Shown one piece after another: positions 1 through 64,000 of a stretch of 64,000 bases of DNA; position 1 is the stretch's first letter; every line of letters starts with the position of its first letter. This DNA is from Pecten maximus (taxonomy: Eukaryota). The translations under genes were made by a program, and so were the position numbers. The stretch is taken from the NCBI RefSeq assembly GCF_902652985.1, contig NW_022979151.1, positions 1-64,000 of the forward strand, read 5' to 3'. The notes below the pieces were generated by a model. That model had not been told where the DNA came from. It made no database searches and worked only from the letters and a program-made list of their open reading frames with translations.

Positions 1-1055
1 TCCCCGATCACGTTCAGATCTACACTGATGGCTCAAAAGATGGAGTAAAGGTCTCTGCAGCATGCTATTCCGACCACCATTGCTCTTCAATCCGCTTACC
101 AGATGATGCCTCTATCTTCTCTGCGGAAGCATGTGCCATCGATTTGGCCCTCAACCAAATCGAAGAACAATGCATTAGAAAGGCAATAATTTGTTCCGAC
201 TCTCTATCTGTCCTTCAGAATTTACAATCACGAGATCCAAAGAATATACTCATACAAAACCTTGTTTTACGAATATCTCGTATCTTAAAAAAATGCAAAA
301 TAACATTACTTTGGATTCCGAGCCATGTCGGAATTAAAGGCAACGAACTTGTTGACCGCCAAGCAAAACTTGCTCTAAATCTGCAACAAACAAATATTAA
401 AATACCATATACAGATTTCAAACCTGTAATTAGTTCTGCCATTCACAGTAAATGGCAGCAACGCTGGTCTTTCGAGACGAGCAACAAACTTTTTAAAGTA
501 CAACCAAAACTTAAAACATCAAAACCAAGTCGGAAGGATCGTAGAGAGGAAATAGTCCTCTCTCGGCTCCGTACCGGGCACACATATCCTACTCATTCGT
601 TCCTTTTGAAACGAGAGGATCCACCGATGTGTTATGCATGTGATGCTCAATTCACATTGGAGCATTTTTTAATAGAATGTTCCGATTTCAAGCACATTCG
701 TGATAGATACCCTTTTCAGTTCCGTGGACTCGAAAACAATATTTAGCTACTTGAAAGAAATCGATCTATTTTATAGACTTTGATGTCTTTTATGTTGCTG
801 TCTTTGACGTTCTATTTATAACAAAGTTCACATAATCTATTCGTACATATTACTTCATATAATCTATTCGTACATGTATATATTTTACCATTTTTAACCA
901 ACTTTTTTATCATTATGATCTAAATATACAATACGGATGGTTTTAAAAATGACAAATTTTATCTGATTTTAACTTTAAAAATAAAACTTGTTAGTATATT
1001 GTTTGGCCCTAAATGACCCTAGTTGTCGATGGGCCGTAAAACACAAACAAACAAA
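1..1055 (+). mobile_element. 3' end of I-clade (Nimb-like) LINE: RNase H, C-terminal CCHC, 3'UTR, (CAAA)n tail
   Basis: YTDGSK...ICSDS...WIPSHVGIKGNE RNase H motifs and CYACD..EHFLIEC; small deletion near 710; tail ggccctaaatgaccctagttgtcgatgggccgtaaaacacaaacaaacaaa shared with copies at 51-63 kb. Confidence 0.92.
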
Positions 1056-1379
1056 ATCTACCGGACAAGCCGACTAGGTACGGGATCACACTGAGACCTA
1101 GGCAATGGCGTAATCTGATAGAGAAAATGGACGAAATAAACTCTGCAATAAGACCGGATAATGAGGCGGAGAAAAGGAAGCAGTTGCTCCTCGAATTGTT
1201 AGCTGACAGGATGCTGGACTTGATAGAGGAGGCATCAAAAGAGAATTGCGCCGGATGTAAAGTGGATCATCCCTCGCAGGTGAAGCACATGTCCGGCGGA
1301 TGTTTATCGGAAATGGACGAAAAGATATCACACTATTATGACGAATGCCGGGATAGCCCATACCGAAATAAAGCACACT

Positions 1380-1850
1380 AAAGTATACTTTTATGCTACT
1401 TTAAGTATACACTTTTTCCTACTTTTTTGAAAAAGTACCAAAAAAGTATACTTTTTTTGTACTTTTCTGGACTTAGAAATTTTTCAGAGTACTTTTTCTG
1501 TACTAAATTTGGACTCTGAAATTTCTCAGAGTACTTTTTTTGTACTTTTCTGGACTTAAAAACTTTTCAGGGTACTTTTTCTGTACTTTATTTGGACTCT
1601 GAAATTTTTCAGAGTACTTTTTTTGTACTTATTCTGGACTTAGAAATTTTTCAGGGTACTTTTTCTGTACTTTATTTGGACTCTGAAATTCTTCAGAGTA
1701 CTTTTTTTGTGCTAAAATCTGACTTAGAATTTTTTTGAAAGATTGTGAAAATATGGATGTACTTTTTTCCTACTTTTTGGGACTTAGAATTTTTCAGCTA
1801 ATGCCATTGTGCTTTTTTTGTACTTATTATGGACTTAGAATATTTTCAGA
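1380..1850. repeat. Left subterminal array (~39-40 bp units, GTACTTTT...GGACT..GAAATT)
   Basis: Repeated gtactttttttgtacttttctggacttagaaatttttcaga-like units. Confidence 0.85.
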
Positions 1851-4274
1851 CATTGTGAGGGGTTATAGCATATTAATATTTTCAAAATTAAATCTGACTT
1901 TTTCAGTCGACTACAAATCTAAGACTAAAAAAATAATACCCAGGATTAACCACAACAAATATCTATCAAATAAGATACAGAAAATTATCATTTGGTAATA
2001 GTAAATGTTTTTGATCTCGTTTTTTGTTGGGTTTTTTTGTGTGTCTTTTTTATGTTCTAAAAAATACTTTTCATACTTTGATCAGTACCACAGAAATTTA
2101 TCTAAAAATAATTAAAATTCAACAATTATTATCATAAGTATTTCACTTCAATGTACTTTGTTAGTAAGGTTCACACATTTTAACGGTGATTTCTTTGTCA
2201 CTTTTCGTTTGTATTTCCATATGCATCTCAGAAGTAATAAACTTCACATTGATGAATGAAACTTCACATTGATGAATGTTACTATACGTTCATGTGACGA
2301 ACGTCAAAACTTAGCTCTATAAAAATTTTGTTCCAGATCGTTCTTTGAAGTTACAGTATTTTGGCTTTAATTATAAACTCTTTAACGGAGTTTAAAACAT
2401 TTCGTTTATCCAAACGTTAACCTCTACCAGATCGGGGATCACTCTACGAACACACATGTGCCCGTGCCTGTAATACGCTTTTAATTCATTCAAATGAAAT
2501 TAAGATCACCTGCTCTTTGTCTGCATATCATATACTTGCTGGATATACGTGGTTTTAAGATTACATCTGATAATTGCACCCGAAATCACGTCGTGTTCTG
2601 TCAAAATATTCACCGATATACTCATATAAACATGTGTAATACTGATATAGTCACTCGGACGCTTCTTTGTAAAACGTATATTGAAGTTAAGCGCTGTGAT
2701 GATCTCGATCTCGATATGGCTTGACTGACAACAAACAGGCATGATCAAGAAACAATATTCCGGTATTTAAATCAGAATTACATCGCATTCATTGAAATGG
2801 TGAAAGTGAACACAAAAAGAAAACTTTAATTTGTGTGATATTTATTTAGCAAGATCGTACGATAATTCGGACAACGACACAATGTAGCTGTACTCTAATC
2901 TGTTGTAGAATGATCTCGTAGGAGTGTTGTGTGTACAAATAAAATACTCTATTGTATACAAAAATCAAGATAAATACCAAGATCTATCATAAATATTTTA
3001 ATTGATATAGTAGACGGCTTGAATAACTGCAACACCAAGATCGATCAAAAATATTTCAACTGTTTTAAACTAAATCTTGAAACCTGTGTGTTAAGCTAAC
3101 AAAGCGATCAGGATATATGCTTAACGTCGTACCGAAAGTTAATTTCACCCGTGGTGTTAATTAATATAAGCGACAGTCGACTGTAATGGCAAATCATACC
3201 TAGCTTTATTGTTTATTGGAGTTACCTGTGTACCTCCCGTCTCACCTGTACACATATTGCCCCTCTTAGACTAAGTCTTATGCCCGCGGCGTTAATTATA
3301 ACAATTTATATTGTCAAGCTTGACTGCCTTTCACTACGATCAGATCACAGGTGCCTACCCTCATTTAAACAAAACATCCGGATTACATAACAGGTACTGA
3401 CGAGGCTTATACCTGTGTCAGATTACCATCGGTCGGTTCACCTATGACCTCGGGGCCGTGATCTCGTTTGTTTACTTCGGTTTACGGAATCTACCGAGAT
3501 TTGACGAGTTCGCTTCGTGCGATCATTTTTTGCAATGTGCAAGCTTTAAATGCTGAAGTAGTAATACCAAAAGTATGAAACAATAGAGGTTAAGGAAGTA
3601 GAATATAAAAAAACAAGTAATAAAAGAATGAAATCGATACAGTAGATCTCCGACAAAACTTTTTTTTATCCCATGATGCAACAAACAGCGAGATTTTAGC
3701 GGGAAGTCTGATAGCCATGTTTGAATTTCACCGGATGTTTATCTACGGAAGAAACATAAACAAACACGATTTTGATATAGAATAGCCTAAAAACGAAATT
3801 CATTTTCTTGCCTAACTGAAGAAGATCGACTATCTGTCAGTAAGTGGCCAAAGAATATCAGCTATCAGCTTTCTTGTTGTTTTTGGCGACAAATGCTCAT
3901 TTTCACCCGAAAATATCACAGATATCGCGACCAGGTAAGTTTACAATTTTATTATTTAAATCTATTTCGTCTTCTGCACGTTCCTACATCGTTTCACATC
4001 ATATAGGTGAATAGGGGCCTACACATGTTAATATTAATACTTGATTACTTCGTGTTTCAGGGTTTTCATAATGAATTCATCACCGATTACAGTTTACACG
4101 ACCCGAGTTTAATTAACAAAGAACTGCTAGATCCACGTGTGTTTCAATCGTAAGTATTCAATTTACAGATTTATGCTACCATACGCCTGGGATTTTATAA
4201 GCATCCTGATTGATAGCACCCAAATATTTAGAACAAGAAGAATTTTATTTCTTTATTGACGAACTTCGACGTAG

Positions 4275-4303
4275 CAGAGACCTATATACTATATAGGTCT
4301 CTG
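4275..4303. mobile_element. 29-bp perfect palindrome with 7-bp flanking direct repeat (minimal MITE or transposon remnant)
   Basis: GACGTAG-[CAGAGACCTATATA c TATATAGGTCTCTG]-GACGTAG. Confidence 0.7.
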
Positions 4304-5809
4304 GACGTAGTTATATTGCATTTTTATTTCTGTCACGTAACGGTAAATTCGTAATATCTTTACTACATATTTCATGCATTTTGACAAATTTCCAAGTAAT
4401 TTTTATGACTTCGTTTTTCAATGGAATTTATTGAAATTTCACTTACATGTAAAGAATTATTTGCTTATTCATCTGATAATATTTACAGAATTTTTTGTAG
4501 TTGATTTCAAGAGATATTGCATAAAATTTCAAAAAAAATAGCAATGACATTTTTAAGTTAGAATATAAGAACGAAAGTAACGTCACATTTCGGGCAACAT
4601 GTGTATATCTATTTTAGGGAATATATGTAAAAATATCGGTAAATGAGCTAATAATTGTCTACTATAGTATATGGAATTTGAAGAAAATACATTCAAAAAC
4701 GAAGTCAATAAAATCCATTGAAAATTTGTTGTATGTCATGATCATGATCAATTCACAAAAAAATGATCTCAAGAAATGATTGAATAAAAAAAAATCTGTG
4801 TTTTGGAGTATTTTGATAGTTAGTTGCATAATTTAAGATGAAACAAACTGTCAGAGAATTCTGGAGTAGCTTGATTAGTACTTATCCTTATAATTAAAAG
4901 TTTTATGTTGTAGCTTTAAACTTGTATACCTGTGGCTAGCTTTTCTTGATAAAAAGACTTCCAAGCAGACATGCATGTAATAAATGACAGTAAAGTGATC
5001 AGGTGCATATATAAGGAAAATTATCTACATTTTTATATTGAACAAATCTTCACAATTATTCTAAGTTTTGATATAAAAAATATTTTAAAATTTTCTCTTT
5101 CCTCCAACAGACTATGCAGTACATTCTGAAGTGACGGAAAGCTTGAAGATATTGTATTGTGGTCCGAATTGAGGGCAATGATTCGCATAAAGCAAAAAAG
5201 GAATGAAGAGAATCAGACATTTTATTTTTCGAATTCACACTTACTTGGAATTGACCAGTTTAAGCAAGCAACATTATGCATATACCATACTTCATTGTAT
5301 TCAGTATGCATTTATGCATTGTTTTTTATTTACATTTTTTTGTTGTGTTTCCTCAAGAGGAATTATGATTCAACAATTTTTACAAATGTTATTGCCCTTT
5401 TTATTTAGAATACACTTGTAGTATATTTTTTTGTCTGGATCTCCTACATACACATGATATAAAATTGTGTTTTCCTGCTTGAAAAAAATATTAGAATAAT
5501 TTATCAAAAGTTATTGCCCTTATACATAGATGTCCATCTGTAAATCCTTAACCTCACCCTTAAACAAATTTCGAGCTTATTAGATCAAGACTTTGCTATG
5601 GCATGAAATTATACTCAGTGGAATTGTGATTGGATAACTAATCTTGTATTTCAATGTTTGTTTTCACTTGATACAATTGTGCATTTCTCTTAGGAATGGG
5701 ACTGATGTATGTATTGTTTAAGCATGCAGTATTCTCATTTAAGCTTATCTCCTATATTTTCAGAACTAATTTCCTACACCATTAAATTAAGTCCCTTTTT
5801 TTGGTAATT

Positions 5810-6530
5810 TTTTCCTACTTTTTCAGTACTTTTTTTATACTTTTTCAGTACAAATTTCCTACTTTTTTAGTACTATTTTCCTACTTTTCTAGTACTTTTT
5901 TCCTACTTTTCCACTACTTTTTCAGTACTAATTTCCTACCTTATTGGTACTTTTTTCCTACTTTTTCAGTCCTAATTTCCTTCTTTTCAATACCATTTTC
6001 CTACTTTTTTGATACTTTTTCAGTACAAATTTCCTGCTTTTTTAGTACTATTTTCCTACTTTTCTAGTACTTTTTTCCTACTTTTCCACTACTTTTTCAG
6101 TACTAATTTCCTACCTTATTGGTACTATTTTCCTACTTTTTCAGTACTAATTTCCTGCTTTTTCTGTACCATTTTCATACTTTTTTTGTACTTTTGTACT
6201 TTTTTTGTACTTTATGGACTTACCTGTAAAAGTACTAAAAAAGTATAAAAGCACAAAAAAAGTACACCATCAATTTGGCCCTGTGCACTTTATACTATTA
6301 TTGTACTTTTAATGTACTTTTTCTGTACTATATTTGTGCTTTTTCTGTACTTAATGAAAACAATAAAATGTACTAAAGGTATACTTTTGTTAGACTTTTT
6401 TTGTACTTTAGTACTTTTTTTGACTCAATTTGGAACCGTGTTGGAATATCGGTTCCAAATTGAGTCAAAAAAAACATACTTTTTCTATGCTTTTTTAGTA
6501 CTTTTTTCCCATACTTTTTTTGTACTTTAT
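5810..6530. repeat. Right subterminal (CCTACTTTT/GTACTTTT)n array of the CACTA-like element
   Basis: Low-complexity tactttt units including an internal ~180-bp duplication. Confidence 0.85.
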
Positions 6531-6984
6531 TTCGGTGTGGGAGGTTAAAGGAAATGGACAATAAGGTGACCATTTTGCGTAAAGCACTGATGCTAACGGA
6601 CACAAAAGTGGAAGTTAAAATCTGGGGAGAACTACTAAGTCTAAAGGAGACCTCAGACGAAGAAATAAAGGCGACAATGACAAGCCCTGTGGAAGAATGG
6701 GATTTTGTTATTAGACAATAGACTCGTTTGTTTGTACATTTGTATGTTAAAAAAAATAAAAATCATTTCAAAGCTGTACAATCTTTATTCGGGAAATCAT
6801 ATACAATATTAAACGAGCATGAACTAAAAACATCTTTGTTTGTTTTGTCATATAAGAAAACAACACAAAATATTCGCAGTGCACAGGACTTTCGTGGTGT
6901 TTTATAAAATATTATCTATACACGTATCTAAATCTAACCACGAACGTCCCTGAATTGCGAATATTTCGTGTTGATGCGAATCGT

Positions 6985-8281
6985 TCACTTGGAAATTACT
7001 ATGACGTTACGAGTCTGGTCTATTTCAAAGACGTCGTCGAATTCAGAGTACAATATGCAGGAGACAGTCTCCGTTAGCGTATTGGAAAAGGCTATCTCCA
7101 GTCTAACGTCCGCGTTTTGACTCGGAGACAGGTGCTCGTCCTCGCCAAAGGTCGGAGTCAACTGAAAGCCGTACAAAGCAAAGCCACGCGACCAGTCGTC
7201 ACGGTCGAGGGCATTGTCCGTATCGAGGTCGGCCTTGTCGGCGACAAGAAGGCCGTGACGTAGCACTGGGCTTTGTTGGCGAACTCCAATTTGTGGGGTC
7301 GATACGGTACACTGACGTTGTTTACAAACAACCCAACGCTCGATGCACCGTAGGACTGAAAGTTGAATGGATTCCTAGTGTATGAACCTGTATAGGCATC
7401 GCCCGCCACCAATCCCATAATGACCTTTGAGGGTAGTTTGCCTTGATCTACTTAGACAATATATTGTCCCAGATAAATGTCGACTAATTTGCGGGTATCG
7501 TGGCGACCTTGACATTAGAGCTTGTAAAAGGGTATTTGGCCGGAGACACCTCTAGGGCTTTGTTGTGCCTGACGAGCACGCCTGCGTTGACCTGAACACG
7601 ACATAGACGGAACATGACATCCTGTAGCTCGATCCTGTAATCCGGGTTCTGGACCCCCGACATCAATACGAACGGAGTCCTATTTCTATAGAGTTTAATG
7701 TCGAGATCGACTCCGTTCAATATGTATCGATTGAGATGACAGACGTCCTCGCACAGTCTGCCCAACATGTCGACCGTAGCGCTGTTCTTACTGAACTCGT
7801 TCCGCTCGAATAGTCCGCTATTAGCACCGTCCGGATCTGTCTCGTCCATACTCCCGGGCGTGTCCTGGTAGTAGAGTTGAGAGGTGAGCTGGCCTCTTTT
7901 AGAACTTATCCCGTAGTTCAAGAGTGTTTGTATATACGCCTTATATGCGTAATTACCCGAATTCAGCGACAGTAGCTTCCCTTGCAATGAAACCTCGACC
8001 TGACCCCAAAGAGTCTGGAGCGGCAGGTTGACGTAACCAGTCTGTTCCTTGGCGGAGAGGGGCGTGCCGTCCTGTTTGACGATGCGTGCCTTCACATACA
8101 ATACGCTCCTGTCGAGTGCTATATAATCGCTGCTCTGTCCGGAAATGTGAAACTCGACAGGACCGCTACCGCTGATCTGGGAGATGGGTCTGCAGTCCAC
8201 GTAGTATAGCTTCTCCACCGCGGCCTGCGTCGGTGGAAGGGAGAAAAGCATCAGCTCCGACGGAAGTCCTTCGTCCTGCAT
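6985..8281 (-). pseudogene. Polinton major capsid protein (double jelly-roll), with a premature stop and frameshifts
   Basis: N-terminal SELMLFSLPPTQ, YAYKAYIQTLLNYG, NPFNFQ, C-terminal FEIDQTRNV; split over ORFs 7484-8284, 7158-7418 and 6985-7266. Confidence 0.9.
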
Positions 8282-8556
8282 CACGAAAAATTAGTCTTTC
8301 TTCTCTTCTGGCGCGGAACACGCGTCGCTGATTTCCGTTTCCCCTGAGGGGCCTCTTGTCTGAGCTCCGATTTGGCTTGTTCGACCGTCTGTTGGACGGG
8401 GGAAACTATACGTATTTCGTCTCGTCGTTTCAAGGGCACTATGGAAGCACGTGCAGGACGTCCGACGCCGCCACTGCGTCGCTGCAAGCTAGAATCGGAA
8501 GCGGATTTCACAAAGAATCGAGTCCACTTCTCCACGTCCGGCAAATATACGGTCAT
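8281..8556 (-). CDS. Small Arg/Lys-rich protein, probable Polinton core/structural protein
   Basis: 91 aa, basic, VSPVQQTVEQAKSEL; sits between mCP and MCP with overlapping stop/start codons. Confidence 0.65.
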   Translation of the reverse strand: MTVYLPDVEKWTRFFVKSASDSSLQRRSGGVGRPARASIVPLKRRDEIRIVSPVQQTVEQAKSELRQEAPQGKRKSATRVPRQKRRKTNFS

Positions 8557-8966
8557 CTCAGGTAGTATCTAGGCTTGAAATGCAGAGTCACAGTGACGGG
8601 TTGTTTTAGGAATGTCGCGAGTGTTCCATCGCTCGTCCTAATTGTGAAGTCAACCGAGCGAGTGTCCTTTATTACCACCGGTATGTAATACGGCGAGGAA
8701 AACACGACCTGTTCTGTCTGTTCCGCCCGAATGCGTCTTAGCAATGGCTTCTGGTCTCCCGCCACGAATACCGATCCGATCAGATCGCTATACACGTAAA
8801 GGGGCGTGTCAATCTGATCTCCTATGTCGATCTCGCACAGACCGGCACACCATGTGTATTCATCAAATCGCACGGGAGTTTTAAGCTCGGCGGTGAAGCA
8901 ATGAGGCATGTTTGACGGATGACGGGACAAGCTATCGTCGCTTGACGCGACGACGTAAAAATCCAT
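8553..8966 (-). CDS. Polinton minor capsid (penton-like) protein
   Basis: FYVVASSDDS..HPSN..HCF..EL..P..W.AGL.EI N-terminus; LYVYSDLI..VAG..PLLR; VTLHFK C-terminus. Confidence 0.85.
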   Translation of the reverse strand: MDFYVVASSDDSLSRHPSNMPHCFTAELKTPVRFDEYTWCAGLCEIDIGDQIDTPLYVYSDLIGSVFVAGDQKPLLRRIRAEQTEQVVFSSPYYIPVVIKDTRSVDFTIRTSDGTLATFLKQPVTVTLHFKPRYYLR

Positions 8967-8974
8967 ATATCATA

Positions 8975-10105
8975 TCATATGTCTCTCACCGCATCGGCAT
9001 CTATCAAGCTATTATAATCGCTCGGCCAACCCATCCACTTAACGAGTAACTGTTTCTTCCTGTTACGTAACCTCTTCTTCAGGACGCGTTCTATGCGGTA
9101 TTGTAAACTTTCCGGGTCAATAACTCTCTGTAGCTCGCTCTCGTACACCGTCCCGCTAATCTCCCGTCCATTGTAATCCTTTAGTTTATAGATTGGAATG
9201 TTTTGTTTGTAAAACCGAGCAGCTATCGTAAATATCTCCCCAGTAAAGGTCTCGTGGAATGTTCTCGTGAAAGCTTGCCTCAGGTGTGAAATCCTCACTG
9301 CGTCGCCAACCTTGAACTTAAATACCGATCGGAGTTTTGGTTTTTTTACTTCTTTTTTAACACGTGTTGTCTTCCTCTTCTTTGTCTGGGGATAGTAGAG
9401 TTTCAGCATGACCTCGGCTTCGTTCTCCTCTGTGACGTCTGCAGGCGCCATCCCGTGCAACGCGGAATGCGGAGTCTGGTTGTAGCTCTTGACGATCTCG
9501 GGGAGAACGTCCAGGTATTGGTGGGTCTGCTTATGGTTCATGTAGCGGAAGAGACCGTTTCTTATCGTCTTTATCACCCTTTCCGCTACCGCTGCTTTAA
9601 CCTCATTGTCCGTGACGAAGTGTTCTATCCCCTTACGGCGGAAGTACGCCTCCAACTTCCGGGAGCAGAATTCCGCTCCTCGGTCTGTTCTGACCTTGAC
9701 CATCGTCCGTTCCCCGAGCACCTTATCGAATCCCGCTATCACGGAATCGGCCGTTTTGTTCTTTAGCGGGGCGACCATCAGATATTGACTAAAGTCGTCG
9801 ATGCATATCAGTAGGAACCTCACGTCCCTGTTGTCGGCACTGAGGTTCGACACATCCATCAAGTCGCAATCCCACTCCTTGTTTAGCCCGGCGGTAAGTA
9901 TTTGCTGGCGACGGAAGCGCCGACGTACAGGTCGGTTTAGGCTGTAGGGTTCCTGTCTCTGTAACCAATGTCTTATCCTCCGGAGACCTATGCGATGTTT
10001 CCCCTCCCTCCTAACTAGGCGATACAACTGCTCGGGACTTCGGAATGCCCTGGGATTCGACCAGTCAAAATATTTGTCAGCGAGGTATCTATCGACGTCG
10101 GCCAT
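8975..10105 (-). CDS. Polinton retroviral-like (rve) integrase with C-terminal chromodomain
   Basis: D,D35E (WDCDLMD, TDRGAEF, AER); YRIERVLKKR...LLVKWMGWP chromodomain; intact 376-aa ORF. Confidence 0.95.
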   Translation of the reverse strand: MADVDRYLADKYFDWSNPRAFRSPEQLYRLVRREGKHRIGLRRIRHWLQRQEPYSLNRPVRRRFRRQQILTAGLNKEWDCDLMDVSNLSADNRDVRFLLICIDDFSQYLMVAPLKNKTADSVIAGFDKVLGERTMVKVRTDRGAEFCSRKLEAYFRRKGIEHFVTDNEVKAAVAERVIKTIRNGLFRYMNHKQTHQYLDVLPEIVKSYNQTPHSALHGMAPADVTEENEAEVMLKLYYPQTKKRKTTRVKKEVKKPKLRSVFKFKVGDAVRISHLRQAFTRTFHETFTGEIFTIAARFYKQNIPIYKLKDYNGREISGTVYESELQRVIDPESLQYRIERVLKKRLRNRKKQLLVKWMGWPSDYNSLIDADAVRDI

Positions 10106-10304
10106 GTTCGACGAAGGCGCACGACACCAGAATGACTTCCTTTAAGTCGCAAAGCTGCGAGAGTGTCTCTGGAGACAGGGATAAGTCGCGTTTGCCCTTC
10201 CTGAGTTTGATCCAGCATCGCGTTTTACGTCGCGATATGCTGACACTGAGCCCTTCGTCTATAACACAGACCACCTTGTTACGCCCTTTCCATTGAACGT
10301 CCAT
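10089..10304 (-). CDS. PC4-like small ssDNA-binding/coactivator protein (71 aa)
   Basis: Beta-strand pattern then KRDLSLSPETLSQLCDLK; visibly homologous to the ORF at 56974. Confidence 0.6.
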   Translation of the reverse strand: MDVQWKGRNKVVCVIDEGLSVSISRRKTRCWIKLRKGKRDLSLSPETLSQLCDLKEVILVSCAFVEHGRRR

Positions 10305-10305
10305 A

Positions 10306-10986
10306 ATGAGTGCCTGTCCACTTCCGTTTCTCACCCCTTGTTCTATCTACGTTAGCGGGCCGACGCAGAGTGGTAAGACCACATTCACGCGTCGATTAAT
10401 AGATAACATAGAGCGTGGCGTATTGTCTCCTCCCCCGGAAAGGGTGATATATGCCTATTCCCAATGGCAGCCGGCTCTAGAGCGATTAGAAGCGGACCGA
10501 CCCGATGTAATCTTCTTTCATAGTCTACCGCACAAACAGCAGATCGAGTCGTGGAGCGCTGGCGGTAGGTCTTTACTTCTAGTTTTGGACGACCTAATAT
10601 TTAGAATCGTAGAAGATAGAGATTGTTTGGAATTATTCACGGTCGGTGTTCACCATAGCAACATCACCGTGGTTTACCTGTCTCAAAACGTGTTCCCGCC
10701 TGGCAAGTACGCGAGAAGCATAAATCTAAATGCTCATTATATGGTGCTCTTTAATAATCAGCGTGACGCCTTTCAATTGTCCGCACTCGCCCGGCAGCTC
10801 TTCCCTAAAAACGCGTCGTACTTCACCGACAGTTATAAAAAGGCAGTGGAGGATAAAGCGTATGGATACCTAGTCGTGGACCTGTCGCCTAGGACGCCCA
10901 CCAACTTGCGCACCGAAGTGTTTCCGGGTGAAGTGCCGACAGTGTATGTGCCGCGAAATCAGCAGCCACCTGACCGGCTAGTATGA
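10306..10986 (+). CDS. Polinton genome-packaging ATPase (A32/FtsK-like)
   Basis: Walker A GPTQSGKT, Walker B LLVLDDL, HHSNITVVYLSQN, YGYLVVDL. Confidence 0.95.
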   Translation: MSACPLPFLTPCSIYVSGPTQSGKTTFTRRLIDNIERGVLSPPPERVIYAYSQWQPALERLEADRPDVIFFHSLPHKQQIESWSAGGRSLLLVLDDLIFRIVEDRDCLELFTVGVHHSNITVVYLSQNVFPPGKYARSINLNAHYMVLFNNQRDAFQLSALARQLFPKNASYFTDSYKKAVEDKAYGYLVVDLSPRTPTNLRTEVFPGEVPTVYVPRNQQPPDRLV

Positions 10987-11375
10987 GCAAAAATCTTAAA
11001 TCGAATTGGAACTTCGTGACGCTGCTTGCTAGGACACACGCCGCTCAGCGGAAGCGAATGCTAGAATCGCTCACTGTATCTCAGACTCGTGCATTTTGCG
11101 AAATCATCAGAAACATTGTTTATAACCCGAAACTGCCGCCCTCTCCCCAGTACCTTCGACGTCTGAGGAGACATAAAAGGATACTATTGCGTCTCGCGGA
11201 GAGGAATTCTTCCTTGTCCGATAAAAAAAGGATTTTACAACGTGCCGGTGCCGTTATAGGCAAGGCCTTGAAACCTCTGCTACCGAAATTGGAAAGTGTT
11301 ATAAATGGCAACCGAATACGTTATCATTCCGAAGGAGCGTTACGAGAGGATGAAAGAAAGAAAGGAGACGCTTGA
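10983..11375 (+). CDS. Conserved basic Polinton protein (PW-like)
   Basis: Pattern L..L....RK..L...CEI..N...L...K..L..LA....KK.ILQ.G; immediately follows the ATPase. Confidence 0.75.
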   Translation: MSKNLKSNWNFVTLLARTHAAQRKRMLESLTVSQTRAFCEIIRNIVYNPKLPPSPQYLRRLRRHKRILLRLAERNSSLSDKKRILQRAGAVIGKALKPLLPKLESVINGNRIRYHSEGALREDERKKGDA

Positions 11376-11481
11376 GAAGACAGAGAAGGAACCTAAAAAG
11401 AAAATAGTGACAAAGACCGTAAAAGATGTGTCATACTCTCCTCCGGGAGAACGCGTGGTGCCTATGAACTGGATTAAATGA
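11305..11481 (+). CDS. Short 58-aa basic Polinton ORF (MATEYVIIPKERYERM...PPGERVVPMNWIK), below the ORF-track cutoff
   Basis: ATG at 11305, TGA at 11479-11481, overlapping the end of the PW-like gene. Confidence 0.55.
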   Translation: MATEYVIIPKERYERMKERKETLEKTEKEPKKKIVTKTVKDVSYSPPGERVVPMNWIK

Positions 11482-11621
11482 TACTCTCTGTCTATTATAT
11501 ATATATATATATATGTGATCTTTTTTTTTCTCTCCCTAAAAGACTTAGCCCCTAAGTCTCTTTCGTCGGAAACTCACCCCCCGAGTCTCCGATGGACAGG
11601 ATTCCCGTGTGTAATAATTGA

Positions 11622-14577
11622 GAGTCTCCATAACTGAGACGGCATTTAAATGTCTCCATGACTTAGACTAGTGTCTCCATAACTGATTTACAGTGTCTCC
11701 ATAACTTAGACTAGTGTCTCCATAACTGAGTTACAGTGTCTCCATGACTTAGACTAGTGTCTCCATAACTGAGTTACAGTGTCTCCATAACTGAGACTAG
11801 TGTCTCCATAACTGAGTTACAGTGTCTCCATAACTGAGTTACAGTGTCTCCATAACTGATTTACAGTGTCTCCATAACTGAGTTACAGTGTCTCCATAAC
11901 TGAGACTAGTGTCTCCATAACTGATTTACAGTGTCTCCATAACTGAGTTACAGTGTCTCCATAACTTAGACTAGTGTCTCCATAACTGAGTTACAGTGTC
12001 TCCATAACTTAGACTAGTGTCTCCATAACTGAGTTACAGTGTCTCCATAACTGAGTTACAGTGTCTCCATAACTGATTTACAGTGTCTCCATAACTGATT
12101 TACAGTGTCTCCATAACTTAGACTAGTGTCTCCATAACTGAGTTACAGTGTCTCCATAACTGAGTTACAGTGTCTCCATAACTGAGTTACAGTGTCTCCA
12201 TAACTGAGTTACAGTGTCTCCATAACTTAGACTAGTGTCTCCATAACTTAGACTAGTGTCTCCATAACTGAGTTACAGTGTCTCCATAACTGAGTTACAG
12301 TGTCTCCATAACTGAGTTAGTGTCTCCATAACTGAGTTACAGTGTCTCCATAACTGATTTACAGTGTCTCCATAACTGAGACTAGTGTCTCCATAACTGA
12401 GTTACAGTGTCTCCATAACTGAGACTAGTGTCTCCATAACTGAGTTACAGTGTCTCCATAACTGAGTTACAGTGTCTCCATAACTTAGACTAGTGTCTCC
12501 ATAACTGAGTTACAGTGTCTCCATAACTGAGACTAGTGTCTCCATAACTGAGTTACAGTGTCTCCATAACTGAGTTACAGTGTCTCCATAACTGATTTAC
12601 AGTGTCTCCATAACTGAGTTACAGTGTCTCCATAACTGAGTTACAGTGTCTCCATAACTGAGTTACAGTGTCTCCATAACTTAGACTAGTGTCTCCATAA
12701 CTGAGTTACAGTGTCTCCATAACTGAGTTACAGTGTCTCCATAACTGAGTTACAGTGTCTCCATAACTTAGACTAGTGTCTCCATAACTGAGTTACAGTG
12801 TCTCCATAACTGATTTACAGTGTCTCCATAACTGATTTACAGTGTCTCCATAACTTAGACTAGTGTCTCCATAACTGAGTTACAGTGTCTCCATAACTGA
12901 GTTACAGTGTCTCCATAACTGAGACTAGTGTCTCCATAACTGATTTACAGTGTCTCCATAACTGAGTTACAGTGTCTCCATAACTTAGACTAGTGTCTCC
13001 ATAACTGAGTTACAGTGTCTCCATAACTTAGACTAGAGTCTCCATAACTGAGTTACAGTGTCTCCATAACTTAGACTAGTGTCTCCATAACTGAGTTACA
13101 GTGTCTCCATAACTGAGTTACAGTGTCTCCATAACTGATTTACAGTGTCTCCATAACTGATTTACAGTGTCTCCATAACTTAGACTAGTGTCTCCATAAC
13201 TGAGTTACAGTGTCTCCATAACTGAGTTACAGTGTCTCCATAACTGAGTTACAGTGTCTCCATAACTGAGTTACAGTGTCTCCATAACTGAGTTACAGTG
13301 TCTCCATAACTTAGACTAGTGTCTCCATAACTTAGACTAGTGTCTCCATAACTGAGTTACAGTGTCTCCATAACTGAGTTACAGTGTCTCCATAACTGAG
13401 TTACAGTGTCTCCATAACTGAGTTACAGTGTCTCCATAACTTAGACTAGTGTCTCCATAACTGAGTTACAGTGTCTCCATAACTGATTTACAGTGTCTCC
13501 ATAACTGAGTTACAGTGTCTCCATAACTGAGTTACAGTGTCTCCATAACTGAGTTACAGTGTCTCCATAACTTAGACTAGTGTCTCCATAACTGAGTTAC
13601 AGTGTCTCCATAACTGATTTACAGTGTCTCCATAACTTAGACTAGTGTCTCCATGACTTAGACTAGTGTCTCCATAACTGAGTTACAGTGTCTCCATAAC
13701 TTAGACTAGTGTCTCCATAACTGAGTTACAGTGTCTCCATAACTGAGTTACAGTGTCTCCATAACTTAGACTAGTGTCTCCATAACTGAGTTACAGTGTC
13801 TCCATAACTGATTTACAGTGTCTCCATAACTTAGACTAGTGTCTCCATAACTGAGTTACAGTGTCTCCATAACTGAGTTACAGTGTCTCCATAACTGAGT
13901 TACAGTGTCTCCATAACTGAGTTACAGTGTCTCCATAACTGAGTTACAGTGTCTCCATAACTGAGTTACAGTGTCTCCATAACTTAGACTAGTGTCTCCA
14001 TAACTGAGTTACAGTGTCTCCATAACTGATTTACAGTGTCTCCATAACTTAGACTAGTGTCTCCATAACTGAGTTACAGTGTCTCAATAACTGAGTTACA
14101 GTGTCTCCATAACTTAGACTAGTGTCTCCATAACTGAGTTACAGTGTCTCCATAACTTAGACTAGTGTCTCCATAACTGAGTTACAGTGTCTCCATAACT
14201 GAGTTACAGTGTCTCCATAACTGAGTTACAGTGTCTCCATAACTTAGACTAGTGTCTCCATAACTGAGTTACAGTGTCTCCATAACTGAGTTACAGTGTC
14301 TCCATAACTGAGTTACAGTGTCTCCATAACTGAGTTACAGTGTCTCCATAACTGAGTTACAGTGTCTCCATAACTGAGTTACAGTGTCTCCATAACTGAG
14401 TTACAGTGTCTCCATAACTGAGTTACAGTGTCTCCATAACTTAGACTAGTGTCTCCATAACTGAGTTACAGTGTCTCCATAACTGAGTTACAGTGTCTCC
14501 ATAACTGAGTTACAGTGTCTCCATAACTGAGTTACAGTGTCTCCATAACTTAGACTAGTGTCTCCATAACTGAGACT
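11622..14577. repeat. Minisatellite, ~135 copies of GTGTCTCCATAAC followed by one of TGAGTTACA / TTAGACTA / TGATTTACA / TGAGACTA (21-22 bp)
   Basis: Read directly; near-invariant core with four interspersed variants. Confidence 0.97.
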
Positions 14578-15199
14578 TATCTCTGAGAATTTTCTCTATA
14601 GAAGAGGAAAAATAAATAAATAACAGCATATATATTTGGTTTTTCTTAAATTTTATTATCGTTAATACGTGTATATCATTTAGTCACAAACACACACACA
14701 CACACAAACCCTCACACAAACACACACTCACACAAACACACACAAACCTATTTGTATCTTCAAACTCAGATACGCATACAGATTTGTACAGATACATACA
14801 GTATCTTTGCACTTTGAAACCAACGCGCTTTCAAGTATCATCTACACACAAAGACATTCAGATACATCAAACCTATACCTACAAACTGTCATGATATCTA
14901 CACATTTAGATACATCATACGTACACCATACATACAGTTTAACTGACACAGTATCTACAGACTCAGATACACCATACATACATAAAATTTAACTGATACA
15001 ATATACATGTACATACATACATTTTGACTGATACAGCATCTACACCTACGTTTTAACTGATACATTCAGATACATACATACATACATACATTTTAACTGA
15101 TGCATTGTCTACACATTCAGATGAAATCTACAAAACTGTTTCGGTATCTAGATACGTCATACACGTGCACACAGAAAATCTCAAAACTAACACGGTCAG

Positions 15200-17521
15200 T
15201 CAATTTTTCTTTTCTTTGCGGTGGCGTCTTCGGGGAGATTCCTGCAGTTCCATTGAACTTGAACCAACACACTCTTCCTCGTCGTCTATCGAAAAGGCGT
15301 TCCCGTATAGGGTTTCAGCAGGAGGCAGAGGTTTAAGTTTTGATGGCTTCCTTCTTCTCCTGCAGACTTTGCCGCATCCGCGGCGAAGGGTGAGCAGTAC
15401 CCCGAGAACAATCACCACCGTCACCAGAACCGCAATAATGATGCTTAAGACTGAAAAAAAAAATAATTAAAATAATATTTTATAGTACTACGTGTAGTAT
15501 AATAAACCGACTAATATTTAATTTATCTTAAAGCGTAAATACTGCTTGTCACAGAAATGGACAAAACTAACACCCATTATACAGAAATGTATCAAATTAA
15601 GGCATCAGACGAAAAATATTAACAAAGTCCGTAAAATTGCTGGAACTTAACTGATACTTTCAAATACAAGATAGAGAGGAGGAATTTTGTCGGGACGCAC
15701 AAAATTATTATCATTTTTTTTTTTTGCAGTTGAAACTTTTGAAGGGTGGTAATATCACAAAGTTTGTAACTTTTGTTGTTGTATCAAATTATATACTAGT
15801 AACTGCCTATTCTAGTTTTCAATCGACCATATTGCTTTGTCGGCGATTAGCATCTTTAATCGACTTGTAATAGACTGTTATCAAGGGATTTTAATTTTCT
15901 AAACATCTAATGTTCTGAACTAACCTCTGATCCTGGAGTTTAGCAGAGAGTCGGTTGTAGAAGTCGTTGTCGTCGTCGTCGTCGTGAACAATTCCCGAGG
16001 GACGGGCGATGACGTTATATCCGGCCATGTGTCGTTGGTCGAATTATCGTGACCGGTGGTGACGGTGGTGGTTGTAGTAGGTCTCCATGTTTTCGGATTA
16101 GGAAAGGGCTGGAAATAAATAAATAGATCGAATCTATCTATCAGAAATAGCTCGCGCCCGAATACACAGGACCGGACAGTGGACATCAAACGTAATCGGC
16201 TTAGCTTTTATCCGTACAGTACATGTACCAGTCTCTGACTTAAAAAAAATTACAGGTGAGTTGATAACTTTTGTTACAAACAAAATAAAACTACCAGGAG
16301 AAAGCATGTTAGTCATTCTCCATTTTGGTATATGATATTTCAAATTTAATAGCAGAATCAGGATGTTATCGACGTTTCCATCTTAACAGACCACCGATGC
16401 TAGAACCGCAGTGGGCGGGGCTTAACTAAGCCTTAGGGAACTTTATAGATCTATACACCGACCATCGGTCAGCTACTAAATGTTATGTAACGATTGTAAA
16501 GATCAGATAAACGGTATGTACCGTTCTCGTTTTAAATGTCCTCCTTGTCACAACGGTAGAGGTCGTTTTCACAGTGGTCTGGGTAACCTGAAATTTCAAA
16601 ATTAAAATAAATTATAACGATGATCCTTTTAATTACGAGTATGTTTTTCTCATGTATTTATTAATTTATTTATTGTTATCTACTTTCGAAATTATTTATC
16701 AGTACACAGCAATATCTAGCGCCCAAATACACACAGTGGAGATCAAACGTAATCGGCTTAGCTTTTATCTTAGATAGTCGGTTTGTGTACAATGACCATC
16801 GCTCCGGCAGTCGCACTGAGACGTTGCGTAATGATTGAAAGCTAAAAGGAACGATGATCATTTCATTAAATACGTAAGTCTTAAAAATAAATCGTACCTT
16901 TCTTGTTCCACTTGTTACAGTCGATGTAGTTTCCGCCGTCGTCGTTAAATTGAACTGAAAGTATATAATTGAATGCATAAAAAATATTTATCTATTTTTT
17001 TTTTATATATATTTGTACTTTTAAAATTATTATCCCACCCACGTCTACATAAGACTTCAGCTTAAGTCAAGATAAATAAAAGAGAAAATTAAAAAAAATT
17101 AAGACTCTCACCATTATAAAACATATTTCAATAACATGAAATGATGTTATTCATTTAAAATGGATCAACCACGTCTCGCCGATAAATGTTAATAATAATT
17201 AAAACAACAACAACAACTTACTTCGCATGGGATGCTGTTTAGGAAAACAATCGGGAACCCTTCGAACACCGAACAGTTTAGGTTTGTTCTCGACACTCCT
17301 ATGAAGGTGACGTTTGGAGCCTGGTCACGGGTCAAATTGAAAAACGTCAGTCTTTCGAAGGTTATCCATGTCACTTCGAGGATGTCCGAGGAGGCAGCTA
17401 CAAAGACATTCCCCGGACATGCAAGGATGTCTCCTTTTGGTGTACATTTCTGTGGAAATGGATCTGCGAACGTCCCACCGACGAGTAGAAAAAGTGTTGC
17501 TATCAACGCCATCGCTGTCAT
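15200..17521 (-). CDS. Five-exon type I membrane glycoprotein, ~285 aa (signal peptide, Cys ectodomain, Thr-rich stalk, TM, basic/acidic tail)
   Basis: Exons 17521-17222, 16954-16898, 16587-16522, 16108-15925, 15450-15200; all GT-AG with compatible phases 0,0,0,1; TM VLSIIIAVLVTVVIVLGVLLTL; six NxS/T sites. Confidence 0.8.
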
Positions 17522-17927
17522 CTGCCTTGTAGCTGACCTGTAGTTTGACCCGTTGCGCATGTCCACCTCGGACTCCACCTACCTACCCCCACCCCCTCCC
17601 CCCCTCCCCTCCCCCTCCTCCTCGATCTCGATCTCGCTCTCTCATGCGCTACCACTATACCTTTCATACGCTAAACTTTTTTTTAGGAGCTACTTATAAC
17701 TAAATATGTACTATTCACTAAACTACAAATATATGCATTTATCTATGTATATTATTATTATACACCTATACGACATGATATATATATATATATTTTGCGA
17801 TGCTAGGCAAAAACTCTTTTCAGACGACAATGGGAACATCCACCGAATACAAATATTAAACAAGATACATATATAATTTTCTTACTTTGTAGTGTACAAT
17901 AAAAAATGAAATACTAACAATACGTAA

Positions 17928-18386
17928 CTATAATATTTTATCCAAAAGGTAATCTACGTATTCGTCTTCAGATGCTGGAGCTGAGCATGATTCTAGAATA
18001 TAATGATAATAGTGTTGATCTACAAGTCTTTCAGACTCGTCAATATCAATATTGTCTGCACAAGGAATATTTCTTGCTAGAACCCTCAATATCCGTTTAA
18101 TACCGCGGTCAGTGAACAGTTCACTCGGAATACAATATTCCAAAAGATAGAAAACTTTGATGTTTGGTGTTTCGAAAAGTGCACACTTGAACGTATTTTT
18201 TACAGCATGGAAGATGTGATAATATTCGGGATAACATTTCCTAAATATAGCTACAGCTTGTGGATAGATTTTGTTTTCCAAATCCCCCATTAATGTTTTC
18301 TGGTCCTCGTTACACAAGTAATACACCATATAGTTGAAACTGAAAGTATCTATTGAAATCATTATTTGTTTAATGAGGTATTTCAT
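17928..18386 (-). CDS. Hypothetical Polinton accessory protein, 152 aa (may have an upstream exon)
   Basis: Open frame just downstream of pPolB; frame stays open upstream to a candidate acceptor near 18440; no motif recognised. Confidence 0.5.
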   Translation of the reverse strand: MKYLIKQIMISIDTFSFNYMVYYLCNEDQKTLMGDLENKIYPQAVAIFRKCYPEYYHIFHAVKNTFKCALFETPNIKVFYLLEYCIPSELFTDRGIKRILRVLARNIPCADNIDIDESERLVDQHYYHYILESCSAPASEDEYVDYLLDKIL

Positions 18387-18469
18387 GCGCTGGTCAAGTT
18401 GTTCACATGTCAGTCGAAGAAGCGATATGGGTGTCGTTTCTAGAACAGATAAATGAATATGTTAACAAG

Positions 18470-21100
18470 TTAGAGAGTTATATCTAGAGGCTCTGTGCGT
18501 ATGCCACATGCTAGGACTTTCCTTTTGGGATAATAATTACTAAAGCCGTTTCGATCGTGTGCATATGTAACCATACGGTTATCTACCACACGGAAGCCTC
18601 TGTTTGTAGCCCCACGGAGCCCTGAATTGAATAGTACATCTTTATACATGGCGATTGGATGCCTCAAATTTCGCTTGTTGACACCTTTACAGCTAAATTT
18701 ACTGTTTGTTTGGTTGGACTCGGTCGTGTGTTCCACGCAGTATGTCTTGGAGCAAAGTGCCACCATCGCGTCGCCCCTCATTTCCTCCTTAAAGAGACCA
18801 GGGGTCCTGCGCGTGTACGCTTTTGTTTCCGGTGAACTAGGGTCCGGGAACCATTGTTTTTTTTCGTTATCAAAATCGGTTTTCATAGCGGGGAACACCA
18901 GGTCTTCTATGTTTTCGCTTGAAAGAGCCATATAATATGAATCCGTGTCCATTTCTATTAATTCGAAGTCATCTCGATGTATGTACTTATCGAGACAATT
19001 ATAATAGAAACTTAACATGCGCAGTTTTGCATACTGCAGGATAAAATAACCTATCTGTATAGGGATATCCATACGAATTTGTTTTTTCGCTGTTACCACG
19101 TCGTATTGACCGTGGCCAAGTTCAGTCAGACTTCGGAAATGTTTCGAATTCACGATTTCGTATACTTGACATTCTGAATCGAGATATTTTGTGTTCGCGT
19201 GTTTATCCTTTCGCATTAACATTGAACCGTAGGACGCGTTTCCTTTTAATTTGCTTGTTTCACTAATCACACCGAGTCTCGGGTCCCTATCCCCAGCGCG
19301 CCTAGCATCGCTGATTTTCTCTGTGAATTCCTTAAAACAACGATCGGGTGAAAATTCGAGCACTGTATGCATGCGAGTTACTTCCAAACCGTGATTGATG
19401 TACCATTTCAATAGCGGCGTCGCTATCAGCATTTTTTTAGCCGCCATCGCACCAATAAGGAGTTTGCGCGGTTTCTGAGACACACCGAGTTGATCAGCCA
19501 CCTGTTTCATGTAGTCGCCTACCTCATCGGGAGACACGTGGGCGTTTCCGAACAACGGGGACATCTCGGAGAATTTCTCACGTAAATGAACGGGAACAGA
19601 AATATCAACTTCGACCGCACCAAATAATTCGTTCCGTAAAACATGATCAAGGACCTCGTCGGTCGTCATGGTTTTCTTATTTTCCGTAAATCTTCGGTAA
19701 CTGTCACAGTGAGAATTTAATGAGGTATCCTCCCTTACCATACGGTCAAACTCGCATTCCCACATTCTCCGGATTTGATAGCCGCGTTATCTTATATAGC
19801 GACTGCGCTTTTCACTGTGTCTCATGCGTTTCCTCTGTAGCGCTGCATTTGGATTGCGTAGGCATGTATGGGAATGGTAATAGCACCCGTCGAATTCAAA
19901 CACCGTTTGCGATCGATTGTCGAATCCGTCCACGCGATATGGTCCTATACGAAATTCTCTGTCGGAATTTAACGCCTGTTTGATATCGACGTCTTCCGTT
20001 TTAGATATCCAGTCCAACCATTTAAAAGCTTTAAGATATTTGTCTCTCCTTTCTAATTTGAATCCGGTTTCCTCGCGTCTTACGGAACAATAACCAGTAG
20101 GCATCGGTTCTGCCAAACATCCTAGATAAAGAGAATTTGCATCCAGACCCAAAATGGTCTTACACACTTTTCTCCATTGCGAATACGCGTTTTACCCTTT
20201 TCGTGGTAACGATTTAAGACTATAGACGGACCACCGACTATATTCTTCTGAATAAGCTCGTGCACTTTTTTGTCTCTATTGCTGAACAGTGAAACATGTA
20301 TCTTACCTTTGACCGATCGAAATAGTAGATTACGCGCTACACCCGAGACTGATATGGTAATTTTGAAGACATCTACTCTCTCTTCCTGAATATAATAGTT
20401 GAGTAGTTGCTGCACGGCATCTCTGAAAGGCCCTACGTCTAAATTATTGTAATATATAAGATAATCTTTGAATGTTTTCATATTCTCATTCACCCACAGG
20501 CGCTCTAATTCGGCATATTTTTCCTCGCCGGATAAGGGTTTCTCCGAAACATTCATGTGTGACAGAACTTCACCGTGCGAATAACCATCTCGAATTAAAT
20601 ATTCGTATTGAATTATTTCTTCTTCTAAAACATTTTGTTGTTTAAGAGAACTGTAAAAACTTTCATACGGCGGTAGTTCTCGGTAGTTGAGCTTGTCGGG
20701 TGAATCCAAAAACTCAACAGAAATATCCCTTGCGTAGGTTTCCCGGGTGATATGCTTTTATAAATGCATCATAGGACGAACCAGCCGCTAAATAGTTACT
20801 GATGTCTATAAACTTGAACTCGTCAGTTGCGATACACATGAACTGGTTTGTTTTCTTAACAACGAAGTTATCATCGTTCTCGCTTAATTTCAAAGCTCGA
20901 ACTAATCTGGTTTTAATCAAATTAATGTCGTATTTCTGTGAATTGAATCCTATGACGGGTATTTGTCCTATGTAGGTTTCAAGTCGTTTCTTAAGTCGAG
21001 ATAACTTCTATGCTTATCTTTTTCCTCGTCTGCGTCATCATCGTCGTCGTCGTCGTCATTTGTCAATTCTAATTCAATGCTGTTTATGATGTCGTCGTAC
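18470..21100 (-). pseudogene. Protein-primed family B DNA polymerase with Vsr-like nuclease insert; frameshifted and N-terminally truncated at the LTR
   Basis: Exo II GFNSQKYD, Exo III YNNLDV, motif A LDANSLY, motif B KLKGNASYG, motif C MDTDS, KTY and KGV; insert RVDG..FEFDGCYYH..WECE; split over four or more ORFs. Confidence 0.92.
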
Positions 21101-21892
21101 TGTGACAAGGCTGGTTGCTAGGGAATTAGCTCGTATAGGCCAGCGTTGTCACGTAGTATATAGGAATCTTCAACAAACAAAGATGAATCTTGTTTCTGTG
21201 TCCAAATAGATGTTTTATTCGTGGCGTCTTGTTCGAAAGTAACAAGAACCACCTGGACACAGTAAGTTAAGAATCATCGGAACTTTCCTAAACCAATCAA
21301 ATTACGTTTTACAAATTACTTCGGCTGAAGTTTCATCTATTAACCAATCAAAACTAATTTAGCGTAATGGTCAGTAGCTCTGTTTGTTTACCGAACTGGC
21401 CATGACCGGTTAATTACTGGTTTAGACCTGTCACCAATATCTCAGGTTAGCTGAGGTATTGTGACGTAACAATTGTCACTAGACCCCTTAATTGCCGGCT
21501 AAGTGAAAACATTTCTTTTGAAGTTATTGGACATATGGCCTGACACTAATTCCTAAAACGACTCAGAAATAACAGCTTGGAACACCTGTGATCGAATCTT
21601 TTAAGGACAGCTTTTTATATGTTTGTTTATCGCTGACATATTGACTGACATTCTAACGAAGGCTTATATCTTGTAAACACTTTGTAATCCTGATGTGTTA
21701 TAATACAACTTTTAAGGAATAGCGGACATTCCTGTTCAAAATAAAATCTTAAAGTCAAAATTATCTTTCTCATTTTAAGTGAAATACAAAAATTAAATTA
21801 TCTAAACTAGAAGTCCTATTGATATAAAATATATCGTTTAATTTTTGCTTTATTTTGAAACCAAATATGACAGAGTGTTTAACACTGCGACA
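21101..21892 (-). repeat. 3' LTR (792 bp, short form)
   Basis: tgtgacaagg...ctgcgaca; near-identical to the ends of 32300-34119; PPT-like GGAGGAAA adjacent on the minus strand at 21893-21900. Confidence 0.92.
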
Positions 21893-22672
21893 TTTCCTCC
21901 GGGCTTCAAAAACCAATTCCTCCGGAATTGCAAATTGATATAAGGAAAGAAAAAAACAACAACATAAAACATGTTTGAAAAATCAACATATGTCAAACAA
22001 CGAAATTAAAAAAAAATGTAAAAAAAATAGTTATATACAACATCATAAGTAAAAGAACATGTTCAATCAGTAGACATGAGATGGATCACACCAGGCTTGT
22101 GTCAATGGATATAGTTGTTGTACACATGTCACGGAAATGCAGGAGAGATAAATTCAAGTCACGAAATAAATCCAAAGGGAGAAAACTCAAAACGAAGGTG
22201 CACAGGTATAATCCGTAACGAAGTAAGTTGGGTCCCTTTCACAACTACTTTATTCAATCCACTTTTATGTACCGGAAGTGGAAAAACACAGATTGTACGT
22301 CTCAAGGTTTCCTCGCAGAATCGTGCATGGATATGTTGACGTCGACATTAAAACAACACAGAATTAATCCACCAGTGAATACACTGTTTGTTCGTGACCA
22401 TGTGTGTTCCTTATGGAAATTGTCACATTAACTATCACAATAAAAATGCCTGTTTGTTGTGTGATCCAGTTAAACGAACAAGAAATACGAGAAATTCAAA
22501 GGTTATCATGCATTCCCAGTACATATGATCTGATGGCAAAGCAAACTCTTAAGTATACGATGAAAAAGGTTAAAAGAGAAAAAAAAAATCATAATAAAAA
22601 TCATAAAATGAGATATCTACATATGTATAGTGTCAAATGTGGGAGGATTGAAAATCCATTTGAGCATGGAGT

Positions 22673-24875
22673 TCATGCCGTAGCTGTCAACTTTGGGTAA
22701 ACCGACTCGACGGTGGGCTCAGAGGTTGCAGAGAGATCTTTGACCTGAACTGGTAAGATGACGTCACCTATGCGTTTATATAGCAATGCATTGAAGGGCT
22801 TTGAAATAATGTTATGGGTCCTGTATGTCAAAAGAGGGTCAAGCTTTATGTCACTGGGCAAACTCCACTTTGTATTAAGTCCGGTTACTTCTACGTTCAA
22901 GCCTGCCCAGTCAACAAATAAAAATGATCGTAACCCGAAGCTAACTCTAAAATCTTTCAATGGGTATTCTGAAGTAAACGACAACGAATTATGGGCGTAT
23001 GGTATTTTCCGTATGGGAATAAGAACTGTTGATTGCTCGTTAGATAATTCGAGCACCAACTGAAGCTTATTAGACCTACAATATTTGTATATCAGATAGA
23101 TCACCAGGGCAATGATTGCTAACGTGCCTAAAATTTCAGATGTGGAATACACATGTTGAAGAGGAAAGGTAAATGGGAGTTCTGTTGTAGTTGGAACGGA
23201 GGGTGTAGAATAATGAAATATTGGTATTGAGTAAGTCTTTTGAGCCTTGTGCAATAACGTAACAACTGTTGCGAGTTGGCGATATTTTTGAAAGAGAGCA
23301 ACGAATGCTAAGAAACTCAAGATCGCTACGGAAGTAGATAAGAGCGAAAACATTAGGGCATAATTGAAACTCGGAACAAACTTAGCTGCATCATCTAGCA
23401 TTGTTTCAGATAGAGTTTGAAAAATGACTCTATTTTGCCTAGCGCTTTCCGAAATGGTCTTGATATCAAGGCTGGCTTTTTGCTCACTAGCTATCAAACT
23501 TGAAAAATTGTGGGTAAAAAGTTGAAAATGTGGAACTTTAACATCTAACGGTTTTAAAAATGCCGAATCAGGTGTCAAGTCGTCTAGAGAGGAATTGAAA
23601 AACTGCTGTAGTAAAATAAGATTCACCGCATGGACCATCGTTATATCGTGTGTTTGGTTCCTACATTCAGACCAATGTTGCGGTATAAAGAATGATTTGG
23701 TTGACAGTGAACATTTACATGGAACCGAAATGGTACAGAATGAGCATCCTTCATAAGTTGTACTACTGTCTTCACAGTTTATGTCAAAACTTGAAATATT
23801 GATCAATAGAAAATGAGAAGAATTCAAGCTTACAATTTTTGGAGCAATGACATCTTGTTTGAAATGAAATACACAATTTTGATTGATCGCTCTTAATTTG
23901 CTATGAAAAAGACTCAGGAAACATGAGTTTTTAGTATCATTCCGAAATACAAGATGTCGTTCACAGTGCCAAATGTGATTGTGATGTGCACAAGATTTCA
24001 AATCTCTCCTTTTCAACTCAGCGAAATATTTATTGTCAGATGACAAATCCATGAGGTTGAAGTTTTTCTTCAATATAATTTAAAATATTCGTTAGGACAT
24101 CGTCCGGAACTAACAAGGGAGATAATTTGCCCTGTAATGTACTTAATACACCCATCAGTAGCTCCTCATATCGGGTCAATACTCTAAGAGACAGTCTTGT
24201 TTGTTTTGTCATAGCAGCTACTAATTGCGCTTGTGCAATTTCTGCTGAAATGAGGGACTTATTGAAATTATCTCCTATTAATTCAATTGCATTATGGTTA
24301 TCAGTTACAGCATCAAACGTGTTGGTAAGCCTATGGTCAAAATTCCTAACAGCAGCAGTAAAAGTACCTATCTGTTTCGAAGCAGCCTGTGCCATTCTCT
24401 GTTGGTTTGCCCTAATCATTGCGACATATCTAGATAATTGCTCTACATCTGAGGTGGTTGAAGTGCCAAACAGAGTTTTAGCTAAAGAGCCTATCAATGG
24501 GAGTAAAGACCTACGTTTCCTACTCATCGAAAAACGGTTTAGATTGTGATGAGGTAAAAGTTTCTTAATCTTTGACAAAATTGTTCCTACATCTAAACGC
24601 GTCTGCTTATGTAGAGCCACAATTTCAGTTATTGCTTCTTGATACCATGGGCATTGTCTACAATTCAGGGGTTTTTCCGATACAAAAGGAAAAAGAGGTA
24701 AGTCCAACTCAAAATAATGTGTCCACTGGTCTGCCGTTGGGTAAAGTGATCCTTCATTCTTGAAGGTAACACCATAGTTTGGTAAGGTTTTTATACCGTC
24801 ACGGGTTGTTATTCCTGCTTTCCCAATTGATACGGCCGTACAGAAAAGTAAACAGAAAAAAGGGAAGGTGGCCAT
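22673..24875 (-). pseudogene. env: Env, class I F-type fusion glycoprotein (baculovirus F/gypsy Env-like); frameshift or deletion near 24040
   Basis: Signal peptide, furin site RKRR followed by fusion peptide SLLPLIGSLAKTLFGT, heptad region, Cys-rich segment, TM at ~23290-23365, second hydrophobic segment at ~23085-23135. Confidence 0.88.
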
Positions 24876-24888
24876 CTCGTCAAGAGAA

Positions 24889-24925
24889 CCTACAAAGACA
24901 CCAAAGGGAGATTTTTAAATAAAAA
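24889..24925 (-). promoter_or_regulatory. Splice acceptor for subgenomic env mRNA
   Basis: Minus strand ctccctttggtgtctttgTAG|G, 14 nt upstream of the env ATG at 24875. Confidence 0.65.
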
Positions 24926-26285
24926 GAAATAATTTCATTATCGATCAATGGTAGTGAAAAAAAAGGTGGGAAATATGCGTCGACTCATATTTAACCCTAG
25001 CACTAGTTTACCCCTAGATTTGCTAAGGTAGGTATTGTTTTTAGACTATCATTGATGTCCACTATCAAAAATAGAGAAAGAAAAAAAAATGAATCTTTAA
25101 AAACAAAAATGGCCCCTAGAACTTATTTCTGAGAATTTTCTTAGGATTTCAGCAGATAAAAAGAATAAACAAAATTCTGTATTCCATGACACGGCAAAGA
25201 CCTTTATGGCTTCACATTTCAATATCACCTAACTACTCTTGAAATCTGGATTTTATCATGAACCTACTATATATTCCTATGGTTCACACAATATCAACTT
25301 TAAAGAAAGGACAACTGAAACTACATACATCTCCTACAAAAATTCGCTTGACATGTTACTATACGTATGCGAAATATTATTGAATCGACAATATATCGAA
25401 CGTTATGCTAACCATAGTGCAATTAAGTGTTAGCATCTCTTAGCTAACTACACTTTTCAGCCTGCTTACCACGAAAGAAAAAAAAAATTCAAAAACACAT
25501 CTCATGTACACTTTCCAATTAAATAATGAAAAGAAAAAAAAAATACCTCTTTCATTCCACTTTTCTACTAAACTTATCACTCTCACATTGAAATGGAAAT
25601 ACTGCTTAAATTAACACTAGTTTTGTGTCTATGGTAACGATATAATGGTCTATACACTTTTAAAATACTTTTTAGCCTTACCTAACCTTTTCTTTTTGCG
25701 CCCTTGTTTTGTATGAGTTCTGTTATATTCATCTACCCATTCTTTTTGAACATTGCTGGCTGGCTCCCATGTTGTAACGCTAGTTCCTTGCCATTTAATT
25801 TTTAGCTGTTGAATCCCATTCCTAACTCTACTGCCTAAAATTTTCTCGAATGGATATTCCTCTTGGGATCTATCGTCGAGGGGTTCAGTACTAGCAGGAT
25901 CGTCATGTGTAGGGTCGGGGTCTGGGATATTCTGTCTCTGAAAATCGACTAGATCATCCTGTGTCTGGTGATCGGGATTCTGGTTCAACTGAGCCTGAGG
26001 TTGGACCTCATTGAACCTATTTCTTTGGTCAGTGTGATAGTAGTGCTTTAATCTAACTGCATTGACTAAGGACTCTACAAGCTTACCTGTGTCTACGTTA
26101 CGTAGTTTGTAGGTGTAGTTGGGACCTAGGCGTTCTATCATGTAAGGACCCTTCCATTTGAGATGAAGTTTTGATGACTCACCTTTTGTGATGTGTGGGT
26201 CTGACAATAATACCGCATCACCTACCTTATAGTCTGGGACTTTGGCTGATGCGTCGTGGTGTACCTTTTGTCTTTCCTTTGCCTT

Positions 26286-28403
26286 TTTAGGTCATCTGAC
26301 CCGAAGGGTCAGGATGACCTATAGTCATCATGCTTCGTCCGGCGTCGTGCGCCGTGCGTCGTGCGCCGTGCGTAAACTTTTCACATTTCAATCTTCTTCT
26401 CAAGTTCCACCAGTGGGATTGAGCTGAAACTTGCCTGAAATGATCCTGAGATGGTCCTGACCAAGTGTTGTTATTTTTCGGGTCAGTCCGAAATCCAAGA
26501 TGGCCGTCATAGCCGCCATTTTGGAAACACATTTTAAACTTCTTCTCAAGTTCCACCAGTGCTGTTGGGCTGAAACTTGCCAGAAATGATCCTGTGATTA
26601 TCCCGACCAAGTGTTGTTATTTTTCGGGTCGGTCCGAAATCCAAGATGGCCGCCATAGCCGCCATCTTGAAAAACACATTTTAAACTTCTTCTCAAGTTC
26701 CACCAGTGCTATTGAGCTGAAACTTGCCTGAAATGATCCTGAGATGATCCCGACCAAGTGTTGTTATTTTTCGGGTCGGTCCGAAATCCAAGATGGCCGC
26801 CATACCTGCCATCTTGAAAAACACATTTTAAACTTCTTCTCAAGTTCCACCAGTCCTATTGAGATGAAACTTGCCTGAAATGATCCTGATATGATCTCGA
26901 CCAAGTGTTGTTATTTTTCGGGTCGGTCCGAAATCCAAGATGGCCGCCATAGCTGCCATTTTGAAAACACATTTTATACTTCTTCTCAGGTTCCACCAGT
27001 GATATTGAGCTGAAACTTGCATGAAATGATCCTGAGATGGTCCTGACCAAGTGTTGTTATTTTTCGGGTCAGTCCGAAATCCAAGATGGCCGCCATAGCC
27101 GCCATTTTGGAAACACATTTTAAACTTCTTCTCAAGTTCCACCAGTGCTGTTGGGCTGAAACTTGCCAGAAATGATCCTGTGATGATCCCGACCAAGTGT
27201 TGTTATTTTTCGGGTCGGTCCGAAATCCAAGATGGCCGCCATAGCCGCCATCTTAAAAAACACATTTTAAACTTCTTCTCAAGTTCCACCAGTGCTATTG
27301 AGCTGAAACTTGCCTGAAATGATCCTGAGATGATCCCGACCAAGTGTTGTTATTTTTCGGGTCGGTCCGAAATCCAAGATGGCCGCCATACCTGCCATCT
27401 TGAAAAACACATTTTAAACTTCTTCTCAAGTTCCACCAGTCTTATTGAGATGAAACTTGCCTGAAATGATCCTGATATGATCTCGACCAAGTGTTGTTAT
27501 TTTTCGGGTCGGTCCGAAATCCAAGATGGCCGCCATAGCTGCCATTTTGAAAACACATTTTATACTTCTTCTCAGGTTCCACCAGTGATATTGAGCTGAA
27601 ACTTGCCTGAAATGAACCTGATATGATCGTGACCAAGTGTTGTTATTTTTCGGGTCGGTCCGAAATCCAAGATGGCCGCCATAGGCGCCATCTTGAAAAA
27701 CACATTTTAAACTTCTTCTCAAGTTCCAGCAGTGCTATTGAGCTGAAACTTGCCTGAAATGATCCTGATATGATCCCGACCAAGTGTTGTTATTTTTCGG
27801 GTCGGTCCGAAATCCAAGATGGCCCCCATAGCCGCCATTTTGAAAACACATTTTAAACTTCTTCTCCGGTTCCACCAGTGCTATTGAGCTGAAAATTGCC
27901 TGAAATGTTCCCGAGATGATCCCGACCAAGTGTTGTTATTTTTTAGATTGGTCTGAAATGCAAGATGGCCGCCATATCCACCATCTTAAAAAACACATTT
28001 TAAACTTCTTCTCCAGTTCCACTGGTGCCATTGAGCTCGAAATTGGTGAGGATGTTAAGGAAGGAGTGTCAACAAAGTTTTGTTATTTTTTCAGCCTTGT
28101 AAAAACTTTGGCATGGCAGCAATGGCGGCCATTTTGTAACATGATTGCACAATCATGGTTTTCCTGAACAACACCTATTTCAAACTTCTCAAATTCCACC
28201 GGTGGGATTCAGCTCTAACTTACCAGAAATGATCCTTAGATGGTCCAGACCAAGTGTTATTATTTATTGGGTCGGTCAGATATCCAAGATGGCCACCATG
28301 GCCAACAGTGCCACTATATACTTGCTACAGAGAATGCATACTACAATAATATAAGGGTTTTAATTTAGAGTCAGATGACCGTTAAGGCCCCTGGGCCTCT
28401 TGT
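26286..28403 (+). mobile_element. Non-autonomous Helentron-associated element (HINE-like) carrying a satellite array
   Basis: 5' GGTCATCTGAC with local hairpin and (GTGCGCC/GTGCGTC) microsatellite, 3' GTCAGATGACC subTIR and AGGCCC-CT-GGGCCT hairpin, inserted in a T-run. Confidence 0.85.
26394..28260. repeat. ~146-147 bp tandem satellite, ~12 copies, with a 586-bp four-monomer higher-order unit
   Basis: cttcttctcaagttccaccagt...tccaagatggccgcc units; diagnostic variants recur 586 bp apart. Confidence 0.92.
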
Positions 28404-30510
28404 CTATGTTTACCTTGGCTATTTTGTGTGTCATGGACTTATTGTCGATGTATTCCTGAATAGCTTGTCTATGATTTTTGCCTACCTTGTCTTTTGGGAT
28501 CAGTTGAACATCGATTGGCATCCTCATTTCGGTGCCATGCACCAAGAAATACGGGGAGTACTCAGAAGACGATGATGGCGCCATTCTGAATGCCATCATG
28601 ATACCTGGAATTTTTGACGGCCAGTTAGTCTGGTCACCGTCACTACAAGCTCGTAAGCACTGTGCTAGCGTACTGTTCATACGCTCAACCACGCTGTTCG
28701 TTTGTGGATGGTACGAGCTAGTAGTGCTACGGCCAATGTCAAATAATTCGCACAGGGCACCTACTAGTTTGGAAGTGAAGTTCTTACCTCTGTCTGATAC
28801 GAGATAGCGGATTGCTCCATATCGTGCTATGATATTGGTATACAATACTCTAGCAACTTCAGTAGCCTCTTGGGAACGCAAACAAAAAGCTTCCGGCCAC
28901 TGTGTGAAGCTATCTACGACCAACAAAATGTAGGTATATTTGTCCTTACTTGTAGGTAGTGGTCCTAGGATGTCCATGTGCCATCTTTCAAACTTACCTG
29001 CAACCGGTAGCGGTGTTAAAGGTACCTTAGTGGCATGGTAGTTGCGTTTAGCCAACTGACACGCTTGACAGGACTGAACATAGTCCTCTATCTCAGCGTA
29101 CATATTAGGCCAGTAGTACCTAAGTTTGATAGCACCGTACGTTTTTTCAAAACCCAGATGTGCACCGCCGGCATGGCTATCATGGAATGATTCCATTACA
29201 TTTCTATGAAAGCCATTTGGGACAGCGACACGTCTGACAATTCTGGAAATACCTGGAACAGCTTTTGCGGCGAGATTCAGAATGTGATACAAAACACCAT
29301 TTTTCCCAACTTCATAGGAATTTGACTTAGCATCAAGCTGTCTAGCAGCTCTTTTGTTTTTAGGAACGATACCCTTTTCCTTATAGTCCAAAATTGGTTT
29401 AAAATGTGTATCGCCATGTTGTGACTGAATAAGTTCTTGCAACTGCATCTCGTCTACATTAGGTGTATTACCTGGTTGGAATTTGGCAAGATCGATAACT
29501 GGTTCATCGTCTAGCTCAGGTGCACTGACCTCCATGACACTGGGTATTGTGTCTGATGTACGAGTAATATCTGTCTTGAATTCGATTACACAGGTCTCAT
29601 CCGTGTTGTCGTCGACTTCTAATACTTCCATGTCGGGGGATGCTGTAAGAGCATTTACCGACAGAGACTTACCTTTTTCATCTCCAGTGTCGTAATCTCG
29701 ACGAGATAAGGCATCCGCGTTTTGGTTTGTTACCCCAGGTTTATGATCAATAGAGAAGTTGTACCCTTGGAGTTTTAATGACCATCTAGCTAACCTACCT
29801 TGCCTGTCCTTGATTGTCTTTAGAAACTTGACAGTAAGGTTGTCTGTATACACTTGGAAGTGTTTATTAGCAAGGTAAGGATGGTAGACTTTTATGGCTT
29901 CAACGAGAGCAAGACATTCTCTTTCTGATACATCCCAGTTGAGTTCATTTCCTCGTAGAGCTCTACCTCCGTAAGCTATCACTCTTTCTCTTCCCTGATC
30001 ATCTTTTTGACCTAAGATATGACCTATTGCAGTACCTGATGCGTCAGTGGCCAAAATAAAAGGCTTATCCATCTGGGGAAATGCGAGAATGGGAGGAGAG
30101 ACCAACGCCAATTTCAGTTTTTGAAAAGCTTGTTCGCATTCGTCAGACCAGCGAAATTTGGTATCTTTCTTAAGTAGCGCGTTCAAGGGTTTCGCTACCT
30201 TTGCGAAGTCTTTGATAAATCTCCTATAGTAATTACAAAGACCGGTAAAAGCTCTAACGTCTTTAACTTTTCTTTGCGTTGGAAAGTTTCTTACCTTGTC
30301 TGTTGTTGCAGGGTTCACTTCAATACCATCTTTGGACAGGAAATGTCCCAAGTACTCCACTTTTTTCAGTGCAGATGGTGTAAGTGCGTGTTGAAATCTT
30401 TGCTGAAAATTAGTATGTCATCCACATAGACCAGTACATATTTCCAGAAAAGACCCCTGAGCACTTGTGCCATCACCATTTGAAAGCTCATTGGCGCATT
30501 CATGAGACCA

Positions 30511-31010
30511 NNNNNNNNNNNNNNNNNNNNNNNNNNNNNNNNNNNNNNNNNNNNNNNNNNNNNNNNNNNNNNNNNNNNNNNNNNNNNNNNNNNNNNNNNN
30601 NNNNNNNNNNNNNNNNNNNNNNNNNNNNNNNNNNNNNNNNNNNNNNNNNNNNNNNNNNNNNNNNNNNNNNNNNNNNNNNNNNNNNNNNNNNNNNNNNNNN
30701 NNNNNNNNNNNNNNNNNNNNNNNNNNNNNNNNNNNNNNNNNNNNNNNNNNNNNNNNNNNNNNNNNNNNNNNNNNNNNNNNNNNNNNNNNNNNNNNNNNNN
30801 NNNNNNNNNNNNNNNNNNNNNNNNNNNNNNNNNNNNNNNNNNNNNNNNNNNNNNNNNNNNNNNNNNNNNNNNNNNNNNNNNNNNNNNNNNNNNNNNNNNN
30901 NNNNNNNNNNNNNNNNNNNNNNNNNNNNNNNNNNNNNNNNNNNNNNNNNNNNNNNNNNNNNNNNNNNNNNNNNNNNNNNNNNNNNNNNNNNNNNNNNNNN
31001 NNNNNNNNNN
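30511..31010. other. Scaffold gap (500 N)
   Basis: Run of N. Confidence 1.
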
Positions 31011-31142
31011 TACTGAATCTGATACACTATTTTTGAATACAATATTTACAAAATTGTCGTTCAGTTCTGTAGAAAAACAAGGACTAAGAGAGTTATTCGG
31101 CCTAGACAAGGGAACCCCTTTAACCTGGTCAGGCGAAAAATC

Positions 31143-32270
31143 CTATTGGTTGTGTTTATTCTTCTGACAAACCCTTGCCAAATGACCTTGTTTCTGACAA
31201 GCGAAGCACTGCTTGCGTTGTCTGAAGACCTCGCAGTCTATTTGTTTATGGTCGTAAGCACCACAACTCCAGCAACTGATACCGTTTGATTGATGTGCAT
31301 TGCTAAAGGACTGGTGATTAGGCCTAGATGTAGACTTGGGTTGAGAAAAATTGTTTGACCTTGCATGATTTCTCCTATTGCCCGAGTGACCCGAATTATT
31401 AAAGTGACCCCTGGAATTCCCTGATTGGAAACGACCCTGCGATGCACTCTCTGTTAAAACGTTTACACTTGTGTTTAGTTGTGACGTCATCACCGAAATA
31501 GCACTGAGAATTTTATCAAGAGCCTCTGAAGATTGACTTTGATCTGGGGATTTTGCATTTTGACTTGACTCTGAAGATGCTATGTCTTTGGTGTTGTTAA
31601 CCATAAGGGACCTCTCTGCTATCTCTGCAGCCCTCGTAAAATCATCTAATGTTTTAGGATCCGATTGTATAACCGGCGTTCTGATATCAGGTTTAAGACC
31701 TGCCATTAAAATGTTGAAAACTTGCTTTTCATCTACTTTTGCTTGCCTTGCCTTACACCTTACAGACGTTATGTACTGGGTTACAGGTTGCATGTAACCC
31801 TGAACCATACCATGTAGCTCCCGATACGGAATCCATGTCATGTTTTCCGGAACATTAAAACGTTCTTGAAATTTTTGGTATATTTGATCTATGTCTTTCC
31901 TTATGGGATCAGGTAGCTCCTGAAACCACTGACTAGCTGTCGACTGACTTTTGATGCACATCGAAAACAAATTTGGTTGAAGCGCTTTATCTGTCTGTGC
32001 AAACGTAACATAGTTTTTAAACTGGTCAATAAATGTGTCTGCTTCTTCTTGAGATTTGGACTCACCCGCAAATTGTGTTATAGCCTTATGAATGTTGACC
32101 GCCATACCTTTTTTCTTTAATTTTGGTTGTTCTTGTTGAATAGTATCCTGTTCGGAGTGTTCTTCTACTGGCGGTGTCTGTAGATACTGTTGGCTGTTCA
32201 AGAAGTCTGGTCCATACTTTCTAAGCGGGTATCCGTGCCGTATATCGTTGATAGGCTGGTTACCAGACAT
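31143..32270 (-). CDS. gag: Gag with two CCHC zinc knuckles
   Basis: CWSCGAYDHKQIDC and CFACQKQGHLARVC; capsid-like region; first in-frame ATG at 32270. Confidence 0.92.
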   Translation of the reverse strand: MSGNQPINDIRHGYPLRKYGPDFLNSQQYLQTPPVEEHSEQDTIQQEQPKLKKKGMAVNIHKAITQFAGESKSQEEADTFIDQFKNYVTFAQTDKALQPNLFSMCIKSQSTASQWFQELPDPIRKDIDQIYQKFQERFNVPENMTWIPYRELHGMVQGYMQPVTQYITSVRCKARQAKVDEKQVFNILMAGLKPDIRTPVIQSDPKTLDDFTRAAEIAERSLMVNNTKDIASSESSQNAKSPDQSQSSEALDKILSAISVMTSQLNTSVNVLTESASQGRFQSGNSRGHFNNSGHSGNRRNHARSNNFSQPKSTSRPNHQSFSNAHQSNGISCWSCGAYDHKQIDCEVFRQRKQCFACQKQGHLARVCQKNKHNQ

Positions 32271-32288
32271 CCGGGACCATCGTGGAAA

Positions 32289-32296
32289 CTCCACCA
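32289..32296 (-). promoter_or_regulatory. Primer-binding site (TGGTGGAG, tRNA-Ala-like, short match)
   Basis: 3 nt inside the 5' LTR; complementary to a CUCCACCA tRNA 3' end. Confidence 0.6.
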
Positions 32297-32299
32297 AGC

Positions 32300-34119
32300 T
32301 GTGACAAGGCTGGTTGCTAGGGAATTAGCTCGTATAGGCCAGCGTTGTCACGTAGTATATAGGAATCTTCAACAAACAAAGATGAATCTTGTTTCTGTGT
32401 CCAAATAGATGTTTTATTCGTGGCGTCTTGTTCGAAAGTCAAATGATACATAATATACAATATAAATTTGAGGAATGAAACGTTTTATATTAATTTACAC
32501 ATTTACGTACAAATGGAAAGATCGAAATAAGAACAAGTTATATATTGTAACAATGATATCAAAATAATTGTTTATAATAAGTATTAATAAAACCACGGAC
32601 TTAGAAAGTCTAATTCCGTAATAACTACGTTAGAAATGCATAACGCTTATACAAAGGAACGAGTCATTAAATGACCCTATATACAGTGTATAGAATTTCG
32701 CAGTTCAAGGTCACAAACGACCCTAATTATAACTGAATACTTGTGGCACAATATATATACATAACATGACATATAAAACAAATACTTTCCAATAATGCAA
32801 TGAGAAAGGTAAAACTAGCGAAATAAGACTCAAAATGGCTATCCGCAAAAATGTGAAAAACAAAGGGAACTTACATGACTTTATAAATACTAAATCGAAA
32901 CCGAAATATAATGTCCGGAATAATATTGATTTAGGCAATTTGTGTGATTCAATACTTTAAGAACGAATGCTGATTCTCATAAGAAGACAAATACCAATAA
33001 TGAGAATTCCTACTCATCAATTTAAACTTAAAATTGATTACATATTTAATGACGCGGAACTATAAACCACATGATAAATGCGAACATCAAAAAGCAAAGA
33101 TTCTTTATAAAGCAAATACTACAAACCGATAGTTATTAACTGACTTTCTATTACAAGAAAATATTAACAATGATATATACGAAATATCTTTACAACGAGA
33201 AACTAACGTTATTAAACTAAATTCATACAAAGTATATTCTTAAAACAAGCATTATTAAAATGCATATCTATTTATAAAAATAGTATTAAGGCAAGAATAG
33301 TTATCTACATATCTAGAAACAAAAACGGAAAACTTTACATTCATAAATCATCAGAACATATAAAATTAGGTTGATAAACAAGGAAAGTTCTTACCTTCAA
33401 CAAACAAAGATGAATCTTGTTTCTGTGTCCAAATAGATGTTTTATTCGTGGCGTCTTGTTCGAAAGTAACAAGAACCACCTGGACACAGTAAGTTAAGAA
33501 TCATCGGAACTTTCCTAAACCAATCAAATTACGTTTTACAAATTACTTCGGCTGAAGTTTCATCTATTAACCAATCAAAACTAATTTAGCGTAATGGTCA
33601 GTAGCTCTGTTTGTTTACCGAACTGGCCATGACCGGTTAATTACTGGTTTAGACCTGTCACCAATATCTCAGGTTAGCTGAGGTATTGTGACGTAACAAT
33701 TGTCACTAGACCCCTTAATTGCCGGCTAAGTGAAAACATTTCTTTTGAAGTTATTGGACATATGGCCTGACACTTATTCCTAAAACGACTCAGAAATAAC
33801 AGCTTGGAACACCTGTGATCGAATCTTTTAAGGACAGCTTTTTATATGTTTGTTTATCGCTGACATATTGACTGACATTCTAACGAAGGCTTATATCTTG
33901 TAAACACTTTGTAATCCTGATGTGTTATAATACAACTTTTAAGGAATAGCGGACATTCCTGTTCAAAATAAAATCTTAAAGTCAAAATTATCTTTCTCAT
34001 TTTAAGTGAAATACAAAAATTAAATTATCTAAACTAGAAGTCCTATTGATATAAAATATATCGTTTAATTTTTGCTTTATTTTGAAACCAAATATGACAG
34101 AGTGTTTAACACTGCGACA
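32300..34119 (-). repeat. 5' LTR (1820 bp, long form with ~1-kb extra segment and 73-bp duplication)
   Basis: 32367-32439 is duplicated at 33395-33467; the rest matches the 3' LTR. Confidence 0.9.
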
Positions 34120-34920
34120 GTCCTACAGTTATTTGAATTTCTCGTACATCAACGAGTATTTTAGAAGAATCGTTTCTATTATCATGAACTAATAGCACAC
34201 CAATGTGAACACTTTCCGTATCAATCCCTTGTGAATAGCACTTAAAATTCCGAAGATTAAATTTTCGTGCAGTGCAATTGCATTGATCGTTATCCATGAC
34301 TGTATCATCCAATTTTTTATGTAAACTAATTCCTGTTCATGAGTGAAATGTTTTCTATTCAATACCCGTGGCCGGTTCTGGCCGTACCGAGTGAAACGAT
34401 TAAGAACTTGATACAATTTATCGTAAGGTTTCATATTTGGAAGTCGGTTGGTGTCTAATCGTCCAGGTAGGGATGCCTTTTCATTAGATGACAGTCGGAC
34501 CCTGCCTCATCACTAGATGTCATAATTGCTTATCGTAAACCGATGTTCGTATTACTAAGATTCATCTTGGAGATAATCATCTTGGAGATAATGATGGGGG
34601 GTCGGATCGTACCACGATCCTATGTGAGGTTGAATTACTATACCGTGACTTCGTCTTTTCACTTTATGTCACGTTTCCTCACAAAGTTTTAAAAACACCG
34701 ATGCTTATCGCAAACCCATGTTCGTATTACTAAGTTACATTAGTTAATTTATTGTTCAGATTCATCTTGGAGATAATCATCTTGGAGATAATGATGGGAG
34801 TCGGATCGTACCATCGTACGGTTAAGGTTGAATTATTATACCGTGACATCGTCTTTTCACTTCATGTCACGTTTTCTCACAAAGTTTTAATAATACCGAT
34901 ACTTATGTTACTGAGGTCTC

Positions 34921-35218
34921 GTAGTGTTATATAGAGGTTCCTAGGAGTCCAATGGTAGGTCCAAAAGGAGGTCCCGTAGTGTTATATAGGAGGTCCTAGG
35001 AGACCAATGGTAGGTCCAAAAGGAGGTACCGTAGTGTTATATAAGAGGTCCTAGGAGTCCAATGGTAGGTCCAAAAGGAGGTCCCGTAGTGTTATATAGG
35101 AGGTCCTAGGAGTCCAATGGTAGGTCCAAAAGGAGGTCCCGTAGTGTTATATAGGAGGTCCTAGGAGTCCAATGGTAGGTCCAAAAGGAGGTCCCGTAGT
35201 GTTATATAGGAGGTCCTA
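34921..35218. repeat. 55-bp tandem repeat (~5.4 copies) in the putative Polinton terminal region
   Basis: gtagtgttatataggaggtcctaggagtccaatggtaggtccaaaaggaggtccc; preceded by a ~200-bp duplication at 34530-34900. Confidence 0.92.
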
Positions 35219-35424
35219 CCTGAGGGACCGTACACACCCCCAAAACACTACTACTCAAACCGAATGTTTTCTTGAATATATATAGAATAGAAATACCAGG
35301 GCCAGATGAAGACATTTCATCTGATACAAATGTAACTGTCTGACTATAAAATCCAATTTTAAATTTCTTTTAATATGACCTCAGACCCTGACGTTTCTCA
35401 GGGCCTTTGGCCCTTTGATTTGGT

Positions 35425-36736
35425 TATAGGCATGGTAAAGGCCCTTGTGATGCACTAGGTGGGATCATCAAGAAAGGTGCCGAAACTTTTGTGAAAAGTC
35501 GGAAAGGAACCATCAGAGATGCAAAGGAGTTGTTCCAATATTGTGAATCACACTTGAAAATAGGAAGTGGAATTGAGTGTGAACACAAACGAAGAGTCTT
35601 TTTTATTTTGATAAGATTAACAGAAAAGGGAGCAAAATCTGATACCCTAATAACTTTTGAAGTAACTCGGCAGTTGCATAGTGTACAATCAGTTGAGCCA
35701 GGTGTAGTGAAAGGTCGAAAATTTAAGCTGCTTTTGCAACTCCTGCACATCTCACAACAACAAATCAGATACTTGTGGAAACAAGGCATACATTCATGAA
35801 TGGAAGACCCACTATCTCAATGGAAAAAAATGTCCTTCCAAAGAACCCAACAGCTGTAGCAAGAAAAAGAAGAAACAAACAACTGCCAATGAAGGGAACA
35901 CACTTCATGATTAAGACAAAAACATTCCTTTCACTAAACCAAGGACCAATAACGAGAAAAAGTCAAAGAATAAGACAAAATATATTGGAAATATGCTGGA
36001 CATCTTCAGGAAAGCTAAAAATCATGAACTAAAACTTGTGGTTTTTTCGTATGCTAAAGATATGGAAAACATAGAAGTACGCCCAAATAACATCATAGAC
36101 GGTGGATCATTTGTCATTAACAAACTTGCTTATGGTTTGCTGCCTGATGATATACTTGATCAGGGAAGTTTGAAGTTACCAGTATGTGTTGGGGGCTGAT
36201 GGAAATTGCCTACCCCGCTGTGGTTCTGTCCATGCTTTTGGTCTTGAAGACAAACACAATGAAATTCGTGCTAGAATTGTGATTGAACTGACAAAAAATG
36301 AAGACATGTATCTAGATTGCAAACATCTAGCCCGAGGAACATCTCTTGTTGACCGTGAGGCAGCCAAACTTCCTGGTCACTTTGCTTTATACTCGCAAAA
36401 CTACACTGCTGGAGATATTGTGACTGAAACACCATAACAAGGATCTACCATCAAGAAGTTCTTGATATTTCACGTAGGAACTCCTTCATGGGTATTTGGC
36501 AGCTCTTCGGTCTTGCGTCAGTGCTCAAATGCAGAATATTTTCGGTGTATCCCAAGCTAGGAAACCCCTGTGTAAGACAAGATCTGCACAGGCAGATATT
36601 ACCAGTTGGCAAACCTGAATTTGAAGATGCATATTTCATGTGGACAACTACAAGAGAAGATATGACGAAAGAAACACGTTGGGTGCCAAACCACTTTGTT
36701 CCTCTCTTGTCAGTTGCAGCACCAACACCTCCATGA
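35425..36736 (+). pseudogene. Degraded DDE transposase C-terminus (Sola-like) followed by a vertnin-like OTU cysteine protease domain
   Basis: HGKGPCDALGGIIKK; ADGNCLPR (catalytic Cys motif), MGIWQLFGLASVL, WVPNHFVPL (His motif); several frameshifts and stops. Confidence 0.65.
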
Positions 36737-37127
36737 AATAACAGTTTTGTTCATATAGTGGATTCCATGGATTGTAGCTTTTCAGAAAATGAAGACCAGT
36801 CCATGGATATTTCTGGGCTTCATGATGTGTTGGAGCCATTTGAAGAGGTCAGTATTGATACATATATATACATGTTGTTTCAGCTCGTGGGTGCTCATGC
36901 ATGCTTTTGCAATCCATAAAAGAGTGAAGTTGTCCGTTTACTTTCCCTAACTTGTCTCATTGGGGTTTCCGTTCTAATCCTGATTTAAAACTTTTTGGTG
37001 ATCTCCTTTGTTTTAATTCCCTATTGTTTCTGAATACATTCATGTTTCCGAATCATAATTATACATCATGAGTATATTATATATGAATGATAATAATGAA
37101 AATTATGTTTATTCTTGCTCTTTTCAG

Positions 37128-38685
37128 ACATTTACAGATGTTATAGAGAATCGGCAGATCCACACAGATCCCGAACAGCTGCCATTTGGTAAGCATGAAA
37201 GATATATTTGATGTTTAATACATGTACTAGTTTACAGCTGTCCAATTATATTAATCGAAAAGAAATACCTTACAACTGTAATGCCTAATCCCTTATGTAT
37301 GATGATTTCATTTCCAGCTGAGTAGTAGTACTTGTGTATAAGGAAAATAATATGATTCTTTATTCTGTTAGATTTGCCAGAATTGTGGACAACATTGGAG
37401 CCAGAGATGCTACAGGAGCTGGAGCCATTCTATGAACCACAGATGCCAAAGGAGTATGAGAAAGTCAAGGGCCCTGAGACTGTCAAAGTGAGTTTTATCT
37501 CAATTTTCAAACAATATGTTAAAATGCGAACTGGTAATAATCAAAAGGAAACTAATGTTATTAGATTTTGGTATTGTGGTAAAATACAACAAAAAATGTA
37601 TCCCAAACATATAATCATGATTTTCCTTGAAAGTTTATCTGAAATAAGATGCCCAAACAAACATTAACTCTGTCCTTTCATTACTATAGGATCAGGATTC
37701 TAAGACATTCCAGGCACCAGAGACAGCTCATGAACCACAGCCAGCCCAAGAACCCAAGACCGCCCAAGATCCCAAGACATTCCTGGCACCAGAGATAGCC
37801 CAAGAACCCAAGATATACCAGGCACCAGAGACAGTCCAGGAACTCGTGATATTCCAGGTACCCGATACAGTCCAGGAGCCCCAGATAATTCAGGCACCAG
37901 ATACAGTCCAGGAACTCGAGATAATCCAGGCACCAGTGACAGTCCAGGAACTCGTGATATTCCAGGTACCCGATACAGTCCAGGAGCCAAAGATATTCCA
38001 GGCACCAGTGACAGCCCAGGAACTCGAGATAATCCAGGCACCAGTGACAGCCCAGGAACTCGAGATAATCCAGGCACCAGTGACAGCCCAGGAACTCGAG
38101 ATAATCCAGGCACCAGTGACAGCCCAGGAACTCCAGATAATCCAGGCACCAGTGACAGTCCAGGAACTCGAGATAATCCAGGCACCAGTGACAGTGCAGG
38201 AACTCGAGATAATCCAGGCACCAGTGACAGTCCAGGAACTCGTGATATTCCAGGTACCCGATACAGTCCAGGAGCCAAAGATATTCCAGGCACCAGTGAC
38301 AGCCCAGGAACTCGAGATAATCCAGGCACCAGTGACAGCCCAGGAACTCGAGATAATCCAGGCACCAGTGACAGCCCAGGAACTCGAGATAATCCAGGCA
38401 CCAGTGACAGCCCAGGAACTCGAGATAATCCAGGCACCAGTGACAGTCCAGGATCCCAAGATAATCCAGGCACCAGTGACAGTCCAGGAGCCCAAGATAA
38501 TCCAGGCACCAGTGACAGTCCAGGAGCCCAAGATAATCCAGGCACCAGTGACAGTCCAGGAGCCCAAGATAATCCAGGCACCAGTGACAGTCCAGGAACC
38601 AGAGACAGCCCATGAACTAAAAGCATTCCATGCACCAGAGATACACAATGAAAAAGAGGAAGTCCAAGATCCTGAGACAGTCCAA
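37128..38685 (+). CDS. Spliced downstream exons of the vertnin-like gene, including a 996-nt exon of 11-aa repeats (QAPVT[AV]QE[LP][EK]II)
   Basis: Exons 37128-37188, 37372-37487 and 37690-38685 with GT-AG sites and matching phases; 33-nt tandem unit. Confidence 0.6.
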
Positions 38686-39751
38686 GTGAGTATCATATGA
38701 ATATTCAAACAATAGGTCAAATGATGCTATCAATAAATTAATAAAAAATGTATCATATTCAAAAGAAAAGTGATCTTACAAATTAGCTTTTTGAAAATAT
38801 GGTAGTTAAATAAAGTGCAGTCTACAAGCATATAAAAATCTTAATTTCTTGGCAAGTAGGTGTGCAAAGTAATGAAATACCAAGCTAGAAATGTCTGCAA
38901 ACTAACTTGTTACAGTTCATTTCATTAAGCGAAGACTCAATGGTTTTGAGAGATAAGAGAATTTTATTTATGTCTTCAATTTTATCACGATTGTCTCACT
39001 ACTTCAGGAGGGAAGAAAAAAGACATCCAGGGAGTATGAAACACCCCAGCGCTTAGAGAAATGTTCAGTCATGGACAGGTAAATCATACTAAATTTTTTA
39101 ATATGAATCAGAAACATTATCTTTAAAACATGGGCATATGATCATGAACAATCCTAAACTACTTAACATAAAATAAAGATAAATATTTCCATTTTTGAAT
39201 CACAACCATTATGATGATGTAGATCATGTTTTGATCACTGATAAACCTAAAAGATGTAAAATCACCGTCTTTTAGACAATGAGATATGATAATGAAGGAC
39301 AAGCATGTAGATAAACTGGCACTATAACCACCACCAACATGATTTTTCTTCTGTCATTTATATCTTCCTGTTTATCCATGAGTATATGTAATGTTTTTTG
39401 TCTTTTATAATGAAATATATCATGTTTCTTAATCATGGATAAATCTAAATGATGTTGAAAAGAATGCTTAAAACAAGGAATGATATCATGAACAATCACA
39501 TATAAAGACAAAAACATCATTGGCACATGTGGCATTTAAACACTGTTTAAAATGCAAGATTTCTAATACTTTGTTGCATAACTTTACAAAATAATGGAAT
39601 ATAACATGTTTCTTAATCATGGATAAATCTAAATGATGTTAAAAAGAATGCTTAAAACAAGGAATGATATCATGGAATCACATATAAAGACAAAAAAAAT
39701 CATTGGCACATGTGGCATTTAAAAACTGCTTAAAATGTAAGATTTCTAATA

Positions 39752-40206
39752 CTGTAAGCCAACATTCTTTCGCGGCTACTAAATTTCGCGATTTCCGTCC
39801 CACAACAAGTTCTCGGAGATTAACTTTCGCGAAATAGACTATACTTTAATTTACTTTCACTTAATTAACCCCACAGTTCAGTGATATGGCCTATAGCCAC
39901 TACATGTATACTAGTATATGTTTATAAGATTATAATATTTGTCACTTATTTTAAAATAATTCTTAACTAATAAAATCAATATGTGAAATCTGATGTTTAT
40001 AGTATCTGTTATATTATGATATAAAAGAGATTGGCATATGAAATTAAAATTGTCACTGGTACATGTAGATATCTATGTACAGTACGAAAAATCGTGACTA
40101 GTACAAAATGTCTAAGTCAGATCGATATTAATTTGCGGCGATTAACTTTCGCGAATTAATATTGATCGCGAAAGTAAATAGCTCGCGAAAGAAAGTTGGT
40201 TTACAG
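39752..40206. mobile_element. Tc1/mariner-type MITE
   Basis: TA|CTGTAAGCCAAC.TTCTTTCGCG ... CGCGAAAGAAAGTTGGTTTACAG|TA; internal TTTCGCG motifs. Confidence 0.85.
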
Positions 40207-40418
40207 TACTTGATTGCATAACTTTACAAATTTGACATACAATGTATATATAATATTAACACCTAAACCTGACAATTTTTGGTACATAAACTTGAGAAAT
40301 TTAATGTTTAGCAATCTTGTTTTGAATTCAACTGTACATCTTCTAAAATACCCTTGATTTTCAAAGATATAAATCTAACTATAGCACTATCTACTACCCA
40401 TGCGTAACACTAAATACA

Positions 40419-40815
40419 CTAAACACTACTAATACATTCCAAAAAAGAATTCTGGCAAACAAGAAATTTCAGAATTCCGGCAAACATTTCTGTGACCTTA
40501 ACGTCATAGGGTGTCCTCAATTCTACTTCTTCAAACCCAGAGGTTTCCTCAATGGATATTGCTTCAAGCTCTCTGATAAGATCTTCAAATGTTGGGGTAG
40601 GAGTAGAGGTGCGGGGTGGTGCACTTGGTTCAGTAATACTGGGTAGAGTGATATTTTGCAGCGGGATCATTGATTCACTTGGATTGTCTATGGATTTCAT
40701 GAATTTTCTCTGTACAATAATGATGAGGGTAAGGATGACGATAGTGACACCAAAAATGGCTGTGATTGATATGAAAACTGAAATAATGAATCATGGAAGT
40801 GTTAGGGTTGTGAAC
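40419..40815 (-). pseudogene. Orphan terminal exon encoding a TM helix and acidic/Pro-rich cytoplasmic tail
   Basis: Acceptor attatAG at 40816-40817; FIISVFISITAIFGVTIVILTLIIIV-QRK then PSAPP...EEVEL; one in-frame TGA upstream of the TM. Confidence 0.45.
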
Positions 40816-41120
40816 CTATAATAATAATTCTGTCATTCACATCTGTTTGGTACTGCGGGACCACATGAGATGCGTGCGCAGCTTCATTATTCATAGCGTG
40901 TTTACTTCTAAACGGGTCAGCAGAAACTATTTTACTGTGACCGTTTTCATACTTATTTAATACTTTTCCCATCGTAATATCACTTAATAGTGGTGATGGT
41001 ATGACTGAAAAGAGTATATAGTATACGTTTGCGAGTTTTATTTCCACTTTAATAAGTGAAAAACTCTGTTTTTGATAATATTGACCACGAGTGGTCAAGC
41101 TGGACAGTCGTCTGTGATCA

Positions 41121-42404
41121 ATGGCCGCCAGGCCCGCCACTGGAAAAATTCAAGAATTTGATTTTGTTGGCGAAATACTCGGGAACATGGAACCTTTGCC
41201 TAAAGGAAAATCAAAAGACAAAAGTAAGTCCCAAAGTCGGGCCAATGCCCAGGCTGGACAGAGTGTACAAAGTGCCAAAAATCTGAACCCAGAGGGGACA
41301 AAGACAGACACTGACCAAAACAAAATGGCGACGATGTCAAACGCACATCGGGAGCCTGTAGTGTTACGTCGGGTCAGACACAAGCCCAAAACGAGGGAAT
41401 TGAAATAAACAATGTGTCGACAATTATGTCAAATTTTCATGAAATTATGGCATCCCAATTGCAAATGATGCAGGAGATGCGGGGGATGGCCGAATATCAG
41501 TACAGGGCTGATGACGACGTCATCATGGAAACTGACGATGACTGCGAGTCAACAGACGTGTGCGATCAAATTGATCAGATACTTAATGACTCTGGAGAAG
41601 AAACAGACCCTAAAGTTTTTAAACAAAAGGAGGTTCATCCAGATGAAGATCTCCCAGAGTTCATGCGAGGATTGGTACAGGATTTCTCCGCTGACGAGCA
41701 CACTGGACCAGAACTGAATAACGGCCCATTAGCGAAACTTCTCACTGATATGCTGACTAAGCGTATGCCAGAGGAAAAACTGAAGGCTAAACTTGAGAGT
41801 TATCCAAGGCCGTTAAACATGGAGCATTTACAAAAGCCGAGACGTCAGGGTGCAGAAGGCACAAACAAGAATAGCGAAGGGGTTAACTCCCTTGGCACGT
41901 CTGATCGCTCTCCTAATGGAGATAAAAAAGGACAAAAACATGGACGCTCGTTCCGCGATTGACCAAATGCTGAAGCTATCACTGGACAGTTTTACGCTAA
42001 CAGCAAGCGCTACACAGGAAATCAGCCAGAGAAGGAGAGAACTGATTAAGCCCGATTTAAATAATCAGTACGTTTCTCTGTGCTCGGCTCACAATCCGGT
42101 GACAACCATGTTATTTGGGGATGATCTCCCGAAAGCAATGAAAGACATTTATGACACTAACAGAGTGGCCTCTCAAGTCAGTTACGGTGGCTATGGTACC
42201 TACCGTGGTAAAGGTCAATCCCGATATATGAACAAGGGTAAATACCCAGTAAGATATAACCCGTATATGCCCGGACACCGAGGAGGGTACAACAACTACA
42301 TGAACTTTACTAATAACAGAGGTGGTTACAACCGAGGCGGCTTCCAAGGAAAAAAGCCACAGTGGGTCTCAAAAAACGGGAAAAAGGGACCGGACAGGAA
42401 GTAA
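41121..42404 (+). pseudogene. DIRS-like (tyrosine recombinase retrotransposon) gag-like ORF1, truncated element
   Basis: YPRPLN.E.L..P, RRRELIKPDLN..Y..LC...LFGDDL, RG-rich C-terminus; frameshifts; pol absent. Confidence 0.75.
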
Positions 42405-42424
42405 ATCCTGAGATTCTGGTCCAA

Positions 42425-43845
42425 GACAACAAACGACTTCTGCTCTGAAACTAAGCAATGGATATCACTCATATTTGCCTGGTAGCATCCCTATGGGGTG
42501 GGGATTCAAAATTGTACAAAAGATTGGGCTGACCCCCAAGGGGTCTGATGGGCGAGGCCAATTTGGCTCTCTTAATATAAACGACTTCTCAGAAACCAAG
42601 TGATGGATATCGCTCATATTTGCCTGGTAGCATCACTATGGGGTGGGGATTAAAAATTGTACAAATGATGGAGCTGACACCCCAGGGGTCTGAGGGGCGG
42701 GGCCAAATGTGGTCAATTCGGCTATATTGATATTAGCGACTGCTTCTCTGAAACCAAGCAATGGATATTGCTCATATTTGCCTGGTAGCATCACTATTGG
42801 GTGGGCATTCAAAATTGTGCAAATGGTGAGGCTGACCCCCAGGGGCCTGAGGGGTTAGGTTAGGTTAGGTTAATTTTGTTTAACGTCCTATTAACAGCTA
42901 AGGTCATTTAAGGACGGCCTCCCGTGCGTGCGACATGCATGCATGTAGCGAGTGCGTATTTGTGTTTTGGGAGGCTGCGGTATGTTCGTGTTAAGTCTCC
43001 TTGTGATAGACCGGAACTTTTGCCGATTTATAGTGCTACCTCACTGAAGCATACTGCCGAAGACACCCAGCAGCACACCCCACCCGGTCACATTATACTG
43101 ACAACGGGCGAACCAGTCGTCCCACTCCTAATATGCTGAGCGCTAAGCAGGAGCAGCAACTACCATTTTTAAAGACTCTGGTATGTCTCGGCTAGGGGAC
43201 AGAACCCAAAGCCTTCCTCACAGCGGCGAACGCTCAACTAAAGGCCAAAAGTGAGGCATTGTCCAGGGAGACATTAGGAAGAAGAAAGTTGTTCAGAAAG
43301 AAGAGAAGAGATAAGATCCCAAATTTAGTCGCCTCTTACGATCATGCAATGGGGGCAGCAGGTACAATTCTTACGCCCTACCTGCAGGGCATGGGGCCTG
43401 ACGGGCGGGACCAAGAGGGGTCAGTTTGGCTGAATTGATATGAACATCTTCTTGTCTGAAATTTAGCAAGGGATATTGCTCATATTTGCCTGGTTGCATC
43501 CTTTTGGGTAGGGATTCAAAATTTTATAAAGGAAGGAACTGACCCCCACTCCCCCGGGGTGCAGAGGGCGGGGTCAAAAGGGGTCAATTGGTCTAAACAA
43601 CATCTTTTCTGAAACTAAGTAATGGATATCACTCACATTTGTAGCATCCCTATCCCTATCCCTATGGGGTTAAGTTTATTTCATGGATTAATGCATTTTT
43701 TGACATAAAATCCTCACGTACCCATATAAAATGCCTATGATATATTGACATAGCAATACCAGTGGCAAATATACTTAATCATCATTCTTGTTTCATATCT
43801 CATGAAATCCAGGTGAGCGATACAGGCCCTCTGGGCCTCTTGTTT
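42425..43845 (+). mobile_element. 5'-truncated HINE-like element with ~155-165 bp internal repeats
   Basis: Repeats of ..aagcaatggatatc.ctcatatttgcctggtagcatc..; 3' end CAGGTGAGCGATACAGGCCCTCTGGGCCTCTTG. Confidence 0.75.
42855..43390 (-). mobile_element. Meta/Deu-type SINE nested in the HINE
   Basis: TCGTAAGAGGCGACTAA and CAGTATAATGTGACCGGGTGGGG core motifs; 3' tail cttaaatgaccttagctgttaataggacgttaaac + (AACCT)n; flanking repeat GGGGCCTGA. Confidence 0.7.
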
Positions 43846-44852
43846 GTATTTGCCAGTGGAACTAAAATACAAATAGAGAAGGAAAATTGTTTTTTTGCTA
43901 AATCTATTTCAATAAAAAGGCATTTTGAGAATTTCCCTTTTGTTCAAAGTCATTTTTCCTTTTGTTCAAAGTCATGATCAGTGTCTGTGTCAGTGGTCCA
44001 TGTCAAGCAAATTAGAAAATGTGTATATTTTTTTTTATTCGAAAATTTTGCAACTTCTTTTAAGTAGTGTCTGAAATCACTATTAAGTTCTTGATCGTTC
44101 ATGAATAGAAAGGGAAATATCAATAATTGCTACATTATAATTGATCATTAATTTTAAAACATCATGACTAGATGAGCGAGTTATCTCCTTTATCTTTCCC
44201 TGATGAAAATTAGGTAATTAGCAAGTTTTAAATTGTTATAAGTGAATTCGAACAATACTTTATGTAAATGAAGCTTAATCAAGTATAATACATCATGTTC
44301 TTCTTTCTTAATAACTTTTTTCAACCCAACCCTTTTATCAGATAGCAATTTGCCCGGTTTCCAATAAAAATAACTGGCATCTCTTAGTTTGGGGCCTGTT
44401 CTCATTGTAGTAGTTGGTGACTACCTCACCGAACAACATGCAGGTGGGCTGTCGGATGCCGGCGTCCAGGACACAACCATGACAGCACTGAAAATAAATA
44501 TATTACTCTTACATGTTTGATTTTCTGTTTTCTGTGATAATCACCTTTTTATTTTGAGGTGGGTCTCTTTTTAGTAGTTGGTGACTATCTCACTGAACAA
44601 CACATTGGAGGCCCGTCGCACACCATCAACAGTAAGGAAAGTACTTTAAAGTGTCTTGTCCAAGGACAACTGCAATTTACAATGTGACCTTTGACCTACT
44701 TTTTGAAAATTTTGTTTTGAATTTCAACCCATTCAGTGACTTATTTTGTTTTCTTACAACTCTTGTTCCTTAACAAAACCTATCTAGATAAGCTGAAATA
44801 AGAGTGTCAGTTACATATAGTTAGTATACTTTGTTTAGGCTGGGTAGTCATA

Positions 44853-45076
44853 CGGGGGTTGCGGTGGCCGAGTGGTTAAGATGTCCCGATACTTTATCAC
44901 TACTCCTCCACATCTGGGTTGCGAGTTCGAAACTACGTGGGGCAGTTGCCAGGTACTGACCGTATGCCGGTGGTTTTTCTCCGGGTACTCTGGCTTTCCT
45001 CCACCTCCAAAACCTAGCACGTCCTTAAATGACCTTGGCTGTTAATAGGACGTTAAACAAAAACAAACAAACCAAA
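44853..45076 (+). mobile_element. tRNA-derived V-type SINE
   Basis: A box TGGCCGAGTGG, B box GAGTTCGAAAC, V-like TTTCTCCGGGTACTCTGGCTTTCCTCC, (CAAA)n tail, 11-bp TSD GGGTAGTCATA. Confidence 0.88.
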
Positions 45077-45180
45077 GGGTAGTCATAAATGTACATTGGC
45101 CCTAAAACATTCATGACATACTGCGTATATTTGGTTATTATCTGACAAACATAAACATTGTTTAAACTATCTCATTGCAG

Positions 45181-46184
45181 GTGAAGACCAATTCATCAAC
45201 TCCATTCCCAAAGTCTCTCCTTCAGACATCCATACAATAGAAGAAGAAACTATAGGCCAAAGTACAAATGATGATTGGAAGGCCTTGCGCAAAGGAAGGA
45301 TCACTTCTTCCAATTTTCATTCTGTTCATACCAAAATGAAAACATTACAAAGGGACCCAACTGCAGATGTCAATTCCCTGTGCAATACCCTTCTTGGCAA
45401 TACTAAAATGTCTCTTGATCATGTAAGGTCTATTAAACATGGAAGAGAGACTGAACCTTTAGCCAAGAAAGACTTTGTGAAGTCATTTTCTCTTCAACAT
45501 CAAAACATCACTTTTAGTGAATGTGGCCTCATCATGTGTCAAAAATATCCATTTCTTTCTGCCTCTCCAGATTTGGTGATATCATGCTCATGTTGTGGGC
45601 ATGGGCTTTTAGAAGTGAAGTGTCCTTTGATCACAAAATGTAAAACTTGTACAAATTTTTGTGTATGCACTCTTCCTAAATACTTGGATTTTTCAGATAG
45701 TAAAATAGTACTGAAGAAGAACAGCGCATATTATGCCCAGATTCAAGGCCAATTAGCTATAGCAGAAAAGGAGTGGTGTAAGTTTTTTGTGTATACACCA
45801 AATGAAAATTTCTGCCAGAGAATATTTCCTGATGCAGAGTTTTTTCAATATATGTTATCTAATCTTGTTTTATTTTTTAAAAGATACATGGTCCCCAGAA
45901 TCTTGTGTTCTAATGAAGCATCAGAAAAAGATTGTGAACCCATGGATATTGATGCTATTGAAGTTGAACCTACTGATTCAGAAGTGCATGATGAAGTAGG
46001 AGTTTGTTTCTGTCCAGTATGCCAGAACATTGTTCAAGAAGGGGGAAATGTACAGGGACTAAATGATCGTAGTGTTTGTTGTGATTCCTGCAACATATGG
46101 TATCATTACTCTTGTGTGAAAGTCACACAGTCTCAGTTGAACCAGATGACCAGTGGCTGGTATTGCGCTGCATGTAAAAGTTGA
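45181..46184 (+). CDS. YqaJ/lambda-exonuclease-like nuclease plus PHD finger (ISL2EU second gene, last exon)
   Basis: Q...W...R..RITSS, HG...E, ASPD, LEVKCP, YYAQIQGQL; C-terminal CPVC..CDSC..WYH..C..W.C..C; acceptor at 45180. Confidence 0.88.
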
Positions 46185-46477
46185 CCATGATAATTTAAGG
46201 ACCCGAAAATAACTGTTTGGATATTTGTTGAAAAATCATTTTGAGATTTTGTGAAAGTTAATATAGATAAATTCCCCAAAGTTACTGTATATTGGCTTAC
46301 CAATTTATAATGTAAATGTACTTATAAAATTGAACACATAAAATGCAAGATCATAACTTAGGAATTTAAGTATGGCATTTCATAATTATCAAATTTGAAA
46401 TACAAGGTGTTTTTTTCCTTTATGGTCAGTATTTTTACTTAACTTAATATTTTAGTAGCAGTAAATATACCTTATGT

Positions 46478-48129
46478 CTACTTAGAAACATACCTTGGAA
46501 GAGGGGGATACAAATTGCAAAGTCCACCTGCTATTTTGATAATATCATCAATGTGACATAACATGGTCAGAGGCAGTTCATATTTCAAAACTCTGAAACA
46601 TTTGAGTCGTCTTATTGCTTGCTCTACATATATTCTGCGATTGGCTATTTCTTTTGTACCTAGAACCTCCGTAGATGTCATCTGTGCCACACCTCTTCTC
46701 CCTGGAGGGATAAGAAGGTGGCAGTGACGAAGTGCGAGCTCCTCTCTTATGGGGAATCCTTTATCAGCCATAACTGTGTCATAGGCCTCCAAAATATCGA
46801 GAAACCCCGAGTTTTCAGTAACAAACTTGTCGCTTGCCCTTCCTCCCCAAGCATTAGAAATGAAATTTATCATGCCAGAAGGGCTGATGCTAATAAGAAT
46901 CTTTAATGTGTGGTGATGTTTGTAATCACTCCAAGTGACAGCTTGCATTTGAAAACTGCTAGGTTTCTCAATAAACACTTCGGAACAATCAATTATGTGG
47001 CGGACATTGTTGAATTTGTTACTTTTAAAGGAAGGTGGTAAATTGGCTTTAACAACATCTTTCTGTGGATTAAAAACAAGAGAGCCTATAACTTTCCCAA
47101 GGATTCGAAGCCACGTGGATATTATGTTTGAAACACATGTTGCAGAAACACCAAAGCGATCCCCTAAATCTTGATTTAAAAGACCTAATCTGATTTTCAT
47201 CATTGTCATAATGAGCTCTTCCTTCTTATTTAGACTGCGGACCTTGACTCTTTTAGGTTTAAGTGGATTGGCTGCTACCCTACCTGGACCTTTCCAATAT
47301 ATGATTTCCTTGAATGTTGTCACTATATAAGTATAAACAATCATAAAAGCATTAACTGTTGGAAACCCTGTGTAAAATTTCATCTTTTTGTCAGATTTTG
47401 TCACTGCCTGAACATTGAAAGACTTCTTGGATTTCTTATGGATAATTGCCTTTAACTTCGCATTTTCCTCTTTCAGAGCTTCCATTTCCTTTTTCATTAC
47501 ATCTATTATCGAAGACTTTGTGAGACATTCATTACATTCTGTATACCCAGACTCTCCCTCAGGAGCAAAATAAGTATGGTCTACTTGTACATCAACTGGT
47601 GCATTTTCTGGTATATTTCTGAATACATTTGCTATATTTTCTGGTGTGGCAGAGTCATCATTCACATCACACACAGTCACAGGTCCTGTATCGGTGGATA
47701 GTTTTTGAAGTTTTGCTTGATCATTGGCAAATGTATTTGTTGGGACAAATAATCGACGCCTTGGTGGAGGTCTTGCCTTTGGCTCTTTTAGAGGGGTATA
47801 CCCAAGATTCAGAGTTGGATAAGGGTTATCTCTAGTTGGAACTTTGTCAACAAAATGATCAGAACAAACTCGAGAATCTTCTTTTGGGAGCCAGTTTGCT
47901 GAATTATCTGAGCACTTTCGATGAATAACTTGAGCCCATTTAAGTCTTGTTTCAGGATCCTTTTATTTGTTGGAAAAGGAATAAGTTTAAATGGTCTTGG
48001 GCATTCACAATCACGTTTTAAACATTGGTGTGTTTCACAAGCATGATTCAACCACTTTTGTAGTTTGTACCCATTGTTTTTGCAAGATGTAACAGCACAA
48101 ACTCTGTTTGACATGCTGCATGCCTCCAA
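46478..48129 (-). pseudogene. ISL2EU/Harbinger-superfamily transposase (THAP, HTH, DDE_Tnp_4), THAP region frameshifted
   Basis: CAVTSC..FP..RVCSDHF THAP; IIDCSE, GGRASD, MADKGF, RIYVEQAIRRLK; convergent with YqaJ. Confidence 0.88.
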
Positions 48130-48156
48130 AGAAATACAAATGGAAACAAAAAACCA

Positions 48157-48656
48157 NNNNNNNNNNNNNNNNNNNNNNNNNNNNNNNNNNNNNNNNNNNN
48201 NNNNNNNNNNNNNNNNNNNNNNNNNNNNNNNNNNNNNNNNNNNNNNNNNNNNNNNNNNNNNNNNNNNNNNNNNNNNNNNNNNNNNNNNNNNNNNNNNNNN
48301 NNNNNNNNNNNNNNNNNNNNNNNNNNNNNNNNNNNNNNNNNNNNNNNNNNNNNNNNNNNNNNNNNNNNNNNNNNNNNNNNNNNNNNNNNNNNNNNNNNNN
48401 NNNNNNNNNNNNNNNNNNNNNNNNNNNNNNNNNNNNNNNNNNNNNNNNNNNNNNNNNNNNNNNNNNNNNNNNNNNNNNNNNNNNNNNNNNNNNNNNNNNN
48501 NNNNNNNNNNNNNNNNNNNNNNNNNNNNNNNNNNNNNNNNNNNNNNNNNNNNNNNNNNNNNNNNNNNNNNNNNNNNNNNNNNNNNNNNNNNNNNNNNNNN
48601 NNNNNNNNNNNNNNNNNNNNNNNNNNNNNNNNNNNNNNNNNNNNNNNNNNNNNNNN
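48157..48656. other. Scaffold gap (500 N)
   Basis: Run of N. Confidence 1.
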
Positions 48657-51600
48657 GAACTAATTACAGGTTTGAAATCTGTATATGGTATTTTAATATT
48701 TGTTTGTTGCAGATTTAGAGCAAGTTTTGCTTGGCGGTCAACAAGTTCGTTGCCTTTAATTCCGACATGGCTCGGAATCCAAAGTAATGTTATTTTGCAT
48801 TTTTTTAAGATACGAGATATTCGTAAAACAAGGTTTTGTATGAGTATATTCTTTGGATCTCGTGATTGTAAATTCTGAAGGACAGATAGAGAGTCGGAAC
48901 AAATTATTGCCTTTCTAATGCATTGTTCTTCGATTTGGTTGAGGGCCAAATCGATGGCACATGCTTCCGCAGAGAAGATAGAGGCATCATCTGGTAAGCG
49001 GATTGAAGAGCAATGGTGGTCGGAATAGCATGCTGCAGAGACCTTTACTCCATCTTTTGAGCCATCAGTGTAGATCTGAACGTGATCGGGAAAATCTTTA
49101 ATGCATTCCCGAAAGGAGGATTTGTGTTCTTCGGGTAATACACTCGATTTTGCCCTCACGTGTAGAGTAAGGTTAATATCAGGTGTTTCGACAAGCCATG
49201 GCGGTACATCCGATACGGTGTATTCGCCTATGTTGTCTAAGCTTATGTTAAGTTCATGAAGAAAATTCGAAATTCTAATGCCAAATGTTGGTAAGAGTTT
49301 TTGGTTTTGAGTAAATATGTTTCGGTATTGCGGATTGACAACAAGGTCAAAAGCCGGATTTTTCGGGTTGGATTTCAATTGGGCGGCATATTGAAGAGAA
49401 AGTTTTTTCCTTCTGTCATTTAAAGATGGTTCATTTGTCTCTACATAAAGGCTCTGCACTGGTGTTGTTCGGAAAGTACCAAGTGCTAGACGTAATCCTT
49501 GATTATGGATAGGATCCAACATTTGCAGGTAAGAATTCCGTGCCGATCCATAAACGATGGAACCATAGTCGAGTTTTGATCGAATAAGTGCCCTATAAAG
49601 GCGCAGAAGCATTTCACGGTCTGCGCCCCAGTCAGTATGGGATAGTACTCGTAAAATGTTCATTGCCTTTGAGCACTTATCCTTTAGGTGTTTAATATGT
49701 GGAACAAAGGAGAGTTTTGAATCGAAAATTAGTCCGAGGAATTTGGTTTGCTCTACAACTGGAATTTTGCTTCCATTTAATGTTAGATCGGGATCATTAT
49801 GTGGCTTTCGTTTTTGGCAGAAGTGCATGCAGACAGTTTTTGATCTAGAAAATTTGAAGCCGTTTTCATCTGCCCATGTTTGTAGTTTGCCCAAACATTG
49901 TTGAAGTTGTCGTTCTATCGTGTGCATGTTCTTCGACCTATAGCAGATCAAGAAGTCATCAACAAATAGAGACCCTTCAGTTGACTTACCGAGACATTTA
50001 GTTATACTGTTGATTTTCAGATCGAAAAGAGTTACGGAAAGGATCCCACCCTGAGTGACTCCCATTTCCTGTTTAGCTGTTTCAGAATACGTTGAGCCAA
50101 CGCGAACCTTAAAATGTCTGTCAGAGATGTAGTTTGAAATGAACTTTGGGAGATTCCCACATACACCAATTTCATGCAGGTCTTTCATAATACCATACTG
50201 CCATGTAGTATCGTATGCTTTCTCCAGATCAAAGAACACAGCAACAAGATGTTCCTTCTTTGCGAAAGCTTCTCGAATAAAGGTTTCTAATCTGACCAGG
50301 TGGTCTACTGTTCCTCTGCGGTTTCTGAATCCGCTTTGGAGTGGACTCAAAATATTATTGGATTCAAGGAACCAAACTAGTCTATTGTTTATCATCCGTT
50401 CAAGTGTTTTACAGATGCAGCTTGTTAGAGAGATAGGGCGATAATTATTTGGTTCATTGGCGTCCTTACCAGGTTTTGGAATCGGAATAATTGTTGATTC
50501 CTTCCAAGACTCAGGGATCGTAATGATGATTCTGGTAAATGTTTCAGGAATTGGTACGGAATTTCATCTGGCCCAGCTGCTGAATCGGTCGATCTTTTTA
50601 GCGATTCAAGCAACTCCTGTAGATCGAAATGCTTGTTGTAACTTTCTGTGTAGGATGATTTAAAGTTAAGACGTTTCTTTTCTTTGTCTTTTTTGAAAGT
50701 TTGGAATTTTTTGGAGTGATTTTTGGCGGATGAGTTCTGAGCTATATTTTTAGCAAATGCATTTGCAATTTCAGATGTAGAAGAGAAGATTTGGTTACTG
50801 TTGATAAGATGGGATGCTGGTGCCGTTTTTCGTTTTCCACTTATTTTTCGTATCTGATCCCATATCTTTTTTGATGATGTGTTTGAAGATATTTTAGAAA
50901 TGTATTCCTTCCAGCTATTCTTTTTGTCGGATTTAATAGATCGCCGAGCCTTCGCCCTCCAAATTTTAAAATTATTGTAATTTTCAGTTGTAGGGGAAGT
51001 CAGGAATCGTCTTAGAGCTGCCTTTCGGCCGGATCTATTGATAAAAGATTCTTCAGATAAAAGGAACTTTGTAGGTTTTGGGACGGACTTTGGTATGGTT
51101 TGTTTGTTTGTTTGTTTATGTTTTACGGCCCATCGACAACTAGGGTCATTTAGGGCCAAACAATATTCTAACATGTTTTATTTTTAAAGTTAAAATCAGA
51201 TAAAATTTGTCATTTTTTAAAAGCATCCGTATTGTATATTTACATCATTATAATAAAAGGTGGTTAAAAATGGTAAAATATATATATGTACATTATGTGA
51301 AATAATATGTACGAATAGATTATGTGAACTTTGTTATAAATAGAACGTCAAAGACAGTAACGTAAAAGACATCAAAGTCTATAAAATAGATCGATTTCTT
51401 TCAAGTAGCTAAATATTGTTTTCGAATCCACGGAACTGAAAAGGGTTTTCATATCCGGGACTCGAAAGTATTTATCACGAATGTGCTTAAAATCGGAACA
51501 TTCTATTAAAAAATGCTGCACTGTGAATTGAACATCACATGCATAACACACCGGTGGATCCTCTCGTTTCAAAAGGAACGAATGAGTAGGATATGTGTGC

Positions 51601-53690
51601 CCGGTACGGAGCCGAGAGAGGACTATTTCCTCTCTACGATCCTTCCGGCTTGGTTTTGATGTTTTAAGTTTTGGTTGTACTTTAAAAAGTTTGTTGCTCG
51701 TCTCGAGAGACCAGCGTTGCTGCCATTTACTCTGAATGGCAGAACTAATTAGAGGTTTGAAATCTGTATATGGTATTTTAATATTTGTTTGTTGCAGATT
51801 TAGAGCAAGTTTTGCTTGGCGGTCAACAAGTTCGTTGCCTTTAATTCCGACATGGCTCGGAATCCAAAGTAATGTTATTTTGCATTTTTTTAAGATACGA
51901 GATATTCGTAAAACAAGGTTTTGTATGAGTATGTTCTTTGGATCTCGTGATTGTAAATTCTGAAGGACGGATAGAGAGTCGGAACAAATTATTGCCTTTC
52001 TAATGCGTTGTTCTTCGATTTGGTCGAGGGCCAAATCGATGGCACATGCTTCCGCAGAGAAGATAGAGGCATCATCTGGTAAGCGGATTGAAGAGCAATG
52101 GTGGTCGGAATAGCATGCTGCAGAGACCTTTACTCCATCTTTTGAGCCATCAGTGTAGATCTGAACGTGATCGGGAAAATCTTTAATGCATTCCCGAAAG
52201 GAGGATTTGTGTTCTTCGGGTAATACACTCGATTTTTCCCTCACGTGTAGAGTAAGGTTAATATCAGCTGTTTCGACAAAGCCACGGTGGTACATCAGTT
52301 ACGGTGTACTCGCCTATGTTGTCTAAACTGATGTTAAGTTCCTGAAGAAAGTTAGAAATTCTAATGCCAAATGTTGGTAAAAGTTTTTGGTTTTGATTAA
52401 ATATGTTTTGGTATTTCGGATTGACAACAAGGTCAAAAGCCGGATTTTTCGGGTTGGATTTTAATTGAACGGCATATTGAAGAGAACGTTTTTTCCTTCT
52501 GTCATTTAGGGATGGTTCATTTGCCTCAACATAAAGGCTCTGCACAGGTGTTGTTCGAAAAGCACCAAGTACTAGACGTAATCCTTGGTTTTGGATAGGA
52601 TCCAGCATCTGCAGGTAAGAATTTCGTGCCGATCCATAAACGATGGAGCCATAGTCGAGTTTTGATCGAATAAGTGCCCTATAAAGGCGCAGAAGCATTT
52701 CGCGGTCTGCACCCCAGTCAGTATGGGATAGTACTCGTAAAATGTTCATTGCCTTTGAGCACTTATCTTTCAAGTATTTTATATGTGGAACAAAGGAGAG
52801 TTTCGAATCGAAAATTAGTCCGAGGAATTTAGTCTGCTCGACAACTGGAATTGTGATACCGTTTAATGTAAGATCTGGATCATTATGTGGTTTTCGTTTT
52901 TGGCAGAAGTGCATGCAGACAGTTTTTGATCTGGAGAATTTAAAGCCGTTTTCATCCGCCCATGTTTGTAGTTTGCCTAAACATTGTTGAAGTTGTCGTT
53001 CTATCGTGTGCATGTTCTTCGACCTATAGCAGATCAAGAAGTCATCGACGAATAGAGACCCTTCAGTCGACTTACCGAGACATTTAGTTATACTGTTGAT
53101 TTTCAGACCAAAAAGTGTTACGGAAAGGATCCCACCCTGAGGGACTCCCATTTCCTGTTTTGCTGTTTCGGAATAAGTTGAACCTACGCGAACTTTAAAA
53201 TGTCTGTCAGATATATAGTTTGAAATGAATTTTGGGAGATTTGGTATCGTTTTTGTGGCAACAGAAGTAATCGTTTCATTGAATGTTTTAATTGGGTCAT
53301 CGAGGTTAGTGAATTTTTCAACAGTAAGCTCCTCGTTGCATAGGTGTTGGAATTGGCCCCAATCTGCTTTGTGCACATTCCATCGAGGAAGTGGTTTATC
53401 AAGAGGGTTCCCAATATTCTTAAGAAATATAGGGAAGTGGTCACTCCCACATAGATCATCATTTACCCTCCAGTCATAATCGAGTAAAATGGATGGATGA
53501 CATAATGATAGGTCTATGTGGGTACGGGAGCCTGTAGCAGGGTGTAGATATGTTGGGGTATTATTGTTAAAAAGACACGGGTTGTTTTTATCTATAAATT
53601 CCTCAATACGTCTTCCTCTCTCATCTGTGTTCGGGGAGCCCCACAGACTGTTATGCCCATTAAAATCTCCGAGAATTATGTATGGTGCTT
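48657..53690 (-). mobile_element. I-clade LINE ORF2 (EN fragment, RT, RNase H), host copy 48657-51097 plus 53240-53690
   Basis: FDLEKAYD, GVTQGG, LFVDD, YTDGS; EN motifs ILGDFN and GSDHFP. Confidence 0.92.
51098..53239 (-). mobile_element. 5'-truncated 2.1-kb copy of the same LINE nested inside the host copy
   Basis: (CAAA)n tail at 51098; flanking repeat TTTGGTAT on both sides; RT C-half, RNase H and 3'UTR. Confidence 0.85.
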
Positions 53691-54071
53691 TTCCAGATCC
53701 CCCGCACTATAAAAGAGACTACAACTCCATTCTCCTCACAATCGCTTGACCATCTGTATAGATTTTAATTTTGAAAATATGGCAGCAAGATATTTTTCGG
53801 TAATGGACAGTATGCCCAGTTGTCTGTTTACAGGGGCGTTACCTATGTCCATATAAATGGACGGAATAATAAATGCGCCACCGTTATCGCACATGAATTT
53901 GTAGACATTATGCAGAACTATGAATTGTTGGGAGAGATACAGTCCCACATAAAAAAGGTACGTATGAAAGTTACTTTATGAAATTCATTTTTTCATTAAC
54001 TCACGAATTTGAAGAATAACTAATCAAAGCAATTAACATGATGTTCTGTATTGTATATGCCGATACTATAA

Positions 54072-54822
54072 ATGATAAAATACAAACAATCATTTGGGAG
54101 AGCCTCACGCTGGAGTGCCACCACCAAACCTCCAGAGCCTTCAAAACCCATTAAACACACACCACCACCAATCGAACCATCACCATCGACTACAAAAACC
54201 AACACAAACGAACGAAAATCTAAGGTAGATGCCGACCACCATAGACGACGAACTCCGTCACAGCCGTCGGTCGACACCTCCAGAATTACCAAACGACCTG
54301 CCACTACACCCCCTCAACATCAAAGAACACCAAAATCTAGGGTACGGATCAATAGGCATCCCTCCCTAAACAAAAAACCGGTATGACGTTCTTATGGACG
54401 ACAGTGAACAACATATAACCAACGTTGCTGTTACTAGACAGCCTATACCAGGCAGCCCGAAGAACGACCAGCATGAACCAGGATAATGGCCAATAATAAC
54501 AACACTATCATACAATGGAATATACGCGGACTACGGGCAAATATAGAAGAGTTTCAAAATTTATCTAAAGAGTTTAGACCTGCCTTATTTTGCCTACAGG
54601 AGGTCATGTTAAAAAACCCAATTACCCTTAAGAAATTTCTCGCTTTATAATAGTACAACTATAGGAATCAAAGCAGCAGGTGGCGCAGCTGTAGCTGTCA
54701 ATAATAATATTCCTCACAGAATGATCACGTTAAGCACAAATTTACATGCTGTCGCTGTATGTGCAACTTTACACAGACAAGTGATAACCTCGTCTCCCAA
54801 CTTCCAACACCATACGTAATTC
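54072..54822 (+). mobile_element. Fragment of a related I-clade LINE: ORF1 3' end and ORF2 APE endonuclease start
   Basis: MANNNNTIIQWNIRGLRAN...FCLQE from ~54486; Pro/Thr/basic ORF1 tail. Confidence 0.7.
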
Positions 54823-54897
54823 ATAACGGATGTTGACCAGCTAACGGGAAAAGAAAATCCAACTTTATTCAAAGTATACATTATTGAGAAAACCCAC

Positions 54898-56154
54898 CCT
54901 TGTTGGGGTGTCCATAGAGGGAGCCACTGCTTTCAAGATGGTGGTGGTGTCACTCGGTGGGGTGTTCGTGTTCTCGACAGTGTCACCCATTGTTGTAACT
55001 TCTCGAAGGCGTTCCTGAATCATATAAATAGTTATATATAAACACTACTGATTATTTACAAGCAAGCAAGTATTGTTCATTCTCAAGATACCACCAATAC
55101 ACCTAAACTCTCCCATAGTATGCCACCATAAACTCTAAGATAACTACACATATCATCAAATAGAATAAATAGTATATTATTATCACTTGTTTGTTTGTTT
55201 GTTTGTTTATGTTTTACGGCCCATCGACAACTAGGGTCATTTAGGGCCAAACAATATACTAACATGTTTTATTTTGTAAGTTAAAATCAGATAAAATTTG
55301 TCATTTTTAAAAGCATCCGTATTGTATATTTAGATCATTATGATAAAAAAGTTGGTTAAAAATGGTAAAATATGTATATGTACGAATAGATTATGTGAAC
55401 TTTGTTATATAAATAGAACGTGAAAGACAGTAACGTAAAAGACATCAAAGTCTATAAAATAGATCGATTTCTTTCAAGTAGCTAAATATTGTTTTCGAAT
55501 CCACGGAACTGAAAAGGGTTTTCATATTATTATCACATTTTTACCAATTTATAGTTGATATCAATATTACGAGACGGATGTTGACCAGCTATCGGGAAAA
55601 GAAAATCCAACTTTATTCAAAGTATGTATTATTGAGAAAACCACACAAACATCCGATTTGGGTATATGGTCATTTGAAAAAAAAACAGGAGTGCTTATTG
55701 GTTAAGTCAGTGTTCTAAAAATAGTTCACGTGATCTTCAGGGAACAATTTCGTTTACAGAAACGTTAAATTCTAGTTTACATATAATTACATATCATAAA
55801 TTGTATACTTACACAAATTTGCACATGTCCCTCCAAGTCACTGCATATAACTGCCTTGGTGGGATATATCTTGATAGCAGGGCTGAAGGAACCGCAGGCT
55901 CCTATGAGGCGATCCCCCCTTCTCCAGCCGTTAACTGTCAACTCTGTCTCGGAGTACACGTGTTCACCACCGCAGCAGAGGGTGAACGTCTTCGACCCAC
56001 CTGTCGTCCACTCCCCATTCATCGTACACATGGTTGTGTCGGGGGTCGCTGAATTAGATATCAACGCATACCGTAATGGTGGTCCAATACATACTGATAA
56101 GCAGATATGCGGTAGACCTAAGAAACAAACGATCACTAGTACTGTCAACGCCAT
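54898..56154 (-). pseudogene. Spliced secreted/membrane glycoprotein remnant (signal peptide, Cys-rich exon, Thr-rich exon)
   Basis: Exon 56154-55813 ends at GTAAGT in phase 0; exon 55014-54898 encodes ERLREVTT...TPTR in phase 0; duplicated intron sequence at ~54827 and ~55575. Confidence 0.55.
55187..55525 (-). mobile_element. Short 3' fragment of the I-clade LINE
   Basis: Same 3'UTR and tail; flanking repeat atattattatcac. Confidence 0.85.
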
Positions 56155-56973
56155 GTTGTCTAGCGCATGGGCGGAACGAAATACCACAAAAGACGAAAAT
56201 AACGCTCGAAAGCGAACAGGATATATTAAGTCTATAACACTATTACTACAATGTTACATTTTGAGATAAATAAATGGTTTCGTTGATGAGCACATAATCA
56301 AAACATCATGACTCATTTGTTATAATACAATCATTCATAAGTTAAACGTAATGTTCATTTTACACTGGCGCTCCATAGCTAAAACACATTTAGTATTACG
56401 ACTGCACAACTCAAGCCAAGAAAGAAAGGGCACCCTTGTGGTTATGTCGTAATCTACAGAGTCCCATTTCGTTTTGATAGGGTGAGTTAGTGCACTATTC
56501 TTGAATAGAAAAACACTTTGGAGTATGACGGGCTTGTATGGACAGGAAATTGTGTGGTATTACCTTAATCTTAATGTGAGCGCAACATCCTCTTCCATAA
56601 TGGGAGGTAGGGTATAATTAAACCTTTTTAAAATGGAATTTGGCACCATCATGTCTGACGGGCTTGTATGAATAGGAAATTGTGTGGTTTTTATTGTCTT
56701 CGATAAAGGAAGGTGTTTTATTTAAACGCAACATCCCGATACTCTAAACAAAAAGGTTGTTTTTTTCAAATTTAACATTAAAACTTGCATCGATAGGAAA
56801 TGGTTGCGGTTTTTTTAGTGTATACTTCAATAGCGGACGACTCTTCAAATAAAGATTTTGTGGAAGTTTGACATCCGTTTAACAGTAATTGATACACACC
56901 CACGTATACTAAGAATGTATATATATAGAAGGAGAAATTTCTCCTTACATCGACACTGCTCTTAGAATACCAG

Positions 56974-57621
56974 ATGGCAGCTCTGATTGTATATGGTCAG
57001 GTTGAGACCCAAACCACTAACGGAAAATCTAAGCTGATATGTAACCTGAACCCGAAAGTGAAAGTGGCAGTAAATCGTTTTGATGGGAACCAGGGCCTGT
57101 ACATACACATCAACTCGAGGGGTAAAGGAATAAGCTTATCCTATGAAGAATACGAAGATCTATGTACCCTTAAAGTCTGTTTGTTTGTTTATGTTTTACG
57201 GCCCATCGACAACTAGGGTCATTTAGGGCCAAACAATATACTAACAAGTTTTATTTTTAAAGTTAAAATCAGATAAAATTTGTCATTTTTTAAAAGCATC
57301 CGTATTGTATATTTAGATCATTATGATCAAAAAGTTGGTTAAAAATGGTAAAATATATACATGTACGAATAGATTATGTGAAATAATATGTACGAATAGA
57401 TTATGTGAACTTTGTTATAAATAGAACGTCAAAGACAGTAACGTAAAAGACAACCTCTAGTGCAGTCGGCCCAGCAGCAACCTATACAGCATCAACAGGC
57501 TGCACCAGCACAAGGCAACTTACATCACCGGCAAAGTGCACCGATTCAGCCTCGTCATGTCCCACAACAGGCACAGATTCAAATTTCTGAACCTTTAAAC
57601 ATTTGGGAAGATTTTGCTTGA
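56974..57621 (+). pseudogene. PC4-like protein with Gln-rich tail, interrupted by a LINE 3' fragment (57177-57450)
   Basis: VKVAVNRFDG..LYIHI..KGISLSYEEYEDL; TATA-like run at ~56917; Gln-rich frame 57451-57621. Confidence 0.65.
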
Positions 57622-57796
57622 GTGAAGATGTCATGTCGTGTGTTCTTTAGACTGGACAATGAACTGGTCGATATACTTGAAGGTTGAAGTATAACATCTA
57701 TCCATAAATTTTACATTTATACTTGAACAAATAACATCTGGGTATGAACTGTTAAAAGTAACTAGCGCATGATTTTGTTTATGTTTTACGGCCCAT

Positions 57797-58999
57797 TGTA
57801 ACAAAATGGGCTTAAAATGGGGTTAAACAATAGTTAAAACAGAATATAAAATAGTAGCTATCCGAGACAGCAGAACATAGGTCAAAAGTCAAACAATGTT
57901 TGACTCCAGTAAACAACACCTGTGATCATCATGTTGGATGCATCGGCTGATAACAATGGGCGAGGCAGACAGCATCACGACTAGTGATGGATTACCAGGG
58001 GGTGGCTGAACTTGAGCTAGCAGATCGCTGTCCCACAATATTGATTAGTACAACAATAAGATTTATATCGAAGAATCTAAAGAAAGGTTAGGGGGGAGTA
58101 GAATGCACCTATTGTCATGCGCGCACGTGCCATTTAATTATATGTAAAATGGGCGGTACCATCTCATGAATAGTTGATATTGGATTGATTGTTAAAAGAT
58201 ACTTGGGAAGGATATTAAGTCGGGACACGGGGGTCGGGGGGACTTTAGAGAGAGAGAGGGAGAACCAGAGGGGAAGCAAGCTGGGCTTTCCGGGGTGGTT
58301 AAGACGGCAAGAGAATGGAAAGTACTACTTAGGATACCATTGTATATCATGTAACAACGCTAAAATAACGGATTTCAATATTGTCGTACCCTAGGGTTGT
58401 GTTACACTAGGGGTACTGATTTTGGTGCCGTGACCAGGATTCGAACGGGTGACTATGTGGAAAGTTAAAAACTGAAAAGTGCAAAGCAAAAAAAAAAAAA
58501 AAATTATAGACAGACGGTGATCAACAGGATGCGAAATATTCTGCAAGTGTTCGGATTATGTCTCTCGCTCACAGAAGGTGAGTTAATGGGGGGGATCTAG
58601 ATCAACCAAAAATTCAAATTTAATTGGGGGAATATCAATCAAAAAAAAAATGGCAGAACAAAATGTAGGAGTTTTGGTTGAGAATCTGACAGCCCAATTG
58701 GTCGGACTAACATCGACAATCAATACACAGGGGCAGGGGATAGCTAGTTCGGTTTCAAGTTATGAGGGCGATCCAAAAATATTAAGACTGGATTAGGTCT
58801 ATAGATAAATACGCGACACTCACTGGTATAAATTATGATAGGATACGATTGGTTGCATACCAATCAAGCAAAGGTCCAGTTGGGGACTTTATTAAACGGT
58901 TCTTAGAAGAGAACCCAGGGGGGACATGGGCTGAGCCCAAGGTGGAGCTGACAGCCAGGTTCGCGGAGATCAGTGACTCGCAGCATGCATTTATGCTGC
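57797..58999 (+). mobile_element. Gypsy 5' remnant: LTR 57797-58406, tRNA-His PBS at 58423, degraded gag
   Basis: TGTAACA...TGTTACA; TGGTGCCGTGACCAGGATTCGAAC; gag related to the one at 60680. Confidence 0.8.
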
Positions 59000-59644
59000 T
59001 TGTTTGTTTATGTTTTACGGCCCATCGACAACTAGGGTCATTTAGGGCCAAACAATAAACTAACATGTTTTATTTTTAAAGTTAAAATGAGATAAAATTT
59101 GTCATTTATAAAAGCATCCGTATTGTATATTTAGATCATTATGATAAAAAAGTTGGTTAAAAATGGTAAAATATGTATATGTACGAATAGATTATGTGAA
59201 CTTTGTTATATAAATAGAACGTCAAAGACAGTAACGTAAAAGACATCAAAGTCTATAAAATAGATCGATTTCTTTCAAGTAGCTAAATATTGTTTTCGAA
59301 TCCACGGAACTGAAAAGGGTTTTCATATTCGGGACTCGAAAGTATTTATCACAAATGTTAAGAATCCATAAACGATGGACCCATAGTCGAGTTTTGATCG
59401 AATAAGTGCCCTATAAAGGCGCAAGAGCATTTCACGGTCCGCACCCGAGTCGGTGTGGGATAGTACGCGTAAAATATTCATTGCCTTTGAGCACTTATCT
59501 TTTAGGTGTTTAATATGTGGAACAAAGGAGAGTTTTGAATCGAAAATTAGTCCGAGGAATTTGGTTTGCTCTACAACTGGAATTTTGCTTCCATTTAATG
59601 TTTGATCAGGATCATTATGTGGCTTTCGTTTTTGGCAGAAGTGC
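59000..59644 (-). mobile_element. Internally deleted copy of the I-clade LINE
   Basis: 3' tail and ORF2 end joined at ~59358 to a post-RT segment. Confidence 0.85.
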
Positions 59645-59806
59645 TAGAAACAATTGCATTGCTTTTGTTTAGAAAGTATAAAAGGTTGGTTCTGCAATCA
59701 TTACATAACTTAATTATTACTTAATTGCAATTTCATAAGTTCATTATTACTTTATTAATTTGTTATAAGAACATATAAGTTAAATTTAGCACTCTGGAGT
59801 GACTAT

Positions 59807-62053
59807 TGTGAAGTGCTTGGAGGGATATGATAGTTCCTAGGAGAATTTTAATAATTGTTATCTCTGTCACGACCTATGGTAATATATGTCCGATCAAACG
59901 TGACGTGACTTTTGGCCTAAAAAGTCACGACAGTCCTTTGAAGAATTTTAACAAAGTGGGGCCCAGTTCTAATATCTATTTAATTAAAGCGGGAGATGAC
60001 GTGGTCACTTGACCCAGCGAAAGCTGGACAACGTGGCCAGGTACGACGAAATATGGTCATTCCTGGGTAGGAGGTGATAGATGACGTAGTCTGTTACCTC
60101 GGTGAAAGCTGCCCAGTAGACCCCAAATATGGTAATAGTTTTGGGGCATGTATAGCTTTATAAATACTGGAGCTCACCAGGTATAGTCAGTAGGTTCCTG
60201 GACCAGCAAGCCAACAACATCTTGGTCGTGTCCACTACTCCGAAGCACTACACATCACGGGTCATTTTAGTGAGTGCGGGTTTTCTTTGGCTAAGAACTG
60301 TATGTTGTGAAAACTTGTATGTTGGAAAACCATAGTAAAGTAATCAAATTGGAACCTGTGGTTGAACTATTTAATTACAAAGAAGCTTGTGACGGTGACT
60401 GTGTCACATCTTCTGATTTGGTGCCTTAAGACCAGGATTTACTTGAAACAATCTGTGTTTCAATGGAAATACAAGTATAAGACTTTTTGAATATTCCGAC
60501 ATTCCTAAGAGTGGTGAAGAGAAATTTTGATTTGACCCGAGTACTTTGACCGGAGACTACCCGAACCGTTCATAGTCCAGCCCAGATTGGTACAGGATTG
60601 CTCAGCAATAATAACCAGACCGTAACATAGGTAAGTAGTTTTGGCTTTTTCATTACCTAACCTCAAAAGTAAAACAAAAATGGCTGACCAAGATGCTATG
60701 GGGGCGGTGTTACAGGGCCTTCCAATACAAATGGGTAACATGAATATGGCGATGACAGTACAAAGCGTCGCTCAACTGGTAACGCCTTTTGAAGGCGAAC
60801 CAAAGAAGTTTAAGGAATGGATAAAATCCATTGAAAGATACTCGGCGCTTACTCAAATACCGGCCGATAGGGTAAAATTTGTAGCATTTCAGACCGCCAA
60901 GGGGGCTGTCGGAGACTATATACAGCGCCACCTTACCGAGTTCCCGCAGGCAACATGGGCAGAGTTGCGCCGCCAACTTCAAATCCGTTCCGCGGAAGTG
61001 GTAGACATGCAACATGCACTAGATATTCTGTCCTCTATCAAACAGGGTAGGGAAGAGAATGTCGAAATATTTGGAGAACGAGTGTTAGGTATAGCTCGGG
61101 ACGCATTCGATGGACACGTGATGGGGGCTAATATAGCTATTGAGACAAATTGTAGGGTTTTTCACTAAGGGGTTGAATCAGAACTACCTTCGCATGAAGG
61201 TCATGAGGGATAATCCGGCCACTCTTAATGATGCATTAGCCGTAGCTAGGCGGGAGGAAAACCTCAGAAAACGATTTAATTTACAATCAATGGGTAACAG
61301 CTATGGGACTGAAGGTGAGCAACCTATGGAGGTTGATCATTACAGTAACAACCGTTGCTTCAAATGCAACAAAGCTGGCCATAAAGCCAGAGATTGCAGG
61401 GGAGACCGTAGACCGGCCGCTAGGCGTCAGGTAAACTCCTACCAACGGCAACGTCAGCAGTTTCAGTGCTGGCATTGTGGGGGACCACATGTAAGAGACA
61501 TGTGTCCACAACTTGTGGGGAATACAAAAAACTAACTAACTCCTGTCATGTCAAGGCCAATGCCAGGAGATTTAGGACAAAAATACCCAAATTTACAATA
61601 GATTTAGCAGGAAATCCAAATTCTATTTTGATAAAAATAAACAAGCAAAATTTCAGAGCTTTAGTAGATTCTGGGGCGGAAGTGTCCCTACTACATAGAA
61701 GGGTGTATCAGATGCTAAAGGACCCTCCTAAACTGAGTAAACAGAAAGTTAATTTACAATCGGTTAACGGAGGAGCCTTGACTATAGATGGATCAGTAAC
61801 AATGACGTTTAAGACAGGAAATGAAAGCTTGACGCACAAGTTTTATGTAGTCAAAGACATGAACAGAAATGTTATATTAGGCAGAGACTGGCTTAAAGAT
61901 AATGGTGTCAGACTATATTTTGACTTGGGATGTCTAAGAATAAATAAGACCTATGTATCATTGGAAGAGGATATACATATATCTTCAATTATCAGAAGTA
62001 ACAGAGAAGTCGTACTTAAACCACAGACAGTAACAGTCTGTGAAGGTTTTTAA
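59807..62053 (+). mobile_element. Gypsy 5' half: LTR 59807-60408, PBS ~60419, gag (two knuckles, frameshift ~61140), protease
   Basis: TGTGA...TCACA; CFKCNKAGHKARDC, CWHCGGPH; AAAAAAC slippery site at ~61526; LVDSGA and ILGRDWL. Confidence 0.85.
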
Positions 62054-62060
62054 CATGACT

Positions 62061-64000
62061 ATAAATCTCCGAGAATTATGTATGGTGTTGAGAGTTGCGA
62101 GACGATTTGTTTGTTTGTTTGTTTATGTTTTACGGCCCATCGACAACTAGGGTCATTTAGGGCCAAACAATATACTAACATGTTTTATTTTGTAAGTTAA
62201 AATCAGATAAAATTTGTCATTTTTAAAAGCATCCGTATTGTATATTTTGATCATTATGATAAAAAAGTTGGTTAAAAATGGTAAAATATGTATATGTACG
62301 AATAGATTATGTGAACTTTGTTATATAAATAGAACGTCAAAGACAGTAACGTAAAAGACATCGAAGTCTATAAAATAGATCGATTTCTTTCAAGTAGCTA
62401 AATATTGTTTTCGAATCCACGGAACTGAAAAGGGTTTTCATATCCGGGACTCGAAAGTATTTATCACGAATGTGCTTGAAATCGGAACATTCTATTAAAA
62501 AATGCTCCACTGTGAATTGAGCATCACATGCATAACACACCGGTGGATCCTCTCGTTTCAAAAGGAACGAATGAGTAGGATGTGTGTGCCCGGTACGGAG
62601 CCGAGAGAGGACTATTTCCTCTCTACGATCCTTCCGACTTGGTTTTGATGTTTTAAATTTTGGTTGTACTTTAAACAGTTTGTTGCTCGTCTCGAGAGAC
62701 CAGCGTTGCTGCCATTTACTGTGAATGGCAGAACTAATTATAGGTTTGAAATCTGTATATGGTATTTTAATATTTGTTTGTTGCAGATTTAGAGCAAGTT
62801 TTGCTTAGCGGTCAACAAGTTCGTTGCCTTTAATTCCGACATGGCTCGGAATCCAAAATAGTGTTCATTGGCGTCCTTACCAGGTTTTGGAATTGGAATA
62901 GCTGTAGATTCCTTCCAAGACTCGGGGTTTGTTTGTTTATGTTTTACGGCCCATCGACAACTAGGGTCATTTAGGGCCAACCAAGACTCGGGGATCTTAC
63001 CGGAAGCGAATACTTGATTAAAAATATATAAGAGACATCGTGATGATGATTCTGGTAAATGTTTCAGGAATTGATACGGAATTTCATCTGGCCCAGCTGC
63101 TGAATCGGTCGATCTTTTTAGCGATTCAAGCAACTCCTGGAGATCAAAAGGCTTGTTGTAACTCTCTGTGTTGGATGATTTGAAGTTAAGACGTTTCTTT
63201 TCTTTGTCTTTTTTGAAAGTTTGGAATTTTTTGGAGTGATTTTTGGCGGATGAGTTATGGGCTATATTTTTAGCAAATGCATTTGCAATTTCAGATGTAG
63301 AAGAGAAAATTTGGCTATTGTTGATAAGATGGGATGCTGGAGCCGTTTTTCGTTTTCCACTTATTTTTCGTATCTGATCCCATATCTTTTTTGATGATGT
63401 GTTTGAAGATATTTTAGAAATGTATTCCTTCCAGCTATTCTTTTTGTCGGACTTAATAGATCGCCGAGCCTTCGCCCTCCAAATTTTAAAATTATTGTAA
63501 TTTTCAGTTGTAGGGGAAGTCAGGAATCGTCTTAGAGCTGCCTTTCGGCCGGATCTATTGATAAAAGATTCTTCAGATAAAAGGAACTTTGTAGGTTTTG
63601 GGACGGACTTTGGTATCGTTTTTGTGGCAATAGAAGTTATCGTTTCAGTGAATGTTTTAATTGGGTCATCCAGGTTAGTGAATTTTTCTACAGTGAGCTC
63701 CTCGTTGCACAGGTGTTTAAATTGGCCCCAATCCGCCCTGTGCACATTCCATCGAGGAAGAGGTTGATCAAGAGGGGTCCCAACATTCCTAAGAAAAATA
63801 GGGAAGTGGTCACTCCCACATAGATCATCATTTACCCTCCAGTCATAATCGAGTAAAATGGATGGATGGCATAATGATAGGTCTATGTGGGTACGAGAGC
63901 CTGTAGCAGGATGTAGATATGTTGGGGTATTATTGTTAAAAAGACACAGGTTGTTTTTATCTATAAATTCCTCAATACGTCTTCCTCTCTCATCTGTGTT
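62061..64000 (-). mobile_element. Rearranged I-clade LINE copy, RT deleted, containing a 53-bp self-insertion
   Basis: Tail at 62106; RNase H joined at ~62858 to the pre-RT region; EN motifs at 63800-64000. Confidence 0.88.

Follow-up and report, generated by a model that had tools for sequence, protein, structure and literature searches.

Results and Discussion

The window that we analysed, a stretch of 64,000 nucleotides from the scallop Pecten maximus (RefSeq assembly GCF_902652985.1, contig NW_022979151.1, positions 1 to 64,000), contains a decayed Maverick (Polinton) and within it, at 15200..17521 on the minus strand, a gene of five exons. The order of the element is broken major capsid protein (MCP), minor capsid protein, integrase, packaging ATPase, 133-codon open reading frame (ORF), 22-bp tandem array, five-exon gene, 177-codon ORF and protein-primed DNA polymerase B (pPolB), so that the gene is indeed placed, as annotated before, between the capsid/ATPase module and pPolB, with both MCP and pPolB broken. 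The MCP (6985..8290, minus strand) is split into two frames and was assigned from its position, from its conservation over at least 96 genomic matches and from what we take to be double jelly-roll features. An open frame at 8553..8969 (minus strand), which we take from position and conservation to be the probable minor capsid (penton) protein, is followed by an open retroviral-type integrase with a chromodomain (8975..10141, minus strand; PF00665, E 2e-9, and PF00385, E 2e-6), an open packaging ATPase (10297..10986, plus strand; PF02456 Adeno_IVa2 at E 0.002, which lies under the curated cut-off) and the 133-codon ORF (10974..11375, plus strand), which is conserved in relatives. The 22-bp array inside the element (11651..14574, about 135 copies) is shorter in the second copy of the same insertion, and relatives have other simple repeats at its slot. 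Beyond the gene, the conserved 177-codon ORF (17928..18461, minus strand; dN/dS 0.20) separates it from pPolB in elements of this lineage. The C-terminal part of what we take from PolB motifs and synteny to be pPolB (18470..21080, minus strand) is broken by a stop and frameshifts and truncated by an LTR retrotransposon; the N-terminal ~555 residues were not found within the window, and in a relative of 84% identity the frame is open over 1400 codons. A small Maverick ORF with a weak PC4-like match (1040..1381, plus strand) is displaced from the MCP by an insertion of about 5 kb.

A Pfam scan returned no match for the MCP, minor capsid protein or pPolB of the window, and the terminal inverted repeats (TIRs) of this copy were looked for and not found, its ends being lost. 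An adenain-like cysteine protease was sought by tblastn with one divergent query, and neither the window nor any of the four relatives C3976, C46, C8 and C19 gave a match at E ≤ 1; other scallop Mavericks do have the protease. The element fits a Maverick/Polinton, by its presumed pPolB (motifs and synteny), by the integrase with its Pfam matches and by the TIRs and target duplications of its relatives.

The remainder of the window holds further features. The LTR retrotransposon in pPolB (about 21168-34120) carries gag/pol and an env-like gene matching Baculo_F (PF12259, E 5e-8); its LTRs start identically, and a 147-bp tandem array at 26382-28042 is internal to it. Another, separate open frame at 40419-40790 (minus strand) encodes a hydrophobic helix and, in its tail, GFEEVELRT, which by eye resembles GFEEVNLYT in the tail of the C46 copy; a head exon upstream of this frame was not recognised. 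The stretches 37690-38700 and 45117-47962 contain a long 18/36-bp coding-like repeat, open in several frames, and nearby ORFs that we take to resemble a YqaJ-type nuclease with a PHD finger and a THAP plus DDE transposase.

The first-pass annotation had proposed five exons joined by GT-AG introns in phases 0, 0, 0 and 1 into a protein of about 285 residues, and this chain was borne out by the translation of each exon separately and by RefSeq gene models. All exons lie on the minus strand and together comprise 286 codons including the stop, giving a 285-residue product. Exon 1 (17222..17521, 300 nt) encodes a predicted signal peptide (about residues 1-19) and a four-cysteine head with three sequons. 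After intron 1 (16955..17221, 267 nt, phase 0), exons 2 (16898..16954, 57 nt, one sequon) and 3 (16522..16587, 66 nt) encode a Thr-rich stalk and are separated by intron 2 (16588..16897, 310 nt, phase 0). Intron 3 (16109..16521, 413 nt, phase 0) leads to exon 4 (15925..16108, 184 nt), a Thr/Pro-rich stalk segment with PFP at its start and two sequons, and intron 4 (15451..15924, 474 nt, phase 1) to exon 5 (15200..15450, 251 nt), which supplies a transmembrane (TM) helix, a juxtamembrane Cys and basic patch, a Tyr, an acidic cluster, a basic end and the stop. All four introns start with GT and end in (T/C)AG preceded by a pyrimidine tract, have 4-14 stops in every frame, and are 23-38% GC compared with 42-53% for the exons.

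The RefSeq model P0003 (Pecten maximus LOC117318252) matches exons 1-3 in every letter and lacks introns 1 and 2, then runs into intron 3 and ends there, leaving exons 4 and 5 unjoined; its start is an in-frame ATG 39 nt upstream, and in a 72%-identical copy a stop interrupts that extension. The model of this 72%-identical copy, P0001, has all four introns at the same positions, intron 3 included. Intron 1 keeps its placement across the family, after the last Cys and in phase 0, in copies down to 16-30% identity, and copies of about 55% identity lack exon 3 and have four exons. Given the models P0003 and P0001 and the conserved intron positions, the exon chain is beyond chance. We also sought splice junctions at the four introns in four scallop runs assembled as contigs and found none (0/4), at low depth and with an RNA status that was guessed; several contigs cross exon-intron borders unspliced, and two of the four runs resemble one data set. 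These contigs neither confirm nor exclude splicing of the window copy.

The leader, four-Cys ectodomain, Thr stalk, six sequons, TM segment and tail described earlier are all present by sequence, hydropathy and pattern. Four cysteines stand at residues 26, 35, 83 and 99 of the 285, which include six N-x-S/T sequons; the stalk (exons 2-4) has 48 Ser and Thr in 102 residues (47%), and the hydrophobic segment of exon 5 reaches a maximal Kyte-Doolittle value of 3.27 over 19 residues. The product is therewith predicted to be a type I membrane glycoprotein with signal peptide, one TM helix, a basic stop-transfer patch and luminal sequons. Homologues conserve this layout in sequence and hydropathy, the acidic cluster of the tail recurs across copies, and the stalk varies in length. 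In the tail, we take the Cys to be a palmitoylation site and the Tyr and the acidic cluster with its CK2-type sites to be sorting signals.

The first-pass annotation had further suggested structure prediction of the ectodomain followed by a Foldseek search, and this gave a confident model with leucine-rich repeat (LRR) proteins on top, at weak scores. AlphaFold, run with 20 sequences, returned five models of a short parallel beta solenoid (pLDDT 82-85, the model used reaching 85); a model from 8 sequences was also built. The top Foldseek matches were GPIb-beta/GPIX, variable lymphocyte receptors (VLRs) and TrkA, at E 0.13-0.38 (5wk4_B, E 0.13; 3rfe_A, E 0.38, TMq 0.45), while VIA-align placed TLR5, TLR3, LRIM1 and TrkA first (Z 5.0-5.6, rmsd about 3 Å over 73-77 residues). 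The Atlas leads were LRR proteins and C21orf62 with scores below 0.9, and an oyster homologue gave TM 0.56-0.68 to LRR models. None of 20 members matched a Pfam LRR family at E ≤ 1, so that canonical LxxLxLxxN repeats were not picked up by profile; no member scanned matched any Pfam family, and a profile run against PDB yielded one LRR protein, at E 1.9. In BFVD nothing passed E ≤ 0.001 (best E 0.24), and the 50 best matches listed hold no adenoviral entry. Since three methods agree on LRR proteins, the head is likely a minimal LRR-type solenoid of about 80 residues with two disulfides and about three short turns. The matches are weak, in a range that may mean a mere common arrangement, and do not establish membership in the LRR family.

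For the distribution of the gene, the scallop genome (G000) was searched with five members as queries and fetched stretches were scanned with profiles. This gave at least 27 family loci, a lower bound because the searches score best candidates only; one of them, C2, was recognised by eye, its exon 1 being internally deleted, and one other stood at a profile E of 0.007. Of the 27, 26 have Maverick core sequence (pPolB, integrase, ATPase or capsid) within 16 kb, so the question raised at the outset, whether copies always sit inside Polintons, receives a largely positive answer for this genome; the sole exception is a degraded fragment. Seen from the polymerase, the window's pPolB matches 23 places and the gene is carried at 20; of the remaining three, one is a fragment of pPolB, one an element that has been rearranged and one a contig whose end falls short of the slot. 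Mavericks are defined by TIRs ending in (AGT)2 and by a 6-bp target duplication, according to the accessible part of PMC8097293. In four elements the gene lies within AGTAGT-ended TIRs, with a 6-bp duplication in three (C3976, C46 and C2) and without it in C15. In the close lineage the gene comes after pPolB; in elements with a pPolB identity of about 40% it comes before, and one carrier shows a pPolB identity of only 22%. The family is not universal in Mavericks, because 11 of 12 loci picked from other groups among the at least 96 MCP matches lack it and the twelfth has a remnant. Copies broken by frameshift, truncation or deletion occur at C3976 (both copies), C17 (several), C2 and C1853. 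The copies on C13 (2.97 Mb) and C1853 had been considered as independent insertions and were rejected as such; they share the LTR insertion and the flanks with the window and are therefore the same insertion. We consider it almost certain that the gene belongs to the virus.

Two further observations concern the scallop elements. At C419:40690-53173 a Maverick forms an inverted duplication about its centre, has two near-identical copies of the gene and lies beside LRR-rich, Toll-like host ORFs. The MCP matches include a group of about 15 near-identical open copies, which suggests a recent expansion of Mavericks in the scallop genome.

Beyond this genome, 1.84 billion representatives were searched with a profile, which matched 13, and a second search matched 14; the matches are scallop models, Argopecten irradians, the oysters Magallana gigas and M. 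angulata and further contigs. In oysters, P0050 and P0019 show the leader, four-Cys head, Thr stalk, helix, Cys/basic patch and tail, and homologues of this layout are also present in bay scallop. The oyster proteins are of 250 and 259 residues, and the oyster homologues are almost invariant between the two species. Three Logan entries contain the entire 250-residue frame on contigs of 903-1507 nt. The common oyster form (P0033, genomic-type) reads 52 codons into intron 1; coding sequence plus 52 intron codons would need 912 nt, more than 903 nt, so that this contig at least must be spliced or intronless. The full-length oyster ORFs on short contigs indicate spliced transcripts. No relative was found in viral_contigs (two queries) or metagenome_contigs (one query), and a profile search for a fused form found nothing among proteins of 274-2000 residues, which is weak evidence. 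The Maverick residence of the family rests on the loci of the scallop genome.

The comparison of dN/dS across copies, also put forward at the start, showed purifying selection between lineages. Eleven pairs were examined for exon 1. Against the 72%-identical copy, dS is 0.99, dN 0.17 and dN/dS 0.17 (P 1e-10), and two deeper pairs give 0.09, while synonymous sites are saturated in four further pairs. For the same 72% pair, dN/dS is 0.095 for pPolB, 0.12 for MCP, 0.44-0.55 for the stalk exons and 0.11 for the tail. Exon 1 is under purifying selection between lineages. Near-identical pairs, on the other hand, differ neutrally or not at all (1 synonymous and 4 nonsynonymous changes). Between the window and its C13 twin, 4 of 858 nt differ in exons, 13 of 1464 in introns and 71 of 6940 in core genes, so that within this one insertion the exons show no significant excess conservation over core genes or introns (P 0.14 and 0.32, with the low power of 4 exon differences). 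Constraint between lineages together with neutral change after insertion means that selection acted during the replication of the element and not post-insertion.

The gene had been pointed out as intact although MCP and pPolB are broken. This is true and not special, as integrase, ATPase, minor capsid protein and two other ORFs of the window are open too. The suggestion that the gene was possibly kept by the host did not hold up: besides the open neighbours, near-identical copies change neutrally, many are broken, and conservation after insertion shows no excess. A domesticated viral gene is likewise not supported, given the persisting Maverick context and the fact that no post-insertion selection was detected (4 exon differences, low power).

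Head identities track pPolB identities (Mantel rho 0.74, p 0.0002, n=10 elements), in a test that dropped one element without an alignable pPolB segment and whose result is inflated by shared ancestry. The C19/C13e pair is supported in both the exon-1 and the pPolB tree, and the other two groups are compatible; the exon-1 tree is poorly resolved, with one of seven branches well supported. Between groups the head retains 26-35% identity versus 54-70% for pPolB, and such far faster divergence is expected of a host-facing protein.

The 3'-end of the gene is more elaborate in some relatives. Four divergent elements, C15:1139027 (L082), C233:23935 (L109), C2:43882385 (L108) and C17:16186161 (L111), have, behind the membrane exon, a second one that encodes a further hydrophobic segment and a basic tail of the RRSxRxRRxPxRY type. 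Phase 1 is clear in three of the four for the donor of the stalk as well as for both acceptors, and the RefSeq isoforms X1 and X2 of one locus (P0005, P0006) use the two last exons alternatively; the window copy is without the second one. Additionally, another Maverick group has a second family of the same build, namely a leader, four Cys, an intron right after the last Cys, a Ser/Thr stalk and a membrane exon. Its member at C17:14916097-14916408 (L170:4097-4408) lies downstream of pPolB, and there are at least 13 further matches; Maverick genes are near four of seven scanned loci and absent near three. Homology of the two families was considered and was not shown (hhalign probability 0.5%, E 0.12); a profile of the first family, run on 11,397 peptides, matched one second-family member only, at E 0.026. 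One second-family tail region contains YNLRPR repeats, which to us recall the chromatin-binding motif of foamy-virus Gag. Bivalve Mavericks may hold an E3-like "surface-protein slot", filled by at least two spliced, fast-evolving glycoprotein families, some with two alternative membrane-tail exons, a proposal we make tentatively and with somewhat less than even confidence.

Adenovirus E3 glycoproteins are accessory type I surface proteins that are expressed by splicing and act on host cells, in a virus that is non-enveloped and replicates with a pPolB. The scallop protein is like them in being an accessory type I surface protein with spliced expression. The ectodomains of E3 CR1 proteins are Ig-like, and we found no sequence or fold homology to E3 CR1 (Pfam for all members; the 50 best BFVD matches listed). 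Thus, the scallop protein may work like E3 but is no member of the E3 CR1 family. For comparison, E3/49K is described in the accessible part of PMC11321000 as a shed surface protein that binds CD45.

The structural neighbours GPIb-beta/GPIX, GPIb-alpha and the lamprey and hagfish VLRs match the head non-significantly and at 10-18% identity, and they differ from it in that the scallop head is smaller and has no canonical LRR or LRRCT Pfam match. GPIb-alpha and VLRB also place an LRR head on a Thr/Pro stalk.

Among Mavericks themselves, the premise that Polinton core genes are typically intronless and the predicted virions non-enveloped needs qualifying. Vertebrate Mavericks are reported to be intronless (PMC8097293, accessible part), whereas nematode Mavericks have intron-bearing cargo (wasp proteases and krma kinases) and the fusogen MFUS-1, as far as the accessible text of Widen et al. 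goes (10.1101/2022.07.12.499685). The nematode cargo resembles our gene as intron-containing genes amid intronless core genes; it consists, by the same partial source, of soluble enzymes in a variable region that are exchanged between elements and species, while the scallop family encodes a membrane protein, diverges together with pPolB and has its introns at the same positions even between deep lineages. MFUS-1 is also Maverick-encoded with a signal peptide and one TM helix, but is described there as a gB-like class III fusogen of 866 residues, compared with 285 residues, splicing, an LRR-like head and a mucin-type stalk in scallop; the head of about 80 residues leaves no large gB-like ectodomain, and the protein is no class III fusogen. 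Adintoviruses carry PLA2X, GasderminX and Cupiennin, likewise membrane-related accessory genes of animal Polintons, none of which is described as a spliced type I glycoprotein in the accessible part of PMC8502044. From similarly partial texts, 10.1101/2023.08.22.554363 deals with pPolB2 elements of molluscs, P. maximus among them, cryptophyte Polinton-like viruses have group I introns (PMC12220804) and coral polintoviruses have frequent genes that lack annotation (PMC11131425). In the literature consulted, mostly outside subscription journals and Repbase reports, no description of the scallop glycoprotein family was found. The family is a real, undescribed accessory family of bivalve Mavericks.

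What does the protein do? The idea of a type I membrane protein gene that is spliced, borne by Mavericks and undescribed stands, given the 26 of 27 loci, the purifying selection and the co-divergence with pPolB. We give somewhat better than even credence to the reading that this spliced accessory gene product is an adenovirus-E3-like, host-modulating surface protein of the infected cell, an analogy that appears to fit the anatomy of the protein. The host spliceosome would process the transcript, and the protein would pass through ER and Golgi. A stalk of about 100 residues, N- and O-glycosylated, would then lift the head above the glycocalyx, where the fast-evolving LRR-type head could bind and dampen a recognition or signalling protein of the host at the infected-cell surface. 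The tail would sort the protein and any bound partner into endosomes.

A long glycosylated stalk with a small head is typical of viral attachment proteins, and we count this for a different reading, in which capsids would leave the cell in a membrane or vesicle that displays the head on its stalk, making the protein a particle-associated attachment factor. Stable inheritance with pPolB would suit this, as would the missing adenain-like protease in 5 of 5 elements of the lineage (one query), with which capsid maturation may differ, and nematode Mavericks with their signal-peptide and TM fusogen are proposed to be enveloped in the accessible part of 10.1101/2022.07.12.499685. However, the fold is like host LRR ectodomains and not like a fusogen or viral structure (the BFVD result above), the ORF lists of two TIR-bounded elements hold no fusogen-sized ORF, and 11 of 12 MCP loci from other groups are without the family, which leaves attachment unlikely. 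The lineage-specific, fast-diverging heads, the sorting-type tail and the transcripts apparently present in oyster runs could also be accommodated if the product of an integrated element occupied or removed a receptor used by related Mavericks or other viruses. Such superinfection exclusion is rather improbable, for integrated copies decay neutrally, which is unexpected if carriers gained protection.

It is doubtful to a still greater degree that the elements acquired a host gene as exchangeable cargo, or that the host domesticated a viral one. With a single degraded fragment among the 27 scallop loci outside a Maverick context, with co-divergence with pPolB, many broken copies and no excess post-insertion conservation, little speaks for host keeping, even though the oyster homologues are nearly invariant between two species and nematode Mavericks have intron-bearing cargo in the accessible part of 10.1101/2022.07.12.499685. 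The host-type spliceosomal introns and the LRR-like fold do point to an ultimate host origin. Finally, it is scarcely credible that the exon chain arises by chance in decayed sequence and that no protein is made from it, since the junctions absent from scallop-run contigs (low depth, guessed RNA status) are set against conserved intron positions and phases, a dN/dS of 0.1-0.2, RefSeq models and full-length oyster ORFs.

Conclusion

In summary, we describe a spliced and selected surface glycoprotein, the E3-like host-modulating function of which we favour, in deeply diverged Mavericks of a bivalve. To our knowledge, the genes of animal Mavericks have been described as intronless, and almost nothing is known of how these elements interact with the host cell. 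Adenoviruses are thought to descend from Polintons, and the finding draws a parallel with the adenovirus E3 region in elements of farmed shellfish. It would mean that Mavericks use host splicing and the secretory pathway, and that part of the Maverick gene set escapes ORF-only annotation. If the proposed surface-protein slot is true, its occupants, which ORF-based annotation misses, would be the first receptors or immune modulators that animal Polintons direct at their hosts, and would speak for an arms race of these elements with invertebrate immunity. The gene thereby offers a concrete protein for testing whether Mavericks act as infectious viruses and make contact with receptors or immune cells of the host.

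Follow-up and report, generated by a model that had tools for sequence, protein, structure and literature searches.

Two predicted genes stand head to head between 54.8 and 57.8 kb of a 64-kb stretch of scallop DNA (the window), which is animal DNA rich in transposons. Gene A, on the plus strand, encodes a small protein that begins with a PC4-like domain. G2, on the minus strand, would encode a hydrophobic leader, a Cys-rich domain and a Thr-rich stalk. Neither gene is whole: the DNA itself shows that both were destroyed by LINE insertions, a deletion junction and an LTR, which also took away the remainder of the element. The original prediction took this locus for the second Polinton-like remnant of the window, repeating a pairing of a PC4-like gene with a spliced glycoprotein gene that is also seen in the Polinton at 7-21 kb (Polinton 1). 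The comparators there are ORF B and the gene G1.

Gene A was originally quoted as an open reading frame starting at 56974. The frame exists as quoted, but the gene breaks off at 57174 and resumes at 57454; the 80-codon frame is an artefact of read-through into the 3' fragment of a LINE (57175..57452, minus strand) that breaks the gene. The fragment has no target duplication, and about 18 codons found in P0002, a relative from Mizuhopecten, are absent here. Upstream of the break lie the first 67 codons of ORF A (56974..57174, plus strand), the PC4-like domain. Downstream is the Gln-rich C-terminal part of the gene (57454..57621, plus strand), with 55 codons and a stop; it is identical to the tail of P0002 at 32 of 55 positions (E=1e-11). 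ORF A itself shares 79% identity with a Mizuhopecten protein; together with the likeness of the integrase in the window to a Pecten protein, given below, this marks the host as a scallop.

Twelve relatives of A came out of a search through 1.84 billion representatives: two Mizuhopecten proteins, OWF35837.1 and XP_021340436.1, which lie on contigs of unequal length and one of which is frameshifted with respect to the other, and ten proteins from ENA, Logan or JGI contigs. The relatives P0011 and P0012 are encoded by contigs of 34 kb and 24 kb. None is named in other annotated bivalves. Eight of the nine non-Mizuhopecten relatives long enough to judge have, near residue 79, a Val in the same or the following column; the residue after it is Ser (6), Arg or Met, and from there on the sequence is unrelated. 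(P0005 is too short to be counted; P0013 and P0014, which diverge earlier, were excluded.) A Val followed by unrelated sequence is what a prokaryotic gene caller would give by reading through a phase-0 GT(A/G)AG donor, and from these called ORFs we predict that the A family probably has two exons. The family is patchy, as expected of a mobile gene, and its few copies are decaying. It represents a gene family, probably of PC4 fold, that is dispersed in scallop and other contigs and undescribed so far.

How firm is the PC4 assignment? The Pfam PC4 model matches ORF A with E=9e-4 and 19.1 bits, below the gathering score of 25 bits for PF02229, and only 1 of 13 family members gives a match at E<=0.1. 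The match brings a KGISL-type segment of ORF A onto positions 36-51 of the Pfam model. The predicted structure of ORF A (pLDDT 86) consists of five strands and one helix, and the beta-sheet and C-terminal helix of the PC4/Sub1 fold are present in it. In a structure search it aligned with the fungal PC4 orthologue MoSub1 (4bhm; Z 6.1, rmsd 2.4, 54 residues aligned) and with human PC4 (6ycs; Z 4.3, rmsd 2.1, 45 aligned, 27%). The unrelated protein KhtT scores Z 6.4 with ORF A, a tie with MoSub1, and both values lie below the tool's warning level of 8; because of this tie with an unrelated fold we regard the match as only moderate. Foldseek returned nothing for ORF A at E<=0.001.

One relative, P0004, was modelled as a symmetric homodimer with a score of 0.37 against 0.00 for the best control, possibly through memory of solved PC4 dimers. 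The dimer mark is reached by 21 of 30 solved microbial homodimers and 0 of 23 monomers (for eukaryotes 17/29 and 0/30), and the P0004 runs have at least 80% of their contacts in common, with a pLDDT of at least 65. The weak Pfam match, the model, the likeness to MoSub1 and the dimer model together bear out, at moderate strength, the claim of a PC4-like fold, which we consider probable for ORF A. PC4-like proteins dimerise for nucleic-acid binding and are present in phages (PMC8545432, in the part of the text available). Bivalves carry 2-18 PC4 genes according to the accessible text of PMC9223095, so sharing a PC4-type fold is not in itself the sign of a Polinton.

Two exons of G2 are predicted, both on the minus strand. 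Exon 1 (55813..56154) has 114 codons, with a hydrophobic leader, a Cys-rich orphan domain (9 Cys) and a phase-0 GTAAGT donor; the leader qualifies as a signal peptide by hydropathy only, with an 11-residue value of 3.2 at residues 2-12. Exon 2 (54898..55014) has 39 codons of Thr/Pro-rich stalk (10 Thr), phase 0 at both ends, a TCAG acceptor and a GTGGGT donor. The splice sites thus support, as a prediction, the originally described signal-peptide/Cys-rich first exon in phase 0 and the Thr-rich exon after it. The duplicated intron sequence was also seen correctly: the 69 bp at the start of intron 2 (54826..54894, minus strand), which end at the junction with a LINE ORF2 fragment, recur at 55574..55642 (minus strand) with 96% identity by blastn. 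Just before the second copy, in the direction of the gene, a 27-nt stretch (55647..55673, minus strand) with a donor-like site and no canonical acceptor could, by eye and speculatively, be a vestigial exon. Intron 1 also holds the 5'-truncated 3' end of a LINE (55193..55527, minus strand), which has a 13-bp target duplication and matches six other places in the window.

The name 'glycoprotein' does not hold for what is left of G2. An acceptor scan of 53.7-55.8 kb gave no membrane or cytoplasmic-tail exon, nothing of the gene was found beyond the junction at 54825, and neither of the two exons has an N-glycosylation sequon; splicing, too, is predicted only. Two runs presumed to be RNA contain no splice joint and cover intron and spacer, and are uninformative. 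For exon 1, a search among proteins 86-277 aa long gave no homologue; PDB, Pfam, PHROG and NCBIfam gave no match, and the Atlas only matches under 0.9. Modelled without an alignment, the head reached pLDDT 38 and was unusable.

The spacer between the two genes (56155..56973), a putative divergent promoter of 819 bp, contains a 39-bp direct repeat and five TGYGGT sites, three of them beside AGGAAA. We take TGYGGT to be a RUNX-type site. Five copies are reached by 1 of 75 tiles and 0 of 2000 shuffles, for a motif picked after it had been seen, and two of the five come from the one 39-bp repeat. The cluster hints weakly at expression in blood cells. Upstream of G1 there is no TGYGGT site.

On the left the remnant is bounded by the LINE ORF2 fragment (54030-54825), and a contig of run X7 spans this junction too. 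The right flank, outside the remnant (57774..58406, plus strand), consists of a scrap of LINE tail (57774-57796) and an LTR (57797-58406, TGTAACA...TGTTACA) with a primer-site-like sequence and gag downstream. The ACTACT at about 58325-58330, considered as a Polinton terminus, was rejected as it lies inside this LTR. The non-LINE part of the locus is seen in two DNA runs, each from a different study, as one near-identical contig path, which speaks to presence only and not to copy number; a contig of run X3 differs at 5 positions over 1578 bp. The two runs listed no diverged second copy at 85% likeness, and nothing points to a young multi-copy family at 54.8-57.8 kb. The CpG observed/expected ratio of the remnant, 0.79, is lower than that of the G1 region (1.14) and of the Polinton genes (1.1-1.3), a difference that speaks against a Polinton-like origin.

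Polinton 1 has an integrase with a chromodomain (rve E=2e-9, Pfam), which at 9-10 kb is identical to a Pecten protein at 233 of 239 aligned residues, and a packaging-type ATPase with weak IVa2/A32 matches. It also has what we take to be family-B polymerase motifs and a capsid-like ORF, neither with a match in the libraries searched. An LTR element (about 21.1-34.1 kb) is inserted in the polymerase, and terminal repeats were sought and not found. ORF B (10092..10304, minus strand; 71 codons, intronless) lies between the integrase and the packaging ATPase. Two genes and a 22-bp tandem array (3 kb) separate B from G1.

The ORFs at 56974(+) and 10304(-) were originally said to align by eye. Both exist as quoted and they do align, with 14 of 52 residues identical (27% over 52 aa; pairwise E=2e-6) and a score of 60 that is reached by 1 of 5000 shuffles. 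In the window A and B are each other's best non-self tblastn match (E=0.001-0.003). The profile comparison is divided: hhalign of the A-family profile with B gives P=79% and E=1.6e-5, but hmmsearch of the same profile against 1074 six-frame window peptides gives B 12.5-13.2 bits, the same as an unrelated decoy at 53.8 kb. When A relatives are compared with shuffled B, z>=3 is obtained in 10/14 and z>=5 in 4/14. B has no Pfam PC4 or PDB PC4 match and is linked to PC4 only through A; no homologues of B were found. It also lacks the invariant Phe of the A family, the tail and the intron. The tie with the decoy and the missing Phe place the kinship at the level of a shared fold and not of one element family. 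The alignments point weakly to a kinship that is real but remote.

G1 (15200..17512, minus strand) has five predicted exons (17512-17222, 16954-16898, 16587-16522, 16108-15925 and 15450-15200) with an open frame of 282 codons free of stops, intron phases 0,0,0,1 and introns of 267-474 bp. Its parts are a leader, a Cys-containing head that carries three N-glycosylation sequons, three Thr-rich exons, a membrane helix and a tail. That G1 is an intact predicted five-exon type-I membrane gene between core genes of a scallop Polinton is a solid result.

How much do G1 and G2 share? Among 177 ATG frames of at least 80 codons, three combine a phase-0 GTAAG/GTGAG donor with a hydrophobic leader, and they belong to G1 (two starts) and G2 alone. 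Of 1669 acceptor-like sites, 7 passed a search for Thr-rich phase-0 exons, four of them in G1 and G2, and a stricter version of this search recovered only G1 exon 2 (1 of 504 sites). The thresholds were chosen after the genes had been seen, so these counts measure distinctiveness inside this window only. With that limit the originally proposed common design of first exon and Thr exon stands, as only these two loci pass the post hoc scan. The claimed lack of ectodomain similarity stands as well: the alignment score of 28 is reached by 1640 of 5000 shuffles. G1 has a duplicated intron piece of its own (71 bp, 82%) that does not match the 69-bp piece of G2, and the two duplicates most likely go back to separate duplications of an exon with its intron.

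G1 and G2 have no detectable DNA or protein sequence in common, and the homology of the two genes is for this reason itself not established; convergence on a common membrane-protein plan fits the data equally well. The proposal of exchangeable ectodomains on a conserved cassette depends on these same two genes, and we think it unlikely. Nor is the pairing the same at the two loci. B and G1 are co-directional and about 5 kb apart, whereas A and G2 stand head to head, 819 bp apart. What recurs, seen twice, is a PC4-like gene within a few kb of a leader-plus-stalk gene.

Is the remnant a Polinton? We compared 11 Polinton-1 proteins with 35.3-64 kb of the window and obtained two matches at E<=0.5, the better at E=0.2, neither in the remnant. 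Between remnant and Polinton 1, neither blastn (E<=1) nor tblastx (E<=0.1) gave a match. In the remnant, tblastn with three pieces of the Polinton-1 polymerase found nothing, no retroviral-type integrase was found, MCP-like, mCP-like and ATPase queries had no match, and no inverted repeat exists besides LINE pieces. Viral contigs scanned with the A-family alignment, P0011, P0012, the MCP-like, ATPase and integrase queries and G2 exon 1 gave nothing. The one metagenome match (L001) was rejected as a chance match to a bacterial ABC transporter. Because the remnant is truncated, the missing polymerase makes it less likely that it is a Polinton but leaves the likelihood of a Polinton origin as it was. 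Such an origin is suggested indirectly, by two independent resemblances to genes of Polinton 1, by the patchy and decaying A family, and by the prior that about 99% of bivalve dsDNA viral regions are Polinton- or PLV-type (10.1101/2025.04.19.649669, accessible text). The idea of a second Polinton-like remnant is therefore plausible, but it comes with no core gene or terminus. That 54.8-57.8 kb is the dead 2.3-kb accessory remnant of a different Polinton-like element is, in our judgement, an evenly balanced proposition.

Other origins have to be weighed against this one. A and G2 could derive from some other large mobile DNA element or integrated DNA virus, with the likeness to Polinton 1 drawn from a common gene pool of invertebrate DNA viruses. 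The absence of a core gene tying the remnant to Polintons suits this explanation, as does the contrast between A, predicted to be spliced and to have a Gln-rich tail, and B, which has neither; in the accessible texts, many unrelated mobile elements carry PC4-like proteins (PMC8545432) and vertebrate Mavericks have core genes without introns (PMC8097293). We nevertheless consider it improbable, given that Polinton-type elements make up the 99% of viral regions cited above (10.1101/2025.04.19.649669) and that no hallmark of any other element stands beside the remnant. We are likewise doubtful that A and G2 are the scallop's own genes or pseudogenes, a divergent PC4-family member and a lineage-specific mucin-stalk protein, secreted or at the surface, that are adjacent by chance or as a haemocyte pair, G1 being a similar host gene captured as cargo. 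Against it, A has no orthologue in other annotated bivalves, G2 has none anywhere searched, the few copies of A are decaying, and the genes are compact, as the short introns of G1 illustrate. On the side of host genes are the introns, the promoter with clustered RUNX-type sites, the single near-identical contig path in both DNA runs (again presence only), and the description of the bivalve PC4 expansion as a host trait (PMC9223095, in the available part). These expanded PC4 families likewise count against the Polinton-like reading.

A further alternative is that G2 forms the 5' part of a longer gene. The membrane exon of that gene would survive on the same strand, at 40.4-40.8 kb, displaced by 14 kb through nested insertions of LINE, Harbinger and DIRS type. 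A frame on the minus strand, 40422-40790, does encode a hydrophobic helix along with basic residues and a tail that is acidic; like G1 exon 5 it stands behind a phase-1 acceptor-like site. The frame is not similar to G1 exon 5, however (BLASTP E=1.2; tails 1172/5000 shuffles), host-like exons at 44.4-44.6 kb lie in between, and the insertion borders are not resolved. We consider a displaced exon very unlikely.

If the remnant does come from a Polinton-like endogenous DNA virus of scallop, of another family than Polinton 1, the following picture may be drawn. The virus would have carried two divergent intron-containing genes under one short promoter. The product of gene A, judged from the model of its relative P0004, may have been a small PC4-fold homodimer with a Gln-rich tail. 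By its PC4 family it most likely bound single-stranded or melted DNA, and it could have served in strand-displacement replication by a protein-primed polymerase, in transcription activation, or in both; the Gln-rich tail would suit activation. The product of G2, as its leader, head and stalk exon suggest, would be targeted to the ER, with a disulphide-bonded head on a Thr-rich stalk that was probably O-glycosylated. By analogy with G1 it was most likely anchored by a membrane exon that is now lost. Analogy with G1 and with adenovirus E3 would place it on the host cell surface, modulating host defence. The duplicated intron pieces in G1 and G2 suggest that stalk length was altered through tandem duplication of phase-0 exon-plus-intron units.

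Extended to its limit, the same idea would have mollusc Polinton-type viruses carry an E3-like variable cassette of spliced surface-glycoprotein genes (unrelated heads on a phase-0 mucin stalk tuned by exon duplication), promoters of blood-cell RUNX/ETS type, and a PC4-fold replication SSB or transactivator, with part of the bivalve PC4 expansion being viral. We think this unlikely as a whole. Were it true, animal Polintons would be equipped with surface proteins that modulate immunity and with an SSB-like factor of their own, which would speak for a truly infectious life in host tissue; the adenovirus E3 strategy would gain a deep parallel; and some bivalve PC4 'stress genes' would be viral cargo. 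What is solid reaches less far: G1, intact between Polinton core genes, and an undescribed PC4-fold family. The stretch at 54.8-57.8 kb is a dead fragment and cannot alone carry a general claim about cassettes.

Among known systems the nearest by proposed origin are the Polintons/Mavericks (Orthopolintovirales, 'adintoviruses'), whose variable accessory regions, as the available parts of PMC8502044, PMC8097293 and PMC10748475 describe them, resemble the reading offered here. Their defining genes and termini are their own, and the remnant has none of them. A mollusc polymerase group is described (PMC10748475), as are intron-containing cargo and accessory regions of Mavericks (PMC8097293; 10.1101/2022.07.12.499685) and, in adintoviruses, the membrane-active accessory genes PLA2X, GasderminX and a cupiennin-like gene (PMC8502044), each in the accessible text. 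The same three Polinton sources name no PC4-fold or mucin-stalk type-I membrane gene in their available parts, and the terms PC4, glycoprotein and intron are absent from that of a coral survey (PMC11131425). We found no literature report of either gene type in a Polinton; the supplement maps of PMC8502044 ('Adintoc' genes) and Repbase may hold such genes. A nematode Maverick (10.1101/2022.07.12.499685, available part) comes close to the G1 locus, with intron-containing accessory genes in a variable region and a glycoprotein that has a signal peptide and a transmembrane segment. Its cargo differs from the A and G genes in consisting of proteases and kinases, and its MFUS-1 is a class III fusogen of 866 aa, whereas G1 has 282 aa, a small head on a Thr stalk and no fusogen features.

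For gene A the natural comparison is with PC4/Sub1 (PF02229; MoSub1 4bhm, human PC4 6ycs), of which phage T5 has a homologue (PMC8545432, available text). As modelled, ORF A has in common with it an antiparallel sheet followed by a helix, and its relative P0004 may have the homodimer in common as well. ORF A differs in falling below the Pfam cut-off, in extra N-terminal strands and in the Gln-rich C-terminal tail.

Adenoviruses are related to Polintons. Their E3 CR1 region, represented by E3/49K, is a variable cassette that encodes type-I surface glycoproteins; these have short tails and act on host immune cells (10.1101/2023.02.23.529489, accessible part). The heads of E3/49K are Ig-like, whereas those of G1 and G2 have no assignment, and no link in sequence or fold between the two groups is established. 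By analogy of plan and proposed role, E3/49K would be the closest functional analogue of G1 and G2.

G1, the type I membrane-protein gene with five predicted exons inside the Polinton (15200-17512, minus strand), is intact, and it makes a stronger case, and one of greater interest, than the decayed remnant at 54.8-57.8 kb. It is flanked by a polymerase-side ORF and by a 21-22-bp tandem array; the search for homologues of its head covered Pfam, PHROG, NCBIfam and PDB. The array, about 3 kb long and mid-Polinton (11600-14570), is where the element's two transcription directions meet. G+C falls from 50% at 7-11 kb to 37-45% at 14.6-21 kb.

In the remnant, the divergent spacer between the PC4-like gene A and its head-to-head neighbour G2 (56155-56973) contains five clustered TGYGGT sites, three of them directly preceded by AGGAAA. 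The two Mizuhopecten models of the A family, P0001 and P0002, are a frameshift apart near residue 77, so that the annotated tail of one is the shifted frame of the other.

An orphan membrane-helix-plus-tail frame with an exon-like frame upstream (40422-41010, minus strand) may be the terminal part of a further gene for a surface protein. At 44411-44630 on the minus strand lie two short units that look like exons and have duplicated intron sequence on the donor side; they probably derive from a host gene. A decayed DNA-transposon-like region (35400-38700, plus strand) holds a coding-like 18/36-bp tandem repeat and a frame that we take to be OTU/vertnin-like.

An LTR element (21100-34119), its second LTR broken up at 32440-33394, is inserted in the Polinton polymerase gene. 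Besides gag and pol, it carries a pair of ORFs at 22.7-24.9 kb that resemble envelope genes, presumably of a class I fusion-protein-like kind. The Polinton integrase (8978-10105, minus strand) matches a Pecten maximus protein at 233 of 239 aligned residues, a near-identity that suggests recent activity or transfer among scallops. The polymerase contains an endonuclease-like insert (19787-20104, minus strand) whose motif we assume to be VSR-type. Such an insert is described for mollusc pPolB2 elements (PMC10748475).
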